Shown here in pieces: positions 1-64,000 of a DNA stretch of 64,000 bases. Numbering within the stretch: position 1 is the stretch's first letter; each line of letters begins with the position of its first letter. The notes under the pieces are model-generated. The model was not told the origin of the DNA. It worked only from the letters and a program-made list of their open reading frames with translations, and did not search any database. Position numbers and translations under genes: made by a program. The DNA comes from a virus (taxonomy: Duplodnaviria > Caudoviricetes), in IMG/VR virus record IMGVR_UViG_3300028048_000112, positions 1 through 64,000 of that record; one strand, written 5' to 3'.

Positions 1-3000
1 CCAGGAACTTTATAAGTTGTATCGAACCATCCTACACCATTAGCTGCATCATCTTTATAGAATCCTTTGTAATCTATATTGTTGTATCTGAACTTTGTAT
101 TATTGTAGTTTGTGTAGATTTTTGCTGACGTCGGCGTATAGAAGCCGGTCTCATACCAAGCAGTCATATAGTTACCATCGGTGACAGCACCATTAAGACG
201 AATCTTAGTATTAGTAGCATTAGTATAAATTTCATATCCATTAGGATCAAGATATCCAGTTCTAAACCATTCGATAGTATCACTCAAACTTCCTCTAGCA
301 TAAGAGTCTCCTCCAAAACGTTCGAGGTTATTATGAATGACATTAAGAGTTTTAACTCTAGGTTTATTCAAACAGTTATTATTGAACTTTGATTCAAGAT
401 CCGAAGAAATCATACCATATGCACCGTCATAAATCGGGTTAGTATAAACGTTAAAATCTTCTATATTAAAGTTTTTCAAATTCGTTTTAAGGAATCTTTC
501 AACTTTAACATCGAATTTATAAGCAAGCTCACCAGGATTGCCTGGTTTCTGTAAATAGAACGTATGATTGCCGTAAGATGTGATTTCTTTGGTGTAATAT
601 ACAACATCCTCATCAAAACCATTTTCAAGTTCTGATAGATCTACTGGAACTATTTCCGTAGTAGTTGTCGTTGTAGTTGGTCTATCGGCATTATAAATAT
701 CATAAGTTTCTTTAGTATAGTATTCATTTCCATTAGATGTGTCCCATTCGGTTAAAGATCCTGCAGGATATTCAACAATTTCTTCAATTGGGGCAAACTC
801 AGGATTTGCATTATCGCCATTCGCATTTTTATTGTAAGCATAATATACTGTGTTTGGATCAGGTTCTGTAATAACAGAAGTATCGATTTTCGTATATTTC
901 TTTTCAGTTACCGCGAAAGGTGATAAATCTGAATAAGGTACAAGTTCTATAGGTTCATAATGAATACCATCGGACGATAATCTCAGATATTTTTTACTTG
1001 ATATACTTGTCAGAACATAGTAATCAACGTCATCTATGAATTCCAATCCATCTGGACCATAATTGAACCGATTACTAACATATGTTTCGTATGCAAATCG
1101 AGGATCGTCAGGTTCAAGTTTACGAAAATACGTTTTTCCTGGTTCAGGTTTTAACGTTTGCGTTTTATCGACTAATTCGAATTCTGATATAAATTCGCGA
1201 CTACCACTACTAACGGAACCAATAGTAGTTCCAATTGATGTATAACCACTAGGTGTTTCAACAGTAATTTCTTTGAAGTACTCGTATCCAGATTGTGGAC
1301 CGTTTGCTCTATCTGTATCAGATAGAATAATCGGATCGTCACTATATTTTGGAACAAGTGTTGGATCATTGAACTGATTCAAATGTTTATTCCAGAATGT
1401 ACCATTTACAAAGTTATCACATGTAACGTAGACAACTTCCTTATCAGCATAAGGATCGGAAGTAACTTCATTTATACTTGTGATTGGAGTAAACTTATAT
1501 TTTGGATTTTCTCCTGGACCGATTTCATAATGATAGATATCGAGATCATCTCTAAGATCTACTGCAGCAAACTCTACTGGAGAGTAATTAATGCTAGAAA
1601 TAAGAGTATAATATTCGTCGACAGACTGATCAAAAGAAGTTTCAGTAGCAAATTCATAGCGCACATCTCCATCTTCCTCAATTTTATGGAAATACATCTT
1701 ACCAAGCTGCATACCCTGATTTCTTTCTGAATCACTTACGAGAACAAACACATCATTCTTAGGAACTATCTTAGCGACTAGTCTCATGTTAGCTGGTGAA
1801 GATGGATATACATAAATCTCATCGGTATGCAATCCGTTAAGATCGAACTTTTTATTGGATTTATCGACGAAATAGTATTGAGTATCTGGTTCCCAAGCAG
1901 AAATACTTCCAGCAGGGATTTTAAAATAGCCAGAATTGCCTTTTTCGTCATTATAATAATAATAAGTTGTATCTGGATCAGGTACTGTAACTACAGAAGT
2001 GTCGACTTCAGCATATCTTGACTCATCGCCATTTTCAATATAGCGTACATTAGTGTTTGGATAAGCTGTATAAGTTCTTACACAATATGTCTTTCCATAA
2101 ACTGCACCGGCAGCAACTTCTTCAGGAGAAAGTCTTTGCCAGTTTATAAAACTTTCTTTTTTAATCAATGCCAAATTGCTAGGAATATCGTCATAATTCT
2201 CAAAAGTTATTCTTTCAATTTCTCTAAAACTATATTTTGCATAATCATCATTATTCACAAAGTAATACTTTGGATTAGCATCGTATTGCTGTGATTTTGG
2301 AATATCATGCATAAACAGTTTCTGAGTTCTAGCTTTATACAAATCATAATCTGCTTTGTACTCAGAAGGAGAAAGATATTCTGAATGACTTGTTCTCTGA
2401 GAATAGAGCGTTCCACCACCATTGATAAACTGTTGAAGTTCATTTTCTGGAATAGGAACATACGTGTCAATACTCTTAAGCTGATAAACGTCGCCTGTAC
2501 CAAATTCATCGTAGTCTACGAATAGAGTTGGTGTACGTTTACGATAACTTATAATGAGTGCATCTTCTTCTGTTTTTATGAAGTATTCGCCAGTTTCAAA
2601 ATCTACAGTATAATAAATCGCTCCATAGAAATATTCTGTACCTTCAACCCAGTTATCAACATCATCTTGTGTTATCCGAATATAATTATCACCATCGCGT
2701 TTATAGAAACCTTCATTTTCAGAAGCGATTGGACTTAAATCAGGAACGGAGTCATTTCCATGTGAGCTCATTTCAATCATCATCATGGGAGATATTCTAC
2801 CACTATCATCTTTAAAATAGAAAAAATATGAATTATTAACATATGATTCTGGTATAACTTCCATGTTTTGAGTCATTTGTAACAGATCGTCAAATGTTAT
2901 TTTCTTATAAGGTTCGTAATTATACTCTTTGAAGTAATAATCTTCGCTAGGATCAGCAACTGGTAAATCAAGAACACCAGAGCCATAGAATCCGCCAGGC

Positions 3001-6000
3001 CATTGCGCATATACTTCATGAGGCAATTTAGTTCCTTCAACATCACGATTAACTTTGATATACTGCGGTTCAGATTCTCCTGCAGGAATTTTCTTATAAT
3101 AAGTCTGTCCCTGAACAGGTTCTCCTTCAACTGGAACATAATCTGTTTCGTTCTTAGTCACAAGAATTCTATAGTTATCATCGTTATTGTATATTAAAAG
3201 ATCCACTGGAGCAATTTTTTCACTCTCACCGATCCTATTGAGAATATCGACAGGAATGTAAGAACGTTTTGCAACAGCAATATTACCGCCATAAGATCTC
3301 ATAATATCATAAATTGAAGCTGTTCTCTCAGCAAAAATATGATTTTCTTCAACAAGAGTTCTTGTGTAGTAAGTAGTATCTGGATCCCAAACGGTGAGTA
3401 CATCGCTACCACCTGTACCAACATAATGATAGTCATCACCATATCCAACACCTTGAGAATTATCATTGTGACTATAATATTCAACACCTGATTCTGGAGT
3501 TGGAGTTTGTGTCTTATCGACTTCAGTATATTCGTACTTATCGAAGTACATGATAGCATCGCCACCAGTAGCGCTATCGGAATTTTCTGCACCTCCAGCA
3601 CCATAACCATATTTTACCCAATAGGTATCTTTGGTATTTACTTCGTCGATAATATCTTCAGGATTCTTTCCGTACATCTCACGAATTTCAGGAATACGTC
3701 TTGCATTGAGTGCAAGAAGATGTTCTGATTCGTCAGTAGGATCAAATTCCGTAATCGTAGGAGTTTTTGATACCCTAGTATAATATGTCTTATCTGGATC
3801 GAATGATTCCGGAGTTCCAACATCGATATAACGATCATGATTCTCCTGAACGACTACTCTTGTGTAGTATTCCTCACCAGATTTCCATTCTTTGTAAGTT
3901 TCACCAGTCTTTGTGAAATATTCAACATTGATGTTGAAATAACGTACTGTACCAGGAATCATCAGATAATATTCGTAGTTTTCGAAGAATACAGTTTCTC
4001 CTTCTCTACCAATATCAAAGTCCGCTGGTGTACACTGGGTGTAAACATCATCTCCAGTTTTCTTATAATAAGTAGTATTTTCGTCATATGGATTTTCAAC
4101 CTGATCAACAAGTTCGTATCTTGTACCTTCAAGAATTAAAGAACTTTCGTCCATTGGTACATATTCGCCACCTTCGGTCTTGTTAAAATACTCAACACCT
4201 TCTTCAGGAGAAGGAACTTCTTCAACGTTTACTTTAGAATATACATCTTTTGTGACATAATCGTCATCAGTACATTTTACGTAACCGTCGTTAGTAAGTT
4301 TGTAATAATCCATATTTGGAACAGGAGCTGTAACATCGATGCTGGAAACAAGTTCATACTTGTCCGTAACTTCAATATCCTGTGTATAATATGTCGTTCC
4401 ACTTACAGGACCTGCTTCAAGCTGTTCCTGAGTAAGAGGAGTATAAATATAATCGTTAAGACTTGGATACTCTGTGATTGTACCACCAGTAAGTTCAAGA
4501 ACATATTTCTTTACAAGTTCAACTATGCTTGTATGAACAAAGTACTGATTATCATCACGAATATTCGGATCGATAAGTGCCATATAACCCACATTAACTA
4601 CAGAATCGTTATCTGTAATAGCTTCAATTTTTTCAGAAGCATCCGGGTCAATAAACATTGCATAATTGTATCCAGCAAGACCAACGTCAATGTCTGAAGG
4701 AACATAAGTCTTAAGACCCTTATAGTTTGCAAGGTTTATATGAATATTCAAATTGTCTGGATTAAAAGGCGTAGTTTCATCGATTCCGAAAAAGATTGTG
4801 TCATTATTCGTAATATGAACATTGTCAAATTCCTGAGTACCATCGTTCTGATATCCTTTGAATGCTCCAAAACTATTACTATCAATAAACAACATGTTTT
4901 CGACAGCAATTATTTCTTTAGCATCCTTAGAACCAACAATATTGACAATATTCCAATTTTCGTCTAGTTTATAGACGTAATCATTATTACAAAGGACGTA
5001 ATAGTATCCATTCGTATATGTAATACCAACAACTTCATTAGTATTATCAATCGGGATGAAGAAAATTTCGTTATTTGCTATAGTTACATAGCAGTTAATT
5101 CTTGTTGCATCAATTGTAGCGTCATCATTCTTAAGATGATTTAGTGTCTTAAGATAATAAATACGTTTATGAGCAAGTCTGTTGTTAATATTAACATCTT
5201 CATTCCATTTGATTTGAGAAACTGTATCTGAATGGAGGTCATATACATAATTCTGACCTAAGAGAGTTGAAAGATAAATTTTATTGTCTCTCATTACAGC
5301 TGAAGTTATTTGATAGTCTTTAAGCGTTTCAACAAGCTTAATGTTTGTAAAATCGAAAGTTGTTGTTTCTGTCATGTATGTATTTTGAGTTACACACATT
5401 TTATGACCATAACGGAACACGAAGTATCTATTTCTTGCTGGATCTGGAATTACCGTAAATTCGTTTTGGAAGAAACGTTTATCCATGTAATCTATAGAAA
5501 GCTCTTCGTTTGTAAGTTCAGCTACTGCTGTACTATCATTGATAGTGTAATATTCTTCGTTATTTGGGAATACGTTTTTGATTGTGTTAAATGTGGAACT
5601 ATACATAATTCCTACAGAATCCTTATAAAGAATTCTTCCATTTTCAACACTTGTGTTAAATGCTCTAGAAATTGCACCAAACATACCGTTGTTCAATTTG
5701 AACATTGTTGACCATTCACCATTTACAATACCTGATACTACGATATTCATAGTTTCCATGTTAAGAACATGGATACCTTTATCTGTAGAAAGGAATACTG
5801 TATTTGGAGTATTGGCAATAATATCATAACACTTACCAAACGCACCGTTATTATTTATCTTACGAATAACATCTCCACTTCTACTAATAGAAGTATCGAT
5901 ATAATAAACACCATCTGAAGTTCCGAATATGATATACTTATCGATTCCATATATTCTAAAGATTCTAAATGCTGAATCAGAAGATTCTTTTAATGGAATA

Positions 6001-7559
6001 GCATCCTGATAAAGGCTGTTATTGCTAGCCATTTCAAAACGTTCATCATTAGTAATTTTCATAGTCACGTCCGATGAAAGAACTGATTTATCAATTCCAA
6101 ATACGTTAGGAATGACCTTTTCTTTCATTTCGAGGTTATCGACAGCGAACATGACTTCATTCTTACAGATGATAGAAGGATTGTTGAGATAAGTATCGTT
6201 GTACATATCGAGGGCCAACTGACCTTCGAAATATTTAGGATCTTCTGAAAGGTTTGTATTAAAGATTGGTTCAACATCAGTAAATGATTTACCGAGTATA
6301 ATCTTCATATCGTTTGCATAAAATGGATTCACATAATCACCATTGGTATTTCCAAACAATACGTTATGATTTGAATCCAATGCATATTGACTAAATAAAC
6401 CATTTGTTACAAAAATCCTAGAACCAACAGAAGTTTTGTTGAGATCAACTTTATTAGAAACTACACGTGTACTAATAGGATTCATTAGATTTGGCGTTAT
6501 TGTCTTAGGAAATTTCTTAGCAACAACATCAGCCAAAGAATCACCAGAACGCATAGCAAATGCAATGTCTTTATTGTCATGATACATAAGACCATGTGAC
6601 ATATCGATTGTATTTTTCTCCTGTGTAGCCTGTGAATTAACTCCTGTTGCAGAAGATGAACCATCATTCTTAGAATAAATCATATAAGATTCTCTACCAG
6701 ACTGATGATTAGCAGGAATGTTGGTCTTTACTTTGATATAAACATTTCCGTTCTTAACAACATCGTTTCCAACAAGAGCTTTAACAGTCATTTCGAAATC
6801 GAATTTGTTAAGATCATAATTCTTAGCTATTCTCATATTCTCTGAGTTAATATCAAGCATGATGGAGTCACCACCAGTCTGATATTTCACATAGAGATTA
6901 TATCCAAGAGAACCATTTTCTCCAAGAACAAGCCAAGTAATTCCTCTTGGTGTATAAATGAAAAATTCGAGAATAAGATTACTGTGGATAATATCTTCTC
7001 CAACATAACCATCAGCAGCATTGACCTTTACGATCTCCAACTGTTTGTTAACCACATCAATAAAGGATTTATCAGTAAATTTACCACCAAACCAACGAAT
7101 TCCTAAAGAAGTTGGTGTGATATTAATTGATCTATCCCATTCTTCTACAACCTGTGTATCATCACCAGAAGAATTAGAAATAATGTTATCTTCTGTAGCA
7201 TTGTGGTTAAAAAGATTAGCTTCATATGGTTCTACGAATGCTGTAATTACATTCTGGAAATTTTCTATAGAAGAGTTCATTCTTTCCAAAATATGAGAGT
7301 CAATATCATATTTGAAAGAATCGAGTATTTTCTTAAAACGGACTGTTTTTTCATACATCTGCATAAGACCACTCTTCATTGTTTCACGGTTTTCTGTAAC
7401 AACGTCAAACATTGATTCGAGAGTCTTGGTCAGATTATTATAATAGTCCACTAATTCGTTCAGTGTCGTCAATACATTATTTCTTGACGCAAGCTTTTGT
7501 GTCGGAGCCCTATAAAAGGGACCTTTGAGTTTATCATTAATGACCATAATTTTCTCCAT
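1..7559 (-). CDS. Giant virion protein, tail fibre/receptor-binding-like (>2519 aa, 3' end beyond the window)
   Basis: Read by eye as one stop-free minus-strand frame from ATG 7559 (MEKIMVINDKLKGPFYRAPTQK...) to the edge. It is absent from the ORF track because no stop falls in the window; the short + ORFs here are its antisense shadows. It has propeller-like blades (IIFGTSDGVYYID, VFLSTDKGIHVLN) and many YxxVD..P..(G/D)xxYYxK modules. A late-type motif lies at 7586-7600. Confidence 0.8.
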   Translation of the reverse strand, partial: MEKIMVINDKLKGPFYRAPTQKLASRNNVLTTLNELVDYYNNLTKTLESMFDVVTENRETMKSGLMQMYEKTVRFKKILDSFKYDIDSHILERMNSSIENFQNVITAFVEPYEANLFNHNATEDNIISNSSGDDTQVVEEWDRSINITPTSLGIRWFGGKFTDKSFIDVVNKQLEIVKVNAADGYVGEDIIHSNLILEFFIYTPRGITWLVLGENGSLGYNLYVKYQTGGDSIMLDINSENMRIAKNYDLNKFDFEMTVKALVGNDVVKNGNVYIKVKTNIPANHQSGRESYMIYSKNDGSSSATGVNSQATQEKNTIDMSHGLMYHDNKDIAFAMRSGDSLADVVAKKFPKTITPNLMNPISTRVVSNKVDLNKTSVGSRIFVTNGLFSQYALDSNHNVLFGNTNGDYVNPFYANDMKIILGKSFTDVEPIFNTNLSEDPKYFEGQLALDMYNDTYLNNPSIICKNEVMFAVDNLEMKEKVIPNVFGIDKSVLSSDVTMKITNDERFEMASNNSLYQDAIPLKESSDSAFRIFRIYGIDKYIIFGTSDGVYYIDTSISRSGDVIRKINNNGAFGKCYDIIANTPNTVFLSTDKGIHVLNMETMNIVVSGIVNGEWSTMFKLNNGMFGAISRAFNTSVENGRILYKDSVGIMYSSTFNTIKNVFPNNEEYYTINDSTAVAELTNEELSIDYMDKRFFQNEFTVIPDPARNRYFVFRYGHKMCVTQNTYMTETTTFDFTNIKLVETLKDYQITSAVMRDNKIYLSTLLGQNYVYDLHSDTVSQIKWNEDVNINNRLAHKRIYYLKTLNHLKNDDATIDATRINCYVTIANNEIFFIPIDNTNEVVGITYTNGYYYVLCNNDYVYKLDENWNIVNIVGSKDAKEIIAVENMLFIDSNSFGAFKGYQNDGTQEFDNVHITNNDTIFFGIDETTPFNPDNLNIHINLANYKGLKTYVPSDIDVGLAGYNYAMFIDPDASEKIEAITDNDSVVNVGYMALIDPNIRDDNQYFVHTSIVELVKKYVLELTGGTITEYPSLNDYIYTPLTQEQLEAGPVSGTTYYTQDIEVTDKYELVSSIDVTAPVPNMDYYKLTNDGYVKCTDDDYVTKDVYSKVNVEEVPSPEEGVEYFNKTEGGEYVPMDESSLILEGTRYELVDQVENPYDENTTYYKKTGDDVYTQCTPADFDIGREGETVFFENYEYYLMIPGTVRYFNINVEYFTKTGETYKEWKSGEEYYTRVVVQENHDRYIDVGTPESFDPDKTYYTRVSKTPTITEFDPTDESEHLLALNARRIPEIREMYGKNPEDIIDEVNTKDTYWVKYGYGAGGAENSDSATGGDAIMYFDKYEYTEVDKTQTPTPESGVEYYSHNDNSQGVGYGDDYHYVGTGGSDVLTVWDPDTTYYTRTLVEENHIFAERTASIYDIMRSYGGNIAVAKRSYIPVDILNRIGESEKIAPVDLLIYNNDDNYRILVTKNETDYVPVEGEPVQGQTYYKKIPAGESEPQYIKVNRDVEGTKLPHEVYAQWPGGFYGSGVLDLPVADPSEDYYFKEYNYEPYKKITFDDLLQMTQNMEVIPESYVNNSYFFYFKDDSGRISPMMMIEMSSHGNDSVPDLSPIASENEGFYKRDGDNYIRITQDDVDNWVEGTEYFYGAIYYTVDFETGEYFIKTEEDALIISYRKRTPTLFVDYDEFGTGDVYQLKSIDTYVPIPENELQQFINGGGTLYSQRTSHSEYLSPSEYKADYDLYKARTQKLFMHDIPKSQQYDANPKYYFVNNDDYAKYSFREIERITFENYDDIPSNLALIKKESFINWQRLSPEEVAAGAVYGKTYCVRTYTAYPNTNVRYIENGDESRYAEVDTSVVTVPDPDTTYYYYNDEKGNSGYFKIPAGSISAWEPDTQYYFVDKSNKKFDLNGLHTDEIYVYPSSPANMRLVAKIVPKNDVFVLVSDSERNQGMQLGKMYFHKIEEDGDVRYEFATETSFDQSVDEYYTLISSINYSPVEFAAVDLRDDLDIYHYEIGPGENPKYKFTPITSINEVTSDPYADKEVVYVTCDNFVNGTFWNKHLNQFNDPTLVPKYSDDPIILSDTDRANGPQSGYEYFKEITVETPSGYTSIGTTIGSVSSGSREFISEFELVDKTQTLKPEPGKTYFRKLEPDDPRFAYETYVSNRFNYGPDGLEFIDDVDYYVLTSISSKKYLRLSSDGIHYEPIELVPYSDLSPFAVTEKKYTKIDTSVITEPDPNTVYYAYNKNANGDNANPEFAPIEEIVEYPAGSLTEWDTSNGNEYYTKETYDIYNADRPTTTTTTTEIVPVDLSELENGFDEDVVYYTKEITSYGNHTFYLQKPGNPGELAYKFDVKVERFLKTNLKNFNIEDFNVYTNPIYDGAYGMISSDLESKFNNNCLNKPRVKTLNVIHNNLERFGGDSYARGSLSDTIEWFRTGYLDPNGYEIYTNATNTKIRLNGAVTDGNYMTAWYETGFYTPTSAKIYTNYNNTKFRYNNIDYKGFYKDDAANGVGWFDTTYKVP

Positions 7560-7626
7560 TTTAATAGCTATTAGTGATTAGAAAACTATATAGAATTGTC
7601 AAGATTATACCTATAAACAAAATATA

Positions 7627-7652
7627 AAAGAGAGGTATAAAACCTCTCTTTT
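7627..7652. terminator. Intrinsic terminator (A/T-flanked hairpin)
   Basis: AAAAGAGAGG-TATAAAA-CCTCTCTTTT inverted repeat. Confidence 0.75.
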
Positions 7653-7672
7653 ATATAATAAAACGATTACCA

Positions 7673-9481
7673 CTAGCCAAGTGTGTAATAGTTTACGCCT
7701 TCTTTCCAAGATCTTGAATCTTCGTCACCGAGGATAAAATCTTCGTTTGTACACAAGACGTATTCGCTACCTACTTTCTTGTAATAATTAGTGCCTTCAA
7801 CAGGTGTAACGACAGTATTTGTATCTACAAGAACGTAAGGATCTAACTGTGGAGTAGGATCTTCATCCTGTGGAGGATTAACAACTGGCGGTGTAGGTGT
7901 ATCCTCAGAATCAGTTTCTGGGTAAACAACAGCTCTTTCACAACCAATTACAAGACCATTGTCTGAAATCATTTCGAGTTTGATCTTACCAAATTTTGAA
8001 ACATCGGTTCTTTCGACAACTTCAACAAGTTTATCCATAACCTTAGGAACTTTTGCTGAACGTACACGAATAACCTCTATTGCAAAGTCACGGAGTGCTT
8101 CAAACTCTGAAAGTTTAGGTCCAATATCCTTTCCGTTTTCTGAAGGCTCATCGAGTTCTGTATCGTAAATAGCAGTCCATTTCTTGATAAATTTGATAAG
8201 TTTATCAAGCTGGACAGAAAGACGAGTATAAAGACCTGCTGTTGCGAAATCGATACCAGCTTCACGATACATTGTGTCTGTGTAAGTTGCTCTTTCGAGA
8301 ATAAACACTTCCAATGCTGTAGAAAGTTTATTTCCGATAGTTCTTTCATTGAATGTAACGTGATTTCCACTTCTCTGAATAAGATTTACGAGAGGTGATG
8401 AATCTCCAATAGATTTAATAGCAGCATCAACTTCGCTGGTCTTTCCTTCGAATTTGATAACACTGTCATCTGCAACAATGATCTTAACTGGAAGACTTCC
8501 AATTACATAATCATCGTCATTGACAGTATTTGCACAACGTGAAGCGAGTTTTTTCAACTCTACATTACGTGTTTTACCATAGAAAAGCGTAATTTGTGTC
8601 TTTCCTTCATCATCATCTGTTACAATGACGTATTCTGGAAATTTCTTAATAAACAAATTGATCGCTTTGTTAAGTTCTTCTACCTGAGCTGTATATTCTG
8701 GTGAAGATGTCTTTACATTCATATATTTCTCCTTATGAATTAGAGAGTTACTACCATTCGTAGTTATATTATTTTGTTTGCCACTAATGGTATCCGGGTC
8801 GATAACAAAATCATTTACTATGTTTTCATATGGTTCGTCATTAAGCCGTTTTATAGTTCTATCGAGAGTAACTGAAAGATCAGCCATTTTTTCAACAAAA
8901 CTGTATGCATAAGTTTTAAACTTAGTAGCATCGGATACAAATTGTGTCTGAAGACGATTTCTAGCTTCAGGTGTATCCTGAATAAGTTGAGCATTTACAC
9001 ATCCGTCAATAAAACGTTGACCATACTCTTCTGACTGAAGATTAGTTTTGAGTGTTTCTGCAATCGTTTTAATTTTTAAATAATTCGTTTTCAATGCATC
9101 TCTGAAAGAAGTACATTGATCAAGTGCTGTCGCATATGTCTCAATTAAACTTGGATCTATAGGGGCGTCACTTTCTTTAAGCTCAATTATCTCGTCAACA
9201 CTATCTTGTATATTAGAAGATTCTTCTGACATATACTGATCTGCCAATTCGAAAGTTCTAAGATATACAATATAAGTTTCTAGAAAGCCTACAGCATTAA
9301 ATTCGTCGCTAATAAGATAGTTGTTTAATTGTGTTAAACCTTCGTTAGAGTTAGAAATATTTCTTTGACCAGCTTCTCCATTGAATGAATCAGTTATATC
9401 CTCATTTGGCGGATAAACCAATGGTGATGATCCATCTAATGCGAGAAAATTAATAAACGAGTAATCATTTTGTATAGACAT
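7673..9481 (-). CDS. Probable virion structural protein (helical body, Pro-rich linker, C-terminal YY module)
   Basis: 602-aa ORF with an AGGAGG SD and a late motif at 9515-9530. The C-terminus YVLVDTNTVVTPVEGTNYYKK...WKEGVNYY matches the modules of the giant gene. Confidence 0.6.
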   Translation of the reverse strand: MSIQNDYSFINFLALDGSSPLVYPPNEDITDSFNGEAGQRNISNSNEGLTQLNNYLISDEFNAVGFLETYIVYLRTFELADQYMSEESSNIQDSVDEIIELKESDAPIDPSLIETYATALDQCTSFRDALKTNYLKIKTIAETLKTNLQSEEYGQRFIDGCVNAQLIQDTPEARNRLQTQFVSDATKFKTYAYSFVEKMADLSVTLDRTIKRLNDEPYENIVNDFVIDPDTISGKQNNITTNGSNSLIHKEKYMNVKTSSPEYTAQVEELNKAINLFIKKFPEYVIVTDDDEGKTQITLFYGKTRNVELKKLASRCANTVNDDDYVIGSLPVKIIVADDSVIKFEGKTSEVDAAIKSIGDSSPLVNLIQRSGNHVTFNERTIGNKLSTALEVFILERATYTDTMYREAGIDFATAGLYTRLSVQLDKLIKFIKKWTAIYDTELDEPSENGKDIGPKLSEFEALRDFAIEVIRVRSAKVPKVMDKLVEVVERTDVSKFGKIKLEMISDNGLVIGCERAVVYPETDSEDTPTPPVVNPPQDEDPTPQLDPYVLVDTNTVVTPVEGTNYYKKVGSEYVLCTNEDFILGDEDSRSWKEGVNYYTLG

Positions 9482-9570
9482 AATGGATAAGTTACCTCCT
9501 TAAAAGGTTAAAAAATATATTAAAATGTCGTCAGAAAACATTCTAATATACTAGACGTGGAGATACTTTT

Positions 9571-11022
9571 ATGCCTATCAAATACAATGAAAGTGGTGCA
9601 GATTTAGTTAATGCTACTCCTCTTCTTGATAGAATTGTAGACGATAATACGTCTTCTAACGAAGACATGATGTCTGAAATTGTTGCTCAAAAGATGAAAA
9701 TGAAGGCAACTTCCATGATGAATATGGTAGGAGTATTGACTCCAGTAACATATTATCAGGCGGTTCCAGATGCCTCTAATAACTACAATACTGACGCATC
9801 GGCTCCTTCAGATATAGCATATGATACAAAAAAATTCATAGAAATTAAGAATTTCAAGCTAAAACTTTCAGGAGCAACAACTTTAAGTCAAGTTGGTGAA
9901 GAAGCTGAACAATCTTGGGAATCACAAGGTACAGCACTTATTCTTCCAAGAACTATTCAACCCAATATGGGTGATTTGTTCATGATGCAATATTATGGTA
10001 GAAATGTTTGTTATCAAGTAACTTCAGTAAATCTATCTTCTTATGAAATGGATTCTGGTTACGAATGTGAATATTCTATCTATAAAAAAGATTATACTGT
10101 TCCTAAAGATCAGATACTGTCAACTAAAATATATCGTCATGAACTAATCGGTACTTCATATAGACCTATTCTTGATGATGAGGAATACGAATTACTTAAG
10201 AAATTCCGTAAACTATATGATCATATTGGAGCTATTTTTAACTCATTATTTTATGATAAAACGTATGATTCATATATTTTAAGAAATTATGACATCGATC
10301 GCGATTTAAAACCTTCCAAGAACAATACTAATATAAATAATCTGGGTAAACATGGTGGTACTTATCGATCTACTGTTCAAATGGATTATAGGAATCATGC
10401 TGTTAGACCCAATGGTGTAGGTTTTGAGAATGCGGCATATGACAATAATCTTAACAAATTTATTAGTCAGAATCGCATTTTTAGATATTATGACGGACTA
10501 TTGTTATCTGTAGAGCCTAAGTTAGGACTTGATAGAGTATCGTATAGAAGATCAGTGTTTGGTTGTTTGGAGACCCAGAGTATTGCTAATTACAAGAATA
10601 CCTACGTTTCACCAGCCAGAATTGAAATTCTTTCGCAAAATATTGATTCCTATTTGGTTGGCAAAATGAATATTATTCATGATGATCATCCTGATCCTTG
10701 TAATAAGGAAAAGGTTGAGCTTATGCCAGAATCCTTAATAATCCAATTACAGAACGGAAACGCACAAGATATGAATACCAAATGTACTGGAATGGTGTAC
10801 GTATCTTTGGATGCTCTCATAATTGAGACGATTGTTAGGTATGTCTATAAAAAGACTGATGACTTTATCGATCGTTTCTTGTATCTCTATGATAACATGG
10901 ATAATTTATATGAACATGACATCTCTTATGCAAATATTTATTATCTTTTCCCTATGTTAGGATTCATTTTGGAACGAACGCTCGAAGAGATGTATAATAA
11001 TAATATACGTCTTGACAAATAA
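9571..11022 (+). CDS. Conserved jumbo-phage virion protein, possible neck/head-closure (T4 gp14-like)
   Basis: 483 aa. QPNMGDLFMMQY...YQVTSVN resembles the P.xGDL...F.I..V segment of neck proteins. Late motif at 9537-9550. Confidence 0.45.
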   Translation: MPIKYNESGADLVNATPLLDRIVDDNTSSNEDMMSEIVAQKMKMKATSMMNMVGVLTPVTYYQAVPDASNNYNTDASAPSDIAYDTKKFIEIKNFKLKLSGATTLSQVGEEAEQSWESQGTALILPRTIQPNMGDLFMMQYYGRNVCYQVTSVNLSSYEMDSGYECEYSIYKKDYTVPKDQILSTKIYRHELIGTSYRPILDDEEYELLKKFRKLYDHIGAIFNSLFYDKTYDSYILRNYDIDRDLKPSKNNTNINNLGKHGGTYRSTVQMDYRNHAVRPNGVGFENAAYDNNLNKFISQNRIFRYYDGLLLSVEPKLGLDRVSYRRSVFGCLETQSIANYKNTYVSPARIEILSQNIDSYLVGKMNIIHDDHPDPCNKEKVELMPESLIIQLQNGNAQDMNTKCTGMVYVSLDALIIETIVRYVYKKTDDFIDRFLYLYDNMDNLYEHDISYANIYYLFPMLGFILERTLEEMYNNNIRLDK

Positions 11023-11027
11023 AACAA

Positions 11028-11954
11028 GTGAGGAAATTACACATGTTTGATGATTTCTCTTTTGAATCTGAAGAAGATGACAACATCATGAACGATGATG
11101 TTCTTGTTAATGATGAAACTGCTGTAGATGAATCTGGTGATGATTCCGAAACAGTTAATGTTACACCTGATACTAAGGAAACAGCACACAATGAAGAAGC
11201 ATCTGCTGGTGGTGTATCTACAGGTAACAATCAGGATCAGCTTGAAATGGATCCTGTAGCTGCTACCGAATCATATATTCTTAGACAGTTTGGTTTGTCT
11301 AGAGAAGATATGGAAGAAGGTACAGTAGAAACCATTGATGAAGCAGAAACAATTCCTAATGCTGATGTTGTAGAAGATGATGTTGATCCTGATCTGGAAG
11401 CAACAGCTGTACCTCCTACAACATCCGTAAACATCACTTCTCCAACTAACACACACATCGACGTTAATGCTGCAGCAGACGAAGTTGAAGTTGGCACTGA
11501 TGCTGAACTCAATTCCGATGATAGCGCAGTAGTCGATGATCCTGCAACTCCTGTAGTTTCTGATGCAGAAATTGCAGCTACTGAAGGATTGCGTAGATTG
11601 TGGTCAAGAGAAGACGACGGCGCTGACGATGCAGCATCAAACGACGTTGAACTCGATGTTAAGACATCTGAACAGGATATGAATATCGCTTTGAGCGGAA
11701 AAGCTGTTACTCTCGAACCTAACGAAGACGGAGATGACATGGGTGGAGACGACTCAGGTTCAGACGACTTCGGTGGTAGCGATGATGAAGGTTCCGGTGA
11801 TGATTCTGGATCCGACGAAGGCGAAGGCGGAGATGAAGACTTCGGTGGTAGCGACGAAGGAAATTCAGAAGATGAAGGCGAAGAGGGAAATGAGGGCCTC
11901 GATGAAGATCAGCAGGATGAAGGTGCATCCGGCGAGTCATTCTACTGGTTCTAA
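11028..11954 (+). CDS. Highly acidic internal head protein candidate
   Basis: 308 aa, D/E-rich with a GGDDSG tail. Several S/A-x-E motifs (FSFES, AATES, AATEG, WSRED). Confidence 0.5.
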   Translation: MRKLHMFDDFSFESEEDDNIMNDDVLVNDETAVDESGDDSETVNVTPDTKETAHNEEASAGGVSTGNNQDQLEMDPVAATESYILRQFGLSREDMEEGTVETIDEAETIPNADVVEDDVDPDLEATAVPPTTSVNITSPTNTHIDVNAAADEVEVGTDAELNSDDSAVVDDPATPVVSDAEIAATEGLRRLWSREDDGADDAASNDVELDVKTSEQDMNIALSGKAVTLEPNEDGDDMGGDDSGSDDFGGSDDEGSGDDSGSDEGEGGDEDFGGSDEGNSEDEGEEGNEGLDEDQQDEGASGESFYWF

Positions 11955-12049
11955 TCCTCTAAACTGTTCTTTTTATAGAAAGCGAGGTACAATCCTCGCT
12001 TTCTATATTTATATACAATTGAACCAAATTATATAGGAGATTTTTAACT

Positions 12050-12727
12050 ATGAGCAAAAAAGAATATGAAAACGAATCGTTAATCGACGATGTTGTTGAT
12101 GAAATCGTTTCTGGTGAAAAAACCGAAGTTGATACTCGTGTTGAGGAAAGTTCTATTCCTGAAGATCAGGAAGAACTGTATGGAAAATTCAATAAACGCG
12201 TTCCTGTAGATATTGGAGAAGTTGAAAATGGTTCGACACCAATCGGTTCAGCACCAATCGTTATTCCAGAACCTACTATTGAACAGCCTAAAAAAGAAGA
12301 AGGACCTTCTGAGCAGCCAACACCAACTGAAAATCCTGCTCCACAGTCTTCACAGGAACATCCTACGATGGAAATGGCCCATCCTACAATGGAGATGGAA
12401 TATCCTGAAGAAATTCCTGTAGATGAAGATAAGATGAAAGAAGAATTCAATAAGTCTTATAATGTCTACATTTCTGTGGATGGACTTGGTCAGCTTTCTA
12501 TTCCTAAGACTATGACATTCTATGAGATTTACAAGGAATTTGTAACTCATAGATTCCATTTCGTTGGTCTTACAAGCGAAAAAGACTATAAGCATATTGA
12601 AGAATACCTTAAGAATAACAAAATCAAATATCTTAATATCGTAGTATCTGATTTGGCTATCAAGCAGTTCTTGATTAAGCTTAAAACGAATACAGATTAC
12701 GTTATTAAGAGAAAGCTTAAGAACTAA
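12050..12727 (+). CDS. Hypothetical protein (acidic, Pro-rich N-terminal half)
   Basis: 225-aa ORF with a GGAG SD and a duplicated HPTMEM heptad. Confidence 0.7.
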   Translation: MSKKEYENESLIDDVVDEIVSGEKTEVDTRVEESSIPEDQEELYGKFNKRVPVDIGEVENGSTPIGSAPIVIPEPTIEQPKKEEGPSEQPTPTENPAPQSSQEHPTMEMAHPTMEMEYPEEIPVDEDKMKEEFNKSYNVYISVDGLGQLSIPKTMTFYEIYKEFVTHRFHFVGLTSEKDYKHIEEYLKNNKIKYLNIVVSDLAIKQFLIKLKTNTDYVIKRKLKN

Positions 12728-12735
12728 AATGTAAT

Positions 12736-13413
12736 ATGATTGATCCATCAACTTTTACTCTCGATACTACTATAAAAATTAAAATAATGGTTCCGGGAAT
12801 ATATATCCCAGAATTAAAAACGTATACTCCATTAGAATGCTTTGCTTCGATAGAGAAGATTATTTCTATGCTTAATCGAGGAATCGTGGTAGATTTTCCT
12901 CAACAAAAACATAGAGAGATATCAGAAAAAATCGAAGAAATTCTATTGGATTATAATGAACGACAAGAAAAACTTCGTAAACAACATGGTTACATTGGAA
13001 CTAATGTTGAAAAAGCCATTGATACTATTCAGGAAATTAATGATTCTAAAATTACTCGTGAAGAAGAGGTTTCTGATCAAGAAAGAAGAATCTTTGATTA
13101 CTCTGATGTTACTAATAGAGTTATACGAAATCTTAGAGATACTGATAATGCTAAACTCATTAACGATGCATTTGGTGATCCTAATGAAGATAAGCTTATG
13201 GCTGCTGAAGCAGAAAGAAAGGCTAGAGAACGTATAGCTGCTAGACGTAAAGAAGCTCTAGAAATGGCTACTTTAAAAGCAGAAACATGGCAAAAACTTG
13301 CTAATAACGGTAAGTTTGATATCGATGATGATATAGTCGACGAAAACGATTATTTCGACACATCGAACGATACTAAAGCTATTACTAATAACCCATTTTT
13401 CAGAAAAAAATAA
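12736..13413 (+). CDS. Hypothetical protein
   Basis: 225-aa ORF continuing the operon, followed by a hairpin at about 13415-13447. Confidence 0.7.
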   Translation: MIDPSTFTLDTTIKIKIMVPGIYIPELKTYTPLECFASIEKIISMLNRGIVVDFPQQKHREISEKIEEILLDYNERQEKLRKQHGYIGTNVEKAIDTIQEINDSKITREEEVSDQERRIFDYSDVTNRVIRNLRDTDNAKLINDAFGDPNEDKLMAAEAERKARERIAARRKEALEMATLKAETWQKLANNGKFDIDDDIVDENDYFDTSNDTKAITNNPFFRKK

Positions 13414-13462
13414 ATATTTGGAAGGGGACGAACCCCTTCCAAATATCATTTAGGAGATAATC

Positions 13463-13804
13463 TTAAGACGACGCGTTAATTTTCTTTTCGCGTTCTTCCC
13501 GGATATCAGAAAGTTTCTTACTGATAGCATCGGTAAATTCTGTGTTCCACCGAGTATCGTAAATTTCAGAATCGTCACAAGGTAATTCGATGCCAAGTTT
13601 TACCTTGACATACTCAGTTACCTTGTGCTTCGCCTCGTTTATCATTTCAAGATAACAATTTTTGATGAGAGATACGAGAACAGATAGATCATCTTCTTTC
13701 TCATTCTTGAGTTTACTCAATGCTTTGGTTGTCATGGCAAGATATACACTTGCCATCTCCAAAGCGGTTCCGGTAAAATCTAATTCTTGATCAGCCATAA
13801 TCAT
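13463..13804 (-). CDS. Small hypothetical protein (early cassette)
   Basis: 113 aa, overlapping the stop of the upstream gene (ATGA-type coupling). Confidence 0.7.
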   Translation of the reverse strand: MIMADQELDFTGTALEMASVYLAMTTKALSKLKNEKEDDLSVLVSLIKNCYLEMINEAKHKVTEYVKVKLGIELPCDDSEIYDTRWNTEFTDAISKKLSDIREEREKKINASS

Positions 13805-14262
13805 TCTCCTTCCTTACGGTTGTTTGCAGCCTCAACTCCAGCAATTTGCTCTTCTTCAAGACGTTTTGAACTAATTATTTCGATCAATTTCTCACCCATT
13901 AGTTGAGAAAATTTATCGAGTTTTTTGCTTTCTTTTTTCGGGGATTTTCTTGACCCAATTTTTTCTTCAAGAGATTTCAGAGCAATCTCTTCCATATCTG
14001 CACAAAGACATTGGCAAAAGAACAAATGTCCCAACTCTCCTTCGATTCCTTCATAGTCGAGTCCAGCCTTTTTGGCAAGTTCGACTGCATTCTGAACAAA
14101 TCGAGATTTGTCTTCCGATGTCGATCTCATGACTCTCAAGAACTTATCATCTTTTTCACCATAGAGGAACACGATGCCTGATGATAATTCGGTGCCACCT
14201 TCCTCAAGTTTCTTCAAAGCGTCTTCGACAATATTGCGAAAATCCTTTTCCATATCATTCAT
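13801..14262 (-). CDS. Hypothetical protein (early cassette)
   Basis: Start reassigned to ATG 14262 behind an AAGGAG SD. Early motif at 14300-14317. Confidence 0.7.
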   Translation of the reverse strand: MNDMEKDFRNIVEDALKKLEEGGTELSSGIVFLYGEKDDKFLRVMRSTSEDKSRFVQNAVELAKKAGLDYEGIEGELGHLFFCQCLCADMEEIALKSLEEKIGSRKSPKKESKKLDKFSQLMGEKLIEIISSKRLEEEQIAGVEAANNRKEGE

Positions 14263-14336
14263 AATATTATTCTCCTTGAACAATTCATTAAGAATCGTTC
14301 ATTAATATAATATATAATTAAAATAGGTTGGATCTA

Positions 14337-15767
14337 TTATTTGAAATCTGTATAATAAGATTCAGATAAAATATCTTCTGGCGAAAATTCATATTCTCCA
14401 AGAGTATATTCAGATTCGATATTATTTTCGTCGAACTTTTTTAATGTTCTTTTTATAAAACCTTTAGAAACAAAATTTTTCAAATGTTCATATATATCGA
14501 ATAGTGTTAATCCGAAATTATACATATCGAATATTTTTAGTTCATTCAATCGTATATTTTCCGAACGAGTTTTTCCAAAATCGTATTCTGACGATATTTT
14601 TGTATATACTTTTTTCGATGCTATTCGTTTTAATATAGCTTCGTTCACGTTTAATCGTTTTGCTAACATTCTAAAACTGTCATTTTTACTATAAATTCTA
14701 CCAGAATTGTTTAGTTTAAATTCTTGAATTTTTTCACATAAATATCTCACTTTATCTTCACTTAGTCGAAAATTGGTCTCGCCGTTCAATGTGATGTTTC
14801 TGTGAACGGATTTCTTGTGTCTAAAAATATCCCAAATTGGAAATAATGAAAAATCACTATAATATCCAATATTATTTTGAGAAAGCTCGAATTCATGTTT
14901 TATCGGTGTATATTCAGCATTTACACCATTATCAATAATATCATTATAACGTCGTCTTGTTTTAGTTGATATCATAGTTTCGGATTCTGTAATTGGTATA
15001 CCAAGTTTAAACGCGACGTCTATAGCATTTGAATTGTTTGATACCATGTCATTATATGTACTTCTTATAAAAACGTTTTTTGTAACGTTTTTATACATCC
15101 GTCTATTTATTATTTCACTAATAGTAGTTTTCGAAATGCCATATTTTTTCGATAATTCTAATGGCGTTAACCCGATGTTATAATTTTTACAAATATCTAA
15201 TACAATCTGATTATCAATCCTTTTAGATTTCTTGAATACTCTTGAATTATAATCGAAATCGTATTTAGAAATCATGTTATCGTATGTTATCCCTTTTAAC
15301 AGGTTTCTTACAAAATCTACACTCACCCCGAATCGTTTTGCTATTTTTGGAAACGAGTCATTATTAGTTTCACAAAATGCACATATATTTTCGGCAATTT
15401 TGTATCTATGAGGATCGTACCACTTTGTTCTATTGTTTGAATTCTCTGAATATGTTGCCCAACGCAAATTTTGAACATTATTATTTAATCTATTTCGATT
15501 AATGTGGTCTACAACAAGGTTTTTAAAATTTTTAGGAACTTTTAAGAATGTTAACGCTACTAATCTGTGCAATTGAAAGTGTTTTGTCTTTTTATATTTT
15601 GGACAATAAAGATCTACTCTCATGTATTGATCGTTAGTCGTATGTATTGCAGGAAATCGTTTGTTTTTTAAATCATAAACTATTCCAGAATCATTTATGA
15701 TATATCTGTCTTTTTCAAAATCAAAATGTGTATTGGTATTTTTACATAGTTTTTCGAACCCTTTCAT
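14337..15767 (-). mobile_element. Free-standing HNH homing endonuclease with repeated C-terminal HTH-like domains
   Basis: LHRLVALTFL...VVDHINRNRLNNNVQNLRWATYSENSNN is an HNH_3-type motif. There are three HTH-like segments (PKIAKRFGVS, ELSKKYGISKTTIS, RMLAKRLNVN). The gene is very AT-rich and lies opposite the adjacent late genes. Confidence 0.85.
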
Positions 15768-15818
15768 AATATAAAAACTCCTTTAAAACTGCTAAAAAAC
15801 ATTTATATATAATTAAAT

Positions 15819-16715
15819 ATGGAGGTACTTTCCATGAAAAATGATATATTTTCATGTGAGAAGAGAATTATAGATTTAAATAGTAGAGATGCATTCTGTA
15901 TTGAGTCATTTACAAATGAACACATGCTTGAACTGAGTAAATGTGATTACGACGAAAAGCTACAAATAATTCGTAATGCTCCAATGATTTGTGTAGATCA
16001 AATATCTCGAAATGGCTCGATGTATGATGGTAAAATGATAGTAGAATCGTTTAAATCGCCATATGTTGCGGAATTGTTCAAAAGAGGGGCATTTTTCAGC
16101 GAACTTGAACATCCTCCTATGGATTGTAGCCGTGAACGTTTTATGACAGTAATGAAGGATAATGTTTGCGGCAGGTTTATGAATTGGAGATTAAATCCGT
16201 CCGATAAAACTATATATGGAAATTACCAATTTGTTCAACCAAAAGGTTACATTCCTAAAGATTGGCTTGACAAAGGTGTGAATTTCGGATGGTCTGTTCG
16301 CACATTGACTCCAACTTATGAAGAACGCAAAGACGGTAAAGGTAATCCATACGTTTATAAGTTTGGAAATTGTCGCCTTGTGACTGTAGATACTGTCAGC
16401 ATTACTGGTTTCAAGCAGTGCTCTTTTGTTTCAGATGTTGATTCATATGACGCATCTAAAGAGAATTTTAATAATATTAAACTTTGTTGGACTAAGAAAC
16501 GTTCTAAGGAAGAATTTAAACGTCTTCTATCTTCTCAGGAATCCCTTCCTCTTATGGAAGATATCTATGGATTTAATTTTGCTGATGTTGATGATATCTC
16601 TTATTCTAACGAAGGACTTATCACAATTGTAACAAAACGTACCAAGAACTATACTCAAGCTGTAAAAATCCCAGCAAATGTATATAAGATCAATCAAATT
16701 CTTGGTATTAAATAA
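15819..16715 (+). CDS. Prohead core protease (T4 gp21/phiKZ gp175-like)
   Basis: SRNGSMY, FFSELEHP (catalytic His) and GVNFGWSVR (catalytic Ser) motifs. Late motif at 15798-15809. Confidence 0.8.
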   Translation: MEVLSMKNDIFSCEKRIIDLNSRDAFCIESFTNEHMLELSKCDYDEKLQIIRNAPMICVDQISRNGSMYDGKMIVESFKSPYVAELFKRGAFFSELEHPPMDCSRERFMTVMKDNVCGRFMNWRLNPSDKTIYGNYQFVQPKGYIPKDWLDKGVNFGWSVRTLTPTYEERKDGKGNPYVYKFGNCRLVTVDTVSITGFKQCSFVSDVDSYDASKENFNNIKLCWTKKRSKEEFKRLLSSQESLPLMEDIYGFNFADVDDISYSNEGLITIVTKRTKNYTQAVKIPANVYKINQILGIK

Positions 16716-16735
16716 TAATTCTAGGAGTTATTTTT

Positions 16736-17485
16736 ATGATATCTAGATCTATGTTAATCCAAAAACTTAAGAGAGAGATATCTCCTCCTATTTTTAACAT
16801 GCTTCCAGAGACTTTCTTTAACGAAATTCTTCATGATGAAGCATTAAGACGTTTCTCTAATTGGTATTGGTTAATGTGTGATATCCAAATAACTAAAGAA
16901 AACGCTATTCCTTATCAAACATATGACGGGAAAATGTATAACTATTCATGTTATAGAATTCCTGAAAGGTTTGATGTTCCTGGTATAGATTCTTCTGAAA
17001 AATTTGAATGGATAGACATTGAAGATTATCAAATCGGTGGTAATGATACTACTGATGTATATACTGGTGGAAACTTCTTGTTGAATAACATGTTTCTTTC
17101 TGCTAGATCTAATATGCCTCACACAAGAACTTATTACTTGGTAACATTTAGAGAACCAGATTTATTAATAGTAAATCCCCCTATGCAAGTTCATAGAAAC
17201 TTTAATGTTACTATGAAAGCATATAGGACTTTATCCACTATTCCAAAAAATATGGAATTCTATTTTCAGAAATACTTTGTAGCATTATTCAAATATTATG
17301 CTTACAATAAATTGAAATATGAAGATGGAAACCAAGTTTATGGTGGTATTGAAATAGATACGAAAATTAGTGATTTGAAAGAAGCTGAGAGTGAAATAAA
17401 GGATCTCGAAGACATATTCGAGAAAGACTATTTCAAGTCTCCAGAAACATTCTCAACACAACTTCTATATACAAAGAAAGGCTAA
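16736..17485 (+). CDS. Neck/head-tail adaptor (T4 gp13-like)
   Basis: The C-terminal KYFVALFK...YGGIEID...EAESEIKDLE resembles the gp13 C-terminus. Co-transcribed with the protease. Confidence 0.55.
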   Translation: MISRSMLIQKLKREISPPIFNMLPETFFNEILHDEALRRFSNWYWLMCDIQITKENAIPYQTYDGKMYNYSCYRIPERFDVPGIDSSEKFEWIDIEDYQIGGNDTTDVYTGGNFLLNNMFLSARSNMPHTRTYYLVTFREPDLLIVNPPMQVHRNFNVTMKAYRTLSTIPKNMEFYFQKYFVALFKYYAYNKLKYEDGNQVYGGIEIDTKISDLKEAESEIKDLEDIFEKDYFKSPETFSTQLLYTKKG

Positions 17486-17548
17486 AAAAAAAGAACTGTT
17501 GCTGGATTGCAACAGTTCTTTATACTTTTTTACTTATTTAGTGACACA

Positions 17549-17716
17549 TCAATGTACTTTGGGAAGCACATTGACAGGGAATCTAGCCTCTAAGGGCCAG
17601 TTCCTAGGAGCATTTTTGTCACCCATAAGGCGACATAATTGCTCTGCTGTCACGTAGGTGGGTACTCCCACAGGGTATCCACCTACATTCTTAGACAGAT
17701 ATATTCTGTACAGCAT
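17549..17716 (-). CDS. 55-aa ORF not in the track (MLYRIYLSKNVGGYPVGVPTYV...)
   Basis: GGAGGT SD, bipartite early promoter at 17777-17818, downstream terminator at about 17484-17522. Confidence 0.55.
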   Translation of the reverse strand: MLYRIYLSKNVGGYPVGVPTYVTAEQLCRLMGDKNAPRNWPLEARFPVNVLPKVH

Positions 17717-17856
17717 GTAGCACCTCCTGTCTTAAGTGTAAGAGTAAGATATATTGGAAAGATATTCTATACTCTTCATTAATATAATATATAACTAGGA
17801 TGTATAGTTTAACAGAAAAAAAAAATAAGACCCGGGGTAACTCCCGGGTCTTATTC

Positions 17857-18477
17857 TTAATCTACCAACGCTGCGAACCGATCCTTGTGAATTTCTTTTA
17901 CGGTCTGCAGCGTTTCTTCTATATAGTCATTGGGCAATCCACAACGACTATATAGTGATCTTAAGTATCCTAGTAAATCAGGACACTTAAAACCTTTACT
18001 TTTTGCATACCGATCAGCTTCAATTTCTTGAGACTGATCAATATACAAACCTTCATTCTGGTCGATCCTTCCGAGTAGAAGGCTTTTCCAAATCGACCAA
18101 GCGTCCCCATGCGCCAAATGTCCTATTTCGTGATTCAAAAAGAACCCGAAATCGTTTTGGCTCAATTCTTTTTCATTGTTGATATCATACACAATGACAT
18201 CCCCAATGAAAAACCCGAACCCGCCACAATCAAGGATCTGATAAAAACCGTCTTTGACCATTGCAGGCACATCGAAAGCAAGAATACTTATTTTCTTACC
18301 CTCGACTTTTGCGACCCTTTTAGATCGCAAATAAAAGAGTGGAGAGCCAGCGACCCTCAATCCGCTGGCTTCCGCGTAAGCGATGATGTTTGCTTCCGCA
18401 ATTGTTTCCGCAGAAGCAAACTTCGTATAAATCCCTGTCCATAAAATAGACAGGAAAGTTTTGATTTTGTTCAACAT
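17857..18477 (-). CDS. HExxH zinc-metalloprotease-like protein (HEIGH family, copy 1)
   Basis: FLNHEIGHLAH...QEIEADRYA. AGGAG SD and early promoter at 18525-18566. Confidence 0.7.
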   Translation of the reverse strand: MLNKIKTFLSILWTGIYTKFASAETIAEANIIAYAEASGLRVAGSPLFYLRSKRVAKVEGKKISILAFDVPAMVKDGFYQILDCGGFGFFIGDVIVYDINNEKELSQNDFGFFLNHEIGHLAHGDAWSIWKSLLLGRIDQNEGLYIDQSQEIEADRYAKSKGFKCPDLLGYLRSLYSRCGLPNDYIEETLQTVKEIHKDRFAALVD

Positions 18478-18599
18478 AATTGACTCCTTATAGAAGGGTT
18501 TTAGATTTGGTTGTTTCCCTTCCTCATTATTATAATATATAATTATAACCCCCCCCCCAACAGAAATATAAAGAAGGGCCGAAACCCTTCTTTATATAT

Positions 18600-19172
18600 T
18601 TACAAATATAAATATTTTCTAATAAAAGCTTTCACAACGTGTTTTACATATAATGACATTTTTAAAATTCTTGTCATAAACCGCGTTGAATGGGATGGTA
18701 ATGACGGAATTAAGCTGTTTACTTCCCATTTAGCTAATTTAAAAATATTCGATGTTATTCTATAACCGCAAGCTTTAGCATATTTGTCAGATATAATGTC
18801 ATTAACAAAGTTTTTGCGTTTATTAGAATCGAATCGTTTATACACAATGTGACCAATTTCGTGATAGATGATAAATGTGCTAGTATCATAATCGAGTAAA
18901 TCAAATTTATCTTCATTCACGATTATTCCGCATCGTATATTAATTCTATCTTTAAAACACATAGCTCCAGAGCATCGTAAAACTTCATCTATAACAGTCT
19001 TTCCAAAATATGACTCGTATTTATTGCGATTAAGTCTTACATCAGAAAAAGATAATTTCCATAAGAACACTGGTTCATTATGGATCAAATCCAAGTAAAT
19101 CGCTTTAGATTCTAATTCTACAGCAAATTTGCTTTGTTCTTTTATATTATCATTAATTTGCATCTGTAGCAT
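18600..19172 (-). CDS. HExxH zinc-metalloprotease-like protein (HEIGH family, copy 2)
   Basis: IIYHEIGHIVY...DIISDKYAK; the Glu of the ExEAD segment is missing. Confidence 0.6.
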   Translation of the reverse strand: MLQMQINDNIKEQSKFAVELESKAIYLDLIHNEPVFLWKLSFSDVRLNRNKYESYFGKTVIDEVLRCSGAMCFKDRINIRCGIIVNEDKFDLLDYDTSTFIIYHEIGHIVYKRFDSNKRKNFVNDIISDKYAKACGYRITSNIFKLAKWEVNSLIPSLPSHSTRFMTRILKMSLYVKHVVKAFIRKYLYL

Positions 19173-20316
19173 TTCCCGGAACGTAATGCTTCAAATGTTC
19201 AGTAAGTAAATAATTTCCGTCATGTAGAACAAAACGTTCGTTACATTTATTTTTGAGATATTTTGTTACATTGGTAATCGATTTTGGAATATTGTCTTCT
19301 ACAGCAAACTGATCAATAGAAACAATATCGTGAGGAACAAGTTTAAAAATCGTATCATTACGATCCAAATAGAATTTATTTGAAAGATTGTGAATGAATG
19401 TATTTATATCGTATGCTTCCATTTGTCTTGTAGCGAGACTTTCTTCATACAATTTTCTAGAAGGTTCAAAAACAAATGTCTGAATTCTCGGATCAAGCAT
19501 ATTAAAAGCATGAATAGGATAAATGTCTTGGCAAATTCCTGTATTGTTTTTGTACTTTGATGTAAGATAAACTTGATTTGTACAGAAATCTACGAAAAGC
19601 AAATTCAAACGTTTAATGATTTCGTTACATCTATTCAAAGTCAATGAATAAATATATTCCATCTCATGCGCATATTTCTTTTCATAAGTATCGAGATGAT
19701 GTAAATTGAAATACTCAGAAGTTCTCAATTTAGTCATTATGTATTTAAGCCGTTCAGAAACTATAAAAGAGTTATAGCATTCTGAAGAAATAAACATTCT
19801 GTCAAATATGATATAGCATTCTTTCGGATCATTTGCGAATAGTTTTAACAATTCACTTAGTTTAGGTTTATATTTAGAAGAGCCGATTTCTAAAATTTCT
19901 CCATTATAAACACATATACAGTTTTCGGTAATAAACCTACTATCAATGAATCTATCGCGTTGATCATACAAAGAAGCTAAGAAGTCAATAGTAGAACACT
20001 GATCTTCATAGTTTTGATGAATATTAGAACGTATGATATTTTCCATACGTTTCATTTCATCTTCAACTTCTTTAAACGGCATGACATTATGTTTCGATTT
20101 ATCAAGATTGATTTTGACATTTTCCAACCAGTCATCATTATAGACAACAGAACTCATCAATTTGCAAACGTCATTTTTCTCGATAGAAAGTTTAGTGGGA
20201 TGATGGATGATAATCGCATTTCCAAGACTCTTAGCAAGTGCTTTAGTTTGTGTAGATTTTCCACAACAATCTGCACCTTCCATAACAATAATGTTAACAT
20301 TATAATTAGAACGCAT
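19153..20316 (-). CDS. Deoxynucleoside-monophosphate (thymidylate-kinase-like) kinase, enlarged
   Basis: N-terminal P-loop IIVMEGADCCGKSTQ and an IIFDRMFISS motif. At 387 aa it is much longer than a typical Tmk. Confidence 0.7.
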   Translation of the reverse strand: MRSNYNVNIIVMEGADCCGKSTQTKALAKSLGNAIIIHHPTKLSIEKNDVCKLMSSVVYNDDWLENVKINLDKSKHNVMPFKEVEDEMKRMENIIRSNIHQNYEDQCSTIDFLASLYDQRDRFIDSRFITENCICVYNGEILEIGSSKYKPKLSELLKLFANDPKECYIIFDRMFISSECYNSFIVSERLKYIMTKLRTSEYFNLHHLDTYEKKYAHEMEYIYSLTLNRCNEIIKRLNLLFVDFCTNQVYLTSKYKNNTGICQDIYPIHAFNMLDPRIQTFVFEPSRKLYEESLATRQMEAYDINTFIHNLSNKFYLDRNDTIFKLVPHDIVSIDQFAVEDNIPKSITNVTKYLKNKCNERFVLHDGNYLLTEHLKHYVPGNATDAN

Positions 20317-20408
20317 TTGGTGTAAATACCTCCGAAAAAAAAATAAAGGCGGTAGAAACTCTACCGCCTGAGGAAGAAAGTATAATATTTGAGCTCTCTA
20401 GAATCAGC

Positions 20409-20666
20409 TCAAAGATTATACTTCTTGATTGTCTCAATCACCAAAGATCTTGCAAATCTCTTCGGTGGAATGGCTAATGATTCAAGCTGATCAATAGTCC
20501 ATTCAATGAGATCCATTTGGACGTCAAACTTGTCACAGAGTCTTTCGAGCTCTACTTCAAATTTGTCAATCCACTGCTCATAGGCAGCCTTGTTTGCTTT
20601 AGGGCTGTCTATACCTAACCGCAGAACTTTGCTTTTTCCGTTCTGAGTCATAACAACACTAACCAT
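20409..20666 (-). CDS. Small hypothetical protein (early cassette)
   Basis: 85 aa, GGGAGG SD, terminator at about 20336-20370. Confidence 0.65.
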   Translation of the reverse strand: MVSVVMTQNGKSKVLRLGIDSPKANKAAYEQWIDKFEVELERLCDKFDVQMDLIEWTIDQLESLAIPPKRFARSLVIETIKKYNL

Positions 20667-20722
20667 AAAGAACCTCCCGTTATGGTTACCTTTATATTAA
20701 TTAGTCAATAAGGTTTTTGCTT

Positions 20723-20902
20723 TTAATAACCTTTCTTGACCAATCTATTCTTTAAGAGTGTTTCGAAGCGTTGATACTTCACACACTCTTTGCATTTCCC
20801 GTTTTTATAACAAGGTGTCCATCCATGATGGATACAACACACGTAATCGACGGGTCTCGGAATTTCTATATCGATAATGGCATCATTGTTCTTTTTCTCC
20901 AT
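20723..20902 (-). CDS. 59-aa Cys-rich protein not in the track (MEKKNND...VCCIHHGWTPCYKNGKCKECVKY...)
   Basis: GAGGAAGG SD directly after the early motif at 20916-20933. Five Cys and two His suggest metal binding. Confidence 0.6.
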   Translation of the reverse strand: MEKKNNDAIIDIEIPRPVDYVCCIHHGWTPCYKNGKCKECVKYQRFETLLKNRLVKKGY

Positions 20903-20995
20903 ATCAAACCTTCCTCAGTATAATAATATATAACTACATAAAATTTAAAATTTTTTCAAATATAAATTATATATAGTGATTAGGGGTACTGAGAT

Positions 20996-22891
20996 ATGCA
21001 TATTGGTCAATTAACTACCAACAATTCACAAAACTATAAACGCAATATAAAGAAAAAGAAATTCCGTTCATATATGGTTTCAGAGCGTTTCTTGTTAAGT
21101 ATTATAAAGATTCTTGCAAGTGACAATACTATTTTAAGAAGACAATTAATTAATATTAAACGTTTTCTTGAAGTTGTAGATAGAGATTATTATTCTGAAG
21201 ACAATCACATTGATGCAATGTTGATTACATGCGATTCTCTATTAGATACCAAAATGAAACTTGGTACAAGTCTTAAACTAGAAGACATTATTTTCAATAT
21301 AAACCTATTATTGCCTGATGAGGATTATGCCGAAGTAAAGAACGAATTAATCATTCCTCAGATACAAGTTGCAAAGACAGACTCAATAGAAACTGAATTG
21401 AGTTATGTTTCTGCATCACTTGACCAGAACTTGAAATATTCATATATCCTTAATGCTAAAGAAGATCTAATAGATTTGTCTAGTGAACTTACTACATGTT
21501 CTTATAAAGATTTTCCTGATGTGTTAAAAACATTTAGAAATCTTTTGACAGATATGACAGCATATTTCCGTTCAACTGATACGTCAGACACATTGAATAA
21601 AATTATGCACACGTCAGATCCAACATTCTATGATTATCTTTATGATACTTTTGAAGCAATAAGAAATCCTTCATCGTCATTACAAACTGGTTGGGTTGCT
21701 TTGAACTCAGCTTTAGGACCTCGTGGTGGGTTTATAAATAAGAATCTGTACATTTTTCATGCAAATACAAACTCGTTTAAATCGGCTTTGTTATTACATA
21801 TTGCTCGTATGATTAAGCAATATAATGCTGCTAAACTTAGAGAAGAATTTAAACTTACTGGAAAGATTCCTACTATTCTGTTTATAGAAGCAGAAAACGA
21901 TCTTGATGAAGATAATGAACGTCTTTATAAGATGGTGGCTAAGAAAGATATTGGATCCAATACTGGTAGAGCAGAACTCACAGATTCATGGAAACACACA
22001 TTCGATGTCGACAAAGATGAGAATCCTATAGACATTTCTATGCTTCATATCGATGCAAGGTCATTGTCCGTAGATGATATCGATACAAATATCGATATGC
22101 TAGAAGAAGAAGGTTATCATGTAATAGCAGCAGTTGCTGACTATATAGGACTCATTAAACCTCGTGAAGAGGATATGGGTAAAGAAAACCGTATTCAGTT
22201 AAAGAATATTGCTGATGATTTATTGAGCTTAGCAAAGAATAGAAATATTCCTGTAATTACAGCACATCAGTTGAATAGATCTGGTGGTGCAATATTGACT
22301 AATACTAAGATGCAAGGTGGTTCTAATGCTGTTATGCAAATGAGCTCAGAGTTCGTTGGTGAATCATACGGTATTGAACAAGCTGCATCATGGTCAATGT
22401 TTATCGATGTTGAAACTCATGATGGTAAGAAATATCTTACTTGTAAACGTGGTAAAGCCAGAGGTGCAAGAAGTGATAGACCAGGAAGTTCGAAATTCGG
22501 TCTAGAATATTTTGTACTTGAAATAAAGAATGGACTTATTATCGAAGACGATATATTCTTACCAAAGCCATTGTATTATGAATCAATACCAAATACAGAT
22601 TTGAATGCCAATATGAATCCTAATGGTTTAGGAGATAGAGGTGTTATCGACATTAGAGATAAACCAAAAACTCCACCGAAAGGTCATACAATCGATATTA
22701 AACCGTCTGATGATAAATTGCCTGATACTGGTATAAGGTTATCAGATATTCTCATAGATGAACATTGGATGGAAAATCTCGAAAATAACAAAGGTAAGTT
22801 CGAGGATTATTATTCATTCGAAGGTGCAAATGTAGTCGATTGTGATAATGGAACCCACATCTTTATTGGAGATCTAGAGTATGTAATTTAA
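20996..22891 (+). CDS. dnaB: DnaB-like replicative helicase
   Basis: SF4 motifs: LQTGWVALN, variant Walker A HANTNSFKS, VIAAVADYIGLI (Walker B) and PVITAHQLNR. Confidence 0.8.
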   Translation: MHIGQLTTNNSQNYKRNIKKKKFRSYMVSERFLLSIIKILASDNTILRRQLINIKRFLEVVDRDYYSEDNHIDAMLITCDSLLDTKMKLGTSLKLEDIIFNINLLLPDEDYAEVKNELIIPQIQVAKTDSIETELSYVSASLDQNLKYSYILNAKEDLIDLSSELTTCSYKDFPDVLKTFRNLLTDMTAYFRSTDTSDTLNKIMHTSDPTFYDYLYDTFEAIRNPSSSLQTGWVALNSALGPRGGFINKNLYIFHANTNSFKSALLLHIARMIKQYNAAKLREEFKLTGKIPTILFIEAENDLDEDNERLYKMVAKKDIGSNTGRAELTDSWKHTFDVDKDENPIDISMLHIDARSLSVDDIDTNIDMLEEEGYHVIAAVADYIGLIKPREEDMGKENRIQLKNIADDLLSLAKNRNIPVITAHQLNRSGGAILTNTKMQGGSNAVMQMSSEFVGESYGIEQAASWSMFIDVETHDGKKYLTCKRGKARGARSDRPGSSKFGLEYFVLEIKNGLIIEDDIFLPKPLYYESIPNTDLNANMNPNGLGDRGVIDIRDKPKTPPKGHTIDIKPSDDKLPDTGIRLSDILIDEHWMENLENNKGKFEDYYSFEGANVVDCDNGTHIFIGDLEYVI

Positions 22892-22926
22892 TAAAAAATA
22901 CTGGCTATAAAAGCCAGTATTTTTTT

Positions 22927-24132
22927 TTATGCAGCTTTAAAGAATCCACACAAATCATTACAGAGAATAGAAATTTTCCAATAAGCCATAGATTGTGCTT
23001 GGAATCCCTGTACAGATTTAGAAACTGATTGTACACCAGATTTAAGTTCTTCAGGAACATTTTCTTTAGATTTCAAAGTGTTCAATAGTTTTTCTGAGTT
23101 CGCTTTTATTTTAGGAAGGATACCTTTGAGTTTGTTTGCTCTTTCACTGTTTCTTCTAGTGAACTCAAACATATTTTTCATAATAGAAGGTTCGGAGATA
23201 TTAAAAAGAATAATTTCGATTTGATTATCAACCTCTTTCTCATTTGAAGGAATTTCTTTAATCTTTGTATCAGACAATTCTTTCTTTAAGTGGTTGACAT
23301 ATTCAGCATTACCCTTTTCAAATTCTTTAAGTTTTCCTATAACTTCTTTATTGTTATTAGCTACACCATTAAGTATAGTAGAAACTTCGGTATCGATAGT
23401 GCTGGCACGATTTGTAACAGTATCTCCAAGATTATTCATTTTACCAAAATCTGGTCTTGGGGTATAAATAGTACTAAGAAACATCTGTTTAGACATATCG
23501 TTGGCATTCTTGAAACTAGCACAAGTTTTCTTTAAACGTTCATGAAGCTTATTATCAAGTTCTTGACACTCTTTCTCGAAATCTCCAATCTCGTCACCAC
23601 CATTATCGTTGTTTTCTTCATGATTTTTATTTTTTATATTAGGCGGATTATCTTCAATAGATTGATCCAAAGATTCTTTTCCATGTTTATGCTTCTTTCT
23701 GTATTTATACATAGCATATACACGTTTTTCATCGAGACGTTTAATAGGATGCTTAATAAAAATCTTGAAAATAAGATTTACGAAAAATCCTATTACTGCA
23801 CCTATAGCTTTTACTATAGCTCCTACTAAACCTACTATAGCACCGATCAAACCTTCTGAACTGTATAGAGGTACACCATTGATGCTTTCAGAGCTTTTTA
23901 TAGAATTACTATCGATAAAAATGCTATTTCCATACACTTTCTCTAGCTTTTTCACCATTTTTAGCTTAGTTGCAGCATTGTCCTGGGATACTTTTAAGAA
24001 AGTGTTCATAAAATGTATTTCTTCACTAGATCTTACGACATTTGCATAAACTTCGTCGTCATATTCGTCATAAAATTCTTCAGAAGATCTAGTTTCTAAC
24101 GAATCAAGTAATATTTCCATATTATTTACCAT
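22927..24132 (-). CDS. Internal head protein candidate
   Basis: Repeated SSEE/SSES/SSEG motifs precede a hydrophobic GLIGAIVGLVGAIV segment, as in processed phiKZ-type head proteins. Late motif at 24145-24158. Confidence 0.55.
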   Translation of the reverse strand: MVNNMEILLDSLETRSSEEFYDEYDDEVYANVVRSSEEIHFMNTFLKVSQDNAATKLKMVKKLEKVYGNSIFIDSNSIKSSESINGVPLYSSEGLIGAIVGLVGAIVKAIGAVIGFFVNLIFKIFIKHPIKRLDEKRVYAMYKYRKKHKHGKESLDQSIEDNPPNIKNKNHEENNDNGGDEIGDFEKECQELDNKLHERLKKTCASFKNANDMSKQMFLSTIYTPRPDFGKMNNLGDTVTNRASTIDTEVSTILNGVANNNKEVIGKLKEFEKGNAEYVNHLKKELSDTKIKEIPSNEKEVDNQIEIILFNISEPSIMKNMFEFTRRNSERANKLKGILPKIKANSEKLLNTLKSKENVPEELKSGVQSVSKSVQGFQAQSMAYWKISILCNDLCGFFKAA

Positions 24133-24202
24133 CCTTCTACGGGATATATAGAAATGTAAATACTTATTCCGGAAACAAAGCTATATACTTAATTAGAGGT
24201 TA

Positions 24203-25447
24203 TTGGCAATGATTAGATATAAACGATCTGTAGAATCATACGATACTCTTTTCTCAAATACTATTCCAGAACCTAAAAAAGAAGAAGTCATTTATAGTTC
24301 TGAAGGTTTGGATACTGATAAAGAATTTGGTGTTTATGAAAAACTCTACAATAAAATAAAACATAATAGTAAATATAAAGCTGATCTACCTTTGAAAGTT
24401 TATAATTTCATGGCACATGGTATCAGTTTTGATGGTGGTTTTCCTAGACTTAAACGTTTTTTCAAAATCGCTATGCGTAAAGACAATATCAAATCTACTC
24501 CATGTTGGGAAACTATTATAGACGATAATGGAGATTATGATAAGTCTGATTCAAAAGCAAGTAAATATTCATTTGGTGTAGTTTTCGTTTGTCCACCAAT
24601 TGAAAATGAAGTTAAAATGAATAAGTTTGTCAAAACTGCTGATGAAAGATTTAAAGAAGCAAAAAAGAAGATCAAGGAAACTTATAGTAAAGCAGATATT
24701 ACTAAATCTGTTGATGGACCTTTTGATGCAGAAGATTCAAAAGGGAAAAAATATAAAACTATGCTCTATTCTATTAGAGTAGAGATTCCTTTGACATTCT
24801 TTGATGTTAACGAAAAGTCTAATGAAGCATTATTTGACGATGATATAGAACAAAATAATGTATTATCATTTGAAAATGCTCTGCTTTCGCGCGAAGATGA
24901 TGATGCAGGGTCTTTCGAAGACGCTGCGGATGACTCTTCGGGTGGAGACGATTCAGGTGGCGGCGACGGTTGGGGCGATGACTCTGGAGGAATGGACGAT
25001 TCCGGTGGCGATGATGGCGGCTGGGGTGGAGATGATTCTGGAGGCGGAGACGACTGGGGCGGCGATTCTGAAGACGGTGGAGATGATTCAGGTGGTGATG
25101 GCGATGGTGAAAGCAGTGGCATAGATGTCATTGATAACAATAAAGGTTCATCATTGAACCCTTTCACACAGATTAACCATAAAATCTATACCCTTGATAC
25201 GTTGAATGATCTAAGTTATTCTATCAAAAATTCTCTCGACCTTTATACGGATCGTTATGCTGATTGGTCTGAAGTTATTCAGCTTAAAGATTTGGCCGAT
25301 ATAATTGATGAAGAAAAGCGCTCATTTATGATGCAACAGAATCCGGAGAATGATATTAAGTTGGGGTTGTATCTTGAGCAATACAAAATTTTAGTTCAAA
25401 ACATATCACGTCGGATAGAGGGGCTTAAATCTAATAACAAGATTTAA
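24203..25447 (+). CDS. Head/scaffold-like protein with a Gly-Asp low-complexity block
   Basis: Directly upstream of the capsid candidate. SVES/SSEG/SNEA/SRED motifs and GGDD repeats. Late motif at 24174-24185. Confidence 0.5.
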   Translation: MAMIRYKRSVESYDTLFSNTIPEPKKEEVIYSSEGLDTDKEFGVYEKLYNKIKHNSKYKADLPLKVYNFMAHGISFDGGFPRLKRFFKIAMRKDNIKSTPCWETIIDDNGDYDKSDSKASKYSFGVVFVCPPIENEVKMNKFVKTADERFKEAKKKIKETYSKADITKSVDGPFDAEDSKGKKYKTMLYSIRVEIPLTFFDVNEKSNEALFDDDIEQNNVLSFENALLSREDDDAGSFEDAADDSSGGDDSGGGDGWGDDSGGMDDSGGDDGGWGGDDSGGGDDWGGDSEDGGDDSGGDGDGESSGIDVIDNNKGSSLNPFTQINHKIYTLDTLNDLSYSIKNSLDLYTDRYADWSEVIQLKDLADIIDEEKRSFMMQQNPENDIKLGLYLEQYKILVQNISRRIEGLKSNNKI

Positions 25448-25504
25448 GATATGGTTATATGTAATAAGGGATTTATTTCTCTAATTCTCTTACGGAGTTT
25501 TTAA

Positions 25505-27472
25505 ATGTCAAATTCATTTATCAACCACAAACAGATCACAAAAGACGATGCAATTGCCGAATATAAGAGGTACTTGGGAGAATCTAACCAGGGTTACTTC
25601 AAAACCATGGAAGCTTATAACAGAGCTCTCGCTCCTCATCTCGGTGAAAACGCTTTTGGATTTGAAGCATGGAAAAAGATTGTTCAACGCGACGATCTTT
25701 TCAATATTGCTAAGACTCAGATGAAGAAGATTTTTGCTAACGATGTTACAAAGCAGAAGTCTTTTGAAAGATTGTTTGATAACAGCCGTGAAGTTTCTTA
25801 TCAGGCAGATATCATTGGCGATTCCCTCTCTCGTGAAGGTTGGGGTGGCGGTAACGCTGTCTACGCATCTTCTCAGGGCGCTTTCGCTATGGGTGCTACT
25901 CCATTCATTATTGGTGGTTGGCTCGCTGCTGCTCGTTCCGAAGAAATCTTCCAGCACATCGATAACCAGAACACAATGCGTCTGGAATTCGAGTACAATA
26001 TCGATTACCTCCAGGTAGGTGACCAGAAGTTCTACTTCCCACAGGCTTTCCGTTCTGGAGATATCGTTGGTTATAACAAGTTGCCAAAGATTGACTGGAC
26101 AACTCCTAACACAGCTGCTGATGGTACATACACAGCTCCTGCTGGAGAAGATTGGTGTGGTGAAGATCAGTTCATCCTCCTTTCTGCCGGTACTGATGGT
26201 GTTGCTTCTAAAGCACAGGGTAACTTGCTCGAAGTTTCTGGATACAACATCCATAAATATGGTATCGAACCAAACTGGCGTTTGAGTGCTGTTAAGTACA
26301 CGAACGATGGTAAAGACGTTGTGCAGAAATTGCACCTCAACTACTTTATCACAGATCGTCCTAACGAACGCTTGATTAAGGCTTCATTCACACTCAAGAA
26401 TGTTGTTGGTTTTGCTGATCCTATTCCTGTACAGGTCTTTATGAAAGTTAACCTCGACAACGGTGACTTCGTATTGATGACTGCTGCTGGTAATACTGCT
26501 GCTGAAAACGCAGTTATTAAGGGTCTCCAGTTCGATGGTAAGGTTTCTAACATTGCTAACGAAATGACCAACATTCCTACAATGGGTACTGACAAGTATC
26601 AGTTCATCCGTGAATGTGAATACCGCAACTACTCTAAGGTAAGCTTGAACGAGTACATGAGTGACAACTTCCGCATCGGAAGCAACAACAATATCACTTA
26701 TGCTGCTTATGCTACAGACAAGAACCTCCAGTATACACTTTACAACCGTGAATTGGAAGCTGAAGACTTCTTGATCCATGACGTTCTCGATGATTCTATC
26801 GATCCTGAGAGCTTCGAGCTTACTCATAAGCTTGGTTCATTCGTTGTTAACGACCTTAGCTTCAATGTTTCAAGATTCGCACCTGGCCTGAACATTCAGG
26901 ATTACAAGGACGGATTAAAGATTTATCTCAACAAGGTACTCGCTACTGCTGAGACAAACCTTAACATTCCTGCTTCCGTTAAACGTGAATGGATCTTCTT
27001 GGGTTACGATGCTCTTATCACAGAATTCCCTGAAATCAAGTTCCAGACAAATGCTACAGCATTGGATCCTGATGGTGAGGGAGCTGCTAAGAACGAAAAC
27101 TATGGATTCGCAACTGACACTAAGTGTGGTTACATCGATAACCTCGGTCGTCAGGTACGTCTCCTTTCTAACAACGATATCCGTTGGCAGAGACGTGGTA
27201 GTTCCATCTTCGGTACTCTCCGTACTTACAGCATGGAATATCCATTCCTTGTATACTACCCACATGCAATTCGTATGTTTACTGCTATTGATGCTGATAA
27301 TCCTAACCGCACATCAATCTACATTGGTGGTCGCGAGTTCCGTGGTGCATTCGCAGCTGCAGCAGTACAGCTTGAGTTGAATGGTGTACTTGATTCTACA
27401 GGTGTACCAGTTAACAACTTCCAGGCTCAGGTAGCTGATGCAAAGAAGGGTTACGAAACCACACAGCTCTAA
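25505..27472 (+). CDS. Probable major capsid protein
   Basis: 655 aa with strong C-ending codon bias typical of high expression. An N-terminal prodomain ends near LSREG. Strong terminator at about 27488-27528, in a head-gene context. Confidence 0.65.
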   Translation: MSNSFINHKQITKDDAIAEYKRYLGESNQGYFKTMEAYNRALAPHLGENAFGFEAWKKIVQRDDLFNIAKTQMKKIFANDVTKQKSFERLFDNSREVSYQADIIGDSLSREGWGGGNAVYASSQGAFAMGATPFIIGGWLAAARSEEIFQHIDNQNTMRLEFEYNIDYLQVGDQKFYFPQAFRSGDIVGYNKLPKIDWTTPNTAADGTYTAPAGEDWCGEDQFILLSAGTDGVASKAQGNLLEVSGYNIHKYGIEPNWRLSAVKYTNDGKDVVQKLHLNYFITDRPNERLIKASFTLKNVVGFADPIPVQVFMKVNLDNGDFVLMTAAGNTAAENAVIKGLQFDGKVSNIANEMTNIPTMGTDKYQFIRECEYRNYSKVSLNEYMSDNFRIGSNNNITYAAYATDKNLQYTLYNRELEAEDFLIHDVLDDSIDPESFELTHKLGSFVVNDLSFNVSRFAPGLNIQDYKDGLKIYLNKVLATAETNLNIPASVKREWIFLGYDALITEFPEIKFQTNATALDPDGEGAAKNENYGFATDTKCGYIDNLGRQVRLLSNNDIRWQRRGSSIFGTLRTYSMEYPFLVYYPHAIRMFTAIDADNPNRTSIYIGGREFRGAFAAAAVQLELNGVLDSTGVPVNNFQAQVADAKKGYETTQL

Positions 27473-27526
27473 TCTAGGTTAGACTGCTAAAAAAATAACT
27501 GGGGGCCATTGAGCCCCCAGTTCATT

Positions 27527-28393
27527 TTATTTGCCCTTTAGCTGATTGGTGTAGAATTTATCCTGAATAGGATCATTATACAGCAATTTCTCAGTTTCTT
27601 TATTCAAGTCAATGAACTTAGAAAGATCATTTCTTGTCAATACACCTTTACGGCAATACTGTTGAAGAATTGCAACATTCAAAGGTGTTCCCAATTCATT
27701 TAAAATTGCTGAAACTTCTTCAGACGTCATAGTCGAATTCTTGTATGCTTCAACGATTCGTTTAACTTCATTCAAAGATTCGTTATATTCAAGAATGAAA
27801 TTTCTTGGAAGTTTCTTGAAACAATCCGTTAATTCACTTTTAGATGTGTTATAATAATACATCTTACTATCAGGAATACTAAACAATGTTTGAATGAACC
27901 CAAATGTCAAAATCGACAAACTTTGTCCAATTTGATTTAAACCATTTGTACAATTCTGTGATTTTTCTGCGAGTTCTTTCAAATCGTAGAGATATCCTTC
28001 TAATATAGATGGAAATAATTTACCGATAAATGATCTGGTAAATTTCGCCAGGGCATTTAATGTATTTTTATTTTTAACGATTTCTCCATCAATCCCAGTT
28101 ACATTTACACGATTATATTTCAAATCGTAGTAAACCATAAAAGCCAAAACGATTATACCATCTACCATAGCGATATATTTAGTAATATTCATTCCTGTCA
28201 GATAGCACAATCCTAACACAGCTCCTGAAAGTAAAAGTACTTTCATAATAAATTCGAATATGATTATTGCATGGATTTTAATCCTAAACTTAGTCATTCC
28301 AGCAACCACTTTATTGTGCTCTTTCTGAGCGATTGAAATAGCATCAAGGGTTTTATCCCTTACCTTGCTAAACTTTAAAGTAAACTGTTCCAT
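27527..28393 (-). CDS. Hypothetical membrane protein (two N-terminal hydrophobic helices)
   Basis: Start reassigned to ATG 28393 behind a GGAGG SD. Early motif at 28410-28421. Confidence 0.65.
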   Translation of the reverse strand: MEQFTLKFSKVRDKTLDAISIAQKEHNKVVAGMTKFRIKIHAIIIFEFIMKVLLLSGAVLGLCYLTGMNITKYIAMVDGIIVLAFMVYYDLKYNRVNVTGIDGEIVKNKNTLNALAKFTRSFIGKLFPSILEGYLYDLKELAEKSQNCTNGLNQIGQSLSILTFGFIQTLFSIPDSKMYYYNTSKSELTDCFKKLPRNFILEYNESLNEVKRIVEAYKNSTMTSEEVSAILNELGTPLNVAILQQYCRKGVLTRNDLSKFIDLNKETEKLLYNDPIQDKFYTNQLKGK

Positions 28394-28469
28394 AATGGAC
28401 CTCCACTTGTATAATATATAAGTGTATATGATTTTGGACAAAAGTATATAATATTGATGGAGTTTTGTT

Positions 28470-28610
28470 ATGAATACTAACAAAAATACAAAGAAAACTA
28501 TAGTTGTTAACCAATTTGAAGCTCAAATGAACGATGCTAAGAAAGGTTGGCAAGTTAAAGTTATAAAGAAACAGAACGACAACAATAAATCTAATAAAAC
28601 AGGAGAATGA
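28470..28610 (+). CDS. 46-aa basic ORF not in the track (MNTNKNTKKTIVVNQF...)
   Basis: GGAG SD, late motif at 28437-28448; ends 5 nt before the next gene. Confidence 0.45.
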   Translation: MNTNKNTKKTIVVNQFEAQMNDAKKGWQVKVIKKQNDNNKSNKTGE

Positions 28611-28614
28611 AGTT

Positions 28615-30480
28615 ATGCCTTCATCTATTACAACATCTTATGGAGTCGATCCTTTCATCGGAGCTGCAAATACTACAGTACCATTTGAAAGAAAACTTCA
28701 CAATTCATATGATCGACTAACACTTACAATCAACAATATTCTTGAGTTTGCATTAGGTTTTGCATTTGATGCTAACGTAAATCTTGACAAGCTTTTAAAA
28801 GATAGTAATTTCGCAGATCGTTTGGAGAGCATTAAAAGAGATTGTGCGAAGAGAAAGCCAATGGTAGCAATTGATGCTGCGGTTACTGATGACGGAAGTA
28901 TAAATCTTTTAAAAACTGTCGATTTGCTTTGTGATATGACAAGTATTACAAGTCCGTTTGGAATACTCGTTCCTGCATTTAGCGAATCTATTATCAGTTT
29001 CAATAACGACAATTTGTCAGCAGATTTTGATGCAAATCCTGATTCTGTTGTGAAAGTTCAAATAGGAAATTGTAATAACGATTTCCCAATGGACAAATCA
29101 TCACCATTGCACGCTTTCAATTATATGCAATATGCTTTTAGAGTTGTTCCTTATTTCGTAGAAGATAGTGGAATATTCAAAAGCTATAATAACCTCAAGA
29201 ACGTTGATATAAGAAATAAGATAAAATACAATGTTTATTTTGATATAACTCGTTTGTTACATATGATAATATCTCTATATGATCCATCAAATCTTGAACA
29301 AAAGTTTAAGAATAATGGAGAAGATAAAAATAGAGATGCTTATATTAAGACTGGTATGAATGTATTCCGTTCTCTTCCAGAACTTATTGTAAGAAACATT
29401 ATTGCCGAGGTATATACAAATCATGTTTCTGTTCGTTATGGTTGGAAGCATTTCTTGGCATGTCGTGAGAAAATTTCTGATAAATTCATGAAATCTGATT
29501 CTATAAGTATGATTATTAGAAAATCTACACATGATTACATGTCAAATAATCCTACATTTGAATTTGATCCTAACTCAGGAAGTATTCTTGATGTTGGAAA
29601 TTATGGTAGTTATTACGACAGAACAACAGCTTTTTATAATCCCAACATGAGTTTCCTATGGAATCTTTCATCTTATATTACTGGAAACGAATTCAATATC
29701 GATACTGAAGAAACAAAAATGACAATTTCTTCATTAGAGAATATTCTCTTTGGTAAAGCATTTTCAAATTACTTTACCACTTCCGCTATATGGTATCTTG
29801 AAAACAGAAACCTCGATGGAGGATTGACATTGGCTCATAGAAGTTATTCAAGATCATTCTATCAACAGTATGATTCTAATACTCTTCTTGGAGCTACAGA
29901 GTGCATTGATAATTATGTACTTAAGGATTTCTATAAAACCATTATTTCCGAGGTCACACCATTTAAGATTTCAAAACCATATGTGCGCACGATTAAAGAA
30001 ACTAAAGAAAATCTCTTTTTCTATTACTGTAAGACAAGAAAAAAGATATGGCTAGAGTTCGAAATCGCTTTGAGAACTATGATACGTGTAGCAGCATTTG
30101 ATAGATCAAATCTTTCAAAAGAGGCTAATGTATCTTGTTTGCGTTATCTGACAGATATACTAAGAACAATATTCATTTATGATTTTTCTGAAATTTCTTC
30201 ATATGGATGTCATTTGATAAGTCCTGTACCTCGAAGCTCATCATATTCTGAAGATCTAATTACAAATAATGTCACATTAATTGCTAGAATGTTTGATGTT
30301 TTGTCTGGGGATGATTCTTTGCTTAGTACAATTTGTCCTGGTAATTTTTCTTCTGAAGACAAACGAGCATTACCATTTGATACATATATAAGCGTAATGG
30401 ACTGGCAAGAATTCTCAGACAAATTGCGTGAACTTATAGCATCTTTAAGACGATTCAATTACATTCCGTCTGATATATAA
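28615..30480 (+). CDS. Hypothetical protein, 621 aa
   Basis: Long ORF with an AGGAG SD and no recognisable motif. Confidence 0.75.
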   Translation: MPSSITTSYGVDPFIGAANTTVPFERKLHNSYDRLTLTINNILEFALGFAFDANVNLDKLLKDSNFADRLESIKRDCAKRKPMVAIDAAVTDDGSINLLKTVDLLCDMTSITSPFGILVPAFSESIISFNNDNLSADFDANPDSVVKVQIGNCNNDFPMDKSSPLHAFNYMQYAFRVVPYFVEDSGIFKSYNNLKNVDIRNKIKYNVYFDITRLLHMIISLYDPSNLEQKFKNNGEDKNRDAYIKTGMNVFRSLPELIVRNIIAEVYTNHVSVRYGWKHFLACREKISDKFMKSDSISMIIRKSTHDYMSNNPTFEFDPNSGSILDVGNYGSYYDRTTAFYNPNMSFLWNLSSYITGNEFNIDTEETKMTISSLENILFGKAFSNYFTTSAIWYLENRNLDGGLTLAHRSYSRSFYQQYDSNTLLGATECIDNYVLKDFYKTIISEVTPFKISKPYVRTIKETKENLFFYYCKTRKKIWLEFEIALRTMIRVAAFDRSNLSKEANVSCLRYLTDILRTIFIYDFSEISSYGCHLISPVPRSSSYSEDLITNNVTLIARMFDVLSGDDSLLSTICPGNFSSEDKRALPFDTYISVMDWQEFSDKLRELIASLRRFNYIPSDI

Positions 30481-30582
30481 GTAAATTATACTTATATATT
30501 ATCTCTATAACTAACTCGGGCAAAATTGCTGCGTCGCATGTCAATTTGCCCGTTTTACAAAATCTAATATGGGGGTAAAGGT

Positions 30583-30762
30583 ATGATGTTGAAGCTGATC
30601 TATCTAGTATTATCATTATTCAATGACGATAAGTCTAAGAAACCATCTAATCCAGATGAACGAAGAATAGTGTTTACAGATTCTGTAGCATCGTGGTCTC
30701 GTGAAGATCCGATCATCAGTCGATTCTCTTTTAATCAACTTTACAAAGAGATTGAGATCTAA
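30583..30762 (+). CDS. 59-aa ORF not in the track (MMLKLIYLVLSLFNDDK...)
   Basis: AAGG/GGGG upstream; open frame to TAA 30762. Confidence 0.4.
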   Translation: MMLKLIYLVLSLFNDDKSKKPSNPDERRIVFTDSVASWSREDPIISRFSFNQLYKEIEI

Positions 30763-30789
30763 CTTCTGCGATTATACCATTGGACGGTT

Positions 30790-31176
30790 ATGTATTGTGG
30801 CGACTTCTCTACCAATTCGGCATACGAACGTATGAAATCCACATCCGATACCAAAGGTTACAAAACAACTTATTCGAAACAAACGAATTCCGATTCGAAG
30901 AGTAATAGTTCCGGATTTAAAGTAATTACAGGTATAGCGACTGTAGGTTTAATAACTTACATGATATGGAAGAATATTATAAAACCTGCATCAGATGTTG
31001 TATCCAAATTTGCTGGACTATTCGATGAAGAAAACAAAAGTGACAATGTAATGCGTGAAGATGATAGGATTTTACCTGGCACGTGTAGACCAATTTCTAA
31101 GTCTGAACTTCGTGTTATAAATCGAAAATACAGGCCAATTGAGAGAGATGTCAAATACGTAATTTACGACGATTAG
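30790..31176 (+). CDS. Hypothetical protein with one transmembrane helix
   Basis: VITGIATVGLITYMIW segment; terminator at about 31255-31298. Confidence 0.6.
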   Translation: MYCGDFSTNSAYERMKSTSDTKGYKTTYSKQTNSDSKSNSSGFKVITGIATVGLITYMIWKNIIKPASDVVSKFAGLFDEENKSDNVMREDDRILPGTCRPISKSELRVINRKYRPIERDVKYVIYDD

Positions 31177-31297
31177 GTGTGATCTCGGAAGTTGAGTTTA
31201 ACATTGTGTTCTTAGAAAAGACTTTGAATTTATTCGAAGTCTTTTTTTTTCATAAAAAAAAAATAGGAAGATGGGAGGTATCCCATCTTCCTAATCT

Positions 31298-31350
31298 AAA
31301 AAAGAAACTCCCCTACTCACACCCACCTTTCGGCAGGTGCTTTCGGAGAG
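31298..31350 (-). ncRNA. Loop-E (AGUA/GAA) terminator hairpin, copy 1
   Basis: CUCUCC-GAAAG-CACCUGCC-GAAA-GGUGGGUG-UGAGUA-GGGGAG-UUUCUUUUUU. Confidence 0.7.
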
Positions 31351-31356
31351 GCCAGA

Positions 31357-31650
31357 TTACATTTCCCTAGTTACCTTAAGGAATTTGAATTCGCAATCTG
31401 GCGGCAGGGTTGTAGCACCTTCTGGCAGGCGGCCTTTTCTTAGCTGGGCCACGTACAGAATTTCTCCAGGTTCTATTTTTACATTGATACGATTGGGCTC
31501 ATAACCGAACACATGAGCCGTGTCGGCATGTCCAATTGCGGACTCCAATCCTTTTGGAAATTCTGCAACCTCTTCGATCAAAACGCGAGCAGGAAACTGA
31601 TCAATCATCTGAAGGCTGAATGCATTGCAAATATAAACTTTCTTTTCCAT
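31357..31650 (-). CDS. acrIII-1: AcrIII-1 viral ring nuclease (DUF1874/STIV B116 family), type III anti-CRISPR
   Basis: KVYICNAFSLQM, SAIGH41, PNR54, LYVAQ and GR74LPE77G match, in order, the family motifs I recall from SIRV1 gp29 (YLANAFS, SIGH, NR, LYVVQ, RLEEG). Confidence 0.85.
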   Translation of the reverse strand: MEKKVYICNAFSLQMIDQFPARVLIEEVAEFPKGLESAIGHADTAHVFGYEPNRINVKIEPGEILYVAQLRKGRLPEGATTLPPDCEFKFLKVTREM

Positions 31651-31743
31651 AATAATACTCCTTGGCTACTTTATCCAATGTGGGCCTCGTAACCTGAGGG
31701 GTGTATGGTTTTCTCTCCATACCACTTTACTATCTACTATTAT

Positions 31744-31779
31744 TATAATATATAAGTGAAAAGGGTGGTTGAACAGAAA
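31744..31779 (-). promoter_or_regulatory. Bipartite early promoter of acrIII-1
   Basis: Minus strand TTTCTGTT-N16-TTATATATTATA. Confidence 0.65.
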
Positions 31780-31816
31780 ATATAAACAGGGCCTTGTGAC
31801 CCTGTTTATTAATACT

Positions 31817-34033
31817 TTATGCCCAAGCGAAAGATTGTTTGAATAATGAATGAGGATCATTAGAAGTATCACGTTTTTCAATAACTTCAGCTTCTTTTTT
31901 CTCAGGTTCATCATCATCGAATACATAAGTTCCATCATCTCTGGTTTTACCATATTCTGGAGCATCATTAATGTATTCATCAGCAATCTTATCTACAATA
32001 ATGTCTTCTTCTTTAATCTTAGGAGAAGCATCATAATTTGTTAAATAATCCTCTGCTCCATAAGAAGTCTCTTCAGTTTCGAAACCACTTTGACCAAGAG
32101 CATTATCCATAGCAAGTTTAATTCTGTTTGTTACATGGGCATTATCTCTATCCCTATTTCTTAAATCTTTTTCTATAGATTTGAGTTTACCTCTATCGCC
32201 AAATACGTAATCCATCATAGCTCTATCAGAACCTCCATAAGCATAATTATTTAATTCATCCAATTCTTCTGTAGTATAATTTCCGTCGAGATTAGAATTG
32301 AAATAAATCAAATCCATATATTTACTCTTAGATTTACAATACATAATGAACCATCTACAGTAAAGATATGCTATAAGAAGGTCATCGTGTCCACCGTTTT
32401 GTTTATGATCTATACGGCCATTTTTATCGGTAATCAAACCTGCAATTTCGTCAATAATTGTTTTATCATGTATCTTATTACCATGCTCAAAGATAGACAC
32501 ACGGATTACATCTCCATACATCAACTTACGCAAATTATGAACCATAGATACACCAAGACGTTCATCTTTTTCATCTTTGTATATTCTAGATTGACTCATA
32601 TTTTCTGCAATAATTTCTGTTACAGGCAAACCAGTGTAGTTTCTTTCTGGAATAAGTACACTCTTTGGAAACAAATATGTTAAAATATATGCAACTGCTC
32701 TACCAAAACGTATAATAGAGAACTGATTACATCTCATAGTGAATACAACTTCAGAATTAGTAACATCTACACCAACTAATGTAGAAAAGTCTCGTCTATT
32801 ATTACCAGAACAGTCCATACCAAACACAATGTGATGTGATTGTGAACGTAATAGATCGGGATCTCTATAGAACTTACAAACATAAATTCTATCAACCATG
32901 ATAATACGTACTGGATCCATACCAGTTTTCATAAGTTCTTGAATACGTTCCTGACCCAATGGGTGGTCACTATTAGAATCTGTCCAATGGTTAAGAATAC
33001 CACGTTCAAATTCATCCATACCAGCCATTTCACGTCTTTGTTCTTCAAGATATGTTTCTGGTTTACCCAACTCATACCATTGGTACTCAATTCTTAAAAA
33101 GAATTTACCATGGTTATTATTCTGAATATATTCTTGAACAGCATCTTTATCTATACCAATATAATTACCATACTGATCGGTTACAGCGCAATCGTAAAGG
33201 AGTTCTGTAAATGGTGCACAATCATTGAAAAACTGATATGCCCATCCACCGCTTTTAGATTTTTTATTAGCAGCAGTAGTGGTAATAATAATATGGTGAT
33301 GAGATCCATTACGTTCTGCAGCTTTTGAAACTGTAGAATATGCAGGAATAGCAGCACCATACTGTACCCAAATATATGGAATAAAAGCAAACTCATCATA
33401 CCATTGACCCATAGTAGAAGCACCACGACCTACATTGTTTGCAGATTCTTCATTATTGCCTGGACTACGAGTAGTAATAGTATTAGAATATTCACCTGTT
33501 CTATAAATAATCGAATGTACGTTATCTGTATCTAAATTGGATTTTAGATTAAGATATGACGGAAGCGATTCTCTAACATCTTTTACACGAGATAAATTCT
33601 GTGTTACAAGAGTATCATTCTGTGCAAAAAATGCAGCATTAAAGTTTTTAGCTCCCCAATATATAATCCAAGAATAAAAACAAGCAACTGTATAAGATTT
33701 ATAACACTGACGAGGAATAACTACATATGAGTGCAAGTCATTTATCAATGTCCATAAAATTGCCAATGTTGCTCTAGTTAATTCAAAATCCAGTTTAATA
33801 TCAGTCATTGGAATTTTGACTATTTCTCGGAAATAATACCAAGGATTTTTACTTATTTCTATATGAACTCTAAGTTTTTGTTCGTTTGTTAAAGAATCTT
33901 CGTCTAATGGATCAATATCTAACAAAGTTTCATCATAAAGCTGTAAAAAGAATGTATTATTTTTAATTCCCATTTCTTTGAGAATATAATGCATTCTTAA
34001 GAACGAAACGTTCTTTGTATTGTATTGTAGCAT
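31817..34033 (-). CDS. terL: Terminase large subunit
   Basis: Walker A IPRQCYKS, Walker B QWYDEFAF, coupling motif IITTTA, and nuclease residues FGMDCSG and GGHDDLL. Confidence 0.9.
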   Translation of the reverse strand: MLQYNTKNVSFLRMHYILKEMGIKNNTFFLQLYDETLLDIDPLDEDSLTNEQKLRVHIEISKNPWYYFREIVKIPMTDIKLDFELTRATLAILWTLINDLHSYVVIPRQCYKSYTVACFYSWIIYWGAKNFNAAFFAQNDTLVTQNLSRVKDVRESLPSYLNLKSNLDTDNVHSIIYRTGEYSNTITTRSPGNNEESANNVGRGASTMGQWYDEFAFIPYIWVQYGAAIPAYSTVSKAAERNGSHHHIIITTTAANKKSKSGGWAYQFFNDCAPFTELLYDCAVTDQYGNYIGIDKDAVQEYIQNNNHGKFFLRIEYQWYELGKPETYLEEQRREMAGMDEFERGILNHWTDSNSDHPLGQERIQELMKTGMDPVRIIMVDRIYVCKFYRDPDLLRSQSHHIVFGMDCSGNNRRDFSTLVGVDVTNSEVVFTMRCNQFSIIRFGRAVAYILTYLFPKSVLIPERNYTGLPVTEIIAENMSQSRIYKDEKDERLGVSMVHNLRKLMYGDVIRVSIFEHGNKIHDKTIIDEIAGLITDKNGRIDHKQNGGHDDLLIAYLYCRWFIMYCKSKSKYMDLIYFNSNLDGNYTTEELDELNNYAYGGSDRAMMDYVFGDRGKLKSIEKDLRNRDRDNAHVTNRIKLAMDNALGQSGFETEETSYGAEDYLTNYDASPKIKEEDIIVDKIADEYINDAPEYGKTRDDGTYVFDDDEPEKKEAEVIEKRDTSNDPHSLFKQSFAWA

Positions 34034-34102
34034 ATATAGAATAGTTTTATATTATAAAGTAAACGTATCACATTTTTATATAATTTGTATGAGGTTTGAT
34101 TT

Positions 34103-34921
34103 ATGCCAGCATTAAATTACGATAATTTTATGCAACCTATGAAAGGACAGGCTGCATTTTCTCTAAGAGGCAAACTTGAAGAATATAAAAAACTTTATTT
34201 CGAATTATATGCTAAAGAATTATTAGTTTCTTGTGTATATAATAAACGATATGATAGATTCACTTTCTTTTTCAAACTTCCTAGTGCAGAAAATGATAAA
34301 TATCCTACTGCAATTATGTACGATATTGTCATCGAGTTTGATCCGAATAAAAAACTAAAGGACGCTTTGAAAAATTCTGCATCTATTAAGGATTATGATA
34401 TTTATATTTATTCTAATTCTCCTAGTTTTGTGTTTACATTTGATTATGTAGTAAAACACAGATATGGATTCCCACATTGTATACCATATAGTCATTTGAG
34501 CAAAGTTGCTGTAACCCAAGCCCCTGAAATAAGAAATACGTTTGAATTAATGACTGTTGAGAAAACAACTTGGATGTGTTTCTATCATTTGGTCTATAAT
34601 GGGTATATAAATAATAAAGAATTAGCTAAATCTCTTTCTATTCCTGGAAAAGATGAAAGTTTCTATATGAGACGTGTAGAAACTCAACCAAGAAAGCTGA
34701 AAGAGATAAAAGAACTTCACGAGATGATGAAAGAAGCAAAAGCTAAACAAAAAGCCGAAAAAAATAAAGGATTAGTAAAAGATTATGCTAAGCAACCTAA
34801 TCCTATGGCTTATTCTTTCAAAATGACAGATCGTAAAGAAAGATCATTAATGAAGTTTAATGATAAAAATAATTTTAAAAAGACTATGCATCAAGGATTT
34901 AGATTTGGAGGAAAGAAATAA
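34103..34921 (+). CDS. Hypothetical protein (late)
   Basis: 272 aa; late motif at 34069-34080. Confidence 0.7.
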   Translation: MPALNYDNFMQPMKGQAAFSLRGKLEEYKKLYFELYAKELLVSCVYNKRYDRFTFFFKLPSAENDKYPTAIMYDIVIEFDPNKKLKDALKNSASIKDYDIYIYSNSPSFVFTFDYVVKHRYGFPHCIPYSHLSKVAVTQAPEIRNTFELMTVEKTTWMCFYHLVYNGYINNKELAKSLSIPGKDESFYMRRVETQPRKLKEIKELHEMMKEAKAKQKAEKNKGLVKDYAKQPNPMAYSFKMTDRKERSLMKFNDKNNFKKTMHQGFRFGGKK

Positions 34922-35751
34922 TGCTTGAAAATATTATTGATGATAACGAAAACGCTGTAGAAATGGCTACAAGCGAAACACAACAAACCGAAATAGCCAA
35001 TCAGGCTATTCAGGAGTACATAGATGCTATACGCTCTCAAGCAGAATCTTGTATAAGAAAACCTGTAGAAGATGATTATTTTGAATCGTTTGCTAATGGA
35101 TTTTTAAAAATACCTGCTGAAGAGTTCTATGATTCTGCATATATTACAGATGATAAACTATCAAGAAATGATAAAGATTACATGACGATGTTTCTTGACG
35201 CAATGAATTACACATTCGAAATGAATTTCGGTATAAAATTGCTTGAACCTACATCTGGTATGCTTTATTCATTATATAAGATATTTATTACGAATTTCTC
35301 AGACTTTTTCTTGAATTATATATGCGGATTACAGAAACTTGATAGTTTGTACGAAGAAGATATTCCTAACTGGGAAGAACTTTCTTTCGAAAACTATAAA
35401 AAAATAACGGGAGTAACAACCCCCGCTATTTCTTATAATCTTGTAAATTCATACATAGATCACATAATCGAAAATGGCATTATAGCCGAAAGTTATTTCG
35501 ATATATGTGATCTAGAATCATCAGGTAACGACGATTTGACGTATCTCATGGTAGAAACAGCCAATTACAGGGTCCAGTATGATAATGAATTCTTCAGGAT
35601 TAAACTCGGAAAAATTCTTTCTACGAATGTAATACGCGATTCTATCGTTAATAAACTCGTAGATATACTTGCGCCCAATGAATCCGATGGAAACGTTTCT
35701 ACTGCTTCCCCCGAACTTCTCGACGTAGACGTCACAGAGCATGTCGACTAA
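34921..35751 (+). CDS. Hypothetical acidic protein
   Basis: 276 aa, TAATG-coupled to the upstream gene. Confidence 0.7.
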   Translation: MLENIIDDNENAVEMATSETQQTEIANQAIQEYIDAIRSQAESCIRKPVEDDYFESFANGFLKIPAEEFYDSAYITDDKLSRNDKDYMTMFLDAMNYTFEMNFGIKLLEPTSGMLYSLYKIFITNFSDFFLNYICGLQKLDSLYEEDIPNWEELSFENYKKITGVTTPAISYNLVNSYIDHIIENGIIAESYFDICDLESSGNDDLTYLMVETANYRVQYDNEFFRIKLGKILSTNVIRDSIVNKLVDILAPNESDGNVSTASPELLDVDVTEHVD

Positions 35752-36390
35752 TTGGTCTCTAAGCTCTTCAACGAACGGAATGATTTCAGCTTTATGCTGT
35801 TTAACAAGCTTTCTAACTTTTCTGTTATAAGCTCTTACATTCTTTACAAGGCTCGACATGTTCGGGCTTTGTATATTTTGCTTTATAGCTACTACTGCTT
35901 TATCACCACCATTGTATGCATAAAATGCATACGCATCACCATGTCTTTTATATAGATCGTGATAATAATTAATGGTCATTACCATATAATAGCAATATAC
36001 CGAAGTGATTTTAGATTCATCTTTCGGCTTAAAAGCATTTACAAACCGTTTGTTTTTAAGATTTGAAGAATTCAGTTGAGATGGTCCTAAGTCAACAGAA
36101 CCATTCTTATTAACATGACGAAATGCTGTAAAATTAGCACTTTCGTGAACCATTATTGAATAGAAATTCAAACGAATTTCCGGAAAGTCTTTAGTGTAAT
36201 AAAGAAAAGCTTCAGCATATTCTTCAGGTATAACACTTCTGTAATATTCCTCTTCAAATTCTATGTCAGATTTGATCTGATAAGAGATACAATAAAGATC
36301 ATTTCTGACTCTCTCTGGTACGCCTGATGAAGCGAAAAGATTGCTGATTGTCATGAAAGAGACAATCAGTACCAAAATTAAGTTTTTCAT
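35521..36390 (-). CDS. Lytic transglycosylase (SLT family) with an N-terminal signal peptide
   Basis: IMVHES (catalytic Glu)...NKNGSVDLGPSQLN and AYNGG motifs; MKNLILVLIVSFMTISNLFA is signal-like. Confidence 0.8.
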   Translation of the reverse strand: MKNLILVLIVSFMTISNLFASSGVPERVRNDLYCISYQIKSDIEFEEEYYRSVIPEEYAEAFLYYTKDFPEIRLNFYSIMVHESANFTAFRHVNKNGSVDLGPSQLNSSNLKNKRFVNAFKPKDESKITSVYCYYMVMTINYYHDLYKRHGDAYAFYAYNGGDKAVVAIKQNIQSPNMSSLVKNVRAYNRKVRKLVKQHKAEIIPFVEELRDQLVDMLCDVYVEKFGGSSRNVSIGFIGRKYIYEFINDRIAYYIRRKNFSEFNPEEFIIILDPVIGCFYHEIRQIVVT

Positions 36391-36596
36391 TTCATTTCCC
36401 TCATAAAATTGATGTATATTAGCTTTGTTTGGTGTAATTTAACACTAAACAAACCCCTCACAGTTATAATATATAAATAAAAAAATTAAAATAGGGCATG
36501 CATAAAGCATGCCCTCTCATTTATTATTCATCATTCCTCCTGTATATTTTTATTTTTACTGAACACAATTATGTATTTACTGAATACATTTATACA

Positions 36597-36791
36597 TTAG
36601 CATCCCAGAAACGCATACATTTCTGGTTGAGCTAACCTATGTTCAGACGAACCGAGCATAACCCCATCAAATGGGCTAAACCCGGTTCGTTTGACAAACT
36701 CAGAATATGACAGCAAATCATATCCCGAGGTCAAACCACCATTCTCGTCTGCTACTGGGTAGTAGTAACGAAAAACTTTAGGTTCGGTCAT
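36597..36791 (-). CDS. Small hypothetical protein (early cassette)
   Basis: GGAGG SD and promoter at 36865-36900; a hairpin at about 36822-36853 lies in the leader. Confidence 0.65.
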   Translation of the reverse strand: MTEPKVFRYYYPVADENGGLTSGYDLLSYSEFVKRTGFSPFDGVMLGSSEHRLAQPEMYAFLGC

Positions 36792-37076
36792 TTCGCCTCA
36801 CCTCCTTGTAAAGACGAGATTAAGGAAGAGTGGGGGCGACCACTCTTCCTTTTCTTTACAATATTATAATATACAATTGAATACTCCGTTTTACCAGAAA
36901 GAAGGGTTAAACCCTTCTTTTATTTTATTTTCTATATAACAATAAAATTATCTTCAAAAACCAGTTTTTCAAACATTATAATATATTTAATGATCGAATA
37001 TCACGCCGATATTTCATAGAAATTTCAGGCGGATAAATTGAATATTCAATATAAAACCTAGCTAGGAGGAATCACT

Positions 37077-39173
37077 ATGGCTATAGAAGACAGTGGTTTC
37101 GGCATTAGTAGCATTCAAGTTGTTGACAACTCTATTGCTACCGTTGCTGCTACAACCGCTCTTAACATTCTTCCTTCACTTCATCCTGTTTTCTCATCCG
37201 ACGGTAAAGACAACAAGATTTGTGAAATGAAGAATTTCAATAGTGTATTATCAAACTATGGCTCAGATTTCGCCGACATTAACACATTTGGTCAGCAGAA
37301 TTTGAACGTACAGCAGGTATTCGATGCTGGTGGATCTGGTTATATCTGCCGTCTTATGCCAGCTGACGCAACTTATGCTCATGCCGTTATTAAAGTCGGT
37401 GTACGTAAAGCCGATAACATCCCTGTTTATAAAAGAGATGGATTTGGTGAATACATTCTTGATGAAAATGGAAACAAAGTTCAACTTACTGCAAAACATT
37501 CAGAGACTGTAACCGTTGCTGGTCCTGATGGTGTTGATACTGAGCAGATTGTAGAAACTGAAGTTCCTGTAACTATGTCAGGTTTGGAACTTAAAGTTTT
37601 TGTCGATCATGCTACAAACGAAGAGCTTGCAAAGTATCCTTCACATCGCGCATTGACAACATTCTTTGAACGTAGTGGCACTGATGCTGATGGATATTTC
37701 GTAGTTCCTATGGCATTTGTACGTTATTATGCACGTGGTAAATGTGGTGGAAATTATGGTGTACGCATCATCAATGACTTCTTGAGAGATTCTAAAGTTA
37801 ATGATGGTCGTCGTTATCAGATCTTCCTCGGTAAAAAGACTTCAGCTGGTGTAGAAATTCTTTCAATCGGCAATGGATTGTCATTCTCTTTCAATCCAAA
37901 AGCTCAGATTTCTAAAACAATCAGCACTATTGAATCATTGCAGAAGATTTATCAGAACAACGATGAAAGTCTTCAGGAAAAGCAGATTCAGATTGAACAC
38001 TATATAAACAACTATGACAAATTGATGGCAAAGATTGGTGAAATCTTGTCTGAGGACGATAACCTTACTGAAGGTATCGATCCTGATTACGAACTTCGTC
38101 TTCCTGCAAGTGCTGAAGACGTAGACTTCTTTAATGGTTATGATAAAGAAGGCTATAGGTTCGATAACATTACTGTTGATGCAGATAGTGTTAACTTTAG
38201 CAATTATCAGTTCCTTCAGGGTGGTACTGATGGTGAATTCGAAGGTAAAACTGGTGATGAACTCGAAGCATTGAGAAATTCTATGCTTAAGTCATTCTTT
38301 AGTGGAGATGTTGATACAAACACCTTCATGAATGTTCTTAAGTGCGATGCTGGAATCATGTATGACGCAAACTATCCGTTGGATGTTAAACAGGCTATGG
38401 CCGGTGTTATTAACTATCGTCGTGATATTTGTGCTATTTTTGACTGTGGTTTCACAGAAAATCTCGAAGAAGCAGTTGCTGTTGCTAAGTCTATCAGAAC
38501 ATTTGCTGAATCTATGGATGGTGGCGAAAACTTCGCTATTTGTCCTCACTGTGGTGTAACTGCTGACCGTATTATTAACGTACGTGTTACAGGTACATAC
38601 GAAATGGCTTATGGTATTCATAGACTTTATCGTGTTTCACCATTTGCTATTTATGCTGGTCAGCAGAATGGCGATGCTGGTTGTGTACGTAAGACAATTT
38701 TTGACTGGGTAGTTGAGGAAACGAAGCCTCGTGGATATCAAGAAAAACTTGCTAAACAGAATAACCTCTATTGGGCAGTTGATCTTGGTAAAGCTCTCAG
38801 CACTCCTGCACAGGGTAACTACACAGGTAGAAATGTATACTTCTACAGCAATTCTTCTCTTTATACTGAGAAGATCAGTAAATTGGCAGAATTCCGTAAT
38901 GGTATTCTTGTTAATGACCTTCGTCGTGTTGTTAAACTTATCCTTGTCAAATACACATTTGATAATGATGGTGCTGACGCTGCAATTCAGAAAGCTACAT
39001 CTGAGCTCTCATCTAAGCTTTCTTCAAGGTATCCATCAAATGTTACTATTAACTATAACTTGTACCAGAGCGAACGCGATAAGCTTTTGAATATGGCTAC
39101 ATGTGAGTTGAAAGTAACGTTCCCTGACATTTTCGAAACGTGGACATGTTACATCTACGTAGAGAGAGCTTAA
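37077..39173 (+). CDS. Tail sheath protein
   Basis: 698 aa with a sheath-like C-terminus (YDANYPLDVK, RRDICAIFD, CELKVTFPDIFETWTCYIYV). It precedes the tube and tape measure genes. Late motif at 36972-36983. Confidence 0.8.
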   Translation: MAIEDSGFGISSIQVVDNSIATVAATTALNILPSLHPVFSSDGKDNKICEMKNFNSVLSNYGSDFADINTFGQQNLNVQQVFDAGGSGYICRLMPADATYAHAVIKVGVRKADNIPVYKRDGFGEYILDENGNKVQLTAKHSETVTVAGPDGVDTEQIVETEVPVTMSGLELKVFVDHATNEELAKYPSHRALTTFFERSGTDADGYFVVPMAFVRYYARGKCGGNYGVRIINDFLRDSKVNDGRRYQIFLGKKTSAGVEILSIGNGLSFSFNPKAQISKTISTIESLQKIYQNNDESLQEKQIQIEHYINNYDKLMAKIGEILSEDDNLTEGIDPDYELRLPASAEDVDFFNGYDKEGYRFDNITVDADSVNFSNYQFLQGGTDGEFEGKTGDELEALRNSMLKSFFSGDVDTNTFMNVLKCDAGIMYDANYPLDVKQAMAGVINYRRDICAIFDCGFTENLEEAVAVAKSIRTFAESMDGGENFAICPHCGVTADRIINVRVTGTYEMAYGIHRLYRVSPFAIYAGQQNGDAGCVRKTIFDWVVEETKPRGYQEKLAKQNNLYWAVDLGKALSTPAQGNYTGRNVYFYSNSSLYTEKISKLAEFRNGILVNDLRRVVKLILVKYTFDNDGADAAIQKATSELSSKLSSRYPSNVTINYNLYQSERDKLLNMATCELKVTFPDIFETWTCYIYVERA

Positions 39174-39188
39174 AGGAGTTTTTAGCAT

Positions 39189-40325
39189 ATGAGTTACGTT
39201 CCTCCAACACTGAAATCTTATGAAGGTATAAGTATTGCTGATCCTAACGGTGCCGGATACGGTATTGGTGGCATCAATGGTATGCACCATAACGATCCGG
39301 GTTGGGATAACACCACCGTAGGTATGGCATCTTCTGTATTCGATAACCTTTTGTCTCAGAATGGTGTTCGTACTAACGATCCAAACTATATTGGTGCTCT
39401 TGAACCTATTCGTTCTGGTCGCTTTATTGTAAAGTGGCTTAAACTCCCTACATTCTTCTCACCAACTGCAGCAAAGTATCTCAAGTTCTTCTTGGAAAAT
39501 GCTGTACGTCAGGTTTCAGGTGTTACAGATAGCCAGATTGCTGAAGCTGGTTCAGTAACATTCGGTGCAAACGGACAGGAAATGTCCTTCCCAGGAAACC
39601 TCAAAGAGAATAACAAGAACGTTACACTTACTACTATTACCTGTACTGGTGATGGTCTTGGTAAGCTTATGCGTTATTGGATGTATGGTATAACCGACCC
39701 TCAGACAAACGTACACCACATGTACGGAAAAGACCTTCGCTTCATTCGTCCCAATTACTGCGGTACACTTATGTATATCTTCATGGGACCAACTTGTCGT
39801 CCTGGAGATATTGAGTATGCCTGTATTTGGCATGAAGTATGGCCTACGTCTGGTGATGGTAAAGGTAAATGGGAATCAAATGAAATTGGTTCTGATACTG
39901 CTGTAGGTGAACAGACTGTAGAACTTTCTGGTATTTTCCAGGATGGTCCTGAAGTCAATATCTTGGCAAAGTATATCGTTGCTGGTACTGGTCTTGCTGG
40001 TCAGTCTTACTTTGATCAGATGCTTCCTGCTTATATGTATAATGAATACATCAATAAGCTTCAGTCACCTTCTAACGATGATTCAGAATTCATGTCATCC
40101 TTCTCATTGGCTCAGTCTCAGAAAATGGGTGCAGCCAACGTTGGTGCTGTTTATGGTGCGACTGATGGCGATGGTGCTAAGAAGATCAGAAACGATATCA
40201 CAGGAAAATATGGTATTGATGCTGCTAACTTGCCATCTGCTTCTTTCGACGCAACTAAGATGGTAGCAGAAATTAACGAATTTGGTGTAAACAAGTTCGA
40301 AGATCCTACTTCTTCAAAAAAGTAA
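39189..40325 (+). CDS. Tail tube protein
   Basis: Position after the sheath, tube-fold segments (SGRFIVKW, YACIWHEVWPT) and biased codon use. Confidence 0.7.
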   Translation: MSYVPPTLKSYEGISIADPNGAGYGIGGINGMHHNDPGWDNTTVGMASSVFDNLLSQNGVRTNDPNYIGALEPIRSGRFIVKWLKLPTFFSPTAAKYLKFFLENAVRQVSGVTDSQIAEAGSVTFGANGQEMSFPGNLKENNKNVTLTTITCTGDGLGKLMRYWMYGITDPQTNVHHMYGKDLRFIRPNYCGTLMYIFMGPTCRPGDIEYACIWHEVWPTSGDGKGKWESNEIGSDTAVGEQTVELSGIFQDGPEVNILAKYIVAGTGLAGQSYFDQMLPAYMYNEYINKLQSPSNDDSEFMSSFSLAQSQKMGAANVGAVYGATDGDGAKKIRNDITGKYGIDAANLPSASFDATKMVAEINEFGVNKFEDPTSSKK

Positions 40326-40432
40326 ATTGAGTTTATGATTTTTTTTACACCCAGGATTTATTCCTGGGTGTTTTATATTGATTTATATGGTGAAAATCGA
40401 CATTTTTATATACTTAATAGAGGGTTATTTAT

Positions 40433-50134: not shown

Positions 50135-52288
50135 ATGGCTGAGATTGATATAGATAGTAGTTTGAAAACTAATCAAACTGCTGCTGAAGCATATAATGAC
50201 TTTAACGTCGATAGAGCCGGTTTATATGAAAATACGATGAATGAACGTATGCAAAACAATAACAACATCTATCGACATGAAAATTTCGATGTGTATATAA
50301 AAGACGTTATGACTGGTCAAACTATTCCTTATATGACTACTTTGGATCCTATAAGAATGGCTAGAGCTGGTAATAATCCTGAAGATGATGCTTCACTTGT
50401 ATATAAGCACAATATAAGTTCTAGTACATTAGGTCAAATGCGTGTTAATTCATCAGACCATTTTAATGCTAGATCATGTGTAGAAGCATTAGGATTATAT
50501 ACTACCACATACATAAAAGAACAAGTTATGAATATGGGAGATAAAAACTCAGATTTGGGTGCTATGGAAGATCGTACAGCAGTAAATAACATGACCTTCC
50601 GTAATTATCTTAAAACCGGCACAATGCAAGATGCTGCTGGTCGACCTGTAATCAAAATGAACAGCGAAGATCAAAAGGATTATGAACGTGTTCCTGCTAA
50701 CTTAGGAATAGGTTTAGGTGAAGCATTTGTATTAAATCCTGTATTCCAATTCAATAAACGTGATGATCCTAGAACTAATCCAGTTTATACAAAAATAGGT
50801 CGTGTATATTCTACAAGAGTTATGAATAACTGGCCTATAGCACTATTTCAACCCGGACGATTAAAATATAATACCGGATTTATGAAATTGATTGGTCTTT
50901 TCGGTGGCGCAGGACCTAACGAAGCTTACATTAGATCTGGTGGCGAAGGTTTAATGGGAATCATTTCGACATTCTTGACCACTCTTACAGATATTGGCGC
51001 AACCATTGGTGCTATTGGTAGTGCAGTATTTGGTGGATCTAAACTTGTTGAATTCCGTCAAGCAATTAAACTATTTAACGTTTATTATAGATCATTCTTA
51101 ATCTCACTTTCTCAAATGATGGGTTTGTGGCATAACAATCCTGAAGGTAAATATGTCTATGGAGGACATGTAGACGATTTACAAATATGGAATATGCTAC
51201 CAACATTACATATGAATGGATTTCTTAGTAGATTCTTAAATGCTCAATTCATTCCATTCCGTTGTCAGAAAGGAATGATTGGTAGCGAAACATTCAGCAA
51301 TAATACTGAAGAAAACCCGTTGATGGAAGAGATGAACTCTCAAGCTACACAAAATGATGATACTGTTTCTCAAGGTAGTGTAGGATCATGGATTCAAGAC
51401 AAACTTAAAGGTGTTTTGGGGCAATTCTCTGATAAAGCTGCTGTTCTTGCTGGTAACGGACGTATTACATTACCTAACGTTTATTCATCTTCTTCATTCT
51501 CAAGATCATTTAACTGCGATTTCGAATTCCATTATCCGTATGGTGATGTTCTTGGTAAGTTTGAAAATCTTTATATACCATTAATTACATTATTGACTAT
51601 GGGATTACCTAGACAGACTGGTAAATTGGTATACACATCTCCATTTGCAGTAAGAGTATTTGTTAAGAATCATATTATGATAAACTTTGGGATGATACAA
51701 TCTATTTCTGTAACTAGAGGTGGAGATTCTAATGACTGGGGTCCAGATGGTTATCCTAAAACATTGAAAGTTACTGTTACTATACAAGATATGGAACCTA
51801 ATATTTCATTGCCATTATCTGCACGTGGTCCTCTTCGTTGGGGTCTTGAAACACTATTCCCTGCATCAGGATTCTCAGAATATCTGGCTACTCTTGGTGG
51901 TTTGGAAATAGATCAGTTACTATCTAACTCCAAAGATGGTTCTTTTAAACGTGCAATGAATGTATTCCGTTCATCATGGTCAGCAAAATTGAATCCTGAC
52001 AATATGTTAGCTTCTATTGTTAACTGCAGACCTATAGCAAGCATAATGTCATACTTTAGAGCAACAGATATGGAATCTATCAATAGAGCTGGAGACTTGA
52101 ATAGAATTTGGCAAGATAATGCTAATGAATCTCTTTCAAATCCTATGGCATTCTCTCCAGAATCATTCCACTCTATGATGGATTTGGGTGGTGCTACTAA
52201 AGTCAATAAGGATAGTCAAGCTGGTGAAACTCAGGTTACACAAGCTATTAACGCTGAATCTAATCCAGCATTTAGAAACAATTCTTGA
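50135..52288 (+). CDS. Baseplate hub / tail-tube cap protein (T4 gp48/54-like C-terminal fold)
   Basis: SSFSRSFNCDFEF...YTSPFAVRV...GMIQSISVTRGG...DGYPKTLKVTVTIQDM; late motif at 50099-50110. Confidence 0.6.
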   Translation: MAEIDIDSSLKTNQTAAEAYNDFNVDRAGLYENTMNERMQNNNNIYRHENFDVYIKDVMTGQTIPYMTTLDPIRMARAGNNPEDDASLVYKHNISSSTLGQMRVNSSDHFNARSCVEALGLYTTTYIKEQVMNMGDKNSDLGAMEDRTAVNNMTFRNYLKTGTMQDAAGRPVIKMNSEDQKDYERVPANLGIGLGEAFVLNPVFQFNKRDDPRTNPVYTKIGRVYSTRVMNNWPIALFQPGRLKYNTGFMKLIGLFGGAGPNEAYIRSGGEGLMGIISTFLTTLTDIGATIGAIGSAVFGGSKLVEFRQAIKLFNVYYRSFLISLSQMMGLWHNNPEGKYVYGGHVDDLQIWNMLPTLHMNGFLSRFLNAQFIPFRCQKGMIGSETFSNNTEENPLMEEMNSQATQNDDTVSQGSVGSWIQDKLKGVLGQFSDKAAVLAGNGRITLPNVYSSSSFSRSFNCDFEFHYPYGDVLGKFENLYIPLITLLTMGLPRQTGKLVYTSPFAVRVFVKNHIMINFGMIQSISVTRGGDSNDWGPDGYPKTLKVTVTIQDMEPNISLPLSARGPLRWGLETLFPASGFSEYLATLGGLEIDQLLSNSKDGSFKRAMNVFRSSWSAKLNPDNMLASIVNCRPIASIMSYFRATDMESINRAGDLNRIWQDNANESLSNPMAFSPESFHSMMDLGGATKVNKDSQAGETQVTQAINAESNPAFRNNS

Positions 52289-52380
52289 AATATTTGTTAA
52301 ATATGCTAGGGATCCAATCCCTAGCATATATTTTATTTACGAATTTACAATTTTATATACTATATCGAGGTTAACCAACT

Positions 52381-53586
52381 ATGCGCATAGCCGATACAAA
52401 TTTCAATTCAATATCACTTGGTTCTGATTCTAATAGAGATACTATAGGAATAGTATTCAAAACCTCTGCAGAATTAAATAATAGACCGTTGTTAGGTTTA
52501 ATTATTCCTAAATTCATGATAGGTTACGACTTTAGAAATGGTGATAAACCGTCAGATACAGATCTCAAAATTTCTGGTTCTAAATGTATTAATGACGAAT
52601 CGTGTAAGAAATTCTGGGATACAGACATAAACATTAAGAACTATATATTAGTAAGACCTTATTTAAATCAAAACATTTCGATGCCTTTGTATACTGTTGG
52701 AGATAAGGTTATTGTAACTGTGATTGATAATGATATAAAAACGTTAGCATTTTTACCATATTCAATCAATCGTCTTGGTCAAAGAGCTACTGATAAATTT
52801 ATGGCTTCGGTTCCAGCTAATCCTAAAGAAAACACATCATTGACTGAAAATAACACATACTTTATTAAACTTGATTCAAAAGCTAAAGTTCTTATTCTTT
52901 CAACATCAAAAGAAAATGGAGAAACTGCTGCTCAAACAATAGGTATGGATCCAGGAAATGGTCAAATTGCTATTACAGATAACGATAAGCTTGTTTGGAT
53001 GATGGATACTAATCAAGATGCTATAACAAGTAAAACGTCTGGAACAACTATCGAGCAAAAGTCTAATGCTATAACAATGACTGGAGATATCATTAACCTG
53101 AATGGTGAATCTCAAGTTAATATAAAAACTGATGCTATGAATGTAGATTCAAATACGATAAAATCTAAAGCAACGGACGCTAAATATGAATACGATTCAT
53201 TTACACATACTAGTCAAATGGGTAAATGGGAAGTAGATACTGAAGAGCATAGTAATATGGCAATGGCTGTAAAAGCTTCAACATATCATAATGATACACC
53301 AATAATAGGTTTGAATGGAAATACAATATTCCCATCATTTACAATTGGTGCTGTACCAAATATAAACGTTCCTGTAGCTCCTACAGCAGGATTATCAGGT
53401 CCTCAAGGATCAATGCTAATGCAAACAGATCCTGGTGCTGTACCATTAGTAAAATTCCCGCAATTGGTTCCGATATTACGTGCTATTGCTTCTGCGGCAG
53501 ATTCTTATCCATCTGGTGGTGGTTCAGCTTCTGCAGCTGTTGCACAATTGGCTAATGCTGCTACTACGAAAATGATGTCATCGTGA
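52381..53586 (+). CDS. Baseplate central spike (gp5/VgrG-like OB fold plus beta-helix)
   Basis: The OB-like PLYTVGDKVIVT segment is followed by short beta-repeat segments; baseplate context. Confidence 0.55.
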   Translation: MRIADTNFNSISLGSDSNRDTIGIVFKTSAELNNRPLLGLIIPKFMIGYDFRNGDKPSDTDLKISGSKCINDESCKKFWDTDINIKNYILVRPYLNQNISMPLYTVGDKVIVTVIDNDIKTLAFLPYSINRLGQRATDKFMASVPANPKENTSLTENNTYFIKLDSKAKVLILSTSKENGETAAQTIGMDPGNGQIAITDNDKLVWMMDTNQDAITSKTSGTTIEQKSNAITMTGDIINLNGESQVNIKTDAMNVDSNTIKSKATDAKYEYDSFTHTSQMGKWEVDTEEHSNMAMAVKASTYHNDTPIIGLNGNTIFPSFTIGAVPNINVPVAPTAGLSGPQGSMLMQTDPGAVPLVKFPQLVPILRAIASAADSYPSGGGSASAAVAQLANAATTKMMSS

Positions 53587-53596
53587 GGTAAAAAAA

Positions 53597-54037
53597 ATGA
53601 ATTTAACTACTATACACAACAATAATCAAAGCTTTTCTTCTACAGTAATTCAACAAATACGAAATAGTGCAAACATAGAAAAAGCTTCATATCCTGAAAG
53701 ATATACTAATCCAGAATTAAACAAATTCACAACTAGCAATTTGAATATGATTCTTAGAGATAATATTCTTATTGGTAAATATTTTAACAAAATCAAATCT
53801 ACTGCTAGAACAATAACTCTATCAAGAGAATTGAATATCCGCTATAGATTTAAACCAGAATTGTTAGCTTCTGATGAATTTGGTATGCCAGGTTTATGGT
53901 ATGTAATACTTAAACTAAATGGTTGTGAAGATTTTTCCGAATTCCACGATTTACAGTATGTTATAGTACCAGATTTACATACTATAACACAATGTATTCT
54001 CGATGAAGAATACATACTAGAAAAAGAAGTTTTATAA
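53597..54037 (+). CDS. Baseplate wedge LysM-like protein (T4 gp53-like)
   Basis: YRFKPELLASDEFGMPGLWYVILKLNG matches the gp53/LysM pattern. Confidence 0.7.
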   Translation: MNLTTIHNNNQSFSSTVIQQIRNSANIEKASYPERYTNPELNKFTTSNLNMILRDNILIGKYFNKIKSTARTITLSRELNIRYRFKPELLASDEFGMPGLWYVILKLNGCEDFSEFHDLQYVIVPDLHTITQCILDEEYILEKEVL

Positions 54038-54070
54038 AAAAAAAGAAGGGCTTAACAGCCCTTCTTTTAA

Positions 54071-54637
54071 TTAAAATTCAATCACGTTTAGGTTAAACCT
54101 TTTAGACATCGTATAAGAGAGATTCTTTTTCATAACCTCTTTTTCTTTATCTGTATAAGGTCTATAACCTAAGAGAGTTTTCTTATAGTAGGATGATAAT
54201 GCGTAATTTACAATTTCGCTATTGAGAAACGCATTCTTACGAATCCCAAGTTTATTGAACGCATACTTGTCAGCTTCTTGCTCGAGTTTCATGTCATTGC
54301 ACTCATAGTTTTTGTGTCCTAATACAATGTGGCCAATCTCATGCCATAACACAAAACGTTTTGCTGTTCCTCTCGTATCACCATTCTTAACATGACGAAC
54401 GATATAATGACGAGAAGCTGTGAATTTATTCTTCTTAAGAGAATAAGTTATAGTTCGTTCAAATGCTGAACCTCCTCCACAAGAAGATAATACTTTCTTA
54501 GTTTTTCTAGACAACTTGATCGAGTTGTCTAAGAAAATCTTGTCGAAATCGACATTTATGACAGTGATCTCATGATTTTCAACTTTCATGGTCTCAATAT
54601 CACCAATGCCGATTAACACCTCCAAATCTCTATTCAT
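54071..54637 (-). CDS. HExxH zinc-metalloprotease-like protein (HEIGH family, copy 3)
   Basis: VLWHEIGHIVLGH...LEQEADKYA; GGAGGAG SD. Confidence 0.7.
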   Translation of the reverse strand: MNRDLEVLIGIGDIETMKVENHEITVINVDFDKIFLDNSIKLSRKTKKVLSSCGGGSAFERTITYSLKKNKFTASRHYIVRHVKNGDTRGTAKRFVLWHEIGHIVLGHKNYECNDMKLEQEADKYAFNKLGIRKNAFLNSEIVNYALSSYYKKTLLGYRPYTDKEKEVMKKNLSYTMSKRFNLNVIEF

Positions 54638-54652
54638 CTTTAATACTCCTCC

Positions 54653-54931
54653 TTAGTATTTTAATGAGACCGATTCGAAATAACGCTCAGCGTCGAGCTT
54701 CGCACCTTCCAGCGTCATATAACGATTCCTGATGTTAAACTTAGGATAATCTTCAGGATCAATATCCACTTCGTCTTTAACACATATTGATCCCCAATAA
54801 TATCCTTCATTATTTTCTTCAGGAAATACAGCTACTATAATACGATTACTGTAATTGTCCTCGTATTCCCAGTATTGAATGGCTTTTTCATAAAGTTCAT
54901 TCAAATCGACTTTGATCGATTCTATAATCAT
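54653..54931 (-). CDS. Small acidic hypothetical protein (early cassette)
   Basis: Start reassigned behind an AAAGGAG SD; early motif at 54977-54988. Confidence 0.65.
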   Translation of the reverse strand: MIIESIKVDLNELYEKAIQYWEYEDNYSNRIIVAVFPEENNEGYYWGSICVKDEVDIDPEDYPKFNIRNRYMTLEGAKLDAERYFESVSLKY

Positions 54932-55051
54932 AATTACTCCTTTGGATAGATATAGTTTTCTTGTTCTACCCATTAATATAATATATAAATAATAAAAAAA
55001 TAAAGGCAGTCATTAATGACTGCCTTTATTTATAGATCAAGAAAATGTTTA

Positions 55052-55591
55052 TTAATGATTGTGAATATATAAATCTTTTCTATATAAAGCACTTTTGCAT
55101 CTACAGATATTCCACCATTCATTCATTTCTTTCTGATCATCTTCTGTAAATGTCATGCCAGATAACATTATAGCTTCATCTTGATCTATAGTACCTTTTC
55201 CTAATTTAGTCATAATAGATTTTTTCAACCATTCATCTTCTAGTTTCATTATAGTAACAAAATTCTTTAAAGTTATGAACCTAGAAAAGTTTTTTCTAAA
55301 ATATCGTCGATATTTATTAAATTTAAGAACTAGATCTTTATTAGATTCGTAATATTTTTTGGACCGTTCAAGATATTTGTCTTTATGAGTTTCACGATAA
55401 TTTTTACAATATTCTCTTTTCTCTTCCTTATGATTCTCATAATACTTTTTACAATATTTCTTATTATACTCTTTATAAATCTCGCGATATTTTTTTCTGT
55501 CTTCTTTATGAGATTCACGATAATTTTTATAATAATCTTTATGAGTCTCATAATGCTTCTTCCAATATTCTCTTTTCTCTTCATTATTCAT
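55052..55591 (-). CDS. Basic YY(E/K)xHK-repeat protein, paralog A
   Basis: N-terminal K/R/Y/E repeats and a C-terminal domain almost identical to paralog B; start reassigned to ATG 55591. Confidence 0.75.
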   Translation of the reverse strand: MNNEEKREYWKKHYETHKDYYKNYRESHKEDRKKYREIYKEYNKKYCKKYYENHKEEKREYCKNYRETHKDKYLERSKKYYESNKDLVLKFNKYRRYFRKNFSRFITLKNFVTIMKLEDEWLKKSIMTKLGKGTIDQDEAIMLSGMTFTEDDQKEMNEWWNICRCKSALYRKDLYIHNH

Positions 55592-55949
55592 CTCCAATAC
55601 TCCTTTTGAGCAGGTTTGATTTTTTTTTATCCTACTCATTAATATAATATATAAATAATAAAAAAATAAAGGCAGTCTTAAAAAGACTGCCTTTATTTAT
55701 GGATTAAGAAAAAGCGCTTTTACATCTACAGATGTTCCACCATTCATTCATTTCTTTCTGATCATCTTCTGTAAATGTCATGCCAGATAACATTATAGCT
55801 TCATCTTGATCTATAGTACCTTTTCCTAATTTAGTCATAATAGAACGTTTCAACCATTCATCTTCCAGTTTCATTATAGTAACAAAATTCTTTAAAGTTA
55901 TGAACCTAGAAAAGTTTTTTCTAAAATATCGTCGATATTTATTAAATTT
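55086..55949. repeat. Direct repeat of about 240 nt (55086-55325 and 55711-55949), plus duplicated promoter/terminator blocks
   Basis: The 3' halves of the two paralogs are near-identical, and the CATTAATATAATATATAAATAATAAAAAAATAAAGGCAGTC block occurs at both 54971 and 55637. Confidence 0.9.
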
Positions 55950-56258
55950 GAGAATTTGATCTCTATGAGATTCACGATATTTTTTAGCTTGTTCTTTTTG
56001 CTTTTCGCTACGATTCTCATAATACTTTTTATAATGGTCTTTATGAGCCTCGTAATATTTTTTAGCTTTGGCTTTTTGATTTTCTTTATGAGTCTCATAA
56101 TACTCTTTCCAATGTTTCTTCGTATACTCTTTCCTTTCTTCTTTATGAGTCTCATAATACTTTTTCCAATGTTTCTTCATATACTCTTTCCTTTCTTCTT
56201 TATGAGTCTCATAATACTTTTTCTGGTATTCTTTGTTCTTTTCCTTATCCTTAATCAT
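55704..56258 (-). CDS. Basic YYETHK-repeat protein, paralog B
   Basis: 19-aa (57-nt) tandem unit EY(M/T)KKHWK(K/E)YYETHKEERK; C-terminus shared with paralog A. Confidence 0.75.
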   Translation of the reverse strand: MIKDKEKNKEYQKKYYETHKEERKEYMKKHWKKYYETHKEERKEYTKKHWKEYYETHKENQKAKAKKYYEAHKDHYKKYYENRSEKQKEQAKKYRESHRDQILKFNKYRRYFRKNFSRFITLKNFVTIMKLEDEWLKRSIMTKLGKGTIDQDEAIMLSGMTFTEDDQKEMNEWWNICRCKSAFS

Positions 56259-56325
56259 ATATTTAATACTCCTTTTGAATAGGTTTGGATTTTATTTTCC
56301 TATTCATTAATATAATATATAACTA

Positions 56326-56372
56326 AAAAAAGAAATCCTACTCACACCTTTCGGTGCTTTCGGATTTCTTTT
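56326..56372 (-). ncRNA. Loop-E (AGUA/GAA) terminator hairpin, copy 3
   Basis: AAAGAAAUCC-GAAAG-CACC-GAAA-GGUG-UGAGUA-GGAUUUCUUU-UUU. Confidence 0.7.
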
Positions 56373-56388
56373 AGAGACTACTTTTGGA

Positions 56389-56589
56389 TCACCATCCAAA
56401 TACAACTTTTCTCAATTTAATGAAGAAAGTTTTTACTGTGATCCAAATCTTCTTTACCACTCTAACTGGCAAAGAAGATCTTTTGTCAGATGACCAGCTC
56501 TCGAGCTCTTCGAGACTGATCGTGTGATACTTACCATTGCGGATGTTATCAGCAATGATTTCCGCCAGAACGTTGTTTACCGTATTCAT
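56389..56589 (-). CDS. 66-aa hypothetical protein with a basic amphipathic C-terminus (early cassette)
   Basis: Start reassigned to ATG 56589 behind a GAGG SD; bipartite promoter at 56646-56681. Confidence 0.65.
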   Translation of the reverse strand: MNTVNNVLAEIIADNIRNGKYHTISLEELESWSSDKRSSLPVRVVKKIWITVKTFFIKLRKVVFGW

Positions 56590-56727
56590 ATAATACCTCT
56601 TGAAGATAGGGATTGAGATTTTGGTTGTTTCCCCTTCTTCAGTATTATAATATATAAGTGGGGGGGGGGATTGAACAGAAATAAATATAGTGACTCTGGA
56701 ATAATCCAGAGTCACTTATATGTTAAA

Positions 56728-58968
56728 TTAGTTAATCAGTGTACTTTTTACTCTAGCAGATTCATCTTCAGATAGCAATCCGAGTTTATATGCAGCAACG
56801 AATGTTGTTGTTAAAGCTTTAGCTTTATTCAAAACTACGAGAGCTTCAGAAGAATTAGAAACATCTACCTTTTCTGTACATTTAGTAAGAATACGTTCAA
56901 ACAAGTTAGTATTGATTTTAGTAGTATCTACTTCATCAACAACGAATTCTACAAGATCATCAATATTGAAATTGATTACTGTAGATTTACCTTTAAACGT
57001 TTCTTTGTACCTATTCTTAATATCTTTTTTAACTTTTTCGATTTCATCAGCATAGCAGAATCCATAAGCATCGATGTCTTTCAAACTGTTGAGTTTAATC
57101 TTGTCTGGAGAATCAGTATTCTCACTCTTTGACAAGAAGACCTGCATGTTAACAAAGTCATCAATAGGACACACTGCTTCCATAGAGTTGAGAGCTGTAA
57201 TCTTATTTTCAACATCGATCTTTTCACCTGGTTCAAGATCAAACATCTTTTCATTAAGAAGTTCTTCAAGATAACCAAGCTGATTCTTATTACCAATTAC
57301 ATCGATACCATTTTTAATATCGTTCTGAATATCTGTAATCTTTAAACCAAGTTTAAAGATTTCTGCAAGTTCATGTTCATGTAATTCCTCTTTAGAAATA
57401 GCAGGATCAGCTTTATCTCTGATAATCTTGTTATTGAAAAGAGAGTTTACTGCGTTCTGAACGTGATCGTCTGTTCTCTGATACTTACCATCAAGAATAC
57501 CGACAATTCCAAGATCACCAAGGAATGTATCTGTAGCATCTTTGATACTATTTACCTGATCAATCTGTTTTTCAAGTTTCTTATTCAACTCATCAGCGGT
57601 TACACCGTCGATAGGAGAAGACTCATTAGAAAGAAGAGATTTAAGTTCTGCTGAACGACGTCCTACAGAATCGAAGAAGTGCTTACCGTTATCTGGTGTG
57701 AGAGCAAGGAATGCTATCAGATTACGTTTAGGATTAATGATTCTACCATTGAATCTTTCACAAGAAAGTGGGAAGAAATCTTTAGCAAGTGCTTCTTCTG
57801 TAAGTTCATCGGCTTTAATTTCAGGAACTTCACTAGTACCATACTGGAATTTGTCGACATCTACGGTTATTTCTTTAACAGAATCAGGGTCATCAGCATC
57901 ATCAAAATCGGAATAACCATCATCAGAATCATTGTCTTCAGAGGTACCATAGTCGTCATCACCACCGTTATCATCGTCATAATTGTCGTAGTCATCATCT
58001 TCTGTAGAATTCATATCATCGCTGTCTGTGTCAGATGTTGACATCGTTTCGTGATTTGCAGGAACCGCATCTGAATCAATACCATCATCAAGCTGACGGA
58101 ATTCTTTAAGAATATCCTCAGCAGTTTGCTTAGAGAATGAGTTTTCATCGAATGTCGATTCATTCAATGCTTCTGTAGAAGAGATATTTGCATCGACGAC
58201 TTTATAAAGATCGTTCTTTGTAAAGGTTTTGGTACTCTTTTTAGCTTCGACCAACCAACCTTCTGTACCCATATCTTCATCTTTCTTATTGGTTTCACCA
58301 TCTTTAGAATCACCATTGATTTCATTTTCGAAATCCTGTTTAAGTTCACCAATCTCTGTTACAGCATCACGAACGATTTTGTTTTTAGCTTCTGTAGCAG
58401 TTGTGAGTTTGAGAACATCTTTTTTAAGTTCTTCTACGATTGATCCACCTTCGATAGAAAGACATGTTTTCATCTGAGCTTTGAAGTTTTCTTTGTTAGC
58501 AAACTCATCTTCAAACATCAGATTCTCGAAAGTTTTTTCAATGTATGTAAGACATTCTTCTGAGCTAAGATTATCGAGTTTACCAGCTTCGAACTCAGCT
58601 TCAAGAGTATTAAGTCTGTCTTGAGACTCATTATAGATATGTGTAGCCAAAAGTTTTTGTACAGATTCGCTGAAATCTTCAGGATTTACAATCTCTCTTG
58701 CCATATCTACATCATGAAGTTTATTTGTTTCATCAACAAATGCGTTGTTGATAATCTTTTTGGTAGCTTCAGCAATACTGTGTGTAGATTCCTTAAAAAT
58801 AGCCTCTTTAGTTCCAAGACTTGTACCTTCAGGAATCTTAAGTACAGTTGACTGCTTAACAAGTTTTGTCATAAAACCGTTAAGATATTCTTCAAAGGCA
58901 CGTTCTTTCCATTCATCTGCACGTATCCTGGCAGCTGCCATAAAATCGGATTTACTATCATTAAGCAT
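56728..58968 (-). CDS. Acidic internal head protein candidate
   Basis: 746 aa with many S-x-E motifs (SSEE, SIEG, GTEG, STEA, SNES, SMEA, SSEA) and a central Asp-rich linker. Confidence 0.55.
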   Translation of the reverse strand: MLNDSKSDFMAAARIRADEWKERAFEEYLNGFMTKLVKQSTVLKIPEGTSLGTKEAIFKESTHSIAEATKKIINNAFVDETNKLHDVDMAREIVNPEDFSESVQKLLATHIYNESQDRLNTLEAEFEAGKLDNLSSEECLTYIEKTFENLMFEDEFANKENFKAQMKTCLSIEGGSIVEELKKDVLKLTTATEAKNKIVRDAVTEIGELKQDFENEINGDSKDGETNKKDEDMGTEGWLVEAKKSTKTFTKNDLYKVVDANISSTEALNESTFDENSFSKQTAEDILKEFRQLDDGIDSDAVPANHETMSTSDTDSDDMNSTEDDDYDNYDDDNGGDDDYGTSEDNDSDDGYSDFDDADDPDSVKEITVDVDKFQYGTSEVPEIKADELTEEALAKDFFPLSCERFNGRIINPKRNLIAFLALTPDNGKHFFDSVGRRSAELKSLLSNESSPIDGVTADELNKKLEKQIDQVNSIKDATDTFLGDLGIVGILDGKYQRTDDHVQNAVNSLFNNKIIRDKADPAISKEELHEHELAEIFKLGLKITDIQNDIKNGIDVIGNKNQLGYLEELLNEKMFDLEPGEKIDVENKITALNSMEAVCPIDDFVNMQVFLSKSENTDSPDKIKLNSLKDIDAYGFCYADEIEKVKKDIKNRYKETFKGKSTVINFNIDDLVEFVVDEVDTTKINTNLFERILTKCTEKVDVSNSSEALVVLNKAKALTTTFVAAYKLGLLSEDESARVKSTLIN

Positions 58969-58986
58969 TGTTTTCTCCTCAATTTA

Positions 58987-61900
58987 TTACTGTACAACTT
59001 GAACAGTTATATTCGGTTTAAACGTAATATTACCATTTTCGTCATACACGATTTTTTGTGATACAGTGAGAACTTCATCTGTTATTGAAGTATCGTTTAG
59101 AATGGTCTGTACCTCACCATTGATATAATTATTCATCTGTATAATGTTTATGTATTGAATATCAGGTACCGAGGTTTTAATGGAGTCGAACATGGCATCC
59201 ATAGAAACATCGTTATCGCCAATAGTGTTAATGTAATTCATAACAGCTTTAACGATCTGATCCTCTTTATAATCGAGCGATTCATTATTCTTGTATTTAA
59301 CTCTAAACACAAATTTCATAGCAACATTATTTAGAGGTTCAGTTACACCAGTATTCAATTTGTATGCTGCAAATTTCTTTGATTTACCAGAAGTTCTGTA
59401 CAAACCACAGAAAATTGTTCCACCGTCAAACAAGTTTTTACGAACTTCATCAGTTCTATTAATAAGGTCATTATATAGATCATGGATTGTTTCATACATT
59501 ACTTCAGAGTTCATGTACAATCTATTTATCCATGGAACATTTTTACAAATTCCCATATATGCGATTGGTAACGGTTTGGAATAACGATTTACATAATCGT
59601 CAATTTCGCTAGCCGGAACATCAATCTCAGTATTTGTATATGTGTCATACCATACATATTCACCTTTCTTATGTTTAATTACGGATCTTGCGTAGAAGTA
59701 ATCTATAGAAGGATCGAATGCTGTTAAATTCTCAACCTTCTCATAAATATACTCATCATTCATATCCATTGCATAGAAAGTATTTCCACCAGACACATGA
59801 TCGATTTTACGAACATAATATTCCTTAAATTCGGAAGGTCCAGCTTCAATATCTTCATCAGGAACTTTAGTATAATTCAACTTAAAGTCACCAATGTTTC
59901 TAGCTATAATGTATTTAGGTGTTCCTGTATCTCCACTAATTCTGAAGGTTACTTTTCCTTCATTTGTCTCAACCTTTTCTGGATAAGATCTAGGATCAAG
60001 AGGATCACTTATAGAAGAATCGTAATTTAGATTCTTGGCATATACAATGGCATTATACTTTTCAGGAATATCATTAGGATAAGTTTCATATCCAGGTATC
60101 ATTGACTCAATATCAAAACCAATATTGAATGTTTTTGATATGAGCTTTGAGAGTACTATTGTATCAGATTCGTAAGTAATACAGGATTGCCTTGTAGGGT
60201 TATTCGTATCGTCCACGAATCTACCTGTAATTCTAAAATGAACTTCAGTATCCATATTGATAAATGTGTTAAAATCTTTTGTAGCGGTTAAGCTATTTCT
60301 AACACCTTTAACCTGCATTTCTGAAGAATCATTAACAAAGTTTGATGTTTCAAATGTAGCTTGATAGTTTATAAAACCGTCTTCAGCCATTGTCTCCAAA
60401 TTGGTAATTTTCAATCTTGTTGGATCGAGATTAAACACTCTTCCTGTAAGATCGCCAATAAGTTCAACATCAAACAAAACATACTGTTTATTATATTCTT
60501 CAGGTACATCTGAGTTAACGTATTGTTTTGTAACGTCAGGATTATATGCCTGTTCAAGAATCTTATTTATCGTATTCTGACCAGTATAAACTGTAAATAC
60601 AACGTAATATGTGTTAGCTTCATTTTTGTCAAATGAACCAGTAAGAGCACCCTTGAATGGATTTCTAAGAACGCGCATTAATGAAATATCAAGTTTATCA
60701 AGACTTGTAGATTCGTTAAAATCTGTAAATTTCATTGTTTCTGTAACGTTCGTATAGAAATCGTATACTCTAATCGTAGGAGTATCAGTATTTTCATATC
60801 TCATATAGAATGGGAATGAAACTTCTGTTACACTTTCAACATCGTCAGCATTATTGTAGATATCTACATATTCATTCCAAGGTTCTATAACAGGTTCTTC
60901 AGGATTTTCAGATACAGTAGGAACAAAAACGAATCTGTTAGTGTTTTTGTCAAACTTAAATACATCTGAAGGCTCAATCAAATAATAATTATAACCATTG
61001 AGAAGTTTCTTTTTCTTAGAAAGATCAAAATAGAAATTTGATGAACCTGTAGAAAGAATCATATCGTTATATGTGAGTTTATCAGAACTTGAATAACTCA
61101 TTGCTAACAAATCTTGTTGAACACGTGTTAATGACAAACCTTTAGTTGCTCCAAAGTTAACAATTTCAGTATTTGTAACTAAAACGTTTCTAGAATGATT
61201 CTTAGCAATAAGATTAGCTCTTATTTCTTCAAAAGTCAATGCTCTTTTACCACCAACAGCGGCTTTATCTCTAGCAAATGCTAAACAAATAATATTCAAT
61301 AGAGCATTCTGATATGCGTTTTGAAGATCCTGATTATACATAATAGAGAGATCATTGATATTGTGTATCATATAAGGGAACTGGATGTTTCCTCTTTCTC
61401 CCTGAGTAGTATAAATAACAGTTCTTATTGTATCACCTACCATAAGAGCAGTATCATCATTCATTTTAGAAAAAAGAATGTTAAAGTTCTGACTGTTACG
61501 TTTATAATCATAAGAATAGTTGTATGAGTTTAGACTTAAAGCATTTCCTTCAGGAAAACCTTTCATCAATTCCCAATTGCTAGAATTGGCTCTCTTACGG
61601 AATACTTCTACACCGACAAGCTGATTAGGAAAACTTAATGTCGTATCAGCAGTATAAGGATCTCTTACATAAAACTCACTAATTTTGCGTTCCATCTGGA
61701 ACATTTTTAAGAAGAAACAAACATAAGTTGTTCCTTCAAAACGCATTTCACGAGAAGAAATATACTGATTATAAATCTGAAATACACTTCTCATACCATC
61801 ATTTGCTAATTGTGGCATATCATAGTGAGCATAAATGTTGTATTGTGTATTAGAAATGGTTTCTCCAGTTTCGTCTATGTAAGTTGTAGTTATAGGTTTA

Positions 61901-62367
61901 CAACTTATTATTACATCATATGGTAAAACAAAAGTAGGATACGATTCAAATGACGCAACCATCTCTTTATTTATTATAAGTTTTCTAGTTCCATCTGAAG
62001 GATCGGGTATAGAAAACTTAATAATTTCGTCTTTCTTAATACAGAAAGCCATAGATGTTGAAGCTGGTGTTCCAAATATTCCAGTCAATTCTTCGGAGCT
62101 CATTTTATTCAATAATGATTTGGGTAAAACTGCTGTAGATTCATTCGTTTCAAATATTCTAGCGGCTTGCTCATACATCATCTTTGCAGCACCTTGAGCC
62201 GTTAGATGAGTAAAAATATTGAATGAACTAGCTGGATCATCAGACAATTCTTCATATGTTTCCATAGCATATTTCTTAAAAACCTGTGACCAAGCTGCGG
62301 TTAAACCCATAGCACTATTGTGGGAATTCGCATCAATAATATCTTTAATAGCTATTGTAGTTGCCAT
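58987..62367 (-). CDS. Baseplate wedge protein (T4 gp6/baseplate J-like)
   Basis: AVGGKRALTFEEIRANL is a J-like motif and the C-terminus has a wedge-like segment. Late motif at 62394-62407. Confidence 0.7.
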   Translation of the reverse strand: MATTIAIKDIIDANSHNSAMGLTAAWSQVFKKYAMETYEELSDDPASSFNIFTHLTAQGAAKMMYEQAARIFETNESTAVLPKSLLNKMSSEELTGIFGTPASTSMAFCIKKDEIIKFSIPDPSDGTRKLIINKEMVASFESYPTFVLPYDVIISCKPITTTYIDETGETISNTQYNIYAHYDMPQLANDGMRSVFQIYNQYISSREMRFEGTTYVCFFLKMFQMERKISEFYVRDPYTADTTLSFPNQLVGVEVFRKRANSSNWELMKGFPEGNALSLNSYNYSYDYKRNSQNFNILFSKMNDDTALMVGDTIRTVIYTTQGERGNIQFPYMIHNINDLSIMYNQDLQNAYQNALLNIICLAFARDKAAVGGKRALTFEEIRANLIAKNHSRNVLVTNTEIVNFGATKGLSLTRVQQDLLAMSYSSSDKLTYNDMILSTGSSNFYFDLSKKKKLLNGYNYYLIEPSDVFKFDKNTNRFVFVPTVSENPEEPVIEPWNEYVDIYNNADDVESVTEVSFPFYMRYENTDTPTIRVYDFYTNVTETMKFTDFNESTSLDKLDISLMRVLRNPFKGALTGSFDKNEANTYYVVFTVYTGQNTINKILEQAYNPDVTKQYVNSDVPEEYNKQYVLFDVELIGDLTGRVFNLDPTRLKITNLETMAEDGFINYQATFETSNFVNDSSEMQVKGVRNSLTATKDFNTFINMDTEVHFRITGRFVDDTNNPTRQSCITYESDTIVLSKLISKTFNIGFDIESMIPGYETYPNDIPEKYNAIVYAKNLNYDSSISDPLDPRSYPEKVETNEGKVTFRISGDTGTPKYIIARNIGDFKLNYTKVPDEDIEAGPSEFKEYYVRKIDHVSGGNTFYAMDMNDEYIYEKVENLTAFDPSIDYFYARSVIKHKKGEYVWYDTYTNTEIDVPASEIDDYVNRYSKPLPIAYMGICKNVPWINRLYMNSEVMYETIHDLYNDLINRTDEVRKNLFDGGTIFCGLYRTSGKSKKFAAYKLNTGVTEPLNNVAMKFVFRVKYKNNESLDYKEDQIVKAVMNYINTIGDNDVSMDAMFDSIKTSVPDIQYINIIQMNNYINGEVQTILNDTSITDEVLTVSQKIVYDENGNITFKPNITVQVVQ

Positions 62368-62475
62368 AATTCTTCATTTAACTCCCGCAAAAGTATATAT
62401 AATTGTTTTCGATTAAAGCTCATATTATAGAACAAATATAAAGAAACTAGGGCAAAACCCTAGTTTCTTTTCAAT

Positions 62476-64000
62476 TTAAACTAATGTCGCATTACCAATA
62501 AACTGATAATTCTTAACATCTTTAGCTGTAGAATTTGATCCAGAACCTGTGTATGAGTTGCGACCATGATCCCAACCTGTACTACGAGTAGAACCTTCTT
62601 TATTGCTATTAGCTGCTTTTCTAGCTTCTTGATCATATACTGCTCTAGCAGCATCATGAGTATAATTGTCGACACTTCCTGAATTCGGGAACTGGTCTCT
62701 AACAACACCCTGACGTTCAGTATATTGTGGCAAAACCCATATTAGTTCGGAACCTTTATTAACATAAGGGAATCCTCCCCAAACTGAGTTAACGTGATTG
62801 ATAATAGAATCTCTTTCATCAGCTTCAATAAGTGCTGCAGGAAGCTTTCCAGACATTCCAGGATCTTTTACTCTATCCCACAAACTTGCAGGACGTTTAA
62901 TATCATCCAAGAACTGTCTTTCATAATCGTCTACACCTTGAGATAACGCATTATTTGCTTCATCAGCAATACGTTTTAATTCTTTTGTAGTTGCAGATGA
63001 TCTGTCATACAAGTTTTCCCACAAAACGTTCTTAAGTTTAACTAACCATTCTGTTTCACTAAGAAAATTGAAATCTGTGAATGTCTGAGGATCCATGGCT
63101 TCAAAATCATTAAATGCCCAGTTTATTGTAACCTTTTGAAGAATATCTTGATCAATACTTGTATTGTGTTCAATCTGTGATCCTAAGTTAAATGTTGTTG
63201 GATAACAACCTGTAAATTTACACCAACGTTCAATACGTCTACCATCTTCACCAACCATGAATACATATACAGAACAAGTATAATCCAGAATTCTTTCAAG
63301 TACATGGTCTCTAGTAGTCATTATATAACCTCTAGATACGTAATGTATATACATTATCCATGCCATGAACAGTAATGATACAGGTCCATATCCAATATCA
63401 TTAAAGTTGGTTGTCAATGATCCTGGACCCCAGAAACTATCCATACCTGTTGCAACTTGGAGAGTTTTTCCAAATTCATCTTCTTCATAAGTATGACTAT
63501 CCAATGTCATATCTTTGGCGCCAGTAACTTGTGTACAAGTATTTCCTAATAGAGGAATAAATGGTGATGTAAAGTTGAATGTATCGTATTTGCTTTTATG
63601 TGTAGGCATTAGAATAGATTTACCTTGAAATAAACCCATTCTCACTAATTCATGTGTAAGATTTTTAGTATTATCCAAATTCAATGCATCTTGCAATAAA
63701 CCGGATTTAAATCCAGATTTCAAATGTCCTTCATAATTTGCATAGAAAGCATTATATCTGGCAGAAATTGATTGTAATTGACCATTAAGGGATTCCAATT
63801 TTGCGGAATCATATAGAGTTCCGAAATCCAAACCCATCAAACGTTCACGTTCTGCAGCATCATCCATAGCTTCAGCTTCTTTAGCTTTATTCATTTCATC
63901 ACTAAGAATAGAATTGACTGGATTTCCATCGGCATCTGTTGCAGTAAGTTCGTTTAATGCTTGTTCGTAACCACCAGAATTATTATATGCATTTTCATTC
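62476..64000 (-). CDS. Tube-fold baseplate protein (gp54-like initiator); 5' end beyond the window
   Basis: DYTCSVYVFMV...WCKFTGCYP parallels the tube protein. The frame stays open from 63894 to the right edge, so the track start is not the real one. Confidence 0.55.
   Translation of the reverse strand, partial: NENAYNNSGGYEQALNELTATDADGNPVNSILSDEMNKAKEAEAMDDAAERERLMGLDFGTLYDSAKLESLNGQLQSISARYNAFYANYEGHLKSGFKSGLLQDALNLDNTKNLTHELVRMGLFQGKSILMPTHKSKYDTFNFTSPFIPLLGNTCTQVTGAKDMTLDSHTYEEDEFGKTLQVATGMDSFWGPGSLTTNFNDIGYGPVSLLFMAWIMYIHYVSRGYIMTTRDHVLERILDYTCSVYVFMVGEDGRRIERWCKFTGCYPTTFNLGSQIEHNTSIDQDILQKVTINWAFNDFEAMDPQTFTDFNFLSETEWLVKLKNVLWENLYDRSSATTKELKRIADEANNALSQGVDDYERQFLDDIKRPASLWDRVKDPGMSGKLPAALIEADERDSIINHVNSVWGGFPYVNKGSELIWVLPQYTERQGVVRDQFPNSGSVDNYTHDAARAVYDQEARKAANSNKEGSTRSTGWDHGRNSYTGSGSNSTAKDVKNYQFIGNATLV

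Follow-up and report, generated by a model that had tools for sequence, protein, structure and literature searches.

The closest analogue of the loci described here is the PeSL, the promoter-early stem-loop cassette of T4-type phages, which carries a strong early promoter (Arbiol et al. 2010, PMC2839356; PMC4122927). In the variable regions of those phages, a terminator stem-loop and an early promoter recur between small ORFans. A second relevant system is AR9, in which the early promoter of the virion RNA polymerase has been defined experimentally as TATATATTAT-6N-G (Lavysh et al. 2017, PMC5312081). The loci that we analysed resemble PeSLs in that conserved frames enclose unrelated genes. In contrast to PeSLs, their promoter is an AR9-type virion-RNAP core rather than a sigma-70 promoter, some promoters carry an additional CTGTT box, and some terminators contain a loop-E-type internal loop.

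The window, that is, the whole stretch of 64,000 nucleotides under analysis, is part of an 88,955-bp (89-kb) contig of an uncultured bovine-gut jumbo phage related to phiKZ and AR9. The contig is 32% complete by CheckV estimate, and its parent phage measures approximately 270 kb. Its large terminase is nearest to those of AR9-like Bacillus and Staphylococcus jumbo phages, at approximately 31% identity. Split RNAP beta and beta' fragments are encoded by two relatives, G001 (264 kb) and G002, whereas no RNAP subunit is recognizable in the 32%-complete contig. Promoters were compared among the contig itself (G000), these two relatives, and the AR9-like isolates Goe21 and S6. A 2180-aa ORF and Pfam tail families first suggested a crAss-like phage. 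This identity was ruled out, as the contig is a fragment of a ~270-kb phage, its relatives encode split RNAPs, and its terminase clusters with those of jumbo phages. A tblastn search of a phage collection with residues 1–1000 of the 2180-aa ORF gave no match.

Three loci in the window, all on the minus strand, consist of TTCTGTTCAA, a C-rich spacer, a TATATATTATAATA core, a leader, one small gene, and a hairpin with a U-tract. At locus 1, the CTGTT box (31772–31776) lies within TTTCTGTTCAA and forms an upstream element with the C-rich spacer (31755–31779), starting 22 nt upstream of the core. The core TATATATTATAATA (31741–31754) agrees with the AR9 consensus and places the predicted start site near 31738. 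Counted from the predicted start site, as for all three loci, a leader of 88 nt precedes cargo 1 (97 aa, 31357–31650). The terminator (31298–31350) comprises a hairpin at 31308–31350 with a GAAA/GAGUA internal loop, and a U-tract at 31298–31307. At locus 2, the box begins at 48463 and occupies 48441–48466 together with its C-rich spacer, with a spacing of 23 nt. The core (48427–48440) predicts a +1 G at 48424, and a 117-nt leader leads to cargo 2, a 129-aa helical protein (47918–48307) without a Shine-Dalgarno sequence. Its terminator (47844–47898) is a loop-E-type hairpin (47858–47898) followed by a U-tract. At locus 3, the box begins at 56678 and is joined to a C10 spacer (56657–56681), followed by the core (56643–56656), a predicted +1 G at 56640, and a 51-nt leader. 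Cargo 3 (56389–56589) is a 66-aa protein with a basic amphipathic C-terminal helix, and its terminator, again a loop-E-type hairpin and U-tract (56326–56372), directly adjoins the next early promoter (56308–56321).

The contig as a whole has three exact copies of TTCTGTTCAA, all of them inside the window (31769–31778, 48456–48465, 56671–56680). The hairpin pattern CCGAAA..TGAGTAGG likewise occurs three times in the window, where 0.03 occurrences are expected. The original prediction had described a common layout of the three loci and the co-occurrence of TTCTGTTCAA with the hairpin at three window sites. Both descriptions hold, with every part in place and leaders of 51–117 nt. Comparison of the 97-, 129-, and 66-aa proteins also confirmed that the cargos are unrelated to one another.

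The core TATATATTAT has 22 exact copies on the minus strand of the contig, and its reversed control has none. It coincides with the early consensus of the AR9 virion RNAP, AAATATATATTAT-(6N)-G (PMC5312081). As in AR9 and phiKZ, the same 10-mer is followed by a purine start site 6 nt downstream, and many strand-biased copies stand before small early genes. On the other hand, approximately one fifth of the promoters here add a CTGTT(C/A)AA box 22–23 nt upstream and a G/C-rich spacer, unlike those of AR9 and phiKZ. The match to the AR9 consensus supports the earlier claim that the units are expressed early, and the virion RNAP would probably read these promoters. An RNA contig, X2, reaches past the predicted start site by 30 nt on the upstream side, which counts against that start site.

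We consider it likely that the three loci belong to a set of at least 22 modular early transcription units with an AR9-type promoter, an optional box, an optional loop-E terminator, and an exchangeable cargo. In such a unit, TATATATTAT and a start site 6 nt further on would make up the virion-RNA-polymerase promoter; a leader would follow, then a single small gene or a pair of them, with an intrinsic terminator at the end. At the three loci, the two optional parts, the box and the loop-E terminator, would happen to occur together.

The three hairpins of the window all fold as drawn, with z-scores from −4.0 to −6.6. A fourth hairpin, at 85827–85894 of the contig, ends a two-gene unit whose promoter lacks the box. 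Like intrinsic terminators, these are stable G+C-rich hairpins downstream of a stop codon, with a U-tract directly after. In a nine-copy alignment, 96.6% of cells are paired, seven pairs show compensatory change, and the loop is invariant. The pattern recurs in 23 metagenomic copies (at least 20 further loci), all of which keep GAAA/GAGUA, and the flanking helices covary. No loop-E hairpin was found in G001 (best E 0.15). In an Rfam scan, tRNA alone passed the threshold, and no Rfam family matches the hairpins. The internal loop has the letters of a loop E or bulged-G motif, in which AGUA faces GAA and a helix flanks the pair on either side, and resembles the sarcin-ricin and eukaryotic loop E also in its invariance across copies. 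In contrast to these, it forms part of a terminator hairpin in mRNA and not of rRNA. No paper was found in a keyword literature search that combined sarcin-ricin with terminator hairpin and bacteriophage. A K-turn was rejected on our own reasoning, since the strands do not suit a 3-nt bulge with tandem G-A pairs after it.

We interpret the hairpin as a covarying intrinsic terminator, which would terminate transcription and would probably also make the RNA 3' end stiffer or better protected. A less likely alternative is that it acts mainly as a protein-binding or RNA-stability element, for example as a target for an RNA-binding regulator encoded by the phage or the host, and that termination is secondary. 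An ordinary terminator needs neither an invariant loop, as seen in both the 9 and the 23 copies, nor covariation of both stems. Bulged-G motifs are common protein-binding platforms, and the motif is retained in contigs of 199–331 kb without a TATATATTAT core nearby. However, all copies lie within approximately 20 nt of the stop codon, and a U-tract comes after them, in many cases with the next promoter behind it, the same arrangement as in the plain terminators of neighboring units. The hairpin has no known binding partner, and the lack of an Rfam family also speaks against this alternative.

Of the 114 promoters of G000, G001, and G002, 22 have CTGTT at an offset of 22–23 nt upstream from the core; at any other offset, it occurs at most once. 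All three genomes have the box; in the AR9-like isolates Goe21 and S6, none was found. Two further box-type promoters on the minus strand have the same spacing to the core as the three loci. One (18528–18563) consists of CTGTT, a G10 spacer, and the core, and serves a 206-aa gene; the other (17780–17815) consists of CTGTTAAAC, a spacer, and the core, and serves a 55-aa gene. Both genes end in plain terminators. A poly-C promoter at 88.9 kb is interrupted by the contig end. As judged from its position, the CTGTT box is a real promoter subtype specific to this clade. Fixed at approximately −38 and followed by a C- or G-rich spacer, CTGTT(C/A)AA would mark a promoter subclass. In G000, the box stands mostly at the promoter that opens an early gene island, a rule that fails in G001 (8/13 box-type vs 34/53 other promoters).

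We find it improbable that the TTTCTGTT part is no promoter element but an insulator, or the last part of the terminator of the upstream gene, that abuts the promoter by chance. Most box-type promoters do have a hairpin and a T-rich run immediately upstream of CTGTT, and the terminators of non-early genes have like tails, such as TTTATATTTTGTT and TTTATATTTGTTC. However, the spacing from box to core is constant in the 22 cases, whereas that from box to upstream hairpin is variable. Moreover, the box occurs without an upstream hairpin at 48456–48465, beside a divergent gene, and at 257413 and 224886 of G001. Two other readings were rejected: a divergent late promoter, as the AACAG on the opposite strand lies 3, 4, or 7 nt from an ATATA element, unlike the fixed 5 nt of late-type motifs; and a sigma-70 −35 element, as the sequence at the matching spacing is unlike TTGACA.

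Cargo 1 is a predicted AcrIII-1/DUF1874-like ring nuclease. It matches PHROG 5063 (E 5.8e-12), the PDB entries 2x4i (5e-8), 6scf (4.6e-7), and 2j85 (7.7e-4), and Pfam PF08960 (E 1.8e-5), the last at 25.2 bits, slightly under the 26-bit cut-off. These matches support the original assignment of the gene at 31357–31650 as AcrIII-1. Over residues 3–79, cargo 1 aligns with the AcrIII-1 family (SIRV1 gp29, PDB 2x4i and 6scf; STIV B116, PF08960), and it retains the equivalents of His47, Arg85, and Glu88 (IGH aligned with IGH, RLPEG with RLEEG). In SIRV1 gp29, His47 is reportedly catalytic, and Arg85 and Glu88 are said to contact cA4. On the other hand, cargo 1 is shorter (97 vs 114 aa), scores under the Pfam cut-off, and resides in a bacterial jumbo phage. 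Jumbo phages of the phiKZ/AR9 kind face RNA-targeting type III CRISPR, and an AcrIII-1-like gene in such a phage agrees with this exposure.

In G001, a gap of 80 nt separates the terminase from its neighbor, with no AcrIII-1 cassette between them. As a self-contained promoter-gene-terminator unit between conserved genes, the AcrIII-1 unit by the terminase recalls the lambdoid morons. Morons, however, are expressed from the prophage, whereas in this virulent-type jumbo phage the units are predicted early genes of the lytic cycle.

Neither cargo 2 nor cargo 3 has a match in Pfam, PHROGs, or PDB sequences. The model of cargo 2 has no match in Foldseek searches of PDB and BFVD, nor does cargo 2 have one in the ESM Atlas, and VIA-align gave a best Z of 6.8 to generic helices. 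A profile search of 1.84 billion representatives recovered the cluster of cargo 2 alone. The model of cargo 3 has a pLDDT of 67. Cargo 3 is also carried on a 279-kb contig. The cargo-2 unit forms its own assembled contig in three RNA libraries from two studies, a weak hint of its expression. In a DNA run, X1, we notice many short 'joints' with sides of 21–37 nt, which are probably other loci with the same motifs.

The same frame, at approximately 90% identity, surrounds the unrelated ORFs of cargo 3 (66 aa) and of a 76-aa cargo in G002. The cargo-3 hairpin is also identical over 43 nt to the hairpin that ends a 335-aa unit in G002. Because one 5' and 3' frame encloses unrelated genes, the earlier idea of cargo exchange between shared ends gains support, and recombination between frames may move the cargo. 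G002 shares none of the 20 compared G000 proteins, and the common frame may thus reflect paralogy of a cassette within one genome type instead of allelic replacement. In a PeSL-like manner, the regulatory frames would be conserved while the genes inside are exchanged.

The box, the core, and the loop-E terminator had been proposed to form a dedicated three-part unit, with cargos 2 and 3 as anti-defence factors by association. In the contig, which has 6 box-type promoters and 18 others, box and hairpin occur together three times (Fisher p = 0.035). This association is weak; as it is above chance, the two parts may have some functional link. However, our scan of the contig and its relatives does not bear out the pair as a genome-wide unit, because either part occurs without the other. 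The hairpin ends units that lack the box at 85.8 kb of G000, at 114.3 kb of G002, and at the metagenomic loci L058 and L062. Conversely, the box occurs without the hairpin in 13 of 13 cases in G001 and in three cases in G000. Among the cargos of box-type or hairpin-ended units that we catalogued (approximately 25–30), the AcrIII-1 gene alone has an annotation, anti-defence or other, and at least one cargo in the same frame, the 76-aa protein of G002, appears by eye to be hydrophobic and membrane-like. Since the box and the hairpin are separate parts of many unrelated small early genes, the frame is no anti-defence mark for cargos 2 and 3. We regard it as unlikely that the three parts constitute one dedicated immediate-early counter-defence cassette, which would make cargos 2 and 3 novel anti-CRISPR or anti-defence proteins. 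In its favor are the AcrIII-1-like cargo, the type III CRISPR exposure of such phages, the coincidence above chance, and cargos that are small, clade-restricted, and variable between relatives. Small early genes are the class in which anti-defence genes usually occur. An anti-defence role for small, early, clade-restricted phage genes is a reasonable prior, which the cassette raises little for cargos 2 and 3.

A broader scenario, to which we give little credence at present, is a rumen jumbo-phage clade with an exchangeable pool of first-wave genes, each set in a standard frame. In this scenario, an injected factor would read the −38 box as an 'immediate' signal, and a specific protein would bind the loop-E terminator and set the fate of the mRNA. 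The cargos without annotation, including the 129-aa and 66-aa proteins, would then be new counter-defence factors beside AcrIII-1.

The modular reading, which we favor, provides a sequence-level transcription map for an uncultured clade of cattle-gut jumbo phages. It would extend the AR9-type early promoter to distant relatives and would add two elements, a clade-specific upstream box at fixed spacing and a terminator that is conserved, covaries, and contains a bulged-G internal loop, the latter without precedent in our keyword search. Frame conservation with cargo exchange, as in PeSLs, would thereby be found outside the T4 group. While the frames alone do not predict anti-defence function, they can be used as search handles for small early genes.

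The three loci, at 31298–31779 (locus 1), 47844–48466 (locus 2) and 56326–56681 (locus 3), all lie on the minus strand and share the same order of elements. In each, reading 5' to 3', a C-rich spacer separates TTTCTGTTCAA from the core TATATATTATAATA, after which come a leader, a single small open reading frame (ORF), a hairpin with a GAAA/GAGUA internal loop and a U-tract. Three exact copies of the 10-mer TTCTGTTCAA are present in the window, which makes up the first 64 kb of an 88,955-bp contig, and the contig as a whole contains just these three. The hairpin pattern has three occurrences, compared with 0.03 expected, and all three hairpins have the predicted fold as drawn, with z-scores from -4.0 to -6.6. 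The cargo proteins of 97, 129 and 66 residues (cargo 1, 31357–31650; cargo 2, 47918–48307; cargo 3, 56389–56589) are mutually unrelated. By motif counts, folds and ORF comparison, the original prediction of a common layout around unrelated genes is correct as written.

The contig (G000) has a completeness rating of 32%, and public runs containing the stretch are bovine gut metagenomes. An identical copy of the cargo 3 protein is recorded from a 279-kb contig. Pattern scans revealed the relatives G001 (263,686 bp, 94% complete), G002 (129,605 bp) and G003 (30,193 bp), the last of which is near-identical to the window. The nearest large terminases, at ~31% identity, come from Bacillus and Staphylococcus jumbo phages of the AR9-like kind and from other phages related to phiKZ. 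Genes for split RNA polymerase beta and beta' fragments are present in G001 and G002. A crAss-like phage, first suggested by the 2180-aa ORF and Pfam tail families, is wrong in view of the split polymerases, the jumbo-phage terminase and the low completeness.

Early transcription in AR9, with 41 mapped start sites, uses the motif AAATATATATTAT-(6N)-G, and the enzyme that reads it is the virion RNA polymerase injected by the phage (PMC5312081). The core here is TATATATTAT, followed after 6 nt by G (A at locus 1), and judged by its sequence it is this known promoter type. The contig contains 22 copies of the core 10-mer on its minus strand and one on its plus strand, against 0 for the reversed control; enrichment was likewise seen in G001, in G002 and in the AR9-like phages Goe21 and S6. 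Downstream of nearly all copies, a leader and a Shine-Dalgarno sequence precede a small ORF that is followed by a terminator. The three loci therefore belong to a set of at least 22 predicted early units and do not form a group apart.

Other genes of the window were also noticed. Non-early genes carry an ACA-N5-ATATA motif ~20–25 nt before their start codons (upstream of 40433, 52381, 34103, 50135, 62367(-), 7559(-) and others), which resembles the AR9 late promoter AACA-(6N)-TA/G. A tRNA-like gene at 47368–47445 (-) (Rfam tRNA, 51 bits; labeled 'tRNA-???' by ARAGORN, with the four-base anticodon cccg) lies directly behind its own early promoter at 47463–47476. The tandem early genes 55704–56258 and 55052–55597 (-) are paralogous to each other and to at least four scattered G001 genes (42–67% identity). 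The early gene 54071–54637 (-) gives a weak HEXXH-type peptidase signal (M78/M48), below cut-off, and gene 14337–15767 (-) encodes an HNH endonuclease with an HTH domain.

The upstream CTGTT box appears to mark a real promoter subclass. Of 114 promoters in G000, G001 and G002, 22 have a CTGTT whose first base lies 22 or 23 nt before the core, and any other offset has at most one case. The exact scan gave 5, 12 and 4 boxes in these genomes, respectively, and Goe21 and S6 had none. The boxes conform to the consensus (A/T)CTGTT(C/A)AA(A/C)C. Between it and the core, the spacer is often a run of C, or in two cases of G (G10 at 18528 in G000, G6 at 2283 in G001). Further box-type promoters of the window are located at 18528–18563 and 17780–17815. 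In the contig, the class is mostly the first promoter of an early gene island, a rule that fails in G001. We keep as a rival that the box is the tail of the upstream gene's terminator; against it, the distance from box to core is fixed, and some boxes have no upstream hairpin at all. A divergent late promoter is ruled out by the variable distance to the ATATA element, unlike that in the late-type motifs, and a sigma-70 -35 element by the lack of resemblance. Box-to-core spacing is 22 nt in some promoters and 23 nt in others, and the C10 spacer at 56657–56668 (sense strand) has a one-base-longer variant in one contig of a DNA run that is perhaps the source sample. Such variation in spacer length may reflect slippage-driven tuning.

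The hairpin is conserved, structured and more widely distributed. In nine copies from the contig and close relatives, 96.6% of cells are paired, compensatory change occurs at seven pairs, and the internal loop does not vary. Its letters, AGUA opposite GAA, match the consensus bulged-G motif (sarcin-ricin, loop E), and by these letters the loop is assigned to this type. Rfam has no corresponding family. A covariance model detected strong copies in the contig (four, at 31.3, 47.8, 56.3 and 85.8 kb), G002 (three) and G003 (one), and none in G001. Together, a metagenome scan and the model contributed 23 matches, of which three were the known G002 copies; this set, which includes contigs of 199, 307 and 331 kb, also showed covariation. 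Since all copies sit just 3' of a stop codon and 5' of a U-tract, termination is the simplest role; a further function, in protein binding or in keeping the RNA stable, is suggested by the lack of variation in the loop. At the metagenome loci L065, L078 and L083 (contigs of 199–331 kb), the terminators have no TATATATTAT core within 2.5 kb upstream; a variant motif, TATACATTATAGT, follows those of L065 and L083 and is absent after that of L078. A second repeated 3' element, composed of a hairpin, CTGTACCGGATTGCTACGG and a U-tract, ends other early units, at ~88.60, 88.10 and 81.62 kb of the contig and ~90.5, 246.6 and 258.2 kb of G001. Unlike the loop-E hairpin, it is conserved in this distant relative, where three of four copies follow box-type promoters.

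Scanning the contig and relatives for the promoter-plus-hairpin pair upheld co-occurrence but not exclusive pairing. In the contig, the hairpin ends three of six box-type units against one of 18 others (p = 0.035; p = 0.036 pooled with G002). Each part is also found alone. The contig's fourth hairpin, at 85.8 kb, lies at the end of a two-gene unit with a box-less promoter, one in G002 closes a 335-aa unit without a box, and in the metagenome set several stand behind box-less promoters and ~10 have no core within 2.5 kb. Conversely, the units of three box-type promoters in the contig end in plain terminators or the different repeated 3' element, and 13 of 13 box-type promoters in G001 lack the hairpin. 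Box and hairpin assort separately.

Between the cassette at 56.3–56.7 kb and one G002 cassette, the 5' side is common from the box through the C10 spacer, core and leader to the start codon, and the 3' side has the hairpin, U-tract and next promoter in common. This frame is ~90% identical (88% in the 52-nt leader, 96% in the hairpin region), and the ORFs inside are unrelated, 66 aa in the contig versus a hydrophobic 76 aa in G002. The proposal that cargo genes could swap through common ends thus gains support, and the G002 copy may be an allele or a paralogue. The same leader type heads two other box-type units of the contig with different ends, and in G001 the 80-nt gap between the terminase and its neighbor holds no AcrIII-1 unit. 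An RNA-library contig of another study, sharing with the window only the promoter-plus-leader segment 56259–56327, departs from it on both sides: upstream it has a plain GC hairpin, and the ATG, although at an unchanged position, opens a different ORF. It is a further case of different cargo in one frame. The same pattern of a conserved frame around differing genes was described for PeSL cassettes of T4-type phages (PMC2839356), which resemble the jumbo-phage frames kept around unrelated genes.

The cargo 2 unit occurs as a separate contig in RNA libraries of two studies (47914–48454, 47916–48416 and 47965–48411), and one of these extends 30 nt beyond the predicted start site. A further RNA-library contig, from elsewhere in the genome, matches the 2180-aa ORF almost end to end. 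Being contigs, those of the cargo 2 unit give a weak hint of discrete transcripts. The 117-nt leader of cargo 2 (48308–48424 (-)) begins GAGGAG/AAGGAAG; a CUUCCU that lies immediately before the start codon can base-pair with the AGGAAG. No Shine-Dalgarno sequence precedes the ATG.

Cargo 1 matches PHROG 5063 (5.8e-12), the solved SIRV1 protein (2x4i, 5e-8) and, just below cut-off, PF08960, and it keeps the equivalents of His47, Arg85 and Glu88. These matches identify it as AcrIII-1-like, the recognizable anti-CRISPR that the original prediction had named. Close homologues of cargos 2 and 3 number only five to seven among 5.8 billion clusters, and a profile search with cargo 2 in 1.84 billion representatives found nothing outside its own cluster. 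The cargo 2 model is helical (pLDDT 72) with no specific structural match, and that of cargo 3 is poor. Some 25 other cargos, taken from units in the contig, relatives and metagenomes that have a box-type promoter or a hairpin end, are small proteins with zero family hits. The cargo is therefore not housekeeping, and the frame predicts nothing more specific than a small early accessory gene. That cargos 2 and 3 may be anti-defence factors is inferred from one annotated neighbor in kind.

The architecture holds up, and a better description of it is a set of modular early-gene cassettes belonging to an AR9-type jumbo phage. The cassettes draw on a promoter core that is already known and on two new parts, a clade-specific upstream box and a terminator of the loop-E type, and these are mixed freely around ORFan genes that can be exchanged.

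Follow-up and report, generated by a model that had tools for sequence, protein, structure and literature searches.

A candidate RNA family of probable intrinsic-type terminators with an invariant, predicted loop E module in jumbo-phage contigs and CPR bacterial genomes

We describe a recurrent hairpin in an uncultured AR9/phiKZ-type jumbo phage that is best read as a member of an undescribed RNA family, intrinsic terminators with an embedded conserved loop E module, for which no Rfam family is matched at threshold. The DNA analysed here (the window) comprises the initial 64 kb of a viral contig of 88,955 bp, which has 34% G+C and an estimated completeness of 32%. Its genes include those for a large terminase (31817-34033), a tail sheath, a baseplate, an HNH endonuclease and a DnaB-type helicase, and among cultured phages the closest terminases (about 30% identity) are those of jumbo phages that infect Staphylococcus, Bacillus, Erwinia and Pseudomonas. 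Pattern searches together with two covariance models returned 57 matches, corresponding to 53 distinct hairpins, in related AR9/phiKZ-type jumbo-phage contigs, other metagenome contigs and a few CPR bacterial genomes. Copies share a plan of basal stem, GAAAR/UGAGUA internal loop, variable apical stem-loop and U-tract. The usual view of intrinsic terminators is of sequence-free hairpins; in the present case a module with a defined, predicted three-dimensional fold stays invariant inside the putative terminators of unrelated genomes while its surroundings change.

A preliminary description of the window had listed three copies retaining GAAA(G/A) opposite UGAGUA, with inner stems of 8, 8 and 4 bp and apical loops GAAA, AAUA and GAAA. 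A pattern search recovered all three at the same places, each on the minus strand, and their sequences bear out these stems and loops. The first copy, c1 (31298-31350, 80.6 bits), consists of a 6-bp basal stem (CUCUCC/GGGGAG, 31345-31350/31308-31313), an internal loop of GAAAG (31340-31344) and UGAGUA (31314-31319), an apical hairpin with an 8-bp stem and a GAAA cap (31320-31339) and a U-tract (31298-31307), with UUUCUUUUUU directly 3' of the hairpin when 31298-31350 is read on the minus strand. Copy c2 (47844-47898, 76.1 bits) pairs CCUCC (47894-47898) with GGGGG (47858-47862) below GAAAA (47889-47893) and UGAGUA (47863-47868), carries an 8-bp apical stem with the loop AAUA (47869-47888) and ends in a U-tract at 47844-47856. 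The shorter c3 (56325-56367, 46.5 bits) has a basal stem of AAAUCC (56362-56367) and GGAUUU (56333-56338), GAAAG (56357-56361) and UGAGUA (56339-56344), the apical hairpin CACC-GAAA-GGUG (56345-56356) and a U-tract at 56325-56332. A fourth copy lies beyond the window at positions 85836-85887 of the same 89-kb contig. Each copy begins a few bases 3' of a stop codon.

The loop alone, searched as a loose pattern, occurs 3 times in the window against 4.2 expected and is not beyond chance, as it might be if these were ordinary terminators that look alike through recent duplication or coincidence. We regard that account as highly improbable. A composite descriptor, which adds apical pairing, a U-tract and a basal stem of no fewer than 4 bp to the loop, was observed 3 times in the window and not once in 200 dinucleotide-preserving shuffles; the stems have diverged around an invariant loop; and the element occurs in unrelated genomes. 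Terminase relatives and a pattern scan of viral contigs yielded copies in related phage contigs, a covariance model (R1) then recovered 12 copies at 11 loci, and the genes flanking these 11 loci are non-homologous save for one orthologous pair. Nor did 534 kb of five contigs contain any degenerate copy with up to 3 mismatches in the 15-nt core.

Covariation of the flanking stems, also proposed in the preliminary description, is borne out in both alignments, each of which was fitted to its model and therefore favours the structure. Among the 12 phage copies 98.5% of stem positions pair and 9 of 14 pairs are changed on both sides, a result equalled by none of 500 shuffles. In the 57-match alignment (56 distinct rows) 97.4% of stem cells are paired and 13 of 14 pairs show compensatory changes (0/500 shuffles), and no slid register comes close to the true pairing. 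This larger set contains 28 pairs of the G·U type against 5 of the A·C type, which indicates a fold specific to the transcribed strand and hence a structure at the RNA level rather than a DNA cruciform.

Conservation is concentrated in a small core. GAA and AGUA are invariant in all 57 matches and in the CPR variants, and every neighbouring position can change: variants found by the models include GG-GAAAG-UU...GA-UGAGUA-CC, GAAAA-UU...AA-UGAGUA, GAAAG-UC...GA-CAAGUA, GAACG/CAAGUA and GAAAG/UUAGUA, which alter the closing pairs, the CA/UG pairs and two core-adjacent positions while retaining GAA/AGUA. Since the metagenome and species-genome sets were gathered with a pattern that fixes an extended core, CCGAAAGCA...TGTGAGTAGG, apparent conservation outside GAA/AGUA is partly circular. 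The remainder of the hairpin is elastic, with basal stems of 3-14 bp, apical stems of 1-9 bp and a total helix length of 11-25 stacked layers (about 11-15 in many copies). Tetraloops cap 33 of the 53 hairpins (GAAA caps 18), and other apical loops include UUUAU and longer ones. An orthologue of c1 (L026/L039) illustrates this elasticity: the two phages are near-identical, the flanking protein is 100% identical and the internal loop is the same, and c1 has four additional base pairs in its apical stem (CACCUGCC...GGUGGGUG versus CACC...GGUG, 31320-31339). Stem length here evolves faster than the flanks.

The identification of AGUA/GAA as the bulged-G motif agrees with both consensus and polarity: AGUA lies opposite GAA, its final A and the initial G of GAA both sitting directly next to the basal helix. 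The consensus fits a stack of a sheared G·A pair, a trans A·U pair with the bulged G, then A·A, A·G and R·U layers, and we therefore interpret GAAAR/UGAGUA as a putative eukaryotic-type loop E, or bulged-G (S-turn), module. Among the few variants, whose isostericity was judged by eye, the R·U position occurs as G·U, A-U and G-C, and the A·G position as A·A, C·A and A·U. The closing pair is C-G in 52 matches, G-C, U-A and U·G once each, and a C·A mismatch once. GAGUA/GAAA with a G-C pair on the sheared side is identical in sequence to the loop inside domain IIId of the HCV IRES, the domain to which we take the HCV string used for comparison to belong. That string is given in PMC3001475, and IIId folds as a loop E with an S-turn in a solved structure (PMC2726286). 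AGUA/GAA polarity and flanking helices are likewise shared with eukaryotic 5S rRNA loop E and the 23S rRNA sarcin-ricin loop; what differs is the setting, a terminator hairpin of phage and bacterial mRNAs with a fold predicted from sequence, and the G-rich loop of IIId is absent here.

Kink-turns, which require a three-nucleotide bulge followed by tandem sheared G·A/A·G pairs, were considered and rejected on reading the sequence, neither strand having a bulge and GA in the required order. A possible resemblance to the loop E arm of bacterial 5S rRNA (CCGA...GAGUAGG) is a lead that lacks Rfam support, no 5S rRNA match being returned around the copies at E values up to 10. The bulged-G module is also shared with the ribosomal sarcin-ricin loop, and the preliminary description had offered a ribotoxin decoy as one option. 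A decoy for ribotoxins, or for other factors that target that loop, we consider exceedingly improbable: the GAGA tetraloop of the sarcin-ricin loop, closed by one pair directly beside the bulged-G module, was found in none of the hairpins, and the apical loops (GAAA, AAUA, UUUAU and longer ones) stand 1-9 bp from the module. The absence of the tetraloop together with an apical loop variable in both sequence and distance leaves the decoy proposal unsupported.

The covariance-model and Rfam searches suggested in the preliminary description returned relatives in phage contigs and CPR genomes and no Rfam family at threshold. A stricter pattern matched 46 metagenome loci, of which about 27 share proteins with this phage clade and the rest do not, and 6 loci in species genomes, two of which (L071 and L072) look like chance matches. 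Three species-genome loci (L070, L073 and L075) carry the titles Magasanikiibacteriota and Saccharibacteria; together with metagenome loci L109 and L118 they adjoin genes for a methyltransferase, a TrmB regulator, a solute-binding protein, a sulfatase, a radical SAM enzyme and the GTPase YchF. Bacterial genomes with the element hold 1-3 copies each, and 3 of 151 sampled genomes of that CPR phylum matched in a search of limited sensitivity. Within the phage clade the distribution is patchy: two near-complete relatives, G001 (264 kb) and G002 (276 kb), contain no copy by pattern or by either model, and the weak model matches in them are plain perfect hairpins. Separately, several viral contigs (L025, L028/L035, L030/L032, L033, L036 and L038) match CCGAAARCA...TGTGAGTAAG but lack a U-tract or a well-formed basal stem; they are probably chance or coding sequence, and some of them share a GUUAAG-type loop.

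At gathering level, Rfam matched only a tRNA in the whole window, and around the copies, at E values up to 10, it returned only sub-threshold DUF3800-IX and DUF3800-X hits and unrelated noise. The DUF3800-IX and DUF3800-X RNAs (Weinberg et al. 2017, PMC5737381) resemble the element in a basal helix closed by CC GAA(AG) ... (AG)UA GG, and DUF3800-IX also ends in a U-run. The likeness is local and below threshold, however (15.5 bits against a gathering cutoff of 36.8 for IX, 16.3 against 38.2 for X), and the internal parts of both RNAs are much larger. The DUF3800 gene itself (PF12686) was not detected in any of five phage records (G000, G006, G008, G009 and G002), in a search that matched control genomes. 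Our literature search for a loop E or sarcin-ricin motif within terminators found no description of one. The nearest parallel comes from phiKZ-type jumbo phages such as phiKZ and 201phi2-1, whose terminators include motifs conserved in sequence, with antitermination as a proposed function (PMC11512511); in both cases, jumbo phages with their own polymerases reuse a few motifs genome-wide. Those motifs are known from MEME logos and are likened here by description only, the accessible part of that source mentions no loop E module (PMC11512511), and the loop E motif, unlike them, also occurs outside phages. With two covariance models and 53 distinct hairpins, the element is a candidate new RNA family.

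Placement of the element is that of an intrinsic (Rho-independent) terminator: a stem-loop with a direct U-tract, on the coding strand, a few bases after a stop codon. A same-strand ORF precedes 54 of the 57 hairpins at a median stop-to-hairpin distance of 8.5 nt, and a U-tract is present in all copies, including every true hairpin of the viral-contig scan, in which it was not required. A strict scan of the contig found 33 other strong terminators, similarly placed (median 13 nt from the stop), all of them perfect hairpins without an internal unpaired base and with a median energy of -16 kcal/mol. The loop E hairpins, about 4 of 37 strong terminators on the contig, form a structurally distinct minority in which an invariant 5 x 6 purine-rich internal loop splits the stem and the Watson-Crick parts alone are weak: their median nearest-neighbour energy, calculated with the internal loop treated as open, is -8.1 kcal/mol, the median apical stem is 3 bp, and two copies have only CA-GAAA-UG above a 4-bp base. 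Such helices would make poor terminators unless the loop is structured, which is an argument rather than a measurement.

Taken as a whole, our reading of the element as an RNA-level terminator of the factor-independent type, in which loop E joins two short helices, is the one we lean towards, with modest confidence. The hairpin and its U-tract would release the polymerase and form the 3' end of the mRNA, and the non-canonical stack would make a single continuous and rigid helix out of two individually weak ones. Loop changes of any kind would then disable the terminator, which alone would explain purifying selection on the loop. The preliminary description had reasoned that an ordinary terminator does not need such a loop and that a protein-binding or nuclease-blocking role was therefore likely, yet the loop could be selected simply for joining two short helices. 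Because the complementary strand yields pyrimidine loops unable to form an S-turn, such a terminator should work in one direction only. The module stands at varying distances from base and tip, which counts against any fixed polymerase contact. The element may in addition serve as an exonuclease barrier or docking surface. The element offers a compact model of about 40 nt, testable with clear point mutants, that could show whether non-canonical RNA modules tune termination, its direction or 3'-end stability. One arrangement qualifies the terminator reading: c1 is followed directly by a second strong terminator, so that the loop E hairpin alone could terminate poorly.

An intergenic hairpin with a conserved internal loop in the early transcripts of a large phage also recalls T7 or SP82, in which RNase III, guided by an internal loop, cuts once at sites between early genes. 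A site of the T7 R1.1 type lies within a polycistronic RNA, offers a duplex of roughly two helical turns and is cut in its internal loop. By analogy, the element could be an endonuclease processing site of RNase III type, a single cut leaving a protective 3' hairpin. We consider this unlikely, because every copy has a U-tract as an integral part and is often succeeded by a promoter, leaving no polycistronic RNA to process; many copies, at only some 11-15 stacked layers, are moreover short for RNase III.

A purely structural role for loop E may undersell the module, since S-turns are typical protein-recognition sites. They serve as recognition surfaces in rRNA and the HCV IRES (PMC2726286), and a serious, though less probable, alternative is that selection keeps the S-turn chiefly for docking a broadly conserved protein that modulates termination or protects or marks the 3' end of a subset of transcripts; NusA or polymerase, a ribosomal loop E binder of the L25 type and an RNase are examples only. 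Consistent with this, the element sits on only 4 of the roughly 37 strong terminators of the contig and goes with one promoter subclass there, one of its cassettes encodes an AcrIII-1-like anti-CRISPR protein, and the conserved terminator motifs of phiKZ-type phages come with a proposed role in antitermination (PMC11512511). Against it, no candidate partner protein was identified, the distances from module to base (3-14 bp) and from module to tip vary, and so do the positions outside GAA/AGUA. Recruitment of a phage-specific factor, an option in the preliminary description, has become less likely, as bacteria carry the same loop: it ends ordinary genes in CPR genomes, and its presence there and in unrelated contigs counters a factor specific to the phage clade.

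More speculatively, and with somewhat greater doubt, loop E might act as a portable tag of 3' ends that some conserved cellular factor reads, be it polymerase/NusA, a loop E-binding ribosomal protein or an RNase. If so, it would confer factor-dependent termination or unusual stability on chosen transcripts, here those of early accessory genes including the anti-CRISPR-like one, and would define a new class of 'structured terminator' common to jumbo phages and CPR bacteria.

Under the terminator reading that we prefer, the element would close small, self-contained early gene cassettes, laid out as promoter, 5' hairpin, Shine-Dalgarno site, short ORF and terminator. The gene ended by c1 (31357-31650, minus strand) has its own, probably early, cassette and encodes a 97-aa DUF1874/AcrIII-1-like protein of the viral ring nuclease family (PDB matches 2x4i, E=5e-8; 6scf, 4.6e-7; 2j85, 7.7e-4), with its stop codon 6 nt before the hairpin. 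Copy c2 ends a minus-strand ORFan of up to 139 aa (47918-48337), whose true start may be residue 11, and c3 ends another (56389-56715, minus strand), whose real product is probably the last 66 aa (56389-56589) because the promoter falls within the long ORF. For the flanking genes other than the AcrIII-1-like one, Pfam, PHROGs, PADLOC and Atlas gave nothing informative.

The promoters of the three cassettes, all on the minus strand, share one three-part layout, TTTCTGTTCAA, a C-rich spacer and TTATATATTATAATA (an AR9-type early consensus), at 31736-31779 for c1, 48422-48466 for c2 and 56638-56681 for c3. The highly conserved motif TTATATATTAT-6N-G, which matches the early promoter consensus of phage AR9, occurs about 25 times on the whole contig, almost always on the minus strand; the window has about 18 minus-strand sites (among them 56657, 55654, 54988, 48441, 47841, 47477, 36476, 31755, 28421, 20933, 18542, 17794 and 14317) and a sole plus-strand copy at 30492, and most sites lie directly 3' of the preceding terminator's U-tract. 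In AR9 the early promoter consensus, AAATATATATTAT-(6N)-G, is read by the injected virion polymerase (PMC5312081), and by analogy with it the genes ended by loop E hairpins are probably early. The upstream TTTCTGTTCAA and C-rich spacer are common to the cassettes of c1-c3, and 3 of the 4 loop E copies on this contig are paired with the C-rich promoter variant. Scored with a loose promoter pattern over five contigs, 3 of 7 C-rich promoters go with a loop E terminator, as against 8 of 173 others (Fisher p ~0.005). The association is real but partial.

How the c1 cassette came to its present site can be read from relatives. At nine related loci (L001-L005, L011-L013 and L017) a single perfect hairpin and a convergent gene come straight after the terminase gene, and four more (L006, L007, L009 and L014) have same-strand coding sequence there, apparently a downstream gene. 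Here a promoter, the AcrIII-1-like gene and the c1 hairpin sit between the terminase gene and a perfect 13-bp hairpin (31264-31293, minus strand; 31254-31293 with its U-tract) that begins 4 nt past the c1 U-tract. This perfect hairpin, matched by position, is probably the counterpart of the relatives' single post-terminase hairpin, which suggests that the c1 cassette was inserted as a unit and would explain the tandem terminators at 31254-31350. Accessory genes travel as promoter- and terminator-bounded units in lambdoid morons and in the promoter-early stem-loop cassettes of T4-type phages, and the present cassettes resemble both in carrying their own promoter and terminator between core genes. 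They differ in having a specific loop E terminator and, in 3 of 4 copies, the C-rich promoter variant, and in showing no evidence of recombination at the loop E hairpin.

Such an arrangement, in which the element closes insertable cassettes on their 3' side, the c1 cassette is apparently inserted upstream of the relatives' post-terminase terminator, and apical length varies widely (by 4 bp even between c1 and its orthologue), would also suit a DNA-level hairpin site for cassette mobility. Akin to an integron attC or a REP sequence, it would be a single strand that folds with fixed unpaired bases and a variable tip and is read by a recombinase. We think this very unlikely, given the 28 G·U against 5 A·C pairs, where a structure used as DNA should show no preference for G·T over A·C, the constant U-tract and the terminator-like distance from the stop codon; no attC-like or REP-like core is apparent in the element. 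On our preferred reading as terminators, the hairpins mark a subclass of insertable early cassettes in this phage, one of them AcrIII-1-like, and may thereby help to find accessory and anti-defence genes in uncultured jumbo phages.

Several further features accompany the early transcription units. Just upstream of some early promoters on the minus strand lies a TTTCTGTT(CAA) element with a homopolymer-rich spacer of 10 C, C5UC5 or 10 G (56649-56681, 48433-48466, 31747-31779, 18534-18566 and 17786-17818), in which run lengths vary between copies and between related phages. Most early promoters are followed on their 3' side by a covarying 5' hairpin of the type GAGNAGG...CCUNCUC with an A/C-rich loop, for example AAACAACCAAA, which appears to open the transcripts and ends exactly at an AAGGAG Shine-Dalgarno site (for example 56590-56635, 55600-55640 and 18480-18530, minus strand). 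Directly 3' of one early promoter is a tRNA-like gene (47367-47446, minus strand; Rfam tRNA, 51 bits) to which ARAGORN assigns no anticodon, giving a 4-nt 'cccg', and in which the anticodon arm is apparently replaced by a longer GAAA-capped stem. Finally, another 3' element, some 55 nt long, is also repeated. It consists of a 12-bp hairpin containing a single bulged base, then ACCGGAUUGCUACGGU and a U-tract, and has three minus-strand copies beyond the window at about 88574, 88056 and 81584 of the contig (L021/L022) and one (L133) in a relative without a loop E hairpin.
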